The notes under the pieces: model-generated
Told to the model about the DNA's origin: nothing
What the model saw: the letters and a program-made list of their open reading frames with translations, nothing else
Databases searched by the model: none
Made by a program: the position numbers and the translations under genes
Assembly: GCA_038062115.1 (NCBI GenBank)
Contig: JBBTXS010000028.1
Location: 1 to 39,958, forward strand
Direction: 5' to 3'
Source of the DNA: Patescibacteria group bacterium
Lineage (GTDB): Bacteria > Patescibacteriota > Microgenomatia > Levybacterales > UBA12049
Length of the DNA stretch: 39,958 nucleotides
Shown here: positions 1 through 39,958 of the stretch, piece after piece
How positions within the stretch are numbered: position 1 is the stretch's first letter
How the letters are laid out: every line of letters begins with the position of its first letter

Positions 1-412
1 CAAACGGCACGCTTGATAGAAACTTTAAGACATCATGCCAGCTGCTTGAGGCGATAAGACCGATAAATAAGGCAACAGCACAGCTTAAAATAATGCCGAG
101 TTTCGAAACTATCCTGCTGTTTAAGCTAATTGGTTGATTGGTACCGATGAGAGAGGCGGGAATGGCTACCATCCAGGGAATTTTAGATCGGACTGCCAGA
201 TATAAATTCAGAAGAAGGAATGCTACTGCAAGCAGTCCGGCTGTAAACCCAACAACTGCTTTGGCGGTAAGCGATGTGGTAAAAACTTCAGTAAGTCCTA
301 CTTCTTGATACCACCACCAATCAGTAACCAAGGAAACAATACTTGAGAAGAAGATAAAACTAATAACCGCTATTCCTAAGAATGCCCAGGAAAAAAGAAT
401 GGTAAATTTCAT
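1..412 (-). CDS. UPF0182 family membrane protein, N-terminal part (runs off left edge)
   Basis: Not in the ORF track. The reverse complement from ATG (410-412) reads MKFTILFSWAFLGIAVISFIFFSSIVSLVTDWWWYQEVGLTEVFTTSLTAKAVVGF and stays open to position 1. The TDWWWYQEVG block after TM1 is typical of UPF0182 N-termini. Confidence 0.6.
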   Translation of the reverse strand, partial: MKFTILFSWAFLGIAVISFIFFSSIVSLVTDWWWYQEVGLTEVFTTSLTAKAVVGFTAGLLAVAFLLLNLYLAVRSKIPWMVAIPASLIGTNQPISLNSRIVSKLGIILSCAVALFIGLIASSSWHDVLKFLSSVPF

Positions 413-695
413 AAACCGGTCTTTCTAAGTCTTGACCATTCGTCTTATTGCTCCGCATCACCCAAGGCGATATTAGACTAATGTGTAGTATAGCATAAGT
501 TCAAAGTTGATATTTTTTCACTTAAGTTCCTAGAGTTATCAAGCAACAATCTTTTTAAGTTCTGAGCGGGATTTTATAAAGAAGTAGCCAATGACTATGG
601 CAATAGAAACTCGAGGCATTGAATTCTAGAGGTAAAAAGAAAATGTAAACCCTGGTGATGAAAATTCTGCCTAATTTGTGTTAAAATATATTTTA

Positions 696-1535
696 ATGGG
701 AAGCATACTTAAAACATTTGTTCTTTTAGGAATTCTCAGCGTTATTCTTGTGACGCTTGGTGGTTTGTTTGGAGAAACTGAAGGAATTTATATGGCATTC
801 TTCTTTTCTTTGCTGATAAATGGAGGAATGTATTTCTTTTCCGACAAGCTAGCGCTTAAAATGAGCCGGGCCAAACCTCTTGATAAAGGTACGCATAAAG
901 ATATTTATGAGATGGTAGGAGAACTTTCTCGCAAAATCAAAATTCCAATGCCAAAACTTTATATTACCCCTGACCAACAGGCAAACGCCTTTGCCACGGG
1001 ACGTGGTCCAAAACACGCCTCAGTCGCGGTAACACAAGGTATCATTGATACACTGCCAAAAGAGGAGTTACGGGCAGTGCTTGCTCATGAACTGGCTCAT
1101 GTTAAAAACCGCGATGTACTCGTTGCAACTATTGCTGCTGTGCTTGCAAGTACCATCTCATTTATCTCCAATATGGCAATGTTTGGCGGGTTTGGTTCAA
1201 GAAACAATGAGGACAATCGGGGAGCAGGTATGCTTGGGATAGTTGTCGCAATTTTGGTTCCGATTGCGGCCGCAATTGTGCAAATGGCTATTTCAAGACA
1301 ACGTGAGTTTGGTGCCGATGAAACAGGAGCAAAAACCATTGGCGATGGAGAACCTCTGGCAAAAGCACTTGTGGCTATTCATAATTCTGCAAAACGTTCC
1401 CCAATGCACACAAACCCAGCATTATCTTCACTTTATATTGGCGATCCGCTTGGTGGTTGGGGCGGAAAAATGCTGCATTTATTTTCAACACATCCACCGG
1501 TTGAGGAAAGAATAAAAAGATTAAAAAAGATCTAA
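696..1535 (+). CDS. htpX: HtpX-type M48 zinc metalloprotease
   Basis: HELAHV zinc motif, TM helices on both sides, C-terminal STHPPVEERI. The ORF opens at GTG 678; the first ATG at 696 gives a typical N-terminal TM start. Confidence 0.9.
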   Translation: MGSILKTFVLLGILSVILVTLGGLFGETEGIYMAFFFSLLINGGMYFFSDKLALKMSRAKPLDKGTHKDIYEMVGELSRKIKIPMPKLYITPDQQANAFATGRGPKHASVAVTQGIIDTLPKEELRAVLAHELAHVKNRDVLVATIAAVLASTISFISNMAMFGGFGSRNNEDNRGAGMLGIVVAILVPIAAAIVQMAISRQREFGADETGAKTIGDGEPLAKALVAIHNSAKRSPMHTNPALSSLYIGDPLGGWGGKMLHLFSTHPPVEERIKRLKKI

Positions 1536-1549
1536 TATTTGAAGAAGCG

Positions 1550-2251
1550 TTAGTCGTTTAGATGTTCTTTTTTAAATGCCTGTTGAATTTCTTTATACGA
1601 TGTTTCCTCATGTTTTCTCTTAGCTTTTGACGAGTACTTATATTTTATATATTCAATCAATACAGGAACCAGAGAAACGAATACAATCCCAATTACTGCA
1701 TATTCAAAGTTTTCTTTTATAAAGGGTAGTCCGCCGAAGAAATACCCAGCAAAAATAAGACTTGTCACCCAGATAAATGCGCCGGCGACGTTATAGAAAA
1801 GGAATGTCTTGTAATGCATTTTCCCGACTCCTGCAACAAACGGTGCAAAAGTTCGAATAATCGGAAGAAAGCGGGCAAGAATAATTGTTTTTCCACCATG
1901 TTTTAAGTAAAATACCTGCGTTTTTTCAAGATATGCTTTATTAAAGATTCGTGAGTTTTCTTTTGAGAAAACACGTTTTCCGAGGTGGTGACCAATCCAA
2001 TAATTTGCAGTGTCGCCTAAAATTGCAGCAATAAGAAGAGTAAAATAGACAATCCAAATATCTAAATATCCACTTCCTGCTAATGTTCCTACAACAAACA
2101 GGAGCGAATCACCAGGCAAAAATGGCATTACCACCAAACCGGTTTCTGCAAAAACTACGAAAAATAGAATGACATAGGTAAAGACACCGAAGAGATTAAT
2201 GATGTTTGCTGAATGTTCATCAAAATGAAGAATAAAATCAAAAATTTCCAT
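1550..2251 (-). CDS. DedA/VTT (SNARE-associated) family membrane protein
   Basis: 233 aa multi-pass protein with PGDSLLF and FLPIIRTFAPFVAGV motifs, characteristic of DedA. Confidence 0.85.
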   Translation of the reverse strand: MEIFDFILHFDEHSANIINLFGVFTYVILFFVVFAETGLVVMPFLPGDSLLFVVGTLAGSGYLDIWIVYFTLLIAAILGDTANYWIGHHLGKRVFSKENSRIFNKAYLEKTQVFYLKHGGKTIILARFLPIIRTFAPFVAGVGKMHYKTFLFYNVAGAFIWVTSLIFAGYFFGGLPFIKENFEYAVIGIVFVSLVPVLIEYIKYKYSSKAKRKHEETSYKEIQQAFKKEHLND

Positions 2252-2363
2252 AGGGAAAATTATAACAGAAAATTTATTAAGTTTTGAAAAAAAGGCATCT
2301 TTATAGTATATAGTATTCTGCGTCTGGATTTCCCCAAGTAGTTGCGGTACCTTCTACCTCACT

Positions 2364-2795
2364 ATGAGTAAATACAGCGAACCTATAAGAACATTTCCAA
2401 TAGCTCAAAATCTCATTATTGAGTACTGTTTGTATGCACGAAAATCAACCGAAGATGATGAACGACAGGCAATGAGTATTGATTCTCAAATCAAGGAAAT
2501 GACAGAAATTGCAGTAAAAGAAGGCTTATTTATTAAAGAAATAAGAAAAGAAAGTCACTCGGCAAAAATGTCAGGACAGCGGCCAGTCTTTGCACAATTG
2601 TTAGATGATATTCGAAGTGCTAGCCAGGATATAAACCCTGATGAAAAAACAATGGATATAAGAGACTATCCAAAGCACGTGTTAAGTAACGGAGTTACGG
2701 AGAAAAAACGACAATTAATAGGACTTTTTAGCAATCAATTGTATCTTCACGACCGAAAGGTCGTTTCTTCGAGGGCAAATAGAGCTTCTGGATAA
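2364..2795 (+). pseudogene. Large serine recombinase remnant (internal deletion)
   Basis: The N-terminus carries the resolvase catalytic motif YARKSTEDDERQAMSIDSQ...SAKMSGQRPVF. After about 85 aa it jumps to a C-terminal-tail-like segment (EKKRQLIGLFSNQLYLHDRKV). At 143 aa, the recombinase and zinc-ribbon core is missing. Confidence 0.6.
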
Positions 2796-2891
2796 CGAGG
2801 GCACGGTCCGAAACTTCAGGAACTAAAAGAGCGCTTAGCGAGCAAAATCAAGGTTTTTGAGGAACCTCGGTCTGCTCGCCGCTCAATCTTG

Positions 2892-2962
2892 CTGCGGGAC
2901 TTGGAATCGAACCAAGATTAGAGGATCCAAAGTCCTCCGTCCTACCATTAAACGATCCCGCA
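2892..2962 (-). tRNA. tRNA-Gln (anticodon TTG)
   Basis: Manual cloverleaf: acceptor TGCGGGA/TCCCGCA, anticodon stem GAGGA/TCCTC with loop CTTTGGA, T arm CTTGG-TTCGATT-CCAAG. No encoded CCA. Confidence 0.85.
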
Positions 2963-3128
2963 GTGTGAATTATTAGCATTTAAATTATAACATAAAATGA
3001 CAAGTTTGTATCAGAAGTGTAAGTTCATTCATGTAAACGATACTGGATCGTTATAGATATAACGAAACGGAAAGAGCTATTTCATTCTTGTAACCAACAA
3101 CAATAAAGAGTATTATTTTATTTAAAAC

Positions 3129-4298
3129 ATGAATAAAATAGTTTGTCCCAATTGCAATAACGAAATAGAAATATCCCAAGCTATAGAGCATAAGATTCAA
3201 GAAGAAGTGCTTGAAAAAGCACAAACAAAATACAAAGAAGAATTAAAAAAACAAAAAAAAGAAATCGAAGAAAAGGCAGAAAGAAGAATAAAAGATGAAT
3301 TAGAATTAAAGTTTAAAGATTCTCAAAATGAATTAGATGAAACAAAAGAACAAAGTAGGGAACTTCGTGAACAACTTTTAGAATTAACTAAACAACTTCG
3401 TTTTCTAAAACAAAAGGACGAAGAAAGAGAGCTTGAGATGCAAAAAAAGCTAACTCTTGAGCGAGAAAAAATACAAGAGGAAATTGTAAAAGTCGAAAAG
3501 GAAAAGTCAAGCCTTGAAATAGCCGAAATCAAAAAACAACTTGACGACACAAAAAAAGCTTTGGAAGATGCCCAAAGAAAAGCGGCGCAAAAATCTCAGC
3601 AACTTCAGGGAGAAGTCTTGGAGTTAGAATTGGAAAAGATGCTAAGCATCGCATTTCCCCACGACGATACAGAACCAGTGGCTAAGGGAATTTCTGGCGC
3701 AGATATTAAACATACTGTAAAAAGCCCTAAAGGAACTATATGCGGAGTTATCCTTTGGGAATCCAAAAGAACCAAAGAATGGTCCGACAAATGGTTAACA
3801 AAATTAAAAGAAGACTTAAGAACACAAAAAGCAAATATTCCAATTATTGTAAGTGTTATATTGCCAAAAGAAGCAAAGAATGGATTTGGCATTAAAGATG
3901 GAGTTTGGATTTGTAGTCACCAACTCGTTCTGCCAATCGCAACAATTTTGCGAAAAAATTTACTTGATGTTGGATATCAAAAAGCAATTTCCGCAAATCG
4001 CGGAGAAAAAGCAGACTTACTTTACAGTTATGCAACAAGTCACGAGTTTCAACAACAAGTAGAAAGAATTGTTGAGACATATAAAGAAATTAAAGATCAA
4101 ATAACAAAAGAGAGAATGGTATTTGAGAAATCGTGGAAACAAAGAGAGACGCAGGCAGAACGCATTATTCTAAGTATTGCCAATATTGTTGGTAACATGC
4201 AGGGAAGAGTTGGAGCCTCCATGCCAGTTATAAAAGGATTAGAGCTTACTGATAGTTCTAAATCCACTCAGCAAAATTTGTTAGAAGGAAAACTATAG
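3129..4298 (+). CDS. DUF2130-like protein (CxxC N-terminus, long coiled coil, C-terminal globular domain)
   Basis: N-terminal CPNCNN, about 150 aa of E/K-rich coiled coil, then a conserved-looking C-terminal domain (GADIKHTV...ILWESKRTKEWS). The architecture recalls DUF2130. Confidence 0.55.
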   Translation: MNKIVCPNCNNEIEISQAIEHKIQEEVLEKAQTKYKEELKKQKKEIEEKAERRIKDELELKFKDSQNELDETKEQSRELREQLLELTKQLRFLKQKDEERELEMQKKLTLEREKIQEEIVKVEKEKSSLEIAEIKKQLDDTKKALEDAQRKAAQKSQQLQGEVLELELEKMLSIAFPHDDTEPVAKGISGADIKHTVKSPKGTICGVILWESKRTKEWSDKWLTKLKEDLRTQKANIPIIVSVILPKEAKNGFGIKDGVWICSHQLVLPIATILRKNLLDVGYQKAISANRGEKADLLYSYATSHEFQQQVERIVETYKEIKDQITKERMVFEKSWKQRETQAERIILSIANIVGNMQGRVGASMPVIKGLELTDSSKSTQQNLLEGKL

Positions 4299-4356
4299 CA
4301 CAGCTGTATTTTTGGGTATTTACTTTCAAAAGAAAATGGTATTATCATAGAAATAC

Positions 4357-5094
4357 ATGAGGAAAAAACTGCCCAAAAAATCAAAGCTAAAAAGTCCTTT
4401 TATAATCGAACAAAAAAGTTTTATAGGAATAATTACATTAACATTAGCAGTTTTTTTTATAGTTACGCTTGTAGTTAAACAAAAAAACGCTAGTACCTTT
4501 TGCGCAAATTCAATTAGTTGTATCAAAAATCTTTCTGGTTTGTACGAAAAGAGACCTACATCCGCTGAGTTTTTAGGAAAAATCCTAGAAGTACCAACAG
4601 AGCTTGCTCAAATTCCTCCACCTGCAAATGTTTTGGGCAATACAACAGAACAAAAAAGAATAGAAATTAATCTATCTACTCAACATCTCTATGCACATGA
4701 AGGCAATAGCTTGATATATGATTTTCCAGTTTCCACAGGCAAATGGTTTTCTACTCCTACAGGATCATTTCGCACATGGATAAAGTTAAGATATACAAGA
4801 ATGCAAGGAGGCAGTAAAGCTTGGGGAACTTATTATAATCTTCCTAATGTTCCTTATGTAATGTATTTCTATAACGAATCCACACCAAAAGCCAAGGGTT
4901 ATGGCATACACGGAGCATACTGGCACAATAATTTTGGCCATCCAATGAGCCACGGTTGCGTTAACATGCGAATAGAAGATGCAGAATTGCTTTACAACTG
5001 GGCAGATCCTCCAACAAAAACCCATACAACCTACGTAGACGACAATAACCATGGTACATTAGTAATTATTTATGGAGAAACACCAAAAGGATAG
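4357..5094 (+). CDS. L,D-transpeptidase (YkuD domain), membrane anchored
   Basis: N-terminal TM helix; catalytic motif GIHGAYWHNNFGHPMSHGCVNM (His...SHGC of YkuD). Confidence 0.85.
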   Translation: MRKKLPKKSKLKSPFIIEQKSFIGIITLTLAVFFIVTLVVKQKNASTFCANSISCIKNLSGLYEKRPTSAEFLGKILEVPTELAQIPPPANVLGNTTEQKRIEINLSTQHLYAHEGNSLIYDFPVSTGKWFSTPTGSFRTWIKLRYTRMQGGSKAWGTYYNLPNVPYVMYFYNESTPKAKGYGIHGAYWHNNFGHPMSHGCVNMRIEDAELLYNWADPPTKTHTTYVDDNNHGTLVIIYGETPKG

Positions 5095-5095
5095 G

Positions 5096-5500
5096 CTATC
5101 GCGTCTCACGTGGCTCAAAATCTAGAGCCAAAGAATTAATACAGTATCTTTTACGAGTTTCAGTCGGACCATCATCGAATACATGGCCTAAATGCGAATC
5201 GCAGTTCTTGCACAAAACCTCAGTTCTTACCATGCCTAAGCTATTGTCCTGTCTAAGTTCAACGTTTTCGCGATTGACAGGATTGTCAAAGCTTGGCCAT
5301 CCAGTTCCCGAATCAAACTTTGCATCAGACGAAAATAGATTTGCCCCACAAACAACACACTTATACATTCCATCTTCTTTATTCTTGTAATATTTTCCGC
5401 TGTAGGGTGGTTCTGTACCCTTCTCAAAACACACATTATATTGCTCTGGGGTTAGTTTTTTCTTTTTATAATTGATTGTTTTGTCTTTCAATTTGTCCAT
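5096..5500 (-). CDS. msrB: Peptide-methionine (R)-S-oxide reductase
   Basis: Two CxxC pairs ([19 protein letters not shown]), GTGWPSF and RYCINS motifs. Confidence 0.92.
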
Positions 5501-5529
5501 GGTATTTATTCTAACATTTTAGCAGTTTT

Positions 5530-6358
5530 TTAAATAGATAGAAAAGTCGACAAAACCTTCTGAGCGATCTTTATAGTTTTATCTCTACCTTCTTTATTTG
5601 GATTTACCTCGGATAAATCTAACGAAAGATTAGGATGCCAAGAAACAATTTCAATGAGGGGAAGCAATTCATAAAACATAAATCCTTTAGCCGAAGGAAT
5701 TCCAGTTGCCAGCACTTCTTTATTATTAAACACATCAACATCAAAATTTATATGAATAAACTGAAATTTAGAAATAAAAGATTTTACTTCATCAATTACT
5801 CTTTTCGTATCTTTTAAGACTTCATCTCTATTTATATTTCTAAGTTTTTCTTTATCAAAACACATTCTTTCTTCAATATCTAAATCCACGTCTCCAATAA
5901 AAAGAGTGTTTGCCAAAGAGATTTTTGAGGGAATCAACGAATCAATTTTTGGAATATCAAAATTATCCAAAAAAGGCCTCAAATACATGCCATGAAAGTT
6001 TTTGGTAGGACTTGTTGCGTACAAATTCATTTCTCCATGAGAATCAAATTGAAGAAAAGGTAACGCTATTGTCCCCGCCAACTACTACCTGTGTTTCATT
6101 GCTTTTAAGAGTTCTACTAATTAAGTCTTTGAAAGAAATAAAATTAAAGGCAAGAGTGGAGAAATAATCTTTCTTATCAATATCTTCTGGCTTTGTAAAA
6201 ATAAACTCGTTGACTAGACAACGAGACTTAGCTAAAAAACTTGGTGTTAATATCGCATCTGGCGCATCCTCAATCCCTAAGTTTAAATCTTTTTGATGGA
6301 TTGGCGAATTTATAATTCCAAGCCTAGATTTTGCTTTATAAAAATGTACTTTATGCAT
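5530..6358 (-). pseudogene. Arginase/agmatinase (ureohydrolase) family gene, frameshifted and motif-degenerate
   Basis: ORFs 6044..6358 (...VVGGDNSVTF) and 5530..6081 (...LQFDSHGE..., HINFDVDV, SLDLSEVNP) together make about 287 aa. Removing one T from the T-run after GTT ACC TTT joins them. GGDHS has become GGDNS, and the segment between GGD.S and D.H.D is much shorter than usual. Confidence 0.6.
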
Positions 6359-6379
6359 TAAGCGTAACTATAAACATTG

Positions 6380-6932
6380 TTATTTGGTTAAGACTGGTTC
6401 TACCTGATAATATTTTGCTAGGTCAGCAGGAGTGATATGAGAAGGGGATCTATGGAAAATCGCCCATGTTTTCTCCAGGGCCCTTGCTACAAGACCCGAG
6501 CAAATTTGTTGTCCATCAAAACCAAAACTAAATTTAAGACCAGCAACAAGAGAAATCGCAATACTTACTATATTTGTCCAGCCATAAGACTGTCCCAAGA
6601 CGTAGGCGGCAAAATAAACTGCTTGTTTTCTATCCTCCTCAGATGCCATAATTCGAATATAGTAATAATCCTTAGGTTTGTATATAGAAATGTGGCGCTT
6701 CTATAATATCGCCTTGTGTATTTATTACAAGAGCAGCATGATTCCAATAGGTATATTTTTGGTCACTTCCGTGAAATCTAAGCCCTTGACCAAATCTAAT
6801 TAATTTACTCGTCCAAGCATCACCGCGAGTTAGAATAAAGTCTGCGGGGGTTGGGCTGACAACCTCTTCTCCAGGGGCAAAATGTTCAATCTTAATACAC
6901 TCAACAGGCCTAAAAGGTAGGCTCATAAACAT
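6380..6932 (-). pseudogene. Permuted papain-fold (YiiX/C92-like) hydrolase, split by a frameshift
   Basis: ORF 6672..6932 (DFILTRGDAWTSKLIRF...WNHAALV...GDIIEA) and ORF 6380..6649 (...GQQICSGLVARAL...PADLAKY) lie in different frames. The downstream frame is open across the upstream stop, so one indel near 6650-6680 would fuse them. Confidence 0.5.
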
Positions 6933-6947
6933 GTTTCCTAACTTGGG

Positions 6948-7020
6948 TGAGCCGCCCGGGAATCGGACCCGGAACCTATTCCTTAAGAGGGAATTGCTCT
7001 ACCAATTGAGCTAGCGACCC
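6948..7020 (-). tRNA. tRNA-Lys (anticodon CTT), atypical T loop
   Basis: Acceptor GGGTCGC/GCGGCTC (two G-T pairs), D arm GCTC-AATTGGTA-GAGC, anticodon stem ATTCC/GGAAT with loop CTCTTAA, T arm CCGGG-TCCGATT-CCCGG. Confidence 0.75.
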
Positions 7021-7075
7021 TTTATAAATATTATGTTTTTTAGTATACTATAAAAGCACTATCGGGGCAATATTT

Positions 7076-7148
7076 GCGCCCTTAGCTCAATGGACAGAGC
7101 GAGTGGCTTCGGACCACTAGGTTGCGGGTTCGACTCCTGCAGGGCGCG
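7076..7148 (+). tRNA. tRNA-Arg (anticodon TCG)
   Basis: Acceptor GCGCCCT/AGGGCGC, anticodon stem AGTGG/CCACT with loop CTTCGGA, T arm GCGGG-TTCGACT-CCTGC. Confidence 0.88.
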
Positions 7149-7149
7149 C

Positions 7150-9615
7150 ATGCGAATTCTTAAGTTCGCTATCGGTTGGCCACTTTCTATTCTTGCTCTT
7201 TTTTTTGTTGCAAGAATAATTTTCTCACAGCAAAAAGATATCGTTTTTAGCATAGAACAGCCAGATATAATTCTTTTCCTTTCTGGTGTTATTTGCTTTT
7301 TTCTATTTTATCTCACGCGTTCTTTTGTTTGGAAACTAATTCTTAAGGAACTAGGATACAATATTCCTTTAAAAACAGTTTCTTTCTTGTGGGAGGTTTC
7401 TGAATTAAAACGGTTTGTTCCCGGAAACATCTGGTCGTTTTTGGGCAGGGCATCATTATTTTCTAATATTAATGTACCTACAAAAATAATTGTAAGGGCG
7501 CTTATTATTGAGACTGAATCTTTTTTACTTGCCTGTTTTATTATTTCGATTCTAGGAGTCCTTCTATACCCTAACCGTTTGTTAGTCAACATATCGTATG
7601 TTTTTTCTGTTCCATCAATCTCAATTGTACTTCTAACCACTTTACTTTTTATCAATAACTCTTTGCTAACAAAATATTTAAAGGGGACGTTTCTTGCCAA
7701 AGTAATTCTGCTTTTTCCTAACTTTTCCAAACAAACAAACACGCTTCTTCTTTTACTTTCGATTTTGTACATGTTCTTATTTGGATTGGGAACGTATCTA
7801 ACAATTACTTCGCTAACGTTTATATCTCCAGAATTTTTTATTTCCCTTTCTGCGTTTTTTGTGTTTTCTCTTCTTGTTGGATATCTGTCTATAATTACGC
7901 CAATGGGGCTGGGTGTTAGGGAATCTGCAATGATAGTTGGACTTTCTCAATTTATCTCCCTTGGCACTGCGGGGTTAGTATCTATTTTTGCCCGAGTAGT
8001 TCTTATTATTTCTGAACTTTTATTCCTACTTTTTACATATTTGTGGAGAAAAACAAAAAGCAAATTAGTATTTTCTCTTGAGAGCCTTATTGTCCTACGC
8101 AAACAAGAAGTAATATTGGGGATTTTTATAATTATCTATATAATGTATTTTACGGCAACAAGCTTTTTAAGATACGATAACTTTTATACAGGACGGTTCG
8201 ATTTGGGCAACATGGATCAGACTGTTTGGAATACTATCAATGGCAGAATATTCGAGTTGACCGATCCAAACGGGACAAATGTTATCTCTCGTCTTGCCTT
8301 TCATGCGGATTTTATACTTATACTTCTTGCTCCATTTTATCTTATCTGGGAGCACCCAAAAATGCTTCTTTTAATACAAACTATTGTTTTGTCAATAGGC
8401 GCTGTTTTTGTTTATGCTATAGGAAAAAATGTAGTTAAAAACAAAAATTTATCTTTGGTGTTTGCGTTCCTTTTTTTACTTAATCCAACTGTCCAATTTA
8501 CTAACCTCTACGACTTTCATGCAGTGACTCTTGCCACAACATTTTTACTCGGAGCCTTCTATTTTTTACGAAAATATAAATATATCTGGCTTTTAATTTT
8601 CTTGATTCTTGCTGGTATAACAAAAGAACAGGTTTGGATAATAATAGCGATTTTTGGACTATATATCTTCTTCAGAAATGTCATTGCGAGGAGTCCGTCA
8701 GCCGACGGAAGACGAAGCAATCCCACCAAACATGAGATTGCTTCCCCCGATAGTCATCGGGGTCGCAATGACAACAGTAGTAAAAAGACGGCTCTTCTTT
8801 TTGGAGCAATAATCTTTCTTGCATCAGTTCTTATTTTTTACTTTCTCATCTGGCACGCTATGCCAAGCGTAAGAGGTTCCGAGCACTTTGCTCTTTCTTA
8901 CTACTCTGATTTTGGCGACTCTCCAACAAGCATTGTAAAAAATGTCCTACTTTCTCCACAAAAAACACTCACAACCTTCTTTCAAAAAGATCAACTAAAC
9001 TATTTGCAACAATTATTTCTTCCCTTAGGATTTCTTTCTCTTTTCTCTCCTCCTTTTCTGCTTTTTGCTCTGCCAGATCTATTCATAAACTTATTAAGCA
9101 ATAACGCTCAACTTCACCAAATATACTATCAGTACTCGGCAACTATAACTCCTTTTATATTCATCGCCGCCATAATTGGAGTTAATAATTTTAAAAAGCG
9201 ATTCCCAAAAATTCCAATCAGCGCTTATGCTTTTTATCTTACATTTTTTACCTTACTATCTGTTTATGCTTTTGGTCCTCTGCCTGGAGGGAAAAATCCA
9301 AATATCGCAATGTTTACTAAGCCACAAAAAGAAAGAAAACTAATTAATGATTTTCTTAATTCCATTAATTCCTCGTATAGCATCGCAGCCACCAACAACA
9401 TTGGCTCCCACCTATCTCATAGACAGAAAATTTTTACAATTCCAGTTGGAGCAGACAAAGCCGACTATGTTCTCTTTTTGCTTAACGACTCATATGCTCA
9501 ACCATCACTCCAGTTCCAAAAAGACCTAGCCAATAAAATGAAGTACAGCAAAAATTATATTGAAGTTTTTAGAAATGGGGATTTTGTTGCTTTTAAAAAA
9601 CGAACTTTCAACTAA
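7150..9615 (+). CDS. Polytopic membrane protein: flippase-like (LPG-synthase-TM/UPF0104-type) N-domain fused to a DUF2079-like domain
   Basis: ORF 7090..9615 begins inside tRNA-Arg. The first ATG is 7150 (MRILKFAIGWPLSILALFF, directly preceding TM1). The DUF2079-like block is YDNFYTGRFDLGNMDQTVWNTINGR. It carries the 93-bp in-frame repeat at 8680-8772. Confidence 0.7.
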   Translation: MRILKFAIGWPLSILALFFVARIIFSQQKDIVFSIEQPDIILFLSGVICFFLFYLTRSFVWKLILKELGYNIPLKTVSFLWEVSELKRFVPGNIWSFLGRASLFSNINVPTKIIVRALIIETESFLLACFIISILGVLLYPNRLLVNISYVFSVPSISIVLLTTLLFINNSLLTKYLKGTFLAKVILLFPNFSKQTNTLLLLLSILYMFLFGLGTYLTITSLTFISPEFFISLSAFFVFSLLVGYLSIITPMGLGVRESAMIVGLSQFISLGTAGLVSIFARVVLIISELLFLLFTYLWRKTKSKLVFSLESLIVLRKQEVILGIFIIIYIMYFTATSFLRYDNFYTGRFDLGNMDQTVWNTINGRIFELTDPNGTNVISRLAFHADFILILLAPFYLIWEHPKMLLLIQTIVLSIGAVFVYAIGKNVVKNKNLSLVFAFLFLLNPTVQFTNLYDFHAVTLATTFLLGAFYFLRKYKYIWLLIFLILAGITKEQVWIIIAIFGLYIFFRNVIARSPSADGRRSNPTKHEIASPDSHRGRNDNSSKKTALLFGAIIFLASVLIFYFLIWHAMPSVRGSEHFALSYYSDFGDSPTSIVKNVLLSPQKTLTTFFQKDQLNYLQQLFLPLGFLSLFSPPFLLFALPDLFINLLSNNAQLHQIYYQYSATITPFIFIAAIIGVNNFKKRFPKIPISAYAFYLTFFTLLSVYAFGPLPGGKNPNIAMFTKPQKERKLINDFLNSINSSYSIAATNNIGSHLSHRQKIFTIPVGADKADYVLFLLNDSYAQPSLQFQKDLANKMKYSKNYIEVFRNGDFVAFKKRTFN
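8680..8772. repeat. 93-bp palindromic miniature element inserted in frame in the CDS
   Basis: Terminal inverted repeats GTCATTGCGA...TCGCAATGAC. Internal hairpins CCGTC-AGCC-GACGG, GAAGCAATC...GATTGCTTC and CCCCGAT-AGTC-ATCGGGG. Length is 31 codons, encoding VIARSPSADGRRSNPTKHEIASPDSHRGRND between two TM helices. Confidence 0.8.
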
Positions 9616-9676
9616 CAAAAGAGTTAACTCCTTCGCTTCTATGTAGCGACAAAGATTCAATTCCTTCCTCAAAGTA

Positions 9677-10105
9677 TTATTTGGATTCTGTCGACGCTGC
9701 TTTGCCACTTTTACTAAAAGCTGCAAAAAGAGCCCATGCACCAACTACTAAATGTAAGATTAAATCAGCAGGGCTCTCTAGGTTTGCTCCCAACAGTTGC
9801 GAGCCTCCAAAATTGTAAACACCAACAATTACCCCCACTATCCCCAAAACAATTACCAAAGATCTCTGTAAGGAAGCAGGAAGTATAGCTGATGCTACTA
9901 GTCCAGCAATCCCAAGTATAGTGTGTGCTATATTTTCTGCATTATCAAACCACCAAAACGCGCCAAAAATGCTTTTGTCTGCAGAAGGACCAATAACTCC
10001 TATAAAACCTAATACCCCAACCACTAAAAGGATCGCACCTCCGACTTGTAAAAATTTCTTTGGAGTAAAGATATTCAAAATTCTCACCCCCTTCCTTTTA
10101 TACAA
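9677..10105 (-). CDS. Small multi-pass membrane protein, unknown function
   Basis: 142 aa with four hydrophobic helices (GGAILLVVGVLGFIGVIG, ILGIAGLVASAIL, VIVLGIVGVIVGV, HLVVGAWALFAAF). Confidence 0.6.
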   Translation of the reverse strand: MYKRKGVRILNIFTPKKFLQVGGAILLVVGVLGFIGVIGPSADKSIFGAFWWFDNAENIAHTILGIAGLVASAILPASLQRSLVIVLGIVGVIVGVYNFGGSQLLGANLESPADLILHLVVGAWALFAAFSKSGKAASTESK

Positions 10106-10193
10106 AATTAGAGTAATATATATATTTCTACTTTGTCAAGGGGATAAAAAAATTCGTCTTGCAAGCAATTTAGAAACAAACTATTATAAGTGT

Positions 10194-11000
10194 ATGATAA
10201 ACGTTACCAAATCTACAGGCACTATCGAGCCATTTAGTAAAGAAAAAGTTCTTGCTTCGATACAACGCGCGCATATACCAAAAGATTTACAAGATCAAAT
10301 AGTTAAGGAGGTCAATGCAAAATTATATAATAATATTCCTACATCAGAAATTTACCATCACATAACAGAATTTTTAGGCGCCTCTGTTCTGCCTTATTCT
10401 CGCGCAAAGTACAGTCTTAAACAGGGAGTTATGGATCTAGGTCCAACTGGTTATCCATTTGAAGATTTTGTTGCCGATGTTCTCAAATTTGAAGGGTATC
10501 AAACAAATGTCAGACAAATCCTAAATGGTAAATGTGTAAAGCACGAAATAGACATTGTTGCTCAAAAAGATGGCGTAAAGTCAATGATCGAATGTAAATT
10601 TCACAATAGTATTGGTAATCATACCCAAGTACATGTATCTTTATATACAAAAGCAAGATTTGATGATTTAAAAGATATATACAGGTTGGATGACGTTTGG
10701 CTTGTAACCAACACTAGAATAACACCTGATGCCCTATCTTATGCACTGTGTAACGGTCTAAAAGTTATAAGCTGGAATTATCCAGAAAATTTTGGATTGA
10801 GAGATTTGATTGAAAAGTCAAAACTTCATCCAATTACTGTATTGGCAACTTTATCTCAAGCTCAAAAACAACAGCTTTTACAACAACATATAGTTTTATG
10901 TAAGAACATTTGCGAAAATCCTGCATCTCTTGCGACTCTTAACTTGCCCAAAGATAAAACCCAAGCTGTAATTGATGAATCTAAATTTGTCTGCTCGTAA
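10194..11000 (+). CDS. ATP-cone domain fused to an Mrr-like (PD-(D/E)xK) restriction endonuclease domain
   Basis: ORF 9921..11000 overlaps the opposite-strand gene; the plausible start is ATG 10194. The N-terminus MINVTKSTGTIEPFSKEKVLASIQRA is ATP-cone-like. The C-terminus EDFVADVLKFEGY...HEIDIVAQKDGVKSMIECKFH fits an Mrr_cat D...E.K core. Confidence 0.65.
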   Translation: MINVTKSTGTIEPFSKEKVLASIQRAHIPKDLQDQIVKEVNAKLYNNIPTSEIYHHITEFLGASVLPYSRAKYSLKQGVMDLGPTGYPFEDFVADVLKFEGYQTNVRQILNGKCVKHEIDIVAQKDGVKSMIECKFHNSIGNHTQVHVSLYTKARFDDLKDIYRLDDVWLVTNTRITPDALSYALCNGLKVISWNYPENFGLRDLIEKSKLHPITVLATLSQAQKQQLLQQHIVLCKNICENPASLATLNLPKDKTQAVIDESKFVCS

Positions 11001-11077
11001 ACCTAAATAAATGTGGCGTGGATAGAACACCTGAAGTATAGAAAAATCAGTTGTCAGTTTGTCTCTATATGCCCTTA

Positions 11078-11968
11078 CTACAATCCGTATTCCGAAAGAG
11101 AATAGTTGCCAATACGATTACGGTGTAAGCTCATAATAAAAGAATCGCACTGCCAAAACCCAGGAATTGTAGAAAAAGCGCCTATAAATCCAAGCCTTTT
11201 CAGTGTGTTAATCGCGTTATCATCAAAGGCTCCATATGGATATGTAAAGATATCAATTTGTTGATTGGTATGTTCTTTTAATTGTTGTTTACCTGCTTCA
11301 ATTTCAAATTCAATTTTATCTTTTGTCCCATTATTTATAGCATAATGTGACCAAGTATGATCGGTAAAATCTATCAAGCTATTTCTTGCCATTTCTTCAA
11401 CCTGATCCCATGACAAATATTGAGAACCCCCAATAAGTCCTGCTGCAATCATAAGATTTCCAATAAAATGATACTTTTGTAGTATTGGATATGCATAGTC
11501 GTAGACACTTTTATAACCATCATCAAACGTTATAACAATACTCTTTTGTGGAAGACTGGTATGGTCTCTTAATGCCGTAACCAGCTTCTTTGCAGAAAGA
11601 GTAGTATAACCCTGAGAAAATAAATACCCCATTTGCCGATCAAACATTTCGCTATCAACATTTAAGGCTGTTTGTCCAAGCTCTTTTGCCAAAGCTGTTG
11701 GCTGAACATGATGATACAAAAGAACTGGCACATGCAAACAATAGCCAGGTAGTGGAGTAGGGGTTGGAGTAAGAGTTGGTGTTGACGTGCTAGTAGGTAG
11801 AGGATATGGTGTAGAAAGCTCTGATTTAGAAGTTTTTACAGAATGGGGAACGCTTACAATATGCTTATTTTGCAAAAATCTGTTATTTTTTGAATTTCCA
11901 TATATTAAAACTAAAGCAAAAAGTAATATAACGATCAAATACAATTTATTTTTCACACAAAATAACAA
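11078..11968 (-). CDS. Polysaccharide deacetylase (NodB homology), membrane anchored with PT-rich linker
   Basis: VITFDDGYKSVYDYAYPIL (NodB motif 1) and TDHTWSH; N-terminal TM helix and a TPTPTP linker. Confidence 0.85.
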   Translation of the reverse strand: MLFCVKNKLYLIVILLFALVLIYGNSKNNRFLQNKHIVSVPHSVKTSKSELSTPYPLPTSTSTPTLTPTPTPLPGYCLHVPVLLYHHVQPTALAKELGQTALNVDSEMFDRQMGYLFSQGYTTLSAKKLVTALRDHTSLPQKSIVITFDDGYKSVYDYAYPILQKYHFIGNLMIAAGLIGGSQYLSWDQVEEMARNSLIDFTDHTWSHYAINNGTKDKIEFEIEAGKQQLKEHTNQQIDIFTYPYGAFDDNAINTLKRLGFIGAFSTIPGFWQCDSFIMSLHRNRIGNYSLSEYGL

Positions 11969-12089
11969 ATCCCAAGTTAAATGCTAACATAAAGCGGTCT
12001 AAAAAGTAAAACAACATTGTGATATAATTTACCTACAGCTTAGAGTAGTCTCTGCTGTTTTTTTATCTACGAAGAAAGGTATATTTTAT

Positions 12090-13919
12090 ATGAACAATCT
12101 ATCATCGCAAAATATTAGAAATGTTGCAGTAATTGCCCATGTTGATCACGGTAAAACAACGTTAGTTGATTTTATGCTCAAGCAGTCTCATACCTTTAGA
12201 GAGAATTCGGCTGAGATGCAACAAACAACTATTTTAGACTCTAATCCTTTGGAAAGAGAACGGGGGATTACTATACTTGCCAAGAATACTGCAATTAACT
12301 ACAAAAACTACAGGATAAATATTATCGATACTCCAGGACACGCAGATTTCTCTGGAGAAGTAGAAAGAACATTAAACATGGCAGACGGGGCTCTACTTAT
12401 TATAGATGCACTCGAAGGACCGATGCCTCAAACAAAATTTGTATTAAAAAAAGCCTTGGAAATTGGATTAAAAATTATTGTGATAATAAACAAAGTAGAT
12501 AAAAAAATGGCAGATATCAATGCAAGCTTTGAGCTAACTAACGATCTTTTTCTAGAACTAGCAACCAAAACCGACCAGTTAAATTTTCCTGTTTTGTATG
12601 CAATAGGACGAGAGGGTAAAGCAGCGGAGAAACTAGAAGATGTAGTCAAAAACACAAGTCTAGAACCTATAATGGAGACTATTATTAATTATATTCCTGC
12701 TCCAAATGTTAAGACTGGCTCTTTTCAAATGGTTATATCAGCACTCGATTATGATTCTCATAAAGGCAAGCACGTTATCGGAAGAATAACCAGAGGAACT
12801 TTAGAGAAAAATCAGAAAGTAGTTCTTATTAAAGAAGATAATAAAAAAACTCCTTCAACTGTTGACGCTATATATATTAACCAAGGGTTAAAAAAAATTG
12901 AGATAGACAAAGCGCAAGCAGGCGAAATTGTTGAGTTTACCGGAGTAGCAAATGCTACAATTGGGGATACCCTTGCTGATCCAACTGATCCAACACCTCT
13001 TCCAAGAATAGAAATAGAGGAGCCAACGATCAAAATAGCTTTTTTTGCAAACACCTCACCTTTTGCAGGAAGGGAGGGAAAATATTCTAATTCAAGAGAA
13101 CTTTATGAAAGGCTAGTAAAAGAATTAGAAACTAATGTAAGTCTAAAGCTTGAAATAAAAGACGATAAATTTATAGCGGCAGGTCGCGGAGAGCTTCATT
13201 TGTCTATTCTAATTGAAACATTAAGACGCGAAGGATATGAGTTCCAAGTAGGAAAACCCGAAGTAATCACAAAAATTGTTGATGGCGTTGAAATGGAACC
13301 AGTTGAGGATTTAATAATTGATGTTCCGGACGAATTCCAAGGAGTTGTTAGTAAAGAACTAGGGGAGAGAAGAGCGGCAATGACCAACATGCAGGCAAAT
13401 GGAAAAGGAACAACTAGATTTGAATATAAAATTCCATCCAAAAATCTTTTGGGGATAAGAAATATTCTTCTAACCAACACCCGAGGCACTGCTGTTACTA
13501 ACAGTACATTTGATAAATACGAACCTATCTCTCCTCCTATAAACAATATGAGAAATGGAGTTTTAATAGCATCCGAGACTGGCACTGCATTGACTTTTGG
13601 TTTAAATAATGCTCAAGGAAGAGGCGTTACATTTATAGAGCCAGGAACTAAAGTATATGAGGGAATGATAATTGGACAAAACTCTCGAAAAGAAGACATA
13701 GAAATAAATGTTACGAAAGAAAAAAAGCAAACCAATGTCCGCTCGGAAACAAGCGATATTCCAATTACATTAACTCCCGCTCTTAAAATGAGTCTCGAAC
13801 AGTATCTGGATTTTTTAGCAGATGACGAGCTTCTTGAAGTTACTCCACAAAACCTAAGACTTCGAAAAAAATACCTAAAGCATGTAGAAAGAGTAAGACA
13901 CGCGAGAGAGACTAATTAG
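12090..13919 (+). CDS. typA: Translational GTPase TypA/BipA
   Basis: G1 [10 protein letters not shown]3 DTPGHADF, G4 NKVD. At 609 aa it has the EF-G-like domain order and the BipA-type C-terminus. Confidence 0.93.
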
Positions 13920-13931
13920 GCTCTAGTTTAT

Positions 13932-14026
13932 GTCATTCTGGCTTGTCCAGAATCTCTATTGTTTGTCATCCTGAACTTGTTTCAGGATCTGATTCTGAAT
14001 TTTCAGACTGACACCTGAAGGGTGTC
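13932..14026. repeat. Array of four hairpins; the first two units belong to the GTCAT(T/C)CTG palindromic family
   Basis: GTCATTCTGG-cttgt-CCAGAAT, GTCATCCTGAA-cttgt-TTCAGGAT, TCTGAA-tt-TTCAGA, GACACC-tgaag-GGTGTC. Located between the typA stop and the rarA start. Confidence 0.7.
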
Positions 14027-14045
14027 GGATCAGTCGGATCAAACT

Positions 14046-15269
14046 ATGAATCTTGCATATCGATTACGCCCTACAACTCTTGATGAATTTGTTGGACAAG
14101 AACATTTGGTTTCAAAAGATAAAATCATCCGCAAGATGATTGAAGGCAAATCGTTCTCTTCAATTATCTTTTGGGGACCTCCAGGAAGCGGCAAAACAAC
14201 CCTTGCTTATATTATTTCTAAAACCACCAATTCTGACTTCTACTCTCTTTCTGCTGCACAAACAGGAAAAGACGATTTGAGAAAAATTATCAATTCCGCA
14301 AAAAAGAACCAGCAATATAATCGAGAAACAATTTTATTTATTGATGAGATTCACAGGTGGAATAAAGCTCAGCAAGATGCTCTTTTGCCTTTTGTTGAAA
14401 GCGGATTACTAACTTTAATTGGCGCAACTACAGAAAATCCTTCGTTTGAGGTAATTAGCCCACTCCTTTCAAGATGCAGAGTTTTTGTTCTAAAAAGTTT
14501 GTCTTACGAACATTTAGAAAAGATCATTAATAAAGCCCTCATCGACAAAGAAAGAGGCGTTGGAAGATACAACAAAACAATTACAAATGAGGCAAAAGAA
14601 TTATTAGTTCGACTCTCGGGTGGTGATGCTCGAATTATGTTAAACGCGCTAGATTTAGCGGTAACTAGCTTTAAAGACAAAAAGATTACCCCAGAAATCA
14701 TTAAAGAAGTTTTTCAAACTAGAAGTGCAGGTCTATATGACAAAAAGGCGGATGAACACTACAACATCATAAGCGCATTCATCAAATCTATGCGAGGAAG
14801 TGATCCAGACGCAGCTTTATATTATTTAGCAAGAATGCTAGAAAATGGAGAAGACCCAAAATTTATTGCAAGGCGAATGATTATTTTTGCATCCGAGGAT
14901 ATTGGCTTGGCAGATAGGGGAGCTTTAATCCAAGCAAACGCAGCTTTTGATGCAATTCACAAAGTAGGCATGCCAGAAGCCCAACTTATTTTAGCCCATA
15001 TATGTCTCTACTTGTCAACTGCCAAAAAATCACGACATGTTCCCAACGCACTAGAGCAAGCAAAGCAAGCAGTATACGAATTCCCAAATGAACCAATACC
15101 CCTACATCTTCGAAACGCCCCAACAAAACTTATGAAAAGCTTGGGATATGCAAAAAATTATGTTTGGAGTACAAATTATGTTGGTCCAAAAACTTCGGCT
15201 TCTGAAAAACTTTCTTTTCTTCCAGAAAAACTTAAAGATAGAAAGTTCTTCGAGTTTCCACAGAAATAA
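14046..15269 (+). CDS. rarA: Replication-associated recombination protein A (AAA+ ATPase)
   Basis: [22 protein letters not shown]-terminus, Walker [10 protein letters not shown], Walker B LFIDEIHR, MgsA-type C-terminal domain ([23 protein letters not shown]). The ORF opens at GTG 14022; ATG 14046 is preferred. Confidence 0.9.
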
Positions 15270-15306
15270 TCCACCAGCATATTGACAAGTTAAGTACATT
15301 TGTGCA

Positions 15307-16023
15307 ATGATTTTATTGATGGACAATCAAGATCAACCACAAAATTTTTCTGATTTACAACCAACGCCGGCTTCTCCAAGAATGTTTCTTAATATTCGTA
15401 ATATTCCAACTAAGTATATAATTATTTTTCTTGCAGTTTTAGCTGTTTTGTCTTCGGGCTCAACTGGATATCTATTATTTGCAAATAAGAAAAAAGTCCT
15501 TCCTCCAAAAACTATTCAAGAGGAGATTTTGGTGGCACCACCCATATTTACCCCTATTCCAACTCCCACAAAAGTTCCAACACCTACAATTACACCAACG
15601 CCAACTCTTGCGCCTCTTGTAGATCCAATAGCAACATGGAGTGCATTTGTAAGTACTAAGTATGCTTACTCAATAAAATATCCTCCTGACTGGACAGCAA
15701 AAATTACAACACAACAAGATCCAAAAATTTTAGAATACGTAGTATTTAACCCAAAGGATGCAACAAAAGCAGGATCATTATCTATAACTTCATCCTATGG
15801 TACAAGAACATATAAAGAAGCCTTAGCCTTAGATCCACAAAAAGGAGCAACTGTTACAGTTGCATCTGTCAGTGCCACAAGAAAAAATCAACAAGATTCA
15901 GATGGCAATATTTCTATAAATGTTATCACTCCAACTGGAGCTAATACAATTGTTATTAAGGCTGAAGAAAAGTACAGAAATATTTTGGATATAATGCTAA
16001 CCACAGTTAAACTTACGCAATAA
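15307..16023 (+). CDS. Hypothetical membrane-anchored protein with PT-rich linker
   Basis: One TM helix (IIIFLAVLAVLSSG), a PTPTKVPTPTITPTPT linker and a C-terminal domain of about 130 aa with no recognisable motif. Confidence 0.5.
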   Translation: MILLMDNQDQPQNFSDLQPTPASPRMFLNIRNIPTKYIIIFLAVLAVLSSGSTGYLLFANKKKVLPPKTIQEEILVAPPIFTPIPTPTKVPTPTITPTPTLAPLVDPIATWSAFVSTKYAYSIKYPPDWTAKITTQQDPKILEYVVFNPKDATKAGSLSITSSYGTRTYKEALALDPQKGATVTVASVSATRKNQQDSDGNISINVITPTGANTIVIKAEEKYRNILDIMLTTVKLTQ

Positions 16024-16135
16024 AAACGGCTTTTTCTATTTACTTATCGAATTTAGTATTTTCTCAGAATTTCTCCAGCTTTCAGAATGAGTTGCAACAG
16101 ATATTTTCTTGCTTCGGTTAAGTTTATTGCATTAC

Positions 16136-17749
16136 TCATTTGAACTCGTATCGTCTACTAAAGTATTGAGAAAAAAGGCTAAGAGACAAAATGACAAGAA
16201 GACCAATCTCCAGAATAACTATAATCGTCCCATGAGAAGACCATATGCCACTTAAAAACTGATATATGATATATCCCACTACTCCAGTAATAATTATGGA
16301 GACAATAAGTGCCACAATGCCCATTGTACTAGTACTTACTTTCTCAGGATCATGGCCTTGGGAAAAGTTTGGAACAATCGTCCCTAAAAATCCATTTGAA
16401 AACGAAAGTAACACCACAGAAAAAGCACTTACCACCGCAAGTATTCTAATATCCGTGTCAAATGGCAATAGAAACCATACGAATATCGAAAGAATAATGT
16501 GGGGAATCACAAGAACCAATGCAGAAAGTATCTTAACCCACACAATTTTATTAATTGGGATAGGCAATGTAAATAGAAACCATGCGCTTTTTCCCTCCCG
16601 CGCCATAAGAGGAAACACAAGTCGTAAAAGATACGCGGTCGTAAAAAATAGAAGCCATACAAAAGAGAAAATCACAAAATCAACCTTTATTTTTCCGCCC
16701 ATCTCCGCAATATATCCTGCTCTACTTAATATAAGGAAGAAAAAGAATGCCATGGAAAGCAAAAACACGCCATATCCTACTTCTTGTGGAGAACGAATAA
16801 TAGAAAGCCAATCCTTATAAAATATAGGGAATTTTGCTAAAGCAAGGTTTCTATCAGAATATTTTTTGTAAGAAGTCAACGTATTCTTGTGAACCTTAAG
16901 TAATTGACAAAGGGAAATATATGTCCTTGATTGAAAATGTAATGAAAATAATACGATTGCGAAGGTAAAAACAAGAATTGCAAGAGTAAAACTGGGATTT
17001 CCAAAAGTTATAAGCTGAACTAACCAAAATGTAGGTAGTAAGGAGTTCGATAACGGCAAACTATTATAAACATTAAAAAATTCCTCAGCCTCTGCACTGC
17101 GCAACGCAGCCAGTTCTTGAGGAAAAATTGATTTGGCAAGAAGAATTGCAATTGCGATAAAAATGAGCATGCCAATAGATACTGCAATAAATCCTCTTCC
17201 TTTCACATAGTGGGCAATAATGTAACTTATGAATCCACCAATACTGTTGGACAATAAGACAAGAAATAGTATCAAAGCGCACGACGCAAGAAAAAATAAG
17301 AAAAGTTTTGAGGCGAAAAAAGCTATCCCAAAAGAGAATAGTGCCGGAAGAATTATAGAAACAGTCACAATGATATTTAGTAAAGACGAACGAATAAAAA
17401 ACCACCATACCAACTTTGACGGTGCAATAGGAAGAGTAAGAAGATAATCATTTTTTTTACTTGGAGTAAAAAGATAGGTAATATGCGATGCAATACTGCT
17501 TCCAAGGACAAGCCAGAAAAGAACTACAATTGCGGCATGAATCATATAAGTTGCAGTAAGGAATCCGTACAAATCATATTTTGCAAGATTTTTGAAAAAA
17601 AATTGGGTGTAGAAAAATATACCCATTGCTACCAATCCAAACACCAAAGAAAATCCTAAGAGTACAACGAGCTTGCTTATTGTTTGAGTCCTGTACCAAC
17701 GAAGAATTGATAATACATCTGTAGCAAAAAAAATAATAATTTCTCTCAT
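16136..17749 (-). CDS. Multi-pass permease partner of the ABC ATPase (putative ABC exporter)
   Basis: 537 aa with more than 10 hydrophobic helices. Its start overlaps the stop of the upstream ATPase gene by 4 bp (17746-17749). Confidence 0.65.
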   Translation of the reverse strand: MREIIIFFATDVLSILRWYRTQTISKLVVLLGFSLVFGLVAMGIFFYTQFFFKNLAKYDLYGFLTATYMIHAAIVVLFWLVLGSSIASHITYLFTPSKKNDYLLTLPIAPSKLVWWFFIRSSLLNIIVTVSIILPALFSFGIAFFASKLFLFFLASCALILFLVLLSNSIGGFISYIIAHYVKGRGFIAVSIGMLIFIAIAILLAKSIFPQELAALRSAEAEEFFNVYNSLPLSNSLLPTFWLVQLITFGNPSFTLAILVFTFAIVLFSLHFQSRTYISLCQLLKVHKNTLTSYKKYSDRNLALAKFPIFYKDWLSIIRSPQEVGYGVFLLSMAFFFFLILSRAGYIAEMGGKIKVDFVIFSFVWLLFFTTAYLLRLVFPLMAREGKSAWFLFTLPIPINKIVWVKILSALVLVIPHIILSIFVWFLLPFDTDIRILAVVSAFSVVLLSFSNGFLGTIVPNFSQGHDPEKVSTSTMGIVALIVSIIITGVVGYIIYQFLSGIWSSHGTIIVILEIGLLVILSLSLFSQYFSRRYEFK

Positions 17750-18477
17750 TGCGATTTATTTACTTCTTCCCCATACCATTTATCAAGAGACACACGGAGT
17801 GAAATGTTTTCCTCCCGAGCAATTCTTCCAGCATGCATTATACCAACGCGATCAGCGTACCTCTTTGCAAATGAAAGTATATGCGTGGCAAAAAAGACTG
17901 TTCCACCATTTCTCGCAAACGTTTTGAGTGCCTTTCCAAAAATGTCAATGCTTGTAGGATCAAGACCTACGATTGGCTCGTCAATAATGAGCAATCTTGG
18001 CTGTGCAATAAACGCAGCAAGAAATGCAAGCTTTTGTCGATTACCACGGGAATAAAGCCCCATACGTTGATACACAATGTCTTGAATGGGAAAAAGCGAT
18101 AGGAGTTCTGAAATTCGATCATGTATTACAGAAGATGGAAGTCTTCTCAATTTTCCTGTTAAAGTAAGAAATTCAATTCCGCTTAAATAATCATAGGGGC
18201 TTGGATCATCTGATATATACCCAAACATCTCTTTTGCTTTTTCTCCTTCTTGCAAAATATCATGTCCAAAAATAGAGACAGATCCATGAGTTGGCCTGAG
18301 GAGCCCTACAAGCAGTTTAATAAGGGTAGTTTTCCCTGATCCATTGGGTCCAATAAGTGCATAGACCTGAGGGGTTTGAATCTCAAGATTGACAGAATTA
18401 ACAGCCTTTATGTGGTCAAACTGCTTTGAAAGATTAATAGTTTTTATTGCAGGAAATTCCACATTTTGTTCGAGCAT
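17746..18477 (-). CDS. ABC transporter ATP-binding protein
   Basis: Walker A GPNGSGKTT, signature YSRGNRQKL, Walker B LLIIDEP, H-loop ATH. Confidence 0.9.
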   Translation of the reverse strand: MLEQNVEFPAIKTINLSKQFDHIKAVNSVNLEIQTPQVYALIGPNGSGKTTLIKLLVGLLRPTHGSVSIFGHDILQEGEKAKEMFGYISDDPSPYDYLSGIEFLTLTGKLRRLPSSVIHDRISELLSLFPIQDIVYQRMGLYSRGNRQKLAFLAAFIAQPRLLIIDEPIVGLDPTSIDIFGKALKTFARNGGTVFFATHILSFAKRYADRVGIMHAGRIAREENISLRVSLDKWYGEEVNKSQ

Positions 18478-18587
18478 GGCATCACTACTATATCAACAGT
18501 AAAAAAACAATTCAAGGTGGTATATAGAATCGTTCATGACAAAAATGCTGCCGCGTAAATTTGTGTCATATTTTATTTTCAGATGTG

Positions 18588-18660
18588 GGTGGTATAGCGG
18601 ACTCGAACCGCCAACCCTCAGGTCCACAACCTGATGCTCTGCCATTGAGCTAATACCACC
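18588..18660 (-). tRNA. tRNA-His (anticodon GTG) with encoded G-1
   Basis: G-1 plus acceptor GTGGTAT/ATACCAC, discriminator C, anticodon stem TCAGG/CCTGA with loop TTGTGGA, T arm GGCGG-TTCGAGT-CCGCT. Confidence 0.88.
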
Positions 18661-18849
18661 AGAATTGTAAATTAAGTATATCACGAGAGGCTATAGAGTT
18701 CAATTCTCTCATAGCCTACCTTTTAGATCCCAAAGATTAAGTCCAATTTCTTCCTTTCTTATAAGTCGAATTATATATTTATTTCTGGAAACTTTTGAAT
18801 AGTACATAAAAGTCTTTTTCGTAGGTTGCGCCCTATTATGTAAAAGTTC

Positions 18850-19500
18850 GGACTTCCTTTATTACTAAAAGGTAGTCGTCGCTTCGCTCCTCCTATTATT
18901 TATATTGCTCGGCCTTCGGCCTCGCTCTATGTATTTTTTGCACAAACGAAAGAAGCGCGATTTTTTAAGTAAAGAGCCGGACTTAAACTCGTTTGATTAT
19001 AGCATATTCCGTATCAACCTACCCACCCGATTATGGTGGCGGCGACCCCGCCTTTGTGCGAGAGGTCGCCCTATGGGGCGACTTGCCCATGTGTTTCTAT
19101 ATTTAGTATCTTGGTACAGTATCTTCCCTGCTTTTATTTATATTTAGTATCTCCTGCAGTCGGCGGGGTGATCCGCTTTTCGCCCCCGCCTTCTTTGTTT
19201 TATCCCTTTCTCTTTCTAGCACCTTCGGTCGCCTCTGGCGACCTTATGAATTCTTGTTGGCTCGCCCCGCAACTATTTCAATTAAAGATATTCCAGCGGG
19301 GCTCGCGATAGTCGGGCACGCTCTTTGCTAGGTTTTGCAATCGTGAAGTCAATCTATCGCGTGCCTTTATCCTGAGTTTATCGAAGGACTCCTTTTAGCA
19401 ACGACTCCATTTTGGGCGGGGGCGGCGGAGCCAGTCACCGACTGGTGCCTGGCGGACCGCCACCAAAAAGAATCGGCCGGAATGGTGGAAATTGGCCGAT
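18850..19500. other. GC-rich, hairpin-dense intergenic region; candidate structured RNA or leader (unidentified)
   Basis: No credible ORF. My count for 19381-19440 is 37/60 G+C, against 23-38% in sampled coding lines. Perfect hairpins at 19065-19082, 19227-19243, 19431-19445, 19264-19270/19296-19302, 19305-19311/19354-19360 and 19162-19168/19184-19190. Confidence 0.4.
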
Positions 19501-19677
19501 GACTTATTAACCGAAGAAGAAATTCTAGACCTAGCCCAGAGAATTAAAATTGCAAAATTAATTCTTGACGGCAAGACTTATGATGAAATTGCAGAAAAAG
19601 TTAAAACTTCAACATCAACAGTTTCGAAGATTGGACAGATTATTAAATATGGTAAGGGTGGATTAAAAAGACTTTAA
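19492..19677 (+). CDS. Short TrpR/YerC-YecD-like HTH protein
   Basis: EEILDLAQRIKIAKLILDGKTYDEIAEKVKTSTSTVSKIGQIIKYG matches the YerC core pattern (..ei..l.qR.eva..L..G.tY.eI....gaStaTIsRv). TTG start; it lacks the roughly 40 N-terminal residues of full-length YerC. Confidence 0.6.
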   Translation: MADDLLTEEEILDLAQRIKIAKLILDGKTYDEIAEKVKTSTSTVSKIGQIIKYGKGGLKRL

Positions 19678-19731
19678 AAAAATAGTCGCTGATGACATCT
19701 CTCGGTTTTAGTTCGCATTAGAAGATAAAAA

Positions 19732-20841
19732 TTATGGAAGACTAACAGTATCTTTAAGTCTTGGGTATAAAATAACATCTCGCACTCTATCTCTACATAG
19801 CGCCCATGCAATAAATCTTTCAATTCCTAATCCAAAACCAGAAGTTGGTTTATAGTTTTTAAGTCTTCTTAAATCAATGTACCACTCATAAGGCTTAGGG
19901 TTTATACCCTGCCTTCTTAAAGATTCATACATTTCGCCTACATTATCTTGTCTTTGGCCACTTCCAACAATTTCTCCTCCAAATGAACCCTTGATAATCG
20001 GAGGAAACAGTAAGTCTGCATTTATAACTTTATTCTCTTTGTAGGGTTTTTGATAAAAAGCTACTCTGTTTCTATCGTAATGATTAACCCAAATAGGAAT
20101 TCCTGTTTTAAGTATTTCCATTAACTTTAATTCTGCTTTGCCTGAAACATCCTGGCCAGATTCGATCTCGTTAATTAAATTTCCATTCCTAGAATCTTTT
20201 AGTATCTCCACTACATTGTCAAACTCCATTTCTTGAAATTTCTTTGCTCGCAATAGTGACTGTAACTTTTTAATTGACATTTTCGAATTAGCACTTAATA
20301 AACTCAAGATATTTGGCATGGACACAAGAGTTTCAGCTAGAAATTTTACATAACCTTCTATTTGTGGCTTTAATTCTCGTAGGGTTCCTGATATTTCCGC
20401 TTCACAATGATAAAACTGATTCAAGTGTTTTTTATCTGGTTTTTCGCCCCTCATTGAAGGTAAATAGCAATAAACTTTCTTAATTCCATTTACAAGAAGA
20501 GGCTCAAAACCAAATTGTGAAGAATCAGTTAAGTAGACATTAAATTTACCAAACTTTAGATTTATCGCTTTCGAATCTGATCCAGGACCCATTGGAGAGG
20601 AAATACTTTGCGTAATCATAAATAAGTCAAGATTATACGCATGTTGCATGTCTCCCCAGTAAATATCACAAGCTAGTTTAATATAATGCCTCAACACAGA
20701 CAAAGCTTGAAAATAAGGTGATTTCGCTACTTCTATATAGTGGGTCTTCCCATCATAGACAGGTAATTTAAAATCATCTCTATCTTTATTAAAATAGTTA
20801 TTGTCAGATTTTTTGATTTTGTTTTTAAAATCGTTACTCAT
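19732..20841 (-). CDS. AsnRS/AspRS-like class IIb aminoacyl-tRNA-synthetase catalytic core without anticodon-binding domain (stand-alone amino-acid adenylating ligase)
   Basis: Motif 2-like SMRGEKPDKKHLNQFYHCEAE (fRaE...rHL.EF..E.E); motif 3 GFGLGIERFIAWAL followed by RDVILYPR (compare AsnRS RDVIPFPR); YLTDSSQFGFE (compare YLTQSPQLY). At 369 aa there is no OB-fold N-domain. 4-bp overlap with the upstream gene. Confidence 0.75.
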   Translation of the reverse strand: MSNDFKNKIKKSDNNYFNKDRDDFKLPVYDGKTHYIEVAKSPYFQALSVLRHYIKLACDIYWGDMQHAYNLDLFMITQSISSPMGPGSDSKAINLKFGKFNVYLTDSSQFGFEPLLVNGIKKVYCYLPSMRGEKPDKKHLNQFYHCEAEISGTLRELKPQIEGYVKFLAETLVSMPNILSLLSANSKMSIKKLQSLLRAKKFQEMEFDNVVEILKDSRNGNLINEIESGQDVSGKAELKLMEILKTGIPIWVNHYDRNRVAFYQKPYKENKVINADLLFPPIIKGSFGGEIVGSGQRQDNVGEMYESLRRQGINPKPYEWYIDLRRLKNYKPTSGFGLGIERFIAWALCRDRVRDVILYPRLKDTVSLP

Positions 20842-21707
20842 GCTCGTTCTCTAATAAAAAATTCTTTTTCTTCTAGGTAAAAATTCTTCCTAAAAAGCGC
20901 AATAAAATATGATAAATATTTATTGTTTTGGGTAAATGTTATCATATAGCCAAGCCATTTTTTATATATTTCTTTTTTAATTTCTTGGCCTAAGCTAGCA
21001 ATATGAGGCTTTTGTAAAAACATAGTTACATATTCTTCTACATCTTTTCTAGATTTATTTTCAAATTTATACTCTTTGAAATAATACAATTCATACTTAT
21101 TATTTGTATTAAAAACATTCAGCCAGTCATTTTTATTGAAATATTTTATTTGAGCACCAATTATCCCACTCACTGCATCTAATACTTGCTCTGGTGGTTT
21201 CTTTCTGTAAAATAATTGGGTAGTTGCTAAAAATCCCCAGGGTTTTAGGACTCTGAAATATTCGCTTACAGCTTTTTTCTTGTTTTCCATAAAGGAAGTG
21301 GCTCCACCACACATCACTAAATCAAAATACCCTTGCTCAAAAGGAATATCATAAGCAGATCCAACTTTAAAAACCACCCTCTTCCTTACGTCTTCAGTAT
21401 CTTTATTCAATGTATAATTTGCTTCATTTACACAACTTTCAGAAATATCTATTCCATAAACTTTGGATTTAGTTATATGAGCAAATTCAAGAGAATTGAA
21501 TCCGGTATTTGAACCAACATCAAGAATTTTACAATTTTGTTCTACAAATGTATTATGAACGATCTCTCTTATGGAGCTCTTTCCACCAGGACAACGATTT
21601 GTTTCTTTTATGAAAGATATAAAGTCCGTATAAGACAAAGATTTGATGTATTCTTTGGTTATTTTATTCATATAACTGACCCTTGACATCATGATGAATT
21701 GAATCAA
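20838..21707 (-). CDS. Class I SAM-dependent methyltransferase
   Basis: Motif I ILDVGSNTGFNSLEFA, motif II YGIDISESCV, FDLVMCGGATSF. ATGA-type 4-bp overlaps with both neighbours. Confidence 0.8.
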   Translation of the reverse strand: MIQFIMMSRVSYMNKITKEYIKSLSYTDFISFIKETNRCPGGKSSIREIVHNTFVEQNCKILDVGSNTGFNSLEFAHITKSKVYGIDISESCVNEANYTLNKDTEDVRKRVVFKVGSAYDIPFEQGYFDLVMCGGATSFMENKKKAVSEYFRVLKPWGFLATTQLFYRKKPPEQVLDAVSGIIGAQIKYFNKNDWLNVFNTNNKYELYYFKEYKFENKSRKDVEEYVTMFLQKPHIASLGQEIKKEIYKKWLGYMITFTQNNKYLSYFIALFRKNFYLEEKEFFIRERA

Positions 21708-22744
21708 AACTCTGCATATATTTTTCTTTTTTTAGAATCAATTCTGACTTTTTTGCCGTAAGGCATTGGAACCTGAGGATCGCTATGTCCAAAATCCAAA
21801 TTTTGAACTACTGGTATGGACTTATTATATTTCCTGACTGTTGTTAGAATTGCGTCTCCCTGTTGTTTACGATATTTATCTTTTTGTTCCTTGCTGTTCT
21901 GCCTATCAAATTCCCAAGCTTTTGGTCTTCCCACTAATATACCTTTCACTCTTTCCAAAATACCTCTTTCTCCTAAAGATCTATAAACTCTATAAACATA
22001 ATTAGCAGTTGGTATTTCTTCTGATGTTTCGGTCATTAAAATAATATTTTCAAAATCTTCTAAAGATGGAATTTCAACACTATGTCTTAGGAGCTCATCT
22101 ATTGATTCTAAACAACCGCCCCAGGTGATTCCTTCAGTATTTTGATCAGCATCCCAAACCCAACCTTCGTTTGGTTCATAAGTTCTTTGTTTTTTTAGAT
22201 TCTCCGTATCACTCCAGTCTAAATCAATGTCGTTATATTCTTTGCTCGCTTCTAGTTCAAATTCGCCTTTTTCAAATAAAGCTAATTTCAAATATTTAAG
22301 GGTGTATTCATGTATTTTTCCTTGCTCTGCAAATTGCGTAAATAAAGCGCCGCCATAATATGATGGTATGCTATTCAACCAAAGAAAATTCATAAAGTGA
22401 GTATTATCACTGTAGCCAAAGTAGGGTTTTGGATTACTTTTAAATGGCTCGGCTGGCAAATTCTTAATGTAGGTTATTTGATCGTCTCCTCCAAGAGAAG
22501 ATATAACACCTTTAATCTCTTTATCTTCAAAAGCTGCAATTAAATCTTTAGCTCGTTCTTCTTTGGAAGCTCCAACCTTTTTAGTAGTCGGAAATTCTAC
22601 TGGTTCTAATTCAAAAATCTCTCGTAGTCGTTTCAATCCTAGCTCATAAACATGAGGCCATTTTCCTGGAGCAGCAAATGATGGCGACAGAATAGCAACT
22701 TTATCACCAGGTTTAATTTTATTCATCAAGAGAAATTGTCTCAT
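21704..22744 (-). CDS. S66 serine peptidase (LD-carboxypeptidase LdcA / microcin C7 immunity MccF family)
   Basis: PGDKVAILSPS N-terminus, nucleophile motif GYSDNTHF, acidic ETSEE, His motif DFGHSDPQVPMPYG (Ser-Glu-His triad intact). Likely start is ATG 22726 (MNKIKPGD). Confidence 0.8.
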   Translation of the reverse strand: MRQFLLMNKIKPGDKVAILSPSFAAPGKWPHVYELGLKRLREIFELEPVEFPTTKKVGASKEERAKDLIAAFEDKEIKGVISSLGGDDQITYIKNLPAEPFKSNPKPYFGYSDNTHFMNFLWLNSIPSYYGGALFTQFAEQGKIHEYTLKYLKLALFEKGEFELEASKEYNDIDLDWSDTENLKKQRTYEPNEGWVWDADQNTEGITWGGCLESIDELLRHSVEIPSLEDFENIILMTETSEEIPTANYVYRVYRSLGERGILERVKGILVGRPKAWEFDRQNSKEQKDKYRKQQGDAILTTVRKYNKSIPVVQNLDFGHSDPQVPMPYGKKVRIDSKKRKIYAEF

Positions 22745-22770
22745 GTCTTGTATTGCAATTTTACATCAAA

Positions 22771-23844
22771 ATGTACCAAAAACCAAATAATTGTTATAAT
22801 ACTAAAAACATGCCGAACCTAAATAAACACGACCTTGTTCTTTTTAAATCTAGTGAATTTCTAGGTTTTGAAAAATTTCTTGAAAAAAACTATCAGTTTA
22901 GAATAATTTCCACTGAGTATCCGCCGTATGTTTCGTTTACTTCCAGAAAAGCTATTATTCACACCGATAAGGGCACATTTTTCCTTAAAGAAAAACCTGA
23001 ATATTCTAGCGATAAACTTTCCTTAAATAAATCAGGTAGATTTCAAAGATATGCAAGTTTCAAGCTAGATGTTGTACCTAAAATTAGGCTTACAAAAAAA
23101 GATGAGTGCTTTGTTATGTGGAAAAGCAGGTTTTACTTTTTGACTGAGTATAAAAAAGGCAGAGTCTTTAATGGGTCTGATCAAGATGTTAACTCAATGT
23201 TAAAAGCTCTCAATAAATTGCAAAAAATTGGCAAAGAATTTACAAGTAAAAAAGACGTACCGCTTGATGTTCTAAAGCGGATTGAGTCATATGAAGTAGC
23301 CAAACTGACTCCTTTAATTAAAAAATATGCTAGATCAAAAAAAGAATCTTCAATTTATGGAAAAATAATTAAGTGTTTAGAAATGCTGAAAAAAGAATAT
23401 ATTTCTTTGCCCAAAAAGGAATACTTAATGAGCCATGGTGATTTTATTATTTTTAACATTATATTTAGAAATAACGAAGTCGTTGCAATAAACGATTTTG
23501 ATAATGCAAAAAAACTACCAAAATTACATGATTTAGCCGAATTTTTAGTTTCATCTACAATGTTCAACTATATTGGTTCACTAACAAATATGAAACTTCC
23601 AGTCGTTCTTGAGCCACAAAAAAGTAAATTTAAATTAATTATGAAGTCATATGTACGAGATTTTTCTTTGTCCAAAAAAGATGTTGTCTTACTCAGTACA
23701 ATAGCAGAAATTATCTGGCTATGGACATTATGTTTATCTGTCCTTAAGGGCGATTATAGAATTTCGGATTTAGCAAAAGTAGTGAGAAGAGTAGAGAAAA
23801 GAAGCTTATCTAACTTGATTAAAAACACTGCTGCTTATTTTTAG
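22771..23844 (+). CDS. APH/choline-kinase-fold phosphotransferase (paralog 1)
   Basis: Brenner motif SHGDFIIFN and metal-binding INDFDN; lysine motif FFLKEKPEYS. Paralogous to 27236..28366. The start is uncertain (TTG 22753, ATG 22771 or ATG 22810). Confidence 0.75.
   Translation: MYQKPNNCYNTKNMPNLNKHDLVLFKSSEFLGFEKFLEKNYQFRIISTEYPPYVSFTSRKAIIHTDKGTFFLKEKPEYSSDKLSLNKSGRFQRYASFKLDVVPKIRLTKKDECFVMWKSRFYFLTEYKKGRVFNGSDQDVNSMLKALNKLQKIGKEFTSKKDVPLDVLKRIESYEVAKLTPLIKKYARSKKESSIYGKIIKCLEMLKKEYISLPKKEYLMSHGDFIIFNIIFRNNEVVAINDFDNAKKLPKLHDLAEFLVSSTMFNYIGSLTNMKLPVVLEPQKSKFKLIMKSYVRDFSLSKKDVVLLSTIAEIIWLWTLCLSVLKGDYRISDLAKVVRRVEKRSLSNLIKNTAAYF
22792..22800 (+). promoter_or_regulatory. Candidate extended -10 promoter element in the divergent intergenic region
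   Basis: TGTTATAAT (TGnTATAAT) lies 9 nt upstream of ATG 22810 of the kinase ORF, between the divergent S66 and kinase genes. Confidence 0.3.
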
Positions 23845-23950
23845 ACATGACTTGCTTAAGTACAAATCAAAATTAAAGTGACCTTAAATTTTAGATAAAT
23901 ATGCAGCGCCTTGCTAAAGCACTATCTTTGGATTAAAATCATTGTTAAAT

Positions 23951-25630
23951 ATGACAATTCCTTTTTCCGAACTACTCCAAAAATATCTTTTATCCGTAGG
24001 AATAAATAAAATGTACGGAATTGTTGGCAGAGAAGAGAGTTCTTTGACGTTTAACACATTAGAAGATTTTGAATTTATTTTAACTAGACATGAAATGACA
24101 GCTGGTGTTATGGCCACTGCCATTTCAAGGTTCACAAGAAGCCCGCAGGTCTGTTTTGGAACGCTTGGACCAGGTATTACTAACTATATGACTGCTCTTG
24201 CTACAGCAACGCTTGATCGTTACCCATTGATTTTGATTGTAGCTCAATTAGAGACGCCATATATTATATATAATGACATGCATCAATGTGTTGACAATGT
24301 ATCTATAGCAAAACCTTTATCAAAATATGCATACGAGCTCAAAAGTCCCAATGAGCTTAAATCTGCTCTTGAGTCAGCATTGAAAGCTTCAATGACTTTT
24401 CCATTTGGGCCATCTGTGATATCAATTCCTATTGATATCTTGTCTTCTGATCTAGAGATTGATTCTGCAACAGCAACAAGCTTGAATAAGGATGTCATTC
24501 TCCCTTCAATATCTGAAGATTATGATATTAAAAATTTAGTAGAAGAGGCCGCTAAGATTATAAAATCGAGTAAAAACCCTTTAATAATAGCTGGTGATGC
24601 AATAGTTAAAACTGAGGGAACGATAAGTAAAGTTAAAAAATTCTCTGAAAATACAAACATTCCTGTAATTACAACGTATTCCGCAAAGGGAGTTATAAAT
24701 AGAAATTCACCATTAAATTATGGTGTTTTAAGTTCCTATATAGATTCAGTGGTCAAAGAAAATGTGAACGAAAAAATATTTAATAAAGCAGATACTCTTA
24801 TTTTTATTGGTTATGATTTATGCGAAAGACATCCATTTTTATGGCCTAGTAATAGTATTCCCAAGGTTTTGATAAATATAAATTCATATCATAATAATGT
24901 TCATAAGGCACTAAACCCGCACGTCAATATAATATCCCGCTTAGATAAAAGCATTGATTTACTAAAAGATTATTTAAAGGGTTATAAAAATAAAAAACTT
25001 ATCGAGATAAATAAGATCAATAATAAAATTAATAAATTACTTAAAGATAAAACTCACTACAAAGACGGAATAACTCATCCTCAAATTTTAAATTCTTTGA
25101 ATGATCATTTTAATGAGGATTATATTTTAGCTAATGACATAGGAATGCACAGGCATTTGTCTAGCATTTTCTTTAAAAATGATAAACCTGAATATTACGT
25201 GACTTCGGAAGGATTATCTTCATTTGGAACAGGTTTATCATTAGGAATGGGAGCTAAGATTGCAAACCCTAATAAGCCCGTTGTTGTGATTGCAGGTGAT
25301 GGTGGATTTCACTCCAATGACGGGGATATTGAAACAGTAGTTAGACTTGGTTTGAAAATTTTAATCGTGGTTTTAAACAGTAGCTCAAACGCATTAATAG
25401 AGAGATATCAATTAAAAGGAAAGTACAAAAATATGAATAAAAAAAATACTTCATTTGGCAAAGTTGATTTTGATTTATTGGCAAAGGCAAATGGCTGTCA
25501 GTCTGATAAAGCGCAAAACATTGAGGAATTTAATAAATTACTTAAAAAATATGATAATATTGACGGACCTTTTTTAATTGAAATACCCATTTATTATCCA
25601 CAACACTATGTAAATGAATATTCAAAATAG
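23951..25630 (+). CDS. Thiamine-diphosphate-dependent enzyme, acetolactate-synthase-like three-domain type
   Basis: N-domain GTLGPGITN; ThDP-binding motif GDGGFHSNDGDIETVVRLGLKILIVVLNSSSN (GDG...N). About 560 aa. Confidence 0.8.
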   Translation: MTIPFSELLQKYLLSVGINKMYGIVGREESSLTFNTLEDFEFILTRHEMTAGVMATAISRFTRSPQVCFGTLGPGITNYMTALATATLDRYPLILIVAQLETPYIIYNDMHQCVDNVSIAKPLSKYAYELKSPNELKSALESALKASMTFPFGPSVISIPIDILSSDLEIDSATATSLNKDVILPSISEDYDIKNLVEEAAKIIKSSKNPLIIAGDAIVKTEGTISKVKKFSENTNIPVITTYSAKGVINRNSPLNYGVLSSYIDSVVKENVNEKIFNKADTLIFIGYDLCERHPFLWPSNSIPKVLININSYHNNVHKALNPHVNIISRLDKSIDLLKDYLKGYKNKKLIEINKINNKINKLLKDKTHYKDGITHPQILNSLNDHFNEDYILANDIGMHRHLSSIFFKNDKPEYYVTSEGLSSFGTGLSLGMGAKIANPNKPVVVIAGDGGFHSNDGDIETVVRLGLKILIVVLNSSSNALIERYQLKGKYKNMNKKNTSFGKVDFDLLAKANGCQSDKAQNIEEFNKLLKKYDNIDGPFLIEIPIYYPQHYVNEYSK

Positions 25631-25726
25631 ATTGCTATAACAACTTTAATCAGGCATCTTAACGCATTATTATAGGTGTCTAGGTTGGGATAAGGACAAA
25701 AAAATGATATGCTTGCTTCATTGAAT

Positions 25727-25858
25727 ATGGTAATTTCGTTAAAGTCAGTTAAAAATCAGGAAAAGGTAAATAATGTAAAAAGAGACATTGCGAAACTTGA
25801 CAAATTTTTAATTTTTTTGAATAAAATGGCAAAATTAAAGAAAAAAAAGAATTCATGA
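25727..25858 (+). CDS. Hypothetical 43-aa lysine-rich small ORF, stop overlapping the NDK-like start (ATGA)
   Basis: I translated it as MVISLKSVKNQEKVNNVKRDIAKLDKFLIFLNKMAKLKKKKNS; TGA 25856-25858 overlaps ATG 25855-25857. No homology evidence. Confidence 0.2.
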   Translation: MVISLKSVKNQEKVNNVKRDIAKLDKFLIFLNKMAKLKKKKNS

Positions 25859-26547
25859 GAAAACCAGAAATATTCCAGCAAATAGAAGCCCCACAAGCTT
25901 TTTCTACTCGAAGAAGAGCAAGTGAAGCTATACGTGGATTACAAGAGGGGTCGATAAATTTAGACCAACTAGAACAGATAAGATTAGTAAAAATTAAAGC
26001 ACTATTGGAGCATCCTGAGTTGCAAAATTTAATAGATGAAAATAAAATTACACTTGGAATTATTAAGCCTCATGTAAATGAAGGTAAAAATCTTCCAAAA
26101 GATGACGACGAAGCGGCTAAAGTATTGCTAAATGAAATAAGCGAAGAAAACGTAGTTTTTACTTTTTCTACACAACTAACTGGAAATCAAGTTGAAAGTT
26201 TTTATAGCGATGTAAAACAGAAATATTCTCAGATCACTACCAATGCACAGGGTCAAACAGTTTGGGATACTATTTATAATTTTGGACAATCAGGACCATT
26301 AACATTTCTTCTGATTTACAGAGAAGAGGGCAATGCTATTGAATGGTGGAGAAATAAGATGGGAAAGACAAGGCCAAACGAAGCAGATCCTGAAAGCATT
26401 AGGGGTAAATATGCTTTACAGGAAAAACTACCTAATAATTTAACTCATGGTAGCGATTCAGCTGAGTCTGTAAGAAAAGAAATTAAAGAATTAGGCAATA
26501 TTGTTGAGGCAATTTTAGAAACAAATGTTCCACATATAAATCAATGA
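25855..26547 (+). CDS. Divergent nucleoside-diphosphate kinase with about 60-aa N-terminal extension
   Basis: TLGIIKPHV (compare ..IKPD.V), SGPLTFL, ADPESIRGKYA and the active-site motif NLTHGSDSAESVRKEI (N..HGSDS.eSa.kEI). Confidence 0.7.
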   Translation: MRKPEIFQQIEAPQAFSTRRRASEAIRGLQEGSINLDQLEQIRLVKIKALLEHPELQNLIDENKITLGIIKPHVNEGKNLPKDDDEAAKVLLNEISEENVVFTFSTQLTGNQVESFYSDVKQKYSQITTNAQGQTVWDTIYNFGQSGPLTFLLIYREEGNAIEWWRNKMGKTRPNEADPESIRGKYALQEKLPNNLTHGSDSAESVRKEIKELGNIVEAILETNVPHINQ

Positions 26548-26556
26548 CTTTCCTCA

Positions 26557-27144
26557 TTAGAAAGTTGTTATTTTTTCCCTTAAGTTGCTCGGTAAAGATT
26601 TTAACTCGTCAGGATTTAAAAAACCACTAGAAAGAAAAATTGCACTCACCCTATCAAGATCTAGTGGATAAGGTACAGTAACTATTCCTGTAGTGGGTTG
26701 GTACGTCACTGAGTGTTTAAACAGTATTGTTTCTGCCATCAAACCATCGCTTAGACGTTCTATCCTGAGATTATGTTGCCTGCCTATTCGTTTCATTTGC
26801 TCCGTATAGCTTTCCGATGGTATAGATAGCCAATCACCATCTATAGTATCTCTATCAAAGAGATAATATGCCCCAGACTTGTAATGCATAAGGGCTGTTA
26901 AACAATCTCCTAGAAACACACCATAGCTACCCATTTGACCAGATTGCGGCTGGAAGTTTCGTTGATTTATGTCTAATAAACGATTTTTGTTAGATTCATC
27001 TCTTAATAACCATCTCTGTGGAATTTTAGCATTTGGGTTAGGATTTTTTGGTATATCTAGTCCATTCTCATCGAGCACCCTTTTTAGGGGTAACATTCTA
27101 TCTCTATGATTTTCTAAAAATTTTCTTTTTGATTCTGCTGTCAT
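26557..27144 (-). CDS. Orphan protein; weak Cys/His papain-like (C39/BtrH-like) hydrolase pattern
   Basis: QPQSGQMGSYGVFLGDCLTALMHYKSG resembles the Q...C..a..M..y.G nucleophile context. A later ILFKHSVTY...VTVPYPLD is a possible His/Asp. This is pattern-level evidence only. Confidence 0.3.
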   Translation of the reverse strand: MTAESKRKFLENHRDRMLPLKRVLDENGLDIPKNPNPNAKIPQRWLLRDESNKNRLLDINQRNFQPQSGQMGSYGVFLGDCLTALMHYKSGAYYLFDRDTIDGDWLSIPSESYTEQMKRIGRQHNLRIERLSDGLMAETILFKHSVTYQPTTGIVTVPYPLDLDRVSAIFLSSGFLNPDELKSLPSNLREKITTF

Positions 27145-27235
27145 ATGGTAAGATATTATCTGAATATAAAAACGTAAGTATTATAGATAAGATTATCTTA
27201 AAGTTCAATAAGTGTGGCTCAATATTATTATATTT

Positions 27236-28366
27236 CTATAATATTGTTGGTATATTTTTTTCTACAAAGGCTTGGAAAGATAATGCTTCTAATACATCGC
27301 GATAACTAAAATCACCCCTAACAATTCCCAGAGACATAATTTTTGCCCATCGTATGTTCATTTCGCCAACTAACTCGGCTTTTTCTTTCGGAGACAAGGC
27401 TGGTGAATTTGCTGCATAGCCCTTGATAAAAGCTTTTGCTTTTTCTAGATTTAATGACGTTGTGATAGGCTTTCGCAAGGTTGAAGTAGTTCCTGCATAA
27501 CTAAGTCCATCGCAAAATGAGATTACAGCGCCTGCAAGATCTCTTATTCTAGGACGATAGTCAACATTATCAAAATCATTTACAGCAACAACAGTGCCGT
27601 TTTTATCATAAACTAAATTAAATGGCGCATAATCTGCATGATTTACAAGGTATGGCACATCCTGATCCATCTGTCCACTGTACTTATCAACTATATCTTT
27701 TAAAGCCAGGACTGCTTTTTGCTTCCATTCATCATCTTGCGCTCCTTTTAATTGGTCAGCCATGTTAATAAACTGTAAGGTATCTTCTCCCGCATATCTT
27801 TTACGGAGATCTGGAAAATCAAATTCTTTAGATAGAAGGTGTATCTTGCCAAGTGTAGCTCCTGCATTTGCAGTATCTTGTATACTACCATTAAATATTC
27901 TTCCTTCCTTAAATTCTGTAGTTAAAAAGTGTGTTTCTCCAATTTGGAGATATGGATTTCCAGATTTTGTATTAATAATTCTTGGGACAAAGTCTGTTCT
28001 ATGAGAAAGAAATTGCTGAAATCGCGCAGAAAGAGAAAGATTATATGGATTACAAGAATATTTGGGCTTTTCTTTTATAAAGTATTTGTGTTTTCCATCA
28101 TCTATAATAACTTTCCTACTTGTTGTCGAAAAAGCAGTTGGAAATTCTGAGCCAAAGTTACTGTCTATACCATATTCTTCGCTCATAATTTTTTTTAAAG
28201 AATCATTTACTCCTAATAGAAGAAGGTCTGAGGAGTTTAAATCTCTTCCATGTACAGCTGGTTTCTTCTCTATTTCTGATGTCTGATTTGGTGCAATAAT
28301 CTCGGCTCCAATTTTAGATTTACCAGGTGCTGGAAGACCTAGCAGTTTAGGAAAATGCTCATTCAT
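27236..28366 (-). CDS. APH/choline-kinase-fold phosphotransferase (paralog 2)
   Basis: NHADYAPFN and VNDFDN motifs. YFIKEKPKYS, FLTTEFKEGRIFNGS and STTSRKVII mirror FFLKEKPEYS, FLTEYKKGRVFNGS and FTSRKAII of paralog 1. Confidence 0.75.
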   Translation of the reverse strand: MNEHFPKLLGLPAPGKSKIGAEIIAPNQTSEIEKKPAVHGRDLNSSDLLLLGVNDSLKKIMSEEYGIDSNFGSEFPTAFSTTSRKVIIDDGKHKYFIKEKPKYSCNPYNLSLSARFQQFLSHRTDFVPRIINTKSGNPYLQIGETHFLTTEFKEGRIFNGSIQDTANAGATLGKIHLLSKEFDFPDLRKRYAGEDTLQFINMADQLKGAQDDEWKQKAVLALKDIVDKYSGQMDQDVPYLVNHADYAPFNLVYDKNGTVVAVNDFDNVDYRPRIRDLAGAVISFCDGLSYAGTTSTLRKPITTSLNLEKAKAFIKGYAANSPALSPKEKAELVGEMNIRWAKIMSLGIVRGDFSYRDVLEALSFQAFVEKNIPTIL

Positions 28367-28372
28367 AGAAAT

Positions 28373-28831
28373 TTATTTTTTGGGAAACGCCACATCTAAA
28401 GCGTGGAAAAGTAATGGGTATATAAAAAGTGTTCGTGCCCTTACTTCATTAACCCATTCCAGCTCTGCTGCTACTTTGCCCTCTTCGACACTGTATCTTT
28501 CGAACTCCCCTAACCACTCGGAGACCTCGTAAATATAAAAAATTGACTTTCTTTGTTCTACGGTAAATTCTGATAAATATTCGTATTTTATCGGTGTTAT
28601 CTTTCCTCTGAATTCTTCATCAATTTCCCTTCGTAAAGCAACCTCTCTATAATCTCCTTTGTCTCCGGCTGCTATTCTATCTCTCATTTCTATTGAGCCA
28701 TTCGGAATATATGGCTCAGGAGGTTCTTTATCAAATCTGTGCTCAATCAGTAGCTGATTGTTTCTTTTAAACACAAACATTACTGCCTCCGATTTACCAT
28801 CCCTATAAGAGTATTGTGGTTTTTCTTTCAT
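28373..28831 (-). CDS. Nudix-like hydrolase (non-canonical Nudix box)
   Basis: ALRREIDEEFRG fits the REUxEExGU half of the Nudix box. The preceding G...E part is expanded (GSIEMRDRIAAGDKGDYRE). Confidence 0.55.
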   Translation of the reverse strand: MKEKPQYSYRDGKSEAVMFVFKRNNQLLIEHRFDKEPPEPYIPNGSIEMRDRIAAGDKGDYREVALRREIDEEFRGKITPIKYEYLSEFTVEQRKSIFYIYEVSEWLGEFERYSVEEGKVAAELEWVNEVRARTLFIYPLLFHALDVAFPKK

Positions 28832-29047
28832 TTAAATACATAAAACAGCTGATGAAGTATAAAGTAAAATGTTTTTGAAGTCAAATATTTTGAAGATGAT
28901 TAAGTGAATTTACTGTTTTTAGCGCATACTTATTGTTCTCTCCGTCAACTATGTAATGGAACATCTCAGTTGTCGTAGCACTTTGACATCTCAACTGTCG
29001 TAGATAAAAACGGAGTATGCTCATCTCCTAAAAAAGGAGGTGAGTAA

Positions 29048-29884
29048 ATGAAAAAACCTATAGGAAAACGTCTTGATGTAATCAAAGGGTTGCTTTCAGG
29101 AGAAATCAATATTTCTAAGGCAACAAATCTTTTATCTTGTTCACGAAGAAGTATTGAGAGATACAAAAAGGCATTTGTCCAAAAAGGAGAGGCTGGATTA
29201 AAAGATCATAGACATAGCAATTATCGAAAACTCTCCGAGAAACAAAAAGAAGATATTATTGCTTTAAAACAAAAGGATAGATGGCGTTCGGCGCGAAACA
29301 TTCGAGATGAGCTAAAACTTTCTCTAAGCGAACATCAGGTTCAAAGAATTTTAGTTGCTAAAGGATTAGGAAGGGAAAATTTAAAGAGAGTAAAAGCGAT
29401 TATCCGTTTTGAAGCAACAGCTCCCAATGATCTGTGGCAAACAGATATTATGGGAAAGATTGATTTTCCAAATATTAGTATCCTTTACCTTATCGCAACT
29501 CTTGATGACCATAGTAGATTTGTACCAGCAGGAAGATGGTTTAAAACTCAAGGAAAGATGAATGTGTTTCAAATCTGGTATGAATCTCTTTCTAAATGCG
29601 GACTTCCTGATAAGATGCTTCAAGATGAGGGATCACAATACAAAGCAAGAGCAAGGTTTGGTACAGCAGATTACGAGTGGTATGCAAAACAGGCAGGTAT
29701 CAAGCTCATCTGGGCAAACAGGGCGGAAACTAAAGGAAAAATAGAGAGATTCTGGAAGTTTGTACAGGGAGATTTTGTGCCATCCGTCATCAATGCGAAA
29801 ACCATAGAGGAGGTAAACGGCGCTTTTAAAATATGGCTTGCTAATACAATGGGTCTAGATAACTTTAGAACGGTTTTTCTCTAA
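29048..29884 (+). pseudogene. IS481/IS3-like DDE (rve) transposase, 3' end disrupted by IS1595 insertion
   Basis: Strong SD (AAAGGAGGTGA) before the ATG; HTH N-terminus; DDE residues in WQTDIMG, LQDEGSQY and KGKIERFW. The expected W..YN..RPH tail is replaced after KIWLANT, exactly at the left IR of the inserted element. Confidence 0.7.
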
Positions 29885-30590
29885 AGTCTTTCAGTAACTC
29901 TTTGTACATATTACCATTATTTATTCTAATATTCCACCGGTATTCGGATTCTTTTAAATGCAGTAAAAATTTAGTTCTGTGAATACCGTTAAATTTCAAT
30001 AATCTTCTTTTAGTATAACTCCAAAAAGATTCAATGCCATTGACATGATTTTTTCCTCTGGCAAATTCGTTTTCATGGTGATGGATACGGTAATGTTTGT
30101 ATCCGTTTAACACCAATCCGTCATAAGATTTCCAGCCATCAGTATAAATAGTTGTGTCTGCAAGAATTTTACCTTTAATAATAGGCATTAGTTCATGTCT
30201 AGAGCAGTTTGGGATGATCTGAGTATAATACTCTGCCTTTTCTTTTTAATAAACCCACTACAGGAGTTTTTCCTTTTGCTCCTCTTCCCCGTTTTCCTCT
30301 AACTCTTCTTGCTCCAAAGTAACTTTCGTCAATTTCCACCTCTTTGTCTAAAAGATTACTGTCAATTAAAAGTAATATTCTTTTTCTAAACAGAGCATAG
30401 AGTTTATTAATTGTAATCCTTGAAATTCCAGTGGCATCGCTTACAGCAAATGCTGTATAATCTTTACAGAATAACCTTAAAATCTGTCTAAATTTCTTTT
30501 CAGAAATATGGGAACGATTAAAATACTTATTTTTCATTGTCTAGACAATCTATTCTAACATATTGAGTTAGCTAAGCTTATCTAGACCCA
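29850..30590 (-). mobile_element. IS1595-family insertion sequence (741 bp) with frameshifted transposase
   Basis: Perfect 13-bp terminal inverted repeats: TGGGTCTAGATAA (29850-29862) and TTATCTAGACCCA (30578-30590). ORFs 30199..30537 and 29865..30188 (IYTDGWKSYDGL...HVNGIESFWSYTKRR). The downstream frame continues upstream as YYTQIIPNCSRHELMPII, so there is a 1-nt indel near GTATTATAC. Confidence 0.8.
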
Positions 30591-30702
30591 AACATAATAT
30601 ATTAGTCAATTAATTGCTAATAATTTAATTCAGGCGTATAATTTTGCTACAGAATTTATGGATGGCTTAGAATGGGATTTAGTGTAAAATGATAGCTTCA
30701 AA

Positions 30703-31323
30703 GTGGGCAACGATGATTTCTCTTCTTTAGAGATACATCCAACTCCTAGTAATGGGTTTTATTACTTCTTTTATCAAAAAGAAAATAGGTTAATAAAGCG
30801 ATTTGTGCTCCTCGAAAAAGACCGAGTTGACTATTTATGCACGGTAGTTCTTATTAAGAAAAATGATAAATTTTCTCCACGGCTAGCTCTTTCTATAAGA
30901 GATAAACGTAGAAAAATATTAGAGGAAAACTCTGAAAAACCTACAAAAATTAAGGCAAGTGTTAATCTGGACGATTGTTATGAAAATTTTTGGAGATTGG
31001 TTGCTTTTTTACAATCTCTTCGTGATAAAATAGAAATTCCGCAAGGCAGTTTTTCTTTGGTATCGGCAGAAGAAGGAGAAATTATCAAAGCAATTCAAGG
31101 AAGAGATGCCAAAAGTATAACAAGAATTATCAAAGAGTTATCTAAAATTGAAGGAGTTACTTTATCAGAAAGATATCGAGCAGATTCTCGATAGGAAAGG
31201 GAAGTTATCAGAATTCAAGACTAGCATTACAGTTAAAGCAAGCGATGAAAGTTGGTGGCAAGACTTTTTTGAAAATAATAAATGGATCTTCGGATATGGT
31301 TTAACTTTACAAATAAAAATATA
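30703..31323 (+). pseudogene. Shedu/DUF4263-like nuclease remnant (frameshifted, C-terminally truncated)
   Basis: ORF 30703..31194 stops, but a shift at the A-run in GAAAGAT continues as DIEQILDRKGKLSEFKTSITVKASDESWWQDFFENNKWIFGYGL. That resembles the E..WQ.FF..N.WIFG block preceding the DUF4263 nuclease core. The core itself is absent. Confidence 0.4.
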
Positions 31324-31437
31324 GAGTCTATAGATAAGGAATTTGCTCATCCGTTAAAGCAAAAGAGCTGAGTATATATTAAAATAGTCTTATATTGATT
31401 TATGCTTATCTCGACAAATCCCTGAATAAGTTAAAAT

Positions 31438-32565
31438 ACATTTGCGACATTTCAGATAGTGGCAAGTAGTACCGGAGTATCTACGAAAGCATACCCAATA
31501 TTTAGTAGAATCAAAGGCTGGAAGGAGGCGCTAAGTATGCTTTCCAGTCTAAGAGGGTACTCTTTATCTGAAGTTGCAAAGAAAAGAATGGAGATTATTA
31601 ACTTTTATGATGAGTTTGGAGAAGAGGCAACAATGAAAGCTTTTGGAGCAGACCGTAAGGTTATTAGTCGTTGGAGAAAGCGATTGGCAAAAAGTGGAGG
31701 AAGATTAGAATCTTTAATTCCTTACTCAACAAAACCTAAAACTGTAAGGAGAGTAAGCTATAGTCAAAAGATTGTTGATTTTATCAAACAATACAGAAAA
31801 GATCATCCAAGAACTGGTAAGGAGAAAATTAAAATAGAGCTTGATGAACATTGCGCAAATGTGGGAATCAAAACTGTATCGGAGTCAACAATTGGCAATA
31901 TCATCAAAAGGCATAAATTCTTTTTCCAAAAGTCTGGCAGAATCTATCATAACCCAAACTCTAAATGGGCTAGAAATGAGGCTAAAAAGAAAAAGAGACT
32001 TAGGGTTAAACATCCGCCAAAACTCGATAATTTTGGCCATATACAATCAGATGCTGTACAAAGAATAACTGATGGGATAAAAGATTATTTCATTTCTGCT
32101 ATTGATGCCAAGATGAAATTTATCTTAACCTTAAATTACAAAAGTTTAACTAGCCGTAACAATAAAGACTTTTATCAAAGATTTAAAAGTGTTTATCCAG
32201 GAAGAATTAAAGACTGGCAGTCAGATAATGGTTCGGAGAATCTTGGGGAGTTTGACCAACAGTTAACAGAGGATCAAATTCCCCATCTTTTCTCATATCC
32301 TAGATGTCCTAAGATTAATACATACATTGAAAGATACAACAGAACTGTTCAAGAGGAATTCATTGACAACAACTTAGACATTATTCATGACAAAATACTT
32401 TTTAATCAAAAACTGGTCGATTACCTAATTTGGTACAATTCTAAAAGGCCACATAAATCATTGGGTCTTAAAAGCCCGTTACAATATCTTCTTGAGAAAG
32501 GAGGTATGTCGCAAATGTCCTTGACTTATACAATCCCTGTACAATTTACGAATGATATGGTATAG
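31438..32565 (+). mobile_element. IS481/IS3-like insertion sequence with apparently intact DDE transposase (CDS 31459..32565)
   Basis: 13-bp inverted repeat ACATTTGCGACAT (31438-31450) / ATGTCGCAAATGT (32506-32518). The 368-aa ORF has HIQSDAV, DWQSDNGSE, YIERYNRTVQEEF and WYNSKRPHKSLG (rve core). The ORF reads through the right IR by 47 nt. Confidence 0.7.
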
Positions 32566-32596
32566 TGGAAACCGTAAATAATAGTGGAATAAGCTT

Positions 32597-33829
32597 ATGT
32601 CTTTCTCAAGCCATGAAAGGGTACAACCACAACCTATGAGTAGTTTACTAAAAGCAAAGTTAGAAGTACCCTTGGAAAATCCAAATCTTCTAATGCCGCT
32701 CAAGTTCGAGGTGTCTTCTCCTGAAAAGATTGAAAGACTTTTGTCTGTCAACGACCTCACCTTGCCAACCGAAGAGAGACAAGAAAGAAATATAGTTGGT
32801 CGAGTTTACGACCAAGTGATTAGCAAATTAAGAGAACATAATTTCCCCGATATACGCATTATAAGAGGTGACCCTATTGTAAAAGCAAGAGACAATTTTG
32901 ACAGGCTGTTGTTTACTCCTGGGAATCCAGGAAGGTCATCTACATATACAAGGTATACTGACGAAGATCATGTTCTTAGGACTCATACATCAGCACTAAT
33001 CCCGTCTACGTTTTCTAAATTAGAAAAAGACATAGATCGTTCAACTCTCGTGTTTCCTGGCTTAGTTTATAGGCGCGACGTTATTGACCCTAGACACTTA
33101 GATGTTTTTCATCAGATAGACGTATGGACACTTCAAAAAAATAGTGAATATGGACGGACAACCAAAGAAGATTTATTAGAATTAGCAAAAACAGTTTTTG
33201 AAGCGGCATGTCCAGATGCAAAGATGATTGTTTATGAGGCTAAACATCCATATACAGTTGATGGTATTGAAGTTTACGCTGGAATTGATGGCAAAGAAAT
33301 AGAAGTTCTTGAGGCAGGCCTTACCCATCCAGAGGTGTTAAGAAATGCCGGTATAGATCCAGAGCAGTACTCTGGGTTAGCGTTAGGTATGGGGATAGAA
33401 CGGCTAATTATGGCTAGGAAAAACTTGCCAGATATAAGATTGATACGATCTGTTGATCCACGCGTTATTAGACAAATGACAAATATGGAAAAGTTTATAA
33501 ACGTATCTAATCAGCCAGCAATGTCTCGAGATATGTCATATTGCGTTAGTAAAAACGACTCAGAAGAAGACATTTGCGAAGCAATCAGAAGTGTCTTTGG
33601 AGATAATTCTGACTTATTAGAGCAAGTGGATATCCTAGAAAGAACTCCTTTCGATAAGTTGACCCCAATTGCAAGAAAGAGGCTTGGGGCAACAATAGAC
33701 AAAGATAATGTTTTAGTAAGAATTATCTTACGGCATCCCGACAAGACTTTAACTAAAAAAGAGGCTGCTGACTTATATTCTATGACATATCCAAAGCTTC
33801 ATCAGGGTACTACAAAAGGATATGGATAA
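32597..33829 (+). CDS. Monomeric (mitochondrial-type) phenylalanyl-tRNA synthetase: class IIc catalytic core plus C-terminal FDX-ACB anticodon-binding domain
   Basis: NFDRLLFTPGNPGRS, LRTHTSA, motif 2 GLVYRRDVIDPRHLDVFHQID and motif 3 GLALGMGIERLIMARKNLPDIRLI. Then QPAMSRDMSYCV...LEQVDILERT...VRIILRHPDKTLTKKEA, which parallels the FDX-ACB domain of PheT and mitochondrial PheRS. 410 aa. Confidence 0.75.
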   Translation: MSFSSHERVQPQPMSSLLKAKLEVPLENPNLLMPLKFEVSSPEKIERLLSVNDLTLPTEERQERNIVGRVYDQVISKLREHNFPDIRIIRGDPIVKARDNFDRLLFTPGNPGRSSTYTRYTDEDHVLRTHTSALIPSTFSKLEKDIDRSTLVFPGLVYRRDVIDPRHLDVFHQIDVWTLQKNSEYGRTTKEDLLELAKTVFEAACPDAKMIVYEAKHPYTVDGIEVYAGIDGKEIEVLEAGLTHPEVLRNAGIDPEQYSGLALGMGIERLIMARKNLPDIRLIRSVDPRVIRQMTNMEKFINVSNQPAMSRDMSYCVSKNDSEEDICEAIRSVFGDNSDLLEQVDILERTPFDKLTPIARKRLGATIDKDNVLVRIILRHPDKTLTKKEAADLYSMTYPKLHQGTTKGYG

Positions 33830-34444
33830 TGGATAAATTCATAACAATAGTTTCTCCATGTCCGGTTGGACAAAGGTATCATTGTTGGTGGGCGTTTTGT
33901 AACAAATTACGTAAAAATGTCATAAAATCATACCTCTTTATATTTCTAGTCTGATTTTAAAGATATTCTTCTAGAAGTATCGTTGATGAAGTTAGAAATT
34001 TTGAATTCCCAACACTTTTCGCTTCAAATTCTTCTGCAATCTTTTCGTAAAAGGTAGAAAAAAGTTTATTGGTAAGATTTTGATTTTCAGTAGATTTGTT
34101 AAAAGAAGAAACAAAACACCCCTTGAATTATCTGGTGTCAGTATTCATAAATATTACAATTTCATTAAGCTTCTTAGGAAATCACTTAATCTAAATTTTG
34201 AGAGGGAAAAGTCGTAAATTTGTTACCAGCGCCGAATTTATAGATAGGGCTCTCCAGGGCCGAAAAATCGCGCGTGCAAAAAATACATGCGAAGATTTAG
34301 CAATCTTCGCCAAAACTGTCGGCTCGAACTTCTTTTTAAACAATCGGCGGCTTGTCTCAGAATATAATCAGGGCTTTGCAGAGGTCTTCGCGTATCTTAC
34401 TGCGCAGAGCCAGTCCTCTGCCAGCCCCACAAACTCCCTTTCTG

Positions 34445-34517
34445 CGCCCCTGGCGGGAATCGAACCCACAACCTACTCTTTAGAAGAGAGTTGCTCTATC
34501 CGTTAAGCTACAGGGGC
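34445..34517 (-). tRNA. tRNA-Arg (anticodon TCT)
   Basis: Acceptor GCCCCTG/CAGGGGC, D arm GCTT-AACGGATA-GAGC, anticodon stem ACTCT/AGAGT with loop CTTCTAA, T arm GTGGG-TTCGATT-CCCGC. Confidence 0.88.
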
Positions 34518-34624
34518 AAATATATGATTTTATTCTACCTTTATTTCAGCACAAAATCAATGTGCATAACTTAGATTTTGACAATACTTAACCTACCGTA
34601 TATACTAATCAAAGAAGTAAACAG

Positions 34625-35623
34625 ATGAAAAACCCAATTCTAAAATACATCATCCAAAACCATTTCCTCGGGGCAATTCTTATAATAGCTTTTGTATGGT
34701 TTGCAATCGAAATAAAAGAGATCTTGGTTGTAATATTTATTTCCTTCATTATTATGTCTACCCTTTCTCCATACGTTGATCTGTTAAGAAAAAGGCGTTT
34801 TCCAAATGTTCTGGCAGTAATGATACCTTACATTGTTACAATATCTATATTAGTAGTACTAATAGTACCTTTAATACCATTTTTCAGCGTTCAACTACAA
34901 ACTCTTTTTTCAACTCTTCCAAGCTATATAGACCGAGCAGCTAAATTGCTCAATATACCTATAGATATAACCGATGCCAACAAGTTCTTGACCTCGGAAA
35001 TAGATACCATTGGAAAAAATGCTCTACTTGTCACCGGCAAGCTATTTAGTGGAATTTTTTCTTTCTTAGCCATCCTTGTGATTAGTTTCTATCTCATGCT
35101 TGAGCGGGAAAGAATAAAAAAAGAATTCACATCTCTTTTTCCAAAAGAAATAGAAGGAAAAGTACTTACCATAATTTCTAAGGTTGAAAATAAGCTTGGC
35201 GCTTGGCTTAGAGGCCAAGTGGTCTTATCTTTTACCATTGGAGTTTCCACTTGGGTTGCTCTTACCATTATTGGACTACCATTTGCATTGCCTCTTGCGT
35301 TGCTTGCTGGAATACTGGAAATTGTACCAACAATAGGTCCTACTATATCTGCAATTCCAGCTATAATAGTTGCTTTAACTATCTCTCCAACTTTAGCTAT
35401 TATAGTTATTGTTTCCTACATACTTATCCAAATGCTAGAAAATAATCTATTAGTCCCTAAAATAATGGAGAGGGCGGTTGGGCTAAATCCCATCGTAATT
35501 ATTATTGGAGTAATGGTTGGCGCCAAAATTATGGGAGTATTAGGAGCTCTTCTTGCTGTTCCATTTGTAACAATGCTTAGGGTATTATTTAGAAACCTCA
35601 AAACGCAAAATAACACCACCTGA
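34625..35623 (+). CDS. AI-2E family transporter (PerM/UPF0118)
   Basis: 332 aa, 7-8 TM helices, conserved LLAGILEIVPTIGPTISAIPAIIVAL and LLVPKIMERAVGLNP blocks. Confidence 0.8.
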   Translation: MKNPILKYIIQNHFLGAILIIAFVWFAIEIKEILVVIFISFIIMSTLSPYVDLLRKRRFPNVLAVMIPYIVTISILVVLIVPLIPFFSVQLQTLFSTLPSYIDRAAKLLNIPIDITDANKFLTSEIDTIGKNALLVTGKLFSGIFSFLAILVISFYLMLERERIKKEFTSLFPKEIEGKVLTIISKVENKLGAWLRGQVVLSFTIGVSTWVALTIIGLPFALPLALLAGILEIVPTIGPTISAIPAIIVALTISPTLAIIVIVSYILIQMLENNLLVPKIMERAVGLNPIVIIIGVMVGAKIMGVLGALLAVPFVTMLRVLFRNLKTQNNTT

Positions 35624-36032
35624 GAAATAAAACAGTGTCTGTCTTCCTTCGCCACCTGTGTCTTCGCCACCTGAAAGGCGCAACAGCCTCGCTACCTGAA
35701 TACTTAATGGACTAATCTAACACTCAAGTTATAAATTAGTGATCTTCTAGAACCAAATGCTTTATCCGTTCAAGCTTTTTAGCATAATCTATATCTATCA
35801 ATAACAAAATTTTTATACTCGTCAATCGACGAAAACTGTTTAAGTACTATATCTAGGTTAACTAAAGAGGATAGGTTGCTTTGCCACGCCTCTACTGTAT
35901 ATGTGATAAATTTCTCCATTTACTAAAGAGGTGCGTCTATATGACATGCTTTTAATGTAGAAGAAAATAAATTAATTGTCAATAGGTAGCGATCCTGTTT
36001 CACCTTTCAGGTGAAAGATAACATTTTGCGTG

Positions 36033-36104
<72 letters not shown>

Positions 36105-36113
36105 AAAATTGTA

Positions 36114-36146
36114 CGGGGCGTTTCTACCGGTGAGATACTCCCGCGA
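36114..36146 (-). pseudogene. 5' half of a tRNA (Gly-like) remnant just upstream of tRNA-Gly
   Basis: The minus strand reads GCGGGAG-TA-TCTC-ACCGGTA-GAAA-C-GCCCC: an acceptor, a degenerate D arm and a 5' anticodon stem. It then breaks off 9 nt before the intact tRNA-Gly. Confidence 0.4.
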
Positions 36147-36178
36147 GCTCATCCATTTTATCAAATTTGATTTACTTT

Positions 36179-36241
36179 GTCATTCTGAATTTATTTCAGG
36201 ATTTCGCTTCGCTCGAGATGCTGAAACTAGTTCAGCATGAC
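36179..36241. repeat. 63-bp palindromic miniature element (GTCATTCTGAA...TTCAGCATGAC)
   Basis: Two hairpins, ATTCTGAA-ttta-TTTCAGGAT and ATGCTGAA-ctag-TTCAGCAT, flank a TTCGCTTCGCTCG core. It sits 6 nt beyond the ancestral ahcY stop. Confidence 0.75.
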
Positions 36242-36247
36242 AATTAT

Positions 36248-36668
36248 TTACTTCGTCCCTTCTGTCCATGAAGAAAGATATTTCTCCTGCTCTTTCGTGA
36301 GTTTGTCTATAGAAATTCCGAGGATTGTAATCCAAAACTGTATTTAAATGCTTATAATAAGTCTTACTGTCTTCGCCTTTTATTGCAAAAACTGAAATGT
36401 CGTAATGTCTCACAAGAGAAGCTGCAACCATATCTTGTGTAGAAAGAGGATTTGAAGCACAAGCTACAACTTTTGCTCCTCCAGACTTGAGGGTCAAAAG
36501 TAAATTTGCAGTCTCGCTTGTTATATGTAGGCAACAGCCAATCGTTAGTCCTTTTAGAGGTCTTTCTTTTACAAATCTGTCTTCAATAGAACGAAGAACA
36601 GGCATTTGTTGGTATGCCCATTCTATTTTTAATTTGCCTTGTGGAGCAAGGGATAAATCTTTTAACAT
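36248..36668 (-). pseudogene. ahcY: S-adenosyl-L-homocysteine hydrolase with large internal deletion
   Basis: The N-terminal roughly 115 aa are intact (MLKDLSLAPQGKLKIEWAYQQMPVL...PLKGLTIGCCLHITSETANL...NPLSTQD). After LDYNP the frame degenerates. Another frame then reads the AdoHcyase C-terminus, LGISIDKLTKEQEKYLSSWTEGTK-stop (stop at 36248-36250). The NAD domain is missing. Confidence 0.7.
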
Positions 36669-37428
36669 CAAAACCACGATCAAGTCCTGCCAAAAACCCT
36701 GCTCTATATGCATCGCCAGCGCCAGTTGGATCTACCACTTTTTTTAGTTTTGCTGATTTTATCTTGTAAACCAGTCCTTTGCTTTCTATTTTTGATCCTT
36801 TCTCCCCAAGCGTTGTAATGATAATTTTGCCCTTGAACAATTTTCCCCAATCTCTAATACGGCTTTTTATCATACTTATTTCATAGTCATTTCCAACAAT
36901 ATATTTGGCGTGACTAACCCCAAATTTTAAATCATTATTATTTACTTGAGTCAAAATAAAACCCGGATCAAACATATAAGGGATTGCTAAATCAACGCAT
37001 TGCTTAACAAAAGACATAGAGCCTTTTGCGCCAGATGGGCCAATAAGAACAAGATCTTTTTTTGAAGCTATTTTTTTAAGTCTTAATTCTGGAATTCTTT
37101 CTGCTGCTCCATAAAAATACCCCCAAATCTGATTGTCTTTTTTATCTGTCATGGCAAAACCAGTGGCAGTATAATTAGTTTTGTCTACTAGAACATGGTC
37201 TGTAGAAATATCTAATCTTTTAAATGCTCTTTTGTATTCTCCAAAATCCTTTCCGGCAACAGAAAATAATATGTGAGGTATTTTAAGTAAGCCCAATGAA
37301 TAGGACACGTTACCTGCGGTTCCCCCACGCCTTCTTGCAAATTTGTTTACAATGAATGATAAATTGATGTTGTGGGTTTGATTGGGGAGGATGTAGTCGT
37401 AGGCAATTGTACCGGTGACGATAATCAT
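36583..37428 (-). CDS. PfkB-family carbohydrate/nucleoside kinase (adenosine-kinase-like), aberrant C-terminus
   Basis: MIIVTGTIAYDYI start (ATG 37426-37428), GGTAGNVSY, PfkB signature DPTGAGDAYRAGFLAGL. The last roughly 30 codons overlap the ahcY start in another frame and lack the usual helical tail. Confidence 0.7.
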   Translation of the reverse strand: MIIVTGTIAYDYILPNQTHNINLSFIVNKFARRRGGTAGNVSYSLGLLKIPHILFSVAGKDFGEYKRAFKRLDISTDHVLVDKTNYTATGFAMTDKKDNQIWGYFYGAAERIPELRLKKIASKKDLVLIGPSGAKGSMSFVKQCVDLAIPYMFDPGFILTQVNNNDLKFGVSHAKYIVGNDYEISMIKSRIRDWGKLFKGKIIITTLGEKGSKIESKGLVYKIKSAKLKKVVDPTGAGDAYRAGFLAGLDRGFDVKRFIPCSTRQIKNRMGIPTNACSSFY

Positions 37429-37435
37429 TCCTAAG

Positions 37436-37508
37436 TGCCGAAGCGGTGAATCGAACACCGATAACCGCTTCTTCAGAGCGGCGCCTTGACCACATTGGCA
37501 ACTTCGGC
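37436..37508 (-). tRNA. tRNA-Phe (anticodon GAA), 3-bp D stem and 4-nt variable loop
   Basis: Acceptor GCCGAAG/CTTCGGC, discriminator A, D arm GCCA-ATGTGGTCA-AGGC, anticodon stem CCGCT/AGCGG with loop CTGAAGA, variable TTAT, T arm CGGTG-TTCGATT-CACCG. Confidence 0.8.
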
Positions 37509-37579
37509 AGATTAAACTTCAAACCAATTATAAAGGAATTTATAGATATTGGCAATATTTCATTATGATATACTAATTT

Positions 37580-38215
37580 ATGAACATGAAGGGAGGCTGC
37601 GTTCTTCTTGGAGGTTGGTCAAGAGACTCTGAAACATATCATAAAATTATTGATACTTCCTCACCCCAAAACCATATTTATACCATTCTCCATACTTCTC
37701 TTATTCCAGATATAAGAATTTTACAAGAGCTAAAAACAAAAAATCTTACCTCTGTAGTGCTCATTGGACACTCGTTGGGAGACGCACTTGCCATTTCCTT
37801 TGCAGCTAACTATCCTGAATGTGTTAAAAAACTTATCTTGGTTGATTCTGAGGGCATACCTGACAAAAGAAATTTTTCTACTATTGTTTTTAATTGGCTT
37901 AAAGACTGTATTTTCATTCATGGAAAAGCAAAAGCCAAAGAAAACGTTAATGCACTATTTCTAATCATGCAAAACTTTCCATACTATTTTGCTGTAGCTC
38001 GTTTTGCCAATAACGTCGATGTTCGTAAAGACGCACAAAAAATTAAAGTACCAACTCTTATTTTATGGGGAGAAAAGGACAAAGTAGTACCTATAGAAAG
38101 CGCAAAAGAACTTAATCGATTGATAAAAGGTTCAAAGTTGGTGGTTTTGGATGGCATGGATCATGATTGGCTTATCCATTATCCACGAGGACTCTGGAGC
38201 AATATAGAAAAGTAA
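37580..38215 (+). CDS. Alpha/beta-fold hydrolase
   Basis: Nucleophile elbow GHSLGD, late acid and His (GEKDKVVP, GMDHDW). 211 aa. Confidence 0.75.
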   Translation: MNMKGGCVLLGGWSRDSETYHKIIDTSSPQNHIYTILHTSLIPDIRILQELKTKNLTSVVLIGHSLGDALAISFAANYPECVKKLILVDSEGIPDKRNFSTIVFNWLKDCIFIHGKAKAKENVNALFLIMQNFPYYFAVARFANNVDVRKDAQKIKVPTLILWGEKDKVVPIESAKELNRLIKGSKLVVLDGMDHDWLIHYPRGLWSNIEK

Positions 38216-38231
38216 AATCCGCGTAAGCTAG

Positions 38232-38304
38232 TGGGCACATCAGGACTCGAACCTGAAACCTCTTCGATGTAAACGAAGCGCTCCACCAATTGAGCTATGC
38301 GCCC
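38232..38304 (-). tRNA. tRNA-Val (anticodon TAC)
   Basis: Acceptor GGGCGCA/TGTGCCC, anticodon stem CTTCG/CGAAG with loop TTTACAT, T arm TTCAG-GTTCGAG-TCCTGA region. Confidence 0.88.
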
Positions 38305-38321
38305 TCAAAACCCTTTTTATG

Positions 38322-38404
38322 TGGGTCGGAGAGGAGTTGAACCTCCACCCCTTGCGGGACATGCACCTCAAGCATGCGCGTATACCAGGTTCCGCCACCG
38401 ACCC
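38322..38404 (-). tRNA. tRNA-Leu (anticodon GAG), long variable arm
   Basis: Acceptor GGGTCGG/CCGACCC, anticodon stem CATGC/GCATG with loop TTGAGGT, variable arm CCCGCAAGGGG. Confidence 0.85.
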
Positions 38405-38407
38405 AAG

Positions 38408-38489
38408 TGCCGAGAGCGGGACTCGAACCCACACCTCTTGCGAGACACGGCCCTGAACCGTGCGCGTCTGCCAGTTTCGCCACCTCGGC
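38408..38489 (-). tRNA. tRNA-Leu (anticodon CAG), long variable arm
   Basis: Acceptor GCCGAGG/CTCGGC, anticodon stem CACGG/CCGTG with loop TTCAGGG, variable arm CTCGCAAGAG. Confidence 0.85.
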
Positions 38490-38564
38490 GTAGCCTCATT
38501 CTGCATTCTACCAAAACCAGTAAAGATTGACAAGCTTAACAAAATATGTCAACATTAAATATTC

Positions 38565-39140
38565 ATGAAAAAGATAATCTTATCTGCCTCCTTCTTTATC
38601 ATGACTCCATTTCTGCTTTTTGTTACCATCATATACTATTTATATCTGTCTTATAACCAAACAAAACACTTTAGACCATTTAATAACTCTAAACAGTTGG
38701 TAGCGTTTGCTGCCTTACCATCTCTAGAAAATGTGGTCATCGACAAAATTGAAGAAAAAGATGCAAATGCCGAAATTGTTAGGCAATTCTTTGCGAGGTA
38801 CAACTCTCCTCTTGAGCCTTATGCCCAAGACATTGTAGATGCAGCTAATGCTTACAATATTGATTTTCGTCTCGTTCCAGCAATTGCAATGCAAGAATCT
38901 AATCTTTGCAAAAAGGCACGAATTGGTTCATATAACTGCTGGGGTTTTGGCATATATGGAAAAAAGGCTACAAGATTTGAAAATTACAAAGAAGCAATTT
39001 ACACAGTTACAAAAACCCTATCACAACAGTATAAAAATAAAGGCTTAGAAACACCTGAGGAAATTATGAAAAAATACACTCCTTCTAGCAATGGACGTTG
39101 GGCTTATAGCGTTAATTTCTTCATGAATCACCTTAAATAA
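38565..39140 (+). CDS. Membrane-anchored lysozyme-like (glucosaminidase/transglycosylase superfamily) protein, paralog 1
   Basis: N-terminal TM helix; YNIDFRLVPAIAMQESNLCKK...NCWGFGIYG (catalytic-Glu context A.A.QES...G.G). Confidence 0.55.
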   Translation: MKKIILSASFFIMTPFLLFVTIIYYLYLSYNQTKHFRPFNNSKQLVAFAALPSLENVVIDKIEEKDANAEIVRQFFARYNSPLEPYAQDIVDAANAYNIDFRLVPAIAMQESNLCKKARIGSYNCWGFGIYGKKATRFENYKEAIYTVTKTLSQQYKNKGLETPEEIMKKYTPSSNGRWAYSVNFFMNHLK

Positions 39141-39237
39141 ACCTATAGTAACATACTTGACAAACCTATAGTTGAATGGTATAATCCTCGCAGATCCTAA
39201 GGTATGCCTTTCCAAATGTATACGTTAGGATTTTTTA

Positions 39238-39798
39238 ATGGGAAAAATTTTAGTTTCTTTGCTTATTATATTCGAAATTCTAGCAATTTCGAATCTTAAT
39301 ATCCAAAAAACTTATGCGCGGCAAGTATCTGCATCTGCAAATCTACAGCCGAGTGTATCTTATGGAAAACTTGTTGATAGCCGTGTGAAGGTCTTAAAAA
39401 ACTTCTTAGAAAAATATAATGCACCTTTTGTGCCTTTTGCCGGCGAATTTATTAAGAGTGCCGACGTCTACAACCTTGATTGGAAGCTGGTTGCTGCAAT
39501 ATCGGGCGTTGAATCAACATTTGGTAAATTTATTCCTTACGACTCTTTTAATGCATGGGGATGGGGAGTTTATGGTAATAATGTAATTTACTTTTCTTCT
39601 TGGACAGAAGGCATAGAAACAGTTTCTAAAGGACTCCGCGAGAATTACCTCGATAAATGGGGAGCAAAAAACATACATCAAATAGGTAAAATATATGCTG
39701 CTTCCCCAACTTGGGCTTCAAAAGTAGAATACTTTATGGAAAAAATAACTGAATTCGAAAATCAAAATCTTGCATACAATCTTCCTATTTCTTTGTAG
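39238..39798 (+). CDS. Secreted lysozyme-like protein, paralog 2
   Basis: Signal-like N-terminus; YNLDWKLVAAISGVESTFGK...NAWGWGVYG, colinear with 38565..39140. Confidence 0.55.
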   Translation: MGKILVSLLIIFEILAISNLNIQKTYARQVSASANLQPSVSYGKLVDSRVKVLKNFLEKYNAPFVPFAGEFIKSADVYNLDWKLVAAISGVESTFGKFIPYDSFNAWGWGVYGNNVIYFSSWTEGIETVSKGLRENYLDKWGAKNIHQIGKIYAASPTWASKVEYFMEKITEFENQNLAYNLPISL

Positions 39799-39823
39799 AT
39801 TATGTATAATAGTTTCGCCGCTT

Positions 39824-39909
39824 GCGGACGTGGCGAAATGGTAGACGCGATAGGTTTAGGACCTATTGACCGTAAGGTCTTGGGGGTTCGAGTCCCTTCG
39901 TCCGCACCA
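39824..39909 (+). tRNA. tRNA-Leu (anticodon TAG) with encoded CCA
   Basis: Acceptor GCGGACG/CGTCCGC, discriminator A followed by CCA, anticodon stem ATAGG/CCTAT with loop TTTAGGA, variable arm GACC-GTAA-GGTC. Confidence 0.88.
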
Positions 39910-39958
39910 GAAAGGAAAAGTCAAGGAGTTTTGGTTCGCCTCGCTTCGCTCGGCGACT

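Follow-up and report, generated by a model that had tools for sequence, protein, structure and literature searches.

A candidate agrocin 84/microcin C-type biosynthetic cluster with a carboxyethylarginine-synthase-like enzyme in a Patescibacteria genome

The stretch of DNA analysed here, hereafter the window (39,958 nucleotides of contig JBBTXS010000028.1 from a Patescibacteria group bacterium), carries at positions 19732-28831 a block of nine ORFs that an earlier note, made from the letters alone, had described as a foreign island and candidate new system. All nine are present with the coordinates and strands it gave, Pfam and NCBIfam profile searches of the nine proteins returned the domain families it had named, and motif inspection found the catalytic motifs intact in all enzymes of the block. 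The spacers of 4-10 bp that it reported hold for four tight junctions, of which two are 4-bp overlaps and the others gaps of 6 and 9 bp; the remaining intergenic gaps measure 91-224 bp. Its spot counts of G+C (14, 19, 18, 23 and 30 of 60) were exact on recount, and its flanks were borne out, with a tRNA-His gene (18587-18659) and a G+C-rich spacer (0.45; ~18700-19500) on the left and three IS-type transposase genes, recognised by Pfam, on the right. The block has a G+C content of 32.6% against 36.5% in the rest of the window, and its genes differ from the others in per-gene Mann-Whitney comparisons (p = 0.049 for GC, p = 0.021 for GC3). This dip is genuine but modest and is limited to 19732-25630 (31.6%), whereas 25855-28831 lies near background at 35.1%. 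A repeat search found no att-like repeats around the block. Support from composition for a foreign island is weak, since the modest dip covers no more than the first five genes. Comparative evidence argues more strongly for mobility: flanks that are not shared, a patchy distribution over lineages, and a copy on a Calothrix plasmid.

The first gene of the block (19732..20841, minus strand) encodes a truncated AsnRS homolog that has the class II catalytic core but lacks an anticodon-binding domain; the Pfam tRNA-synt_2 match spans residues 99-362 only. Its AlphaFold2 model (pLDDT 83.8) has the AsnRS 1X54 as top fold match (TM 0.76), with an N-terminus that is helical and forms no OB fold. The expected motifs are in place (R131 in MRGE, E147/E149, GQRQ at 295, GFGLGIER at 335), and in an alignment to solved AsnRS the motif 2 loop has AsnRS-like length. 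The protein matches AgnA, the "agrocin 84 synthetase", with 33% identity over 333 aa (E 7e-52); the best solved AsnRS scores 111 bits and archaeal asparagine synthetase A 34 bits. These comparisons place the ligase nearer to AgnA than to any solved AsnRS or archaeal asparagine synthetase A. We propose that it uses ATP to activate an Asn/Asp-like acyl or amide substrate and forms an (N-)acyl-adenylate or phosphoramidate bond, although its substrate and chemistry may differ from those of AgnA because the identity is only 33%.

Two genes on the same strand complete a three-gene module of AgnA-type, AgnB1/MccD-type and MccF/AgnC5-type proteins. The middle gene (20838..21707, minus strand), which has a 4-bp overlap with each neighbour, encodes a class I SAM-dependent transferase that aligns over its full length with AgnB1 (32% identity, E 1e-56) and over 174 aa with E. 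coli MccD (28% identity, E 2e-24), the latter alignment taking in the N-terminal ETNRxPGG region. MccD matches only one subfamily of the methyltransferases compared, the one to which this protein belongs. MccD adds a 3-amino-3-carboxypropyl group to the phosphate of the phosphoramidate, and we propose that the transferase of the block likewise decorates the product. The third gene (21704..22744, minus strand) encodes an S66 serine hydrolase with both Peptidase_S66 domains, N and C. Among PDB structures it is closest to the Bacillus MccF-like proteins 5F9M/5F5X (E 1e-46), followed by MccF structures at E 1e-16 to 1e-22, against only 3e-4 for LdcA; AgnC5 matches at E 9e-36 and E. coli MccF at E 4e-21. 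It retains S112 (GYSD), E239 (TETSE) and H320 (FGHSD), which we take to be the Ser-Glu-His triad. Its affinities put it in the MccF clade and not with LdcA, and its proposed role is self-immunity through cleavage of the acyl-N bond in an adenylate mimic.

On the plus strand, an APH-fold small-molecule kinase, kinase A (22753..23844; Pfam APH 1.5e-8; HGDFIIFN at 228, DFD at 248), is co-transcribed with a three-domain ThDP enzyme (23942..25630), and this gene pair is kept in four related loci (L001, L002, L014 and L093). The ThDP enzyme matches carboxyethylarginine synthase (CEAS; PDB 1UPA) over its full length with 405 bits (E 4.6e-120), the next match being an acetolactate synthase at 207 bits. 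Its homologs fall on either side of a sharp score step, with CEAS-like proteins at 302 bits or more and acetolactate-synthase-like proteins at 195 bits or fewer, and both E51 and the GDG-N ThDP motif (452-483) are present. By sequence, then, the enzyme is clearly CEAS-like and apart from the acetolactate synthases. CEAS is N2-(2-carboxyethyl)arginine synthase, the first enzyme of clavulanic acid biosynthesis; by analogy, we propose that the enzyme of the block makes an unusual acyl or amino moiety through N-carboxyethylation from triose phosphate. Members of the CEAS-like family are found in unrelated settings too: a DPANN archaeon and Levybacteria have them beside PurA-like and APH genes, and elsewhere they lie next to GluRS-like genes. 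APH genes adjoin CEAS-like genes in L086 and L087.

The closest relative, L093 (86-89% DNA identity), is colinear with the block, including the small gene on the left, its contig ending just outside the block. That small gene (19492..19677, plus strand) encodes a YerC/YecD (TrpR-like) HTH protein (NCBIfam TIGR02531, 53 bits against a cut-off of 42) with 86% amino-acid identity between the two loci, and is possibly a regulator of the cluster or merely its left neighbour. In the DNA alignment, window positions 19498-25632 correspond to 50-6166 of the relative and 25652-28886 to 6725-9952, leaving a NUDIX gene at 6193-6726 of the relative without counterpart in the window. A 175-aa NUDIX gene also follows the ThDP gene in L001 and L002. 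The gap at 25631-25854, where the earlier note had placed a small ORF, is thus a deletion scar: a 177-aa Nudix gene has been lost, and a doubtful 43-aa ORF is left behind.

The remaining genes of the block are of several kinds. A nucleoside-diphosphate-kinase-like protein (25855..26547, plus strand; Pfam NDK 4.6e-17), with an N-terminal extension of ~65 aa and its catalytic His kept (HGSD at 198), is followed by a 195-aa orphan (26557..27144, minus strand) that has no match in Pfam, NCBIfam, PHROG or PADLOC and belongs to a small family (68 representative matches); its single-sequence AlphaFold2 model was unusable (pLDDT 39). In another organism, an NDK domain is fused to the orphan domain (P0396), and the NDK-like gene lies inside the cluster only in L014 and L093. 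These two genes form a separate pair, seen only in these nearest relatives and probably an adjacent nucleotide-metabolism pair outside the core. Kinase B (27236..28366, minus strand; Pfam APH 7e-14; HADYAPFN at 243, DFD at 264) is of a type that recurs in AgnA-type clusters of other phyla, with a match of E 1.5e-27 to the APH gene of such a cluster in Streptomyces virginiae. The last gene (28373..28831, minus strand) encodes a divergent Nudix-like hydrolase, marginal for Pfam NUDIX (21.3 bits against a cut-off of 21.1), with a REIDEE core at 68 in a degenerate box; it is kept in L014 (74%) and L093 (90%).

Immediately to the right lies an IS-rich insertion of 3.7 kb (28887..32590) without counterpart in L093, in which Pfam recognises an IS481-like rve transposase gene (29048-29884), a broken IS1595 (29865-30537; 19-nt inverted repeats at 29850-29868 and 30572-30590) and an rve_3 transposase gene (31459-32565); it also encodes a 163-aa unknown. 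Beyond it, a PheS-related monomeric class II ligase gene ('SrmL'; 32597..33829, plus strand; NCBIfam NF051887, 367 bits against a cut-off of 300; Pfam tRNA-synt_2d and FDX-ACB) occupies a segment (32591-33830) that matches positions 11279-10040 of L093 inverted at 86% identity. In L093 this gene lies immediately upstream of the Nudix gene, with which it shares a strand; it accompanies the cluster in no other locus. Relative to L093, the window has therefore lost the 177-aa Nudix gene and gained the IS block, which appears to have split off and inverted the PheS-related gene. The original unit probably extended to this tenth gene, whose product could serve as a second ligase or be of the resistant-synthetase type. 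The nine genes of the earlier note thus do not make up one uniform set: the NDK-like gene and the orphan stand apart, and a tenth gene is probably to be added.

Relatives of the AsnRS-like ligase are rare: 185,579 species genomes yielded only 113, spread over many CPR lineages. The comparison covered 82 non-redundant loci with such a relative, mostly from Patescibacteria. Within 5 kb of the ligase gene, an MccF-type S66 hydrolase occurs in 70/82 loci, a gene of SAM methyltransferase fold in 70/82 and both in 61/82; co-localisation of the trio in 61-70 of 82 independent loci is far above chance. A second class-II-synthetase-like gene is present in 50/82. Full-length AspRS, LeuRS and LysRS genes lie close to the trio in some loci, at a frequency not clearly higher than chance in small genomes, where we assume synthetase genes to make up ~2.5% of all genes. 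The flanking genes of the window have no match in L001, L002, L010 or L014, relatives at 64-73% identity, and the trio has a copy on a plasmid of the cyanobacterium Calothrix. The module appears to have spread horizontally among Patescibacteria, and it also occurs on a cyanobacterial plasmid and in Xenorhabdus, Myxococcus and Streptomyces. In certain variant CPR loci it is joined by an MccE1-like decarboxylase (E 1e-16) or an AdoMet decarboxylase, and in L001 a HIT gene follows the ligase.

We consider it probable that the block is a biosynthetic cluster of agrocin 84/microcin C type, making a hydrolysis-resistant aminoacyl-adenylate mimic (an N-acyl-phosphoramidate nucleotide) together with its own antidote. 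The earlier note had anticipated an aminoacyl-nucleotide antimetabolite with immunity, and homology to AgnA, AgnB1/MccD and AgnC5/MccF, in genes that travel together over dozens of genomes, lends support to that reading. The CEAS-like enzyme would build an unusual amino or acyl block, assisted by kinase A; following the CEAS precedent, a triose phosphate would be converted to an acryloyl-ThDP species, and alkylation of an amine by this species would yield an N-(2-carboxyethyl) product. The AgnA-like ligase would then draw on ATP to couple an Asn/Asp-like amide or acid with adenosine 5'-phosphate, and the MccD-like enzyme would decorate the resulting compound, with the phosphate as the likeliest site. 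Tailoring or inactivation of the nucleotide part may fall to kinase B and the Nudix enzyme or enzymes, and the MccF-like hydrolase would cut the acyl-N bond of compound accumulating in the producer. The compound likely acts on a neighbouring cell, with one of its class II aminoacyl-tRNA synthetases as target; our best guess is AspRS or AsnRS.

The CEAS-like enzyme also invites a different reading, in which the small molecule is no synthetase inhibitor: an N-carboxyethyl amino acid on which the ligase closes a beta-lactam ring by adenylating the beta-carboxylate, or a ligase that makes N4-substituted asparagine. In the clavulanate pathway, the step after CEAS belongs to the beta-lactam synthetase, an ATP-dependent enzyme of asparagine-synthetase type. 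The 405-bit match of the ThDP enzyme is specific to CEAS, the NCBIfam models score the ligase about as well for archaeal 'asparagine synthetase A' (166 bits) as for AsnRS (162 bits), and NCBI labels AgnA homologs 'asparagine synthetase A'. However, most loci have the ligase, methyltransferase and S66 genes with no CEAS-like gene, and therefore the role of the ligase cannot depend on CEAS chemistry. Moreover, the block has no clavaminate synthase, amidinohydrolase or AsnB-type synthetase, and the MccD-like and MccF-like partners point to phosphoramidate nucleotides. We regard this reading as unlikely. Still less probable is an island that produces nothing and only resists or detoxifies foreign microcin-C-like or agrocin-like toxins. 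MccF homologs are often stand-alone resistance genes that protect against McC (PMC8323819), and the HIT gene of L001 is MccH-like, but the ligase is a predicted ATP-using enzyme, motifs intact and homologous to the biosynthetic AgnA, and the company is of a biosynthetic type (ThDP enzyme, kinases, SAM transferase, decarboxylases and ATP-grasp).

There is only a slight chance that these are housekeeping genes brought together by accident: a tRNA-independent asparagine synthetase, an LD-carboxypeptidase of cell-wall recycling, an acetolactate synthase, an NDK and kinases. Every domain family here has housekeeping members, the G+C content differs little from the rest of the contig, and the NDK looks catalytically normal. 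Against this stand the rarity and scatter of the ligase, the unshared flanking genes, the MccF and CEAS affinities of the S66 and ThDP enzymes, and scores far under the cut-offs for all NCBIfam housekeeping equivalogs. We give as little credence to a ligase that modifies a macromolecule (a protein, tRNA or cell-envelope polymer), with the S66 enzyme processing the target. Class II paralogs without an anticodon domain do this, such as EpmA/PoxA, the LysRS paralog that modifies EF-P; the AsnRS-like motif 2 loop and the additional synthetase-like paralogs of several loci would fit, yet no candidate target gene is conserved beside the module and the nearest characterised relatives of the three core genes all come from clusters for small-molecule antibiotics. 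Least probable of all is the nucleotide-modifying anti-phage module that the earlier note had entertained, for while Nudix, kinase and NDK proteins act on nucleotides and IS elements adjoin the block, PADLOC returned only generic methyltransferase similarity and a weak Nudix match, PHROG none, and no other defence genes lie nearby.

As a probable source of an adenylate mimic, the block can be compared with agrocin 84, encoded by the agn cluster on plasmid pAgK84 of Rhizobium rhizogenes K84 (CP000632). There, AgnA also lacks an anticodon domain and is directly followed by the AgnB1-type SAM enzyme, the MccF-like AgnC5 lies in the same cluster, and all three have homologs in the block. AgnA has been proposed, as a truncated AsnRS, to form the phosphoramide bond (PMC4392301; PMC8323819), a reaction never demonstrated in vitro (PMC8323819; PMC6482885). 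The agn cluster sits on a conjugative plasmid that, like the block, also carries Nudix genes, whereas the mobility of the block is inferred from its patchy distribution and the Calothrix copy. Identity between the two sets of proteins is only 28-33%, and the hosts are a CPR bacterium and a rhizobium. The block lacks the AgnB2-type resistant LeuRS and the AgnG pump, and homologs of agnC1, C2, C3, C4, C6, C7, D1, E1, E2, F and G are absent; it has instead the CEAS-like enzyme, two APH kinases, the NDK pair and, originally, the PheS-related ligase. No exporter is recognisable inside the block, nor does the window carry a gene that is clearly a resistant version of a target synthetase.

With the microcin C operons of E. 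coli plasmids (e.g. NZ_CP132731), the block has in common the MccD-type transferase and the MccF-type hydrolase, and sister CPR loci share an MccE1-like decarboxylase; the functions of MccD, MccE1 and MccF have been described (PMC8323819). The expected product would be of the same class, an N-acyl-phosphoramidate adenylate that mimics aspartyl-AMP. The block has no MccC pump or GNAT domain, and neither the ThiF-like MccB nor an MccA precursor peptide was found in it. Unlike that of microcin C, its adenylating enzyme is synthetase-derived, and for this reason the product is probably not peptide-borne.

AgnA-type clusters also occur in other phyla. Xenorhabdus bovienii (L091) has the ligase, methyltransferase and S66 genes in the order of the block, with a LeuRS-like gene and an MFS exporter after them; Myxococcus xanthus (L090) has the ligase with GNAT, class II synthetase and S66 genes; and Streptomyces virginiae (L092) has it with ATP-grasp, Orn-decarboxylase-like, Nudix, APH, MFS and S66 genes, each of which matches CPR accessory genes (APH, Nudix, ParA-like, decarboxylase and ATP-grasp being common to the two). 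The clusters carry MFS exporters, and two of them an extra full-length synthetase gene. Their ligases have 42-45% identity to AgnA, against 33% for the window protein, and they lack the CEAS-like enzyme, which the block shares with clavulanic acid biosynthesis while the other clavulanate genes are absent from it. The earlier note's suggestion of a candidate new system, with no described cluster of this composition, was too strong. In its gene content the core trio corresponds to a described set, and the trio with a CEAS-like enzyme, two APH-fold kinases and a Nudix enzyme appears to be a variant of the agn/mcc-type cluster.

The three genes at the left end of the nine-ORF block at 19732-28831 are homologous to genes of the agrocin 84 (agn) and microcin C (mcc) clusters, are tightly linked, and retain their catalytic residues. 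The first encodes a ligase (19732-20841, minus strand) that profile searches assign to the class II D/K/N synthetases, matching the core and no anticodon domain. It is 33% identical to AgnA over 333 aa (E 7e-52), an alignment that includes family-specific motifs such as SSPMGxGSDS, and scores 111 bits against the best solved AsnRS (1X54). The Pfam match spans the catalytic core only, the class II motifs are present, and the structural model (pLDDT 83.8) adopts the catalytic fold of AsnRS (TM 0.76 against 1X54), its N-terminus being helical, with no OB fold. The protein is thus of AgnA type: an AsnRS core, its class II motifs intact, without the anticodon-binding domain. AgnA itself is a truncated AsnRS that lacks this domain and has been proposed to join an amide to AMP via a phosphoramide bond (PMC4392301; PMC8323819). 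Three other identities were considered for the ligase and set aside: a canonical AsnRS (no tRNA_anti-codon domain, helical N-terminus in the model, TIGR00457 at 162 bits against a cut-off of 343), an archaeal-type asparagine synthetase A (NF005055 at 166 bits against a cut-off of 389; solved 3P8T at 34 bits), and a split AsnRS. In the alignment the ligase retains the AsnRS-like pocket residues Q109, E113, E147/E149 and R297 and lacks what we take to be the lysine of the AspRS QSPQxxK motif, so our best guess is an Asn/Asp-like substrate, with AspRS or AsnRS as the target. An AspRS gene lies beside the cluster in three related loci (L001, L002 and L024), a placement that cannot be told apart from chance. 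We did not accept nearby synthetase genes as proof of the target, because in small genomes they occur near the module about as often as chance allows.

The methyltransferase gene (20838-21707, minus strand; class I SAM family by profile search) overlaps the ligase gene by 4 bp, and its product is an AgnB1-type SAM enzyme, matching AgnB1 over its full length (32% identity, E 1e-56). E. coli MccD aligns with it as well (28% identity across 174 aa, E 2e-24), the N-terminal non-Rossmann segment and motif falling within the match, and among all methyltransferases compared MccD matches this subfamily only. The protein is therefore predicted to be an MccD-type SAM-dependent transferase; MccD moves a 3-amino-3-carboxypropyl group from SAM onto the phosphate, and MccE1 then decarboxylates it (PMC8323819). 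The third gene encodes a two-domain S66 peptidase (21704-22744, minus strand, by profile search) that matches AgnC5 (E 9e-36), E. coli MccF (E 4e-21) and Bacillus MccF-like structures (E 1e-46). An LD-carboxypeptidase LdcA was rejected on the far weaker match to 5Z01 (E 3e-4) and on NF008424 (43 bits against a cut-off of 378). A typical S66 partner from another locus shows the same preference (E. coli MccF 6e-44 versus LdcA 1e-12), and the S66 partners all fall in the MccF clade. Residues S112, E239 and H320 are present in the window's protein and are taken to be the Ser-His-Glu triad. MccF provides self-immunity by cleaving an aspartyl-N bond (PMC8323819).

The trio is conserved far beyond this contig. 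The AsnRS-like ligase has hundreds of relatives at 55-84% identity, the named ones all from Patescibacteria, and a scan of 185,579 genomes, one per species, gave 113 ligase relatives; 80 loci were kept. The CPR lineages represented include Paceibacterota, Saccharibacteria, Shapirobacteria, Wolfebacteria, Kaiserbacteria, Falkowbacteria, Moraniibacteria, Gracilibacteria, Magasanikbacteria, Uhrbacteria and Portnoybacteria, and plasmid 2 of Calothrix parasitica is also among the kept loci. The window itself is assigned to the CPR on the basis of its nearest homologs. Neighbors were counted by tblastn and by clustering of all adjacent ORFs across 82 non-redundant loci. An AgnC5-like S66 gene lies within 5 kb of the ligase gene in 70 of these 82 (median 0.8 kb), a SAM methyltransferase is among its neighbors in 70/82, and both are in 61/82. 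A second, very divergent class-II-synthetase-like gene, with weak likeness to HisRS or AlaRS, neighbors the ligase gene at 50 of the 82 loci, and an APH kinase at 10 of the 82. Five loci (L001, L002, L010, L014 and L093) repeat the window's whole arrangement of two APH kinases, a ThDP enzyme and a Nudix; their ligase, or their ThDP protein where the ligase was not compared, is 64-89% identical to that of the window. The window's flanking genes have no counterpart in L001, L002, L010 or L014; L093, the closest relative, shares the immediate left neighbor only, its contig ending just outside the block. The earlier note had allowed that its reading would fail if these genes were never co-localized elsewhere, and this possibility is decisively answered by the recurrence of the set. 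These genes form a mobile accessory module; they are not a one-off island and not housekeeping genes.

The plasmid copy from Calothrix parasitica NIES-267 (L019, 6970-11080) comprises a methyltransferase, an AlaRS-core-like gene, an S66 gene and an AgnA-like ligase whose 57-58% identity to the CPR proteins suggests recent transfer between phyla. At four other loci (L045, L046, L053 and L054) divergent LysRS-like paralogs with an OB domain come after the module (for example, L046 12925-14313), and in L045 and L046 an ordinary-looking LysRS follows it too.

AgnA has homologs, 42-62% identical to it, in genera such as Streptomyces, Kitasatospora, Myxococcus, Xenorhabdus and Tistrella, and we read three of these non-CPR gene contexts. 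In Xenorhabdus bovienii the ligase is accompanied by a methyltransferase, an S66 gene, a nucleoside phosphorylase, two glyoxalases, LeuRS-like and class-II-like genes and an MFS pump; in Myxococcus xanthus by a GNAT, a class II synthetase and an S66 gene. The Streptomyces virginiae context reads ATP-grasp, cupin, methyltransferase, ligase, ATP-grasp, Orn-decarboxylase-like, Nudix, APH, MFS, ParA-like, HAD and S66. The Streptomyces APH matches kinase B of the window (E 1.5e-27), and accessory genes in CPR loci match the Nudix, ParA-like, decarboxylase and ATP-grasp genes of the Streptomyces context. These matches make the window's kinase and Nudix genes recurring members of the cluster type.

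All nine ORFs of the block lie where the earlier note had placed them, on the strands it gave, and profile searches reproduced every family label. To the right of the trio, the plus strand carries an APH-fold kinase (kinase A, 22753-23844), a three-domain ThDP enzyme (23942-25630) and an NDK-like protein (25855-26547); the minus strand carries a 195-aa orphan protein of no family (26557-27144), a second APH-fold kinase (kinase B, 27236-28366) and a marginal Nudix (28373-28831). Catalytic motifs are intact throughout the enzymes. The five 60-base G+C counts from which the block had been called foreign are exact, and a dip does exist (32.6% against 36.5% for the rest of the window). It is weaker than those spot counts imply, since it is confined to the first five genes (31.6%), with the last four near background (35.1%), and per-gene tests gave p ~0.05 for GC and ~0.02 for GC3. 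The tRNA-His, the G+C-rich spacer and the three IS-type transposase genes described around the block were all found. A search for att-like direct repeats around it gave only IS1595 terminal inverted repeats, and a promoter and terminator scan of the block gave no more than the shuffled expectation.

Elsewhere in the window, the spacer (18700-19490, between tRNA-His and a YerC/YecD-type gene) is a 0.8-kb non-coding stretch of 43-45% G+C with many short G+C-rich hairpin-like repeats and no Rfam match; Rfam on the whole window, with a permissive run on 18400-19800, returned tRNAs only. Within 29048-30590, an IS1595-family element has 19-nt inverted repeats at 29850-29868 and 30572-30590 and a transposase broken into two ORFs, and it overlaps an IS481-like rve gene at that gene's 3' end. 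At 36180-37458 (minus strand) a 177-aa ORF, overlapping a PfkB-family kinase ORF, corresponds to only the N-terminal third of S-adenosylhomocysteine hydrolase and may be a truncated or frameshifted gene. At 9921-11000 (plus strand) an ATP-cone and an Mrr-type restriction-endonuclease domain occur together in one protein.

The boundaries were examined by comparison with L093, whose gene order follows that of the window throughout the block. Window 19498-25632 aligns with L093 50-6166 (86% DNA identity), 25652-28886 with 6725-9952 (89%), and 32591-33830 with 11279-10040 in inverted orientation (86%). Downstream of the ThDP gene, L093, L001 and L002 carry a 177-aa Nudix gene that the window has lost (25631-25854 versus L093 6167-6724), and what had been read as a small ORF at 25631-25854 sits in the scar of this missing gene. 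Relative to L093 the window has also gained a 3.7-kb IS block, which displaced and inverted the SrmL gene (32597-33829, plus strand); in L093 (10041-11297) this gene abuts the cluster, lying immediately upstream of the block's last Nudix gene and in the same orientation. SrmL is a 410-aa monomeric, mitochondrial-type PheRS-like protein with tRNA-synt_2d and FDX-ACB domains, and it scores 367 bits against the cut-off of 300 for the NCBIfam 'PheS-related mystery ligase SrmL'. No other locus links the gene to the module, so its membership is uncertain; a literature search on SrmL found nothing relevant.

The best solved relative of the ThDP enzyme is by far N2-(2-carboxyethyl)arginine synthase (CEAS) of the clavulanate pathway, at 405 bits, and its homolog list has a sharp family boundary; acetolactate synthase, at 207 bits, was rejected. 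The CEAS-like protein is a versatile building-block enzyme that is usually paired with an APH kinase. A DPANN archaeon and a Levybacterium (L086 6566-12319 and L087 5746-11336) share a conserved cassette in which the CEAS-like ThDP gene is accompanied by an adenylosuccinate-synthetase-like (PurA-like) gene, an APH kinase with weak similarity to methylthioribose kinase, and an unknown gene of ~470 aa. In L085 (1-15855) a CEAS-like gene, 64% identical, stands next to a GluRS-like gene, with a glutamyl-tRNA-reductase-domain protein, GTP cyclohydrolase II, HAD, aminotransferase and SHMT on its other side, a gene content unexpected for a CPR genome. PDB searches with both kinases of the window and with HISl, a second-ligase family of sister loci, gave no matches. 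The NDK-like gene and the orphan (25855-27144), convergent neighbors in the window, join the cluster solely in L014 and L093. Since a 427-aa protein of another organism (P0396) fuses an NDK domain to the orphan's domain, the two are probably functional partners that form a separate pair. A single-sequence structure prediction of the orphan was unusable (pLDDT 39).

Our main interpretation, which we consider more likely than not, is that the block makes a stable mimic of an aminoacyl-adenylate in the manner of agrocin 84 and microcin C. An unusual amino or acyl unit would come from the CEAS-like enzyme together with kinase A; the AgnA-like ligase, with ATP, would make a stable adenylate mimic; and the MccD-like enzyme would decorate it. 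Kinase B and the Nudix enzyme or enzymes may tailor or mask the nucleotide, and the MccF-like enzyme would detoxify the product inside the producer. A more novel reading, which we put forward tentatively and with less than even confidence, is that ultrasmall CPR bacteria widely carry a mobile agn/mcc hybrid for peptide-free aminoacyl-adenylate mimics, that its AgnA-type enzyme forms an N-P (or acyl-P) bond, and that here the CEAS-like ThDP enzyme builds the warhead de novo with the two APH-fold kinases.

Other readings fit part of this gene set, and all account less well than the main interpretation for the triple homology and the conserved linkage. The product may be a different small molecule, such as a beta-lactam or an N4-substituted asparagine; a clavam-type beta-lactam is a minor contender, as the nine proteins include the CEAS-like enzyme of the early clavulanate pathway and lack the AsnB-type beta-lactam synthetase, clavaminate synthase and amidinohydrolase. 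The block might instead be a resistance-only island, or the synthetase-like ligase might modify a macromolecule. Anti-phage defence, which the earlier note had also entertained, fared poorly: PADLOC on the nine proteins returned a generic methyltransferase and weak Nudix matches only, and a PHROGs scan of the same proteins nothing useful. Housekeeping genes, for example an asparagine synthetase with LdcA, were set aside.

If the hybrid reading is true, the loci encode a previously unseen class of nucleotide antibiotic that could serve these epibionts against their hosts or against competitors. CPR bacteria have tiny genomes and little biosynthetic capacity, and a conserved, horizontally spread cluster for a synthetase-targeting nucleotide antibiotic would offer a concrete way into the question of how they compete with other cells or control them; it would also add to a very small natural-product class. 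The CEAS-like enzyme found with the module hints at new chemistry for a rarely seen ThDP reaction. The agrocin biosynthetic pathway is still unknown (PMC8323819), and the many compact CPR versions, some of them of 3-4 genes, are simple test systems for the activity of the AgnA-type truncated synthetase and for the substrates of its MccD-like and MccF-like partners.

Plasmid tblastn with an MccF-clade S66 protein matched agnC5 on the agrocin 84 plasmid, pAgK84, whose annotation lists agnA ('agrocin 84 synthetase') followed directly by the SAM methyltransferase agnB1 and the resistant LeuRS agnB2. When all agn proteins were compared with the window's proteins by BLASTP, AgnA, AgnB1 and AgnC5 alone had homologs; agnC1-C4, C6, C7, D, E and F and the AgnG exporter had no match, and the window has no LeuRS, the type of gene that serves in the agn cluster (AgnB2) as a resistant second copy of the target synthetase. 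The HISl and X proteins, the two second-ligase families of sister loci, gave no significant profile match to AgnC1 or to each other. With microcin C the module shares the MccD-type transferase and the MccF-type S66 hydrolase; it differs in that the nine proteins contain no ThiF domain and a search gave no match for MccB, the ThiF-like adenylyltransferase that acts on the ribosomal MccA peptide with its terminal Asn. In some sister CPR loci an Orn/DAP-decarboxylase-like gene resembles the N-terminal decarboxylase of MccE (E 1e-16), and others have an AdoMet decarboxylase gene. As of 2019, N-P bond formation was enzymatically established only for microcin C (PMC6482885), and a 2021 review placed agn-like clusters solely in Ensifer and Actinobacteria (PMC8323819). 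Our literature searches found nothing relevant that would connect Patescibacteria with agrocin, CEAS, or paralogs of MccF or AsnRS. In summary, the kind of system is already known from agrocin 84 and microcin C; what is new here is its CPR branch, its agn/mcc hybrid make-up and its CEAS-like extension.

Follow-up and report, generated by a model that had tools for sequence, protein, structure and literature searches.

What might three closely spaced genes in a patescibacterial chromosome produce together, if one encodes an S66 hydrolase, one a class I SAM-dependent enzyme and one a truncated paralogue of asparaginyl-tRNA synthetase (AsnRS)? They lie as consecutive minus-strand ORFs within the window, by which we mean the whole 39,958-nucleotide stretch analysed here, with longest-ORF coordinates 21704-22744 (346 aa), 20838-21707 (289 aa) and 19732-20841 (369 aa). 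Our preferred answer, to which we assign a probability of about 0.6, is that the triad forms the core of a pathway for aminoacyl-nucleotide antimetabolites akin to agrocin 84 and microcin C.

19732..20841, minus strand: AgnA-like ligase, AsnRS catalytic domain without anticodon-binding domain, 369 aa (Pfam, BLASTP, AF2)
20838..21671, minus strand: AgnB1/MccD-like class I SAM-dependent enzyme, 277 aa from the conserved ATG (longest ORF reaches 21707)
21704..22744, minus strand: MccF/AgnC5-like S66 serine hydrolase, 346 aa (Pfam, PDB matches, AgnC5)

Organisation of the triad

The first-pass annotation had identified these three genes by domain, and Pfam bears this out for the S66 hydrolase, the class I SAM enzyme and the AsnRS-type catalytic domain alike. 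It had also read two 4-bp overlaps as a sign of stoichiometric co-expression. The overlap of methyltransferase and ligase (ATGA, 20838-20841) is real, and in relatives this junction is a gap of 1-4 nt with no overlap. The supposed overlap at 21704-21707 has to be given up: an ORF reaching 21707 needs a TTG start with no Shine-Dalgarno sequence before it, and the conserved methyltransferase N-terminus (MNKITKEYIKSLSYTDF...) starts at ATG 21671, which is preceded by AAGGG and is equivalent to the position where orthologues in the related loci L001, L002 and L015 begin. ATG 21671 is therefore the true start, leaving a 32-nt spacer after the S66 stop. A tight operon organisation stands; "stoichiometric" over-reads it.

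An AsnRS-type ligase without anticodon-binding domain

The Pfam scan assigns the ligase tRNA-synt_2 (PF00152) alone, over residues 99-362, and finds no tRNA_anti-codon domain (PF01336), as had been predicted. In its AF2 model (pLDDT 84.6), residues 1-65 at the N-terminus are helical, and an OB barrel is absent. The catalytic residues that the first reading expected to be kept are indeed there: motif 2 (M-R131-G-E133) and motif 3 (G-F-G-L-G-I-E-R342), with R131, E133 and R342, do not vary among 20 family members and correspond in alignment to FRxE and GxGxxR in the full-length AspRS and LysRS. The ligase retains the motifs for ATP binding of class II enzymes and a pocket like that of AsnRS, and is devoid of a domain for the tRNA anticodon.

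To which branch of this superfamily does it belong? In sequence and in fold it is AsnRS-like, as first proposed. The top Foldseek match of the model is AsnRS (1x54), with the archaeal-type asparagine synthetase AS-AR only at rank 48 (3rex is among the matches), and in sequence searches AsnRS reaches 111 bits as against 34-37 bits for solved AS-AR (1nnh, 3p8t). The best NCBIfam model, NF005055 "asparagine synthetase A", scores 166 bits against a cutoff of 389, and other AS-AR/AsnA models likewise stay below theirs (NF005053, 115 against 322; NF005052, 64 against 368). An assignment as AsnRS fails on the missing PF01336 and on TIGR00457, which matches the catalytic part only (162 bits, cutoff 343), and one as EpmA (PoxA/GenX) on NF006828 (15 bits, cutoff 264), so that the ligase is the equivalog of no AS-AR/AsnA, AsnRS or EpmA model. 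Nearer to it is AgnA of the agrocin 84 system, with 33% identity over 333 aa (164 bits, E 7e-52), compared with 105 bits for E. coli AsnRS. Two motifs, SxSSPMGxGSDS and T(S/A)GFGLGIERFI, are common to the ligase, AgnA and the plasmid proteins described below.

A MccD-like SAM enzyme and a MccF-like hydrolase

The methyltransferase matches Methyltransf_11/25/31 in Pfam, and its best PDB match, over the full length, is MccD (5fcd, E 9e-20); the suspected likeness to this microcin C enzyme thus extends to MccD being the closest solved relative. It is 32% identical to AgnB1 (276 aa, E 1e-56) and 28% identical to E. coli MccD (174 aa, E 1e-24). Judged by homology, the protein is MccD-like.

The third protein contains the predicted Peptidase_S66 domain (PF02016) together with S66C (PF17676). 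Its PDB matches are BA3275 (E 1e-46), MccF-like proteins (1e-22 to 1e-17) and LdcA (1e-13 or weaker), and it is 28% identical to AgnC5 over 342 aa (E 9e-36). S112, E239 and H320 are invariant in the family alignment, forming a Ser-Glu-His triad, and S112 aligns with MccF S118. W177, conserved in at least 95% of 75 sequences, aligns with MccF W186, which stacks on the adenine in the MccF complex (PMC8323819). As a caveat, a Trp is aligned at this position in E. coli LdcA too. E. coli LdcA (22% identical) lacks some 30 residues around W177 that are present in MccF, AgnC5 and the window protein. Scored as an LdcA murein tetrapeptide L,D-carboxypeptidase, the protein reaches 43 bits on NF008424, for a cutoff of 378. 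PDB matches, NCBIfam and alignments agree that it is of the MccF type rather than the LdcA type, and its sequence keeps both the catalytic triad and the equivalent of MccF Trp186.

Relation to agrocin 84, microcin C and AS-AR

The first-pass annotation had called the combination of an aaRS paralogue with MccD- and MccF-like enzymes an arrangement it had not seen described. There is a precedent: plasmid pAgK84 carries agnA, a truncated AsnRS homologue, with an adjacent SAM enzyme gene, agnB1, and the MccF-like agnC5 (PMC8323819, PMC4392301). AgnA has been proposed to form the nucleotide N-acyl phosphoramidate bond of agrocin 84, the biosynthetic pathway of which is stated to be unknown (PMC8323819). 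By sequence, the three window proteins are homologues of AgnA, AgnB1 and AgnC5. Like the ligase, AgnA of Rhizobium rhizogenes K84 has no anticodon-binding domain, and in both systems ligase and methyltransferase genes are adjacent on the same strand. Whereas the window triad is contiguous and chromosomal in a Patescibacterium, agnC5 lies about 7 kb from agnA on a plasmid. In a BLASTP search of all agn proteins against the window, only AgnA, AgnB1 and AgnC5 gave matches, apart from a weak one from an unrelated ABC ATPase of the plasmid; the other 14 agn genes are absent, among them agnG (exporter), agnB2 (immunity LeuRS) and agnC1-C4, C6, C7, D, E and F. In their place the window has an NDK-like protein, a NUDIX hydrolase, a ThDP enzyme and a pair of APH kinases.

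Microcin C shares with the window the homologous pairs MccD/SAM enzyme and MccF/S66 hydrolase (with the Ser118 and Trp186 equivalents), and, among related CPR loci, some also have a PLP decarboxylase like the MccE N-terminus and some a HIT hydrolase (MccH family). The two differ in that an MccC MFS pump and the acetyltransferase domain of MccE are absent from the window, and in the adenylating enzyme, a class II aaRS paralogue here and MccB, of unrelated fold, in microcin C. E. coli MccB is annotated as ThiF family, and the Pfam scan of the cluster ORFs found no ThiF/E1-type MccB. That an AsnRS-type ligase takes the place of the MccB-type adenylyltransferase is, we think, a reasonable inference. 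The parallel had been drawn too closely in one respect, since in the E. coli mcc operon MccE separates MccD from MccF, which had been described as neighbours.

AS-AR (Pyrococcus abyssi, 3p8t/3rex) is also an AsnRS-derived catalytic domain without anticodon-binding domain, and the ligase's best NCBIfam match falls within the "asparagine synthetase A" PRK06462 models of the AS-AR group. In contrast to AS-AR, the ligase has the family-specific SSPMGxGSDS loop and is linked to S66 and methyltransferase genes.

Linkage and distribution

A lack of linkage between S66 and ligase genes elsewhere was among the conditions that the first reading had named as evidence against itself. In fact 74 of the 82 distinct ligase-bearing loci have an S66 gene within 6 kb of the ligase, 70 of the 82 a methyltransferase gene within the same distance, and 64 of the 82 have both linked to it, which is far above chance. 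Most of these loci belong to Patescibacteria. With a confirmed ligase match in only 113 of 185,579 species genomes, the gene has a sporadic distribution and is not a core gene. Some CPR loci add an MccE-like PLP decarboxylase (E 1e-16), an AdoMet decarboxylase or HIT, HD and NUDIX hydrolases; divergent LysRS paralogues adjoin S66 in CPR loci (231-276 bits, cutoff 468), and a bona fide AspRS is found inside the L002 cluster and in or beside the same cluster type in L001. Many CPR loci have no exporter or extra aaRS inside 10 kb.

The module of ligase, methyltransferase and S66 hydrolase also occurs on plasmids:

Xenorhabdus bovienii CS03 (NZ_FO818638.1): ligase, methyltransferase, S66, nucleoside phosphorylase, leuS, ProRS-like protein, MFS transporter
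Exiguobacterium sp. Helios (NZ_CP053558.1): AlaRS-related protein, methyltransferase, ligase, S66, AlaRS, MFS
Peribacillus psychrosaccharolyticus (NZ_CP068052.1): AlaRS-related protein, methyltransferase, ligase, S66, AlaRS, MFS
Calothrix parasitica NIES-267 plasmid2 (AP018229.1): ligase, methyltransferase and S66 module

Unlike the window, the Xenorhabdus, Exiguobacterium and Peribacillus clusters place an MFS exporter and an extra full-length LeuRS or AlaRS beside the module, together with further tailoring genes (sugar nucleotide enzymes, ATP-grasp, nucleoside phosphorylase, dNK); the Calothrix ORFs scanned included neither exporter nor aaRS. Gene order is variable; in Xenorhabdus it is that of many CPR loci. 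The window ligase is 32% identical to its Exiguobacterium and 58% to its Calothrix counterpart, and the methyltransferase 33-39% to the copies on the three annotated plasmids, while the window's S66 protein has just distant kin in the plasmid clusters (21% identity with Xenorhabdus). PGAP labels the plasmid ligase homologues "asparagine synthetase A", and the four plasmid clusters were not found in the searchable literature. Both in many lineages and on plasmids, the three genes occur as a set.

Neighbouring genes

The genes around the triad are the following:

16136..18477, minus strand: ABC transporter, ATPase and ABC_tran_2 permease (Pfam)
22745..22809, no strand: divergent intergenic region between the triad operon and a plus-strand accessory operon, 65 nt
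22810..23844, plus strand: APH-family kinase 1, 344 aa from ATG (longest ORF from 22753), PF01636
23942..25630, plus strand: acetolactate-synthase-like ThDP enzyme, 562 aa (TPP_enzyme_N, M and C)
25855..26547, plus strand: NDK-domain protein with N-terminal extension of about 100 aa, 230 aa (PF00334 at residues 105-211)
26557..27144, minus strand: 195-aa protein of no known family (no Pfam or NCBIfam match), orthologue in L015
27236..28366, minus strand: APH-family kinase 2, 376 aa, PF01636, orthologues in L001, L002, L011 and L015
28373..28831, minus strand: NUDIX hydrolase, 152 aa (weak PF00293, 21.3 bits)

The triad sits in a low-GC island (0.30-0.32, compared with 0.35-0.38 in the flanks), with tRNA-His at one border and two IS/integrase ORFs at the opposite one. 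Upstream of ATG 22810 lies a TGTTATAAT-like extended -10 element, in a promoter scan that was overall no better than chance. Orthologues of APH kinase 1 (37-69% identity) adjoin the module in L001, L002, L008, L009, L015 and L031, and the kinase is mutually exclusive with families f3 and f4. The ThDP enzyme, below every equivalog cutoff (best NCBIfam 304 bits, cutoff 509), is syntenic only in the nearest relatives L001, L002, L011 and L015; the NDK-domain protein has an orthologue only in L015. The NUDIX hydrolase has orthologues in L015 and L076, and the surroundings of the module include NUDIX genes in L001, L002, L007, L011 and L031. It is possible that the ABC transporter is an exporter, its membership of the module being uncertain; L052 has a homologue of its ATPase immediately downstream of the ligase, and L053 has one nearby. 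The window contains no full-length class IIb aaRS, AgnB2-like copy or certain exporter, and apart from the ligase its one aaRS-like gene is SrmL, at a distance of 4 kb past two IS elements. Second aaRS copies do occur in related loci and plasmids.

Discussion

How might the triad make an antimetabolite? From an abstract perspective, the product would be a stable mimic of an aminoacyl-adenylate that inhibits aminoacyl-tRNA synthetases. We envision that the ligase, with ATP, adenylates an Asn- or Asp-like (carbox)amide or acid substrate to give a nucleotide of the acyl-AMP type, for which an N-acyl phosphoramidate like those of agrocin 84 and processed microcin C is the most plausible form. The MccD/AgnB1-like enzyme would then use SAM to alkylate the nucleotide core, adding a methyl or a 3-amino-3-carboxypropyl group; aminopropylation is indicated because relatives add an MccE-like PLP decarboxylase or an AdoMet decarboxylase. 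The S66 enzyme could hydrolyse the acyl-N bond of the product, either for protection of the producer, as MccF does, or as a biosynthetic step, and the two APH kinases, ThDP enzyme, NDK-like protein and NUDIX hydrolase might tailor or recycle the nucleotide or acyl part. Our best guess for the target is AspRS, because clusters of this type in L002 and L001 have a bona fide AspRS within or next to them. A ligase that selects variable amino acids would fit poorly, because the CPR ligases are 50-85% identical across classes and their pocket is invariant whichever aaRS is nearby.

This poor fit and several further observations count against the antimetabolite reading. The window has no extra aaRS or certain exporter, 14 agn genes are absent, the plasmid S66 proteins are distant, and the AspRS and LysRS genes near the module may simply be housekeeping copies. 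In addition, genomes of Patescibacteria are small, and few secondary-metabolite clusters are known from them.

Alternatively, the ligase might be an archaeal-type asparagine synthetase (AS-AR/AsnA-like), the S66 protein an LdcA of murein recycling and the methyltransferase unrelated to either. The name of the ligase's top NCBIfam model (NF005055, 166 bits), repeated by PGAP on the plasmids, speaks for this, as do the shared descent of AS-AR from AsnRS without the extra domain (3rex in the fold search), the membership of LdcA in the S66 family and the AspRS genes near several loci. Yet AgnA's own best matches are the same "AsnA" models, the ligase's 166 bits fall far from the AS-AR cutoff of 389 and the 43 bits of the S66 protein from the LdcA cutoff of 378, and AS-AR ranks 48 by fold and reaches 37 bits by sequence. 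Neither the linkage of all three genes in 64 of 82 loci, nor plasmids with exporters and extra aaRS genes, nor a sporadic presence in 113 of 185,579 species genomes is what a housekeeping function would lead one to expect. A housekeeping role in asparagine synthesis or as LdcA is very unlikely.

Anticodon-domain-less aaRS paralogues can also modify macromolecules, as EpmA does with EF-P and GluQRS with tRNA. Conceivably, then, Asn or Asp is transferred independently of tRNA to a macromolecule or the cell envelope, for instance as when cross-bridges are added to peptidoglycan stem peptides, and the S66 enzyme trims or erases the mark and the methyltransferase decorates it; S66 enzymes cut peptide stems, CPR envelopes are poorly known, and second ligase-like genes (AlaRS-like, f3, LysRS-like) could add residues. 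We regard this as quite unlikely, given that the EpmA model yields just 15 bits, that the methyltransferase is specifically MccD/AgnB1-like, and that the neighbourhoods have no recurrent EF-P, lysine aminomutase, Mur or Fem genes, their recurrent members being nucleotide-handling genes (NUDIX, HIT, HD, NDK, nucleoside phosphorylase, dNK). As a third alternative, the product could be an intracellular nucleotide metabolite, a signal, cofactor or storage compound and not a weapon, with the S66 enzyme limiting its level by turnover. The many CPR loci without exporter or extra aaRS inside 10 kb, the strong conservation of the ligase (50-85% identity across classes) and the pairing of synthetase and hydrolase in 74 of 82 loci all agree with it. 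However, in cultured bacteria the homologous modules are part of plasmid clusters that also encode MFS exporters and second aaRS copies, and a patchy, plasmid-borne distribution suits accessory functions; a PADLOC scan matched no defence model. On balance this reading is improbable.

Within the antimetabolite reading itself, we also consider a tentative and rather unlikely extension, namely that ligase and S66 hydrolase constitute a two-enzyme unit for making the N-P bond, with a variable acylating partner setting the target aaRS. The ligase would adenylylate the carboxamide nitrogen of Asn, directly or via a succinimide as MccB does, and the MccF-like hydrolase would cut the Asp-N bond to release adenosine 5'-phosphoramidate. 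One of several mutually exclusive partners, for which the AlaRS-like ligase, f3, the divergent LysRS, the ProRS-like ligase and, in this window, the APH kinase are candidates, might then acylate the freed nitrogen and so decide which aaRS is poisoned, while the MccD-like enzyme would cap the phosphate.

What appears to be new is how widely the module occurs in CPR bacteria and that it forms a conserved core of three genes. In Patescibacteria, a phylum of tiny genomes, this agrocin 84-like module is widespread, though previously unreported. If the two-enzyme extension were also true, it would supply the missing chemistry of agrocin 84 biosynthesis and imply that episymbiotic CPR bacteria make modular, programmable aaRS inhibitors.

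Results

A three-gene operon on a Patescibacteria chromosome

The window looks like part of a Patescibacteria (CPR) chromosome, with a GC content of 30-43%, 11 tRNA genes and housekeeping genes that include BipA, MgsA and an L,D-transpeptidase. Three genes on its minus strand form the subject of this analysis (Pfam domains in brackets):

19732-20841 (-): ligase, 369 aa (tRNA-synt_2 at residues 99-362)
20838-21707 as longest ORF (-): methyltransferase, 289 aa (class I methyltransferase domains)
21704-22744 (-): S66 hydrolase, 346 aa (Peptidase_S66 and Peptidase_S66C)

Pfam found no anticodon-binding domain in the ligase, and the assignments are exactly those that the first-pass annotation had predicted for all three ORFs. 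That annotation had also proposed two 4-bp overlaps. The one at 20838-20841 is genuine, an ATGA joining the methyltransferase stop to the ligase start; in relatives this junction is a gap of 1-4 nt. The one at 21704-21707 does not hold up: it needs a TTG start without a ribosome-binding site, and the conserved start is the ATG at 21671, 12 codons inside the longest ORF, where the conserved N-terminus (MNKITKEYIKSLSYTDF) begins. AAGGG precedes this ATG, and the orthologues at three other ligase loci (L002, L015 and L001) share the start. The spacing between the S66 and methyltransferase genes is therefore 32 nt. The three genes clearly constitute a single operon, and the "stoichiometric" co-expression once read from their layout is not implied by it. 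A scan for promoter and terminator sites across 19300-23100 gave no excess over shuffled sequence.

The ligase is an AsnRS-like catalytic domain closest to AgnA

The AF2 model of the ligase (pLDDT 84.6, pTM 0.89) is helical over residues 1-65 and contains no OB barrel. Motif 2 (M-R131-G-E133) and motif 3 (GFGLGIE-R342) do not vary among 20 family members and fall on the FRxE and GxGxxR motifs when full-length AspRS and LysRS are aligned with them. The nearest solved relatives are AsnRS catalytic domains: Pyrococcus horikoshii AsnRS (1x54) reaches 111 bits by sequence and heads the Foldseek matches (E 3e-21, TMq 0.76), against 34-37 bits and fold rank 48 for archaeal asparagine synthetase (AS-AR). 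The invariant E147 and R297 align with Glu228 and Arg364 of P. horikoshii AsnRS, which we take to be its asparagine-recognising residues; asparagine recognition by this pair was reportedly described by Iwasaki and colleagues in 2006. All NCBIfam equivalog cutoffs are missed (NF005055 'AsnA', 166 vs 389; asnS, 162 vs 343; EpmA, 15 vs 264). By like-for-like BLASTP, HMM scores and fold ranking, similarity to the ligase consistently falls in the order AgnA > AsnRS > AspRS > AS-AR > LysRS > EpmA, with 164 bits for AgnA, a protein of the agrocin 84 plasmid, and 105 bits for Escherichia coli AsnRS by the same method. Ligase, AgnA and the plasmid proteins share an SxSSPMGxGSDS loop and a motif 3 variant, T(S/A)GFGLGIERFI, both of which are missing from AsnRS, AspRS and LysRS.

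The family counts 891 matches; its members are 369-372 aa long, about 55-85% identical, and named only 'amino acid--tRNA ligase-related protein'. AgnA-like plasmid ligases carry the RefSeq name 'asparagine synthetase A' (L087, 12938-13963; L088, 10825-11904; L089, 12894-13925; L086, 19646-20707). The best NCBIfam matches of AgnA itself are the 'AsnA' models NF005055 and NF005053, under their cutoffs. Seen against the gene clusters around it, the name is probably a misnomer, and a systematic one, for AgnA-like ligases.

All three genes have homologues in the agrocin 84 cluster

A tblastn search of plasmids with the methyltransferase gave as notable matches an Exiguobacterium plasmid and pAgK84, the agrocin 84 plasmid of Rhizobium rhizogenes K84. 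The pAgK84 match is agnB1, the gene between agnA and agnB2, and each of the three proteins has a counterpart there:

Ligase and AgnA: 33% identity over 333 aa, 164 bits, E 7e-52
Methyltransferase and AgnB1: 32% identity over 276 aa, E 1e-56
S66 hydrolase and AgnC5 ('MccF-like protein'): 28% identity over 342 aa, E 9e-36

Homologues of the remaining agn proteins were not found in the window, nor was an extra aminoacyl-tRNA synthetase (aaRS) like AgnB2, the immunity LeuRS. AgnA has been described as a truncated AsnRS homologue and proposed maker of the nucleotide phosphoramidate bond, AgnB1 as a SAM enzyme with no role assigned, and the agrocin 84 pathway is stated to be unknown, and to date clusters like that of agrocin 84 are on record from Ensifer and Actinobacteria only (PMC8323819, PMC4392301). 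Given these homologues and reviews, the arrangement, at first taken to be undescribed, has a precedent in agnA, agnB1 and agnC5 of pAgK84.

The methyltransferase and S66 hydrolase resemble microcin C enzymes

The top PDB relative of the methyltransferase is the microcin C enzyme MccD (5fcd; E 9e-20), matched over its full length; the second match (E 1e-9) covers the Rossmann core only. The S66 hydrolase is closest to Bacillus anthracis BA3275 (E 1e-46), followed by MccF-type proteins, and matches LdcA weakly, at 43 against a cutoff of 378 for the LdcA equivalog model. Its S112, E239 and H320 are invariant. Alignment with E. coli MccF (24% identity over 346 aa) places S112 on the nucleophile S118 and W177 on W186, which stacks on the adenine in the MccF-microcin complex (PMC8323819). 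We considered Trp177 as a discriminator of MccF from LdcA and rejected it, since a Trp of E. coli LdcA falls at the same place in the alignment; the distinction thus uses only the flanking insertion, about 30 residues around this position that E. coli LdcA lacks, and the scores.

The triad is the constant part of a widespread cluster family

A scan of one genome per species yielded 113 confirmed ligase loci, of which 80 were fetched and all their ORFs clustered into families. Nearly all loci lie in Patescibacteria, across many classes; other carriers include plasmid2 of Calothrix parasitica NIES-267 (AP018229.1, read from raw ORFs) and a Calothrix MAG. Of 82 distinct loci, 74 have an S66 gene no more than 6 kb from the ligase, 70 have a methyltransferase from one of three related families in the same range, and 64 have both; most loci that break the linkage are contig ends. 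The comparison shows a three-gene core of AgnA, AgnB1 and MccF-like AgnC5, kept in at least 80 species-level genomes and several plasmids, with the rest of the clusters variable. Across loci L004-L085, a fourth slot holds exactly one of three alternatives (families f3, f4 and f7), never two together:

f3: 385 aa, no Pfam match; 25 loci
f4: AlaRS-catalytic-domain paralogue; 23 loci
APH kinase, the window's type; 10 loci

By eye, the motifs of f3 are HisRS-like; its profile had no match in the PDB (HisRS at E 0.26), and hhalign related it neither to AgnC1 nor to a ProRS-like protein of Xenorhabdus. Between these last two, the similarity is just weak and local (E 2e-5 over 85 aa). The module is occasionally joined by a PLP decarboxylase, a homologue of the N-terminal domain of MccE (E 1e-16), an AdoMet decarboxylase, HIT, HD and NUDIX hydrolases, an ATP-grasp enzyme, a radical SAM enzyme and RpiB.

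Synthetase genes adjoin the module on plasmids and in Patescibacteria loci

On the Xenorhabdus bovienii CS03 megaplasmid, the ligase, methyltransferase and S66 genes are clustered with a nucleoside phosphorylase, VOC, GloA, leuS, the ProRS-like ligase-related protein and an MFS transporter. The Peribacillus and Exiguobacterium plasmid clusters comprise an AlaRS-related protein, methyltransferase, ligase, S66, a 595-aa AlaRS and an MFS transporter; sugar-nucleotide enzymes, ATP-grasp and a deoxynucleoside kinase are further members in Exiguobacterium. By analogy with agnB2 for agrocin 84, such contents are the usual marks of an aaRS-inhibitor cluster with self-resistance through a target copy. 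The Exiguobacterium AlaRS (L087, 20018-21805, 595 aa) is 53% identical to a CPR AlaRS (L051, 16762-18690) encoded two genes away from the module, which hints that the aaRS gene may travel with it.

In CPR loci with the window's kind of cluster (L002/L006), a bona fide AspRS (602 bits, cutoff 443) sits between S66 and the remaining genes, which run APH-NUDIX-ThDP-APH-methyltransferase-ligase on its far side; an AspRS also adjoins the cluster in L001. The L002 AspRS (1017-2429) is bacterial-type, 470 aa long, and matches its model in two stretches, so that the GAD insertion is apparently missing at L002 and L006. Elsewhere, the gene directly beside S66 encodes a divergent LysRS paralogue of 431-462 aa, scoring 231-276 bits where the LysRS cutoff is 468 (L046, 13153-14448; L047, 12925-14313; L055, 12984-14306; L054, 2622-3935), with a bona fide LysRS after it in L046 and L047. 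These paralogues could serve as resistant copies of the target or as further ligases.

The accessory set and its surroundings

A divergent operon begins on the plus strand 65 nt away from the S66 start, and the cluster continues beyond it:

22810-23844 (+): APH kinase 1, divergent operon
23942-25630 (+): ALS-like ThDP enzyme, divergent operon
25855-26547 (+): NDK-domain protein, divergent operon
up to 28831 (-): 195-aa protein of no assigned family, then APH kinase 2, then NUDIX hydrolase

This set is syntenic in L015, L001, L002 and L011. The GC content of the cluster (0.30-0.32) is below that of its flanks, and it is bordered by tRNA-His and a GC-rich spacer on one side, with an ABC transporter just past the tRNA, and by two IS/integrase ORFs on the other. 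The latter (rve and rve_3 with HTH domains; 29048-29884 and 31459-32565, +) lie directly past the cluster and are consistent with a mobile or rearranged island.

The non-coding spacer (18860-19490, 43-55% GC), which runs from tRNA-His to the triad operon's 3' end, folds far better than shuffled sequence on its minus strand (z = -6.1; plus strand, z = -3.0). Rfam gave no match for it at E <= 1, it is not repeated in the other loci or the rest of the window, and it may be an unclassified structured RNA. A 61-aa YerC/TrpR-like ORF at 19492-19677 (+) matches only positions 26-80 of an 88-position model and is probably a truncated gene or has a mis-set start. About 4 kb from the cluster, past the two IS/integrase ORFs, 32597-33829 (+) encodes a 410-aa protein that combines a PheS class II core with an FDX-ACB domain and passes the NCBIfam equivalog 'PheS-related mystery ligase SrmL' (NF051887; 367 bits, cutoff 300); SrmL homologues were not found near the ligase in other loci. 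At 7090-9615 (+) lies an 841-aa LPG_synthase_TM and DUF2079 membrane protein whose longest ORF overlaps tRNA-Arg (7076-7149), so that the actual start must be further downstream.

Discussion

What might the triad make? We consider it somewhat better than an even bet, at a probability of roughly 0.6, that the three enzymes are the core of an aminoacyl-nucleotide pathway of the agrocin 84 and microcin C type. The comparisons show homology, motif conservation and linkage; in the chemistry that we infer, the ligase would make a nucleotide of the acyl-AMP type, probably with an N-P link, the MccD/AgnB1-like enzyme would alkylate this product, and the S66 hydrolase would cleave the acyl-N bond. We doubt that the S66 protein is solely an immunity enzyme, because it is almost obligatory here, unlike MccF, which is missing from many mcc clusters, and because the ligase pocket is invariant whichever aaRS adjoins. 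A bolder scheme, whereby ligase and S66 jointly generate adenosine 5'-phosphoramidate that is then acylated by the variable fourth enzyme, seems to us unlikely.

Several other roles are conceivable. The ligase and S66 protein might be a housekeeping asparagine synthetase and an LdcA, a reading that has to contend with the AS-AR and LdcA scores; the module might aminoacylate a macromolecule, or it might produce an internal nucleotide metabolite. Each of these accounts less well than an aminoacyl-nucleotide pathway for the scores, the linkage and the plasmid contexts taken together. A role in anti-phage defence was also considered, and PADLOC models returned only a generic methyltransferase-domain match, leaving that reading unsupported.

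This kind of system is already known from agrocin 84. What appears to be new is that a broad family of clusters has the triad as its invariant core, that Patescibacteria are its main reservoir, and that the window's accessory set (two APH kinases, a ThDP enzyme, an NDK-like protein and a NUDIX hydrolase) is unlike that of every described relative. Within the searchable literature, we found no co-mention of agrocin with Patescibacteria or with Xenorhabdus. The comparison narrows the question of the acyl-phosphoramidate bond to three small soluble enzymes, which can be tested in cultured carriers, namely Xenorhabdus, Exiguobacterium, Peribacillus, Calothrix and strain K84. It also suggests that a tRNA-synthetase-poison module is common in the genome-reduced Patescibacteria, a group without a reputation for antibiotics, and if so, this would bear on how these bacteria deal with their hosts and competitors.

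Follow-up and report, generated by a model that had tools for sequence, protein, structure and literature searches.

A single-chain PheS-like ligase of the SrmL family in Patescibacteria and its possible role as a PheRS

INTRODUCTION

A 2010 review describes mitochondrial PheRS as the sole monomeric class II synthetase known and regards it as a replacement for the bacterial heterotetramer that is specific to eukaryotes (PMC3275996). A gene on a Patescibacteria contig raises the question of which enzyme it encodes and what the cell uses it for. A sequence-only reading had described it as a monomeric PheRS of mitochondrial type, either the only PheRS of the organism or an extra copy, for example a resistant target. 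The stretch of DNA that was analysed (39,958 nucleotides, here called the window) is essentially the whole of a 39.5-kb contig from a 0.1-µm groundwater metagenome (Hainich H51). Our literature search found no paper on SrmL, the family to which the gene was assigned, on bacterial monomeric PheRS or on PheRS in Patescibacteria. In the single-copy-gene table of Anantharaman 2016, 'PheRS alpha' is the only PheRS entry for bacteria, and the table is uninformative on pheT.

RESULTS AND DISCUSSION

The window gene encodes a predicted single-chain class IIc ligase

The gene and its parts were located as follows.

32597–33829, + strand: ORF of a single-chain PheS-like ligase (SrmL family, clade T1), ATG start, 410 aa, stop codon included
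32636–33829, + strand: probable true CDS from Met14, 397 aa, according to homologue starts
32771–33478, + strand: class IIc catalytic core, residues 59–294, from PF01409 and alignments to PheS and mitochondrial PheRS
33506–33790, + strand: C-terminal FDX-ACB-type (anticodon-binding-like) domain, residues 304–398, from PF03147, alignment and fold match

The earlier description of one 410-aa ORF with class IIc motifs was borne out by the ORF itself and by a Pfam search. The true start is probably Met14, at position 32636, since in the alignment the homologues begin at the equivalent Met (MTSLxKAK...). The core motifs of the T1 protein are LRTHTS, PGLVYRRD/FHQID (motif 2), HPYT and GLALGMGIERL (motif 3), and tRNA-synt_2d (PF01409) matched residues 59–294 with E=8.6e-37. 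The FDX-ACB model (PF03147) matched residues 304–398 with E=4e-6, at 27.6 bits and thus under its gathering score of 31.1. The C-terminal region aligns residue by residue with the anticodon-binding domain of human mitochondrial PheRS and holds an SrmL-specific insertion of about 12 residues (FDKLTPIARKRLGA...).

The 397-aa form was modelled with AlphaFold2 on an input of 67 sequences, which resulted in a pLDDT of 95 and a pTM of 0.91. The top full-length PDB match of the model was human mitochondrial PheRS (3CMQ), with TM 0.75/0.73 over about 405 columns. Chains of bacterial PheS matched the model over the core only. Because of the residue-level alignment to the human domain and the full-length fold match to 3CMQ, we take the predicted FDX-ACB-type domain to be confirmed despite its sub-threshold Pfam score. 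The T1 protein has neither a beta subunit nor an editing domain. As had been proposed, the architecture is that of organellar monomeric PheRS, with core and FDX-ACB domain in one chain, and the nearest solved structure is the mitochondrial enzyme. The product is best explained as a one-chain aminoacyl-tRNA ligase of class IIc that belongs to SrmL and is catalytically intact, as far as its motifs and domains indicate.

The protein is assigned to the SrmL family

Family models gave a different label from 'mitochondrial-type PheRS'. The protein reached 367.3 bits on NF051887 ('PheS-related mystery ligase SrmL'; cutoff 300), covering 343 of 349 model positions. It failed the models for mitochondrial PheRS (TIGR00469, 132.5 bits, cutoff 258.35) and bacterial PheS (TIGR00468, 102 bits, cutoff 237.45) and those for PylRS (20.9 bits, cutoff 178) and SepRS (10.8 bits, cutoff 381). 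The related groups T1b and T2 and members on plasmids likewise passed NF051887. In a neighbour-joining (NJ) tree, T1 (the clade of the window gene), T2 and a Saccharospirillum protein formed one SrmL clade, FP (a further single-chain lineage, see below) and mitochondrial-like proteins formed separate clades, and canonical PheS fell outside all of these. The phylogeny with mitochondrial PheRS and PheS that had been suggested as a check thus groups the window protein with SrmL. By family models the window gene is a member of SrmL and neither a canonical PheS nor a mitochondrial-type PheRS, and the earlier family label has to be given up. SrmL is a curated family with no function assigned, and NCBI has named it a 'mystery ligase' and not PheRS.

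Among 1.84 billion representative proteins, 3339 matched at E<=0.001. Ten proteins were sampled from the best 150 of these; all ten scored highest on the SrmL model, three of them above its cutoff. A motif table of 76 full-length representatives showed SrmL motifs in most and mitochondrial-type or FP-type motifs in about a dozen. Relatives at 70–98% identity came from Patescibacteria only (Nomurabacteria, Paceibacterota, Minisyncoccia, Jorgensenbacteria, WWE3).

T1 carries the signatures of SrmL, namely YTRY, HQxD(V/I)W, HPYT and the C-terminal-domain insertion, and the Glu that the family has at the first Gly of the GxG strand. Within SrmL it forms a branch of its own that is confined to Patescibacteria; it shares 41% identity with its paralogue T2, which is itself a full SrmL member, and 34–40% with plasmid and proteobacterial SrmL. 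It differs from other SrmL by an N-terminal extension and by keeping the PheRS-like residues Phe171 and Pro111, and it stands in housekeeping synteny, whereas the remaining members are accessory.

The comparison with known PheRS shows both kinship and distance. Mitochondrial PheRS (FARS2; PheRS-M; 3CMQ) is like T1 a single chain with class IIc core and FDX-ACB domain and without an editing domain. However, the two are only 23–24% identical, and T1 has HPYT and the SrmL-wide substitutions and is of bacterial origin. Bacterial PheS (3PCO, 6P8T) has a core homologous to that of T1 (E about 1e-26 to 1e-27), and the two share the residues for binding of ATP and of the amino-acid backbone. In contrast to bacterial PheS, T1 has no N-terminal coiled coil, no nearby PheT and an anticodon-binding domain of its own.

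Active-site residues are partly retained and partly altered

T1 retains the His and Ser of LRTHTS, the motif 2 Arg, the Phe-His-Gln of FHQ and the motif 3 Arg. The alignment thus shows the predicted ATP- and amino-acid-backbone-binding residues to be retained. The equivalents of E. coli PheRS Thr251 and Ala294, which set the depth of the pocket in that enzyme (PMC3275996), are unchanged. Of all SrmL clades, only T1 has preserved two residues as they are in PheRS, the Phe of FHQ and Pro111; its C-terminal domain also preserves the Asp-x-x-aromatic of the element RD(I/M)S(F/Y).

Departures were counted at positions with a conservation of 85% or more among real PheRS. Fourteen PheRS-conserved positions are altered in T1, T2 and other SrmL, at most of them to the same residue. 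The SrmL-wide changes, T1 included, are H110N, D117Y, F217H, S223G, G239E, F263L and W284R, together with further ones. Invariant glycines are said to floor the Phe pocket (PMC3275996), and by our own mapping from the GxGMVHP strand Gly239 would correspond to one of them, Gly282 of T. thermophilus, which G239E replaces. As read from the alignment, G239E, F217H, D117Y, H110N and S223G could mean a different substrate.

The FPF aromatic pair for the Phe ring is absent from T1, which has HPYT instead of FPFT. The view that this replacement by itself makes the substrate something other than Phe was considered and rejected. Human cytosolic PheRS carries NPYTEPS, and because xPYT is thus used by a bona fide PheRS, HPYT does not exclude Phe.

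Parcubacteria hold three single-chain lineages

E. coli PheS and PheT served as queries in a scan of 113 related loci (1.32 Mb). The scan exposed three single-chain lineages in Parcubacteria: T1, T2 and FP. FP is a protein of 380 aa with the PheRS motifs DHPAR/DTYY, FPYT and GWAFG. It scored 241–247 bits on the model for mitochondrial PheRS, and its C-terminal domain reached 75–90 bits on that for PheT. FP is highly abundant among Wolfe-, Pace-, Yanofsky- and Liptonbacteria. FP (e.g. L110:1593-2738, L097:14255-15403, P0303, P0482) shares with T1 the architecture, the phylum and the slot upstream of gyrB. In contrast to T1, to which it is 30–36% identical, it forms a separate clade, keeps DHPAR/DTYY, FPYT and GWAFG, and in loci L126 and L127 is preceded by a stand-alone tRNA_bind protein. 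By motifs and model scores, FP is the more genuinely mitochondrial-like predicted single-chain PheRS of Parcubacteria, and the window gene is not FP. The window locus and its FP and T2 relatives show that several abundant lineages with a predicted fusion of core and anticodon-binding domain exist in Parcubacteria; the searches gave thousands of matches.

Canonical pheS-pheT pairs are also present, on the Patescibacteria-like contigs L101 and L106. T2 was found on the same contigs as pheS-pheT (L101, L106) or FP (L097, L110). Counted within 10 kb, T2 is linked to pheS-pheT in two loci, to FP in two and to T1 in six, and never to two of them at once. Among the 113 loci scanned, pheS-pheT and FP occurred on T2 contigs only and never on T1 contigs.

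T1 descends vertically and shares a genomic slot with FP

The identity of T1 was compared with that of GyrB across loci, with values of, for example, 90% vs 82%, 73% vs 70% and 56% vs 70%. Because T1 identity tracks GyrB identity, the comparison indicates that T1 is inherited vertically under housekeeping-level constraint and is not mobile. An identity of 70–87% over many MAGs could be read as recent horizontal spread or extreme constraint; this was rejected, as GyrB of these organisms is equally similar.

FP adjoins gyrB in five of six FP loci. In four (L114, L126, L127, L128) it lies directly upstream and co-directional, and in L097 the two genes are divergent with one ORF between them. A UvrD/PD-(D/E)XK helicase lies upstream of FP in L126 and L127, and a homologous helicase lies upstream of T1 in several loci (L004, L005, L009, L015, L051). 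Among 72 non-redundant T1 loci, gyrB was within the fetched flank in 13, in most cases as the next gene downstream of T1, and in 8 of these 13 thrS comes next. By GyrB the T1 hosts form one group (at least 61% identical), whereas FP hosts are at most 58% identical to T1 hosts. Gene displacement in place usually involves functional equivalents. We read the pattern of T1 and FP in this slot as such a displacement, with functional equivalence as the inferred step.

The pheS/pheT check that had been proposed for the genome was carried out in the window, where neither gene was found. Likewise, no pheS, pheT or FP was found in the 849 kb that flank the 72 non-redundant T1 loci. For genomes of some 0.8 Mb, a PheRS gene at a random position would escape these flanks with a probability of ~0.35, so the empty flanks are only supportive and not significant. 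By the lengths of their longest contigs, the T1 matches and those of two FP queries showed no overlap among the best 120 of thousands. The source groundwater runs hold too many related organisms for depth-based linkage on an FP-bearing locus.

SrmL members outside Patescibacteria are accessory genes

The core SrmL members (515–524 bits) lie on plasmids of cultured Glutamicibacter nicotianae and Azotobacter chroococcum. On the Glutamicibacter plasmid the gene stands beside the chloramphenicol-efflux gene cmx, and on the Azotobacter plasmid between IS630, IS3 and HNH genes. A C. diphtheriae plasmid carries an SrmL fragment flanked by erm(X) and tet(65). Saccharospirillum mangrovi carries a member in its 3.7-Mb chromosome. 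On plasmids SrmL is a lone gene. The cultured hosts (Glutamicibacter, Azotobacter, Saccharospirillum) presumably have chromosomal pheST. Because T2 shares contigs with pheS-pheT or FP, the core members are accessory and pocket residues are changed, there is evidence that SrmL as a family is probably not simply 'the PheRS'.

The insertion sequence and tRNA genes beside the window gene

The window gene stands in a transposase-rich stretch, and the following features were located around it.

31423–32532, + strand: IS481-family insertion sequence directly upstream of the T1 gene, with transposase ORF and inverted repeats
32538–32566, + strand: sigma-70-like promoter match, TGTACA-17-TATAGT with TG, a consensus match only, between IS end and start codon
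34444–34517, − strand: tRNA-Arg(TCT), adjacency not conserved in related loci
37435–37508, − strand: tRNA-Phe(GAA), candidate substrate if the enzyme is a PheRS, not adjoining the T1 gene

The IS had been noticed before and is real. Its transposase ORF spans 31459–32565, and its imperfect inverted repeat of 27–28 nt (31423–31450 and 32506–32532) contains a perfect 13-nt core (31438–31450 and 32506–32518). The default repeat finder missed this repeat; its alignment score was 29, compared with 16.8 +/- 2.6 (maximum 26) for shuffles. The ATG of the T1 gene follows the IS end after 65–79 nt. This adjacency is limited to the contig of the window and near-identical copies. The gene has a G+C of 0.36, the same as its surroundings, in agreement with the likeness to core genes that had been pointed out.

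The tRNA-Arg gene reported downstream is present as well, but it is no constant neighbour: across 26 related loci, no tRNA gene is consistently found beside this gene, and a dedicated tRNA in the manner of pylT is not conserved. A T-box or other leader RNA was not found upstream of SrmL genes at Rfam gathering thresholds. We judge the tRNA-Arg and the IS beside the T1 gene to be incidental to its function.

T1 as a candidate PheRS

Most likely, we infer, T1 activates phenylalanine and charges tRNA-Phe in a lineage related to Paceibacteria and Nomurabacteria. It would probably serve as the PheRS of the cell, with no other PheRS in the genome. It would have displaced FP in place, where the sister Parcubacteria keep FP directly upstream of gyrB. 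This role is favoured because of the fold, the retained ATP- and amino-acid-backbone-binding residues, the PheRS-like residues that only T1 has, the GyrB-like descent and the slot that belongs to FP elsewhere. The single-chain architecture, the membership in SrmL, the vertical descent and the conserved synteny are the results on which any function has to be built. That T1 is a working single-chain PheRS which took over from FP in this lineage is a proposition that we hold to be evenly balanced between true and false. As for the two alternatives of the sequence-only reading, the only PheRS is favoured for the T1 clade because of its synteny, and the extra copy is favoured because of the behaviour of the remaining SrmL family.

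Several results count against a role as PheRS. T1 nests in the SrmL clade, whose other members coexist with real PheRS, and it shares all the SrmL-wide departures from PheRS-conserved residues. Also, the linkage to a decarboxylase cluster (see below) is odd for a housekeeping aminoacyl-tRNA synthetase.

The next explanation is one that we consider clearly less probable, yet worth serious attention. T1 could be a specialised second ligase beside a true PheRS (FP or PheS/PheT) encoded elsewhere in the genome. Such a ligase would use a more polar amino acid or a different acceptor and may act together with T2 and the decarboxylase cluster. It would account for T1 passing the SrmL equivalog model and for F217H, G239E, D117Y, S223G and the C-terminal insertion being common to T1, T2 and the non-Patescibacteria members. 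It also agrees with the coexistence of T2 with pheS-pheT and with FP, with the adjacency of T1 and T2 in six loci, with the cluster linked in 16 of 72 T1 loci and with the name that NCBI curators chose. However, FP is missing from the slot upstream of gyrB exactly where T1 sits, and on the T1 contig stretches examined no other type of PheRS gene was seen. The positions that determine how large the Phe pocket is at its para end are unaltered, and a genuine PheRS uses xPYT. Moreover, neither a dedicated tRNA gene nor a carrier protein is consistently adjacent, and the travel of SrmL as a lone gene on plasmids argues for universal substrates.

The same plasmids speak for a third explanation, which we regard as improbable. 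T1 might be a backup or inhibitor-insensitive copy that charges tRNA-Phe with Phe beside a standard PheRS and protects the cell from a naturally occurring inhibitor of PheRS or a Phe analogue that is toxic, as in the 'resistant target' idea. The lone accessory plasmid genes near cmx and near IS630, IS3 and HNH, and the fragment at erm(X)-tet(65), fit such a use, as does the location of the window gene immediately after an IS, where transposase genes are frequent. In contrast to a mobile gene, T1 descends vertically at GyrB-like rates in conserved housekeeping synteny. Its G+C matches the surroundings, a second PheRS was not seen near T1, and the IS adjacency is specific to the contig of the window and its near-identical copies. 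The little probability that is left falls to something other than a PheRS, a second ligase or a backup copy.

If T1 is the only PheRS of its hosts, a bacterial lineage would translate Phe codons without a beta subunit and without editing of Tyr or m-Tyr. The SrmL family would then have its first functional anchor, and the origin of the architecture of the mitochondrial enzyme would become testable against bacterial relatives. If T1 is not the only PheRS, SrmL would be a widespread paralogue of aminoacyl-tRNA synthetases with unassigned chemistry that also occurs on resistance plasmids.

A PLP-decarboxylase cluster is linked to T1

In 16 of the 72 loci T1 is linked to a conserved gene cluster, and this linkage extends across T1 subclades that are 56–87% identical. 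Its genes code for a PLP-dependent decarboxylase-like protein of 537 aa, an unknown protein of 322 aa, a GFO/IDH/MocA oxidoreductase, a protein of 351 aa that faintly matches GTP-cyclohydrolase II, and an aminotransferase of class IV or class I/II. None of these genes was found in the window. The cluster could serve aromatic amino-acid handling beside a PheRS, or could supply a special substrate for the ligase. T1 and T2 might charge tRNA or another acceptor with a non-standard amino acid that the cluster produces, which we think unlikely. We give similarly little credence to the thought that cluster and SrmL might form a hidden tRNA-dependent pathway or coding variant of Patescibacteria, like PylS-pylBCD or SepRS-SepCysS. 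In several loci T1 lies 79–93 bp downstream of the decarboxylase gene, in the same orientation.

Single-chain PheRS of Parcubacteria

FP, a 380-aa single-chain PheRS, is abundant in Parcubacteria. The following genes were located (locus-internal coordinates):
L097:14255-15403
L110:1593-2738
L114:10001-11143
L126:10001-11215
L127:10001-11137
L128:10001-11140

The PheRS motifs are retained in FP, and with the mitochondrial PheRS model the proteins reached 241-247 bits against a cutoff of 258, just short of passing. As a candidate counterpart of mitochondrial PheRS in bacteria, FP ranks above the window's gene. Immediately downstream of FP usually lies gyrB. A stand-alone tRNA_bind (PF01588) protein precedes FP in L126 and L127.

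Paralogues, linked genes and plasmid copies of SrmL

T2 is a second SrmL paralogue of about 371 aa (L001:3543-4655, L101:430-1545, L106:10001-11116, L088 and L107-L109). It was found together with T1 (the clade of the window's gene), FP or pheS-pheT, and is often adjoined by at least one radical SAM/SPASM gene. Other T2 loci have a class II LysRS-like gene as the neighbor and, beyond it, genes for a dCTP deaminase-like protein, a methyltransferase and an S66 peptidase.

A further arrangement was detected in L090, L091, L097 and L111, where T2 is adjoined by AsnRS/asparagine synthetase A-like, methyltransferase and S66 genes. The same three families form a block in the window:
19732-22744 (-), AsnRS/asparagine synthetase A core paralogue, class I methyltransferase and S66 protein

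The first product of this block has 368 aa, lacks an anticodon-binding domain and scored under every cutoff. Next come the class I methyltransferase and then a member of the S66 LD-carboxypeptidase/MccF family.

A conserved gene cluster was linked to T1 in 16 of the 72 loci (L001:4737-9930; also L007, L008, L014, L035-L038, L046, L067 and L075). Its products are a PLP-decarboxylase-like protein, a GFO/IDH/MocA oxidoreductase, an aminotransferase and two further proteins of 322 and 351 aa, of which the 351-aa one faintly matched GTP cyclohydrolase II. No such PLP-decarboxylase/oxidoreductase/aminotransferase cluster was present in the window.

Core SrmL is also carried as a lone gene on plasmids of cultured bacteria:
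L123:7980-9098, Glutamicibacter plasmid pGnB68
L124:7974-9086, Azotobacter plasmid
L125:6001-6627, C. diphtheriae plasmid

Neighbors were cmx or IS elements and, in the case of one fragment, erm(X) on one side and tet(65) on the other. From this comes the idea that SrmL might protect against some inhibitor. On a 400-kb metagenome contig, two SrmL-like genes stand in tandem (L085:10001-12305). They share 50% and 31% identity with the window's protein, and the pair suggests that the family has undergone further duplication.

Other features of the window

Upstream of the window's gene, 29048-32565 is rich in transposases. The remaining features were as follows:
7076-7149, tRNA-Arg(TCG)
7090-9615, listed 841-aa ORF
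22753-23844 (+), APH-family phosphotransferase ORF
23942-25630, thiamine-diphosphate enzyme
25855-26547, NDK-like ORF with an N-terminal extension
27236-28366 (-), second APH-family phosphotransferase ORF
29048-29884 and 31459-32565, two different IS481-family transposase ORFs
29865-30537 (-), two IS1595-type DDE fragments
36032-39909, seven tRNA genes within 4 kb (Gly, Phe, Val, three Leu and, on the plus strand, a fourth Leu)
36180-37458, adenosylhomocysteinase/PfkB region, split in appearance

The thiamine-diphosphate enzyme and the NDK-like ORF lie between the two APH-family ORFs. Since the listed 841-aa ORF begins within tRNA-Arg(TCG), its true start must be further downstream. Its protein matched, no more than faintly, a family with a role in cell-surface glycopolymer formation.
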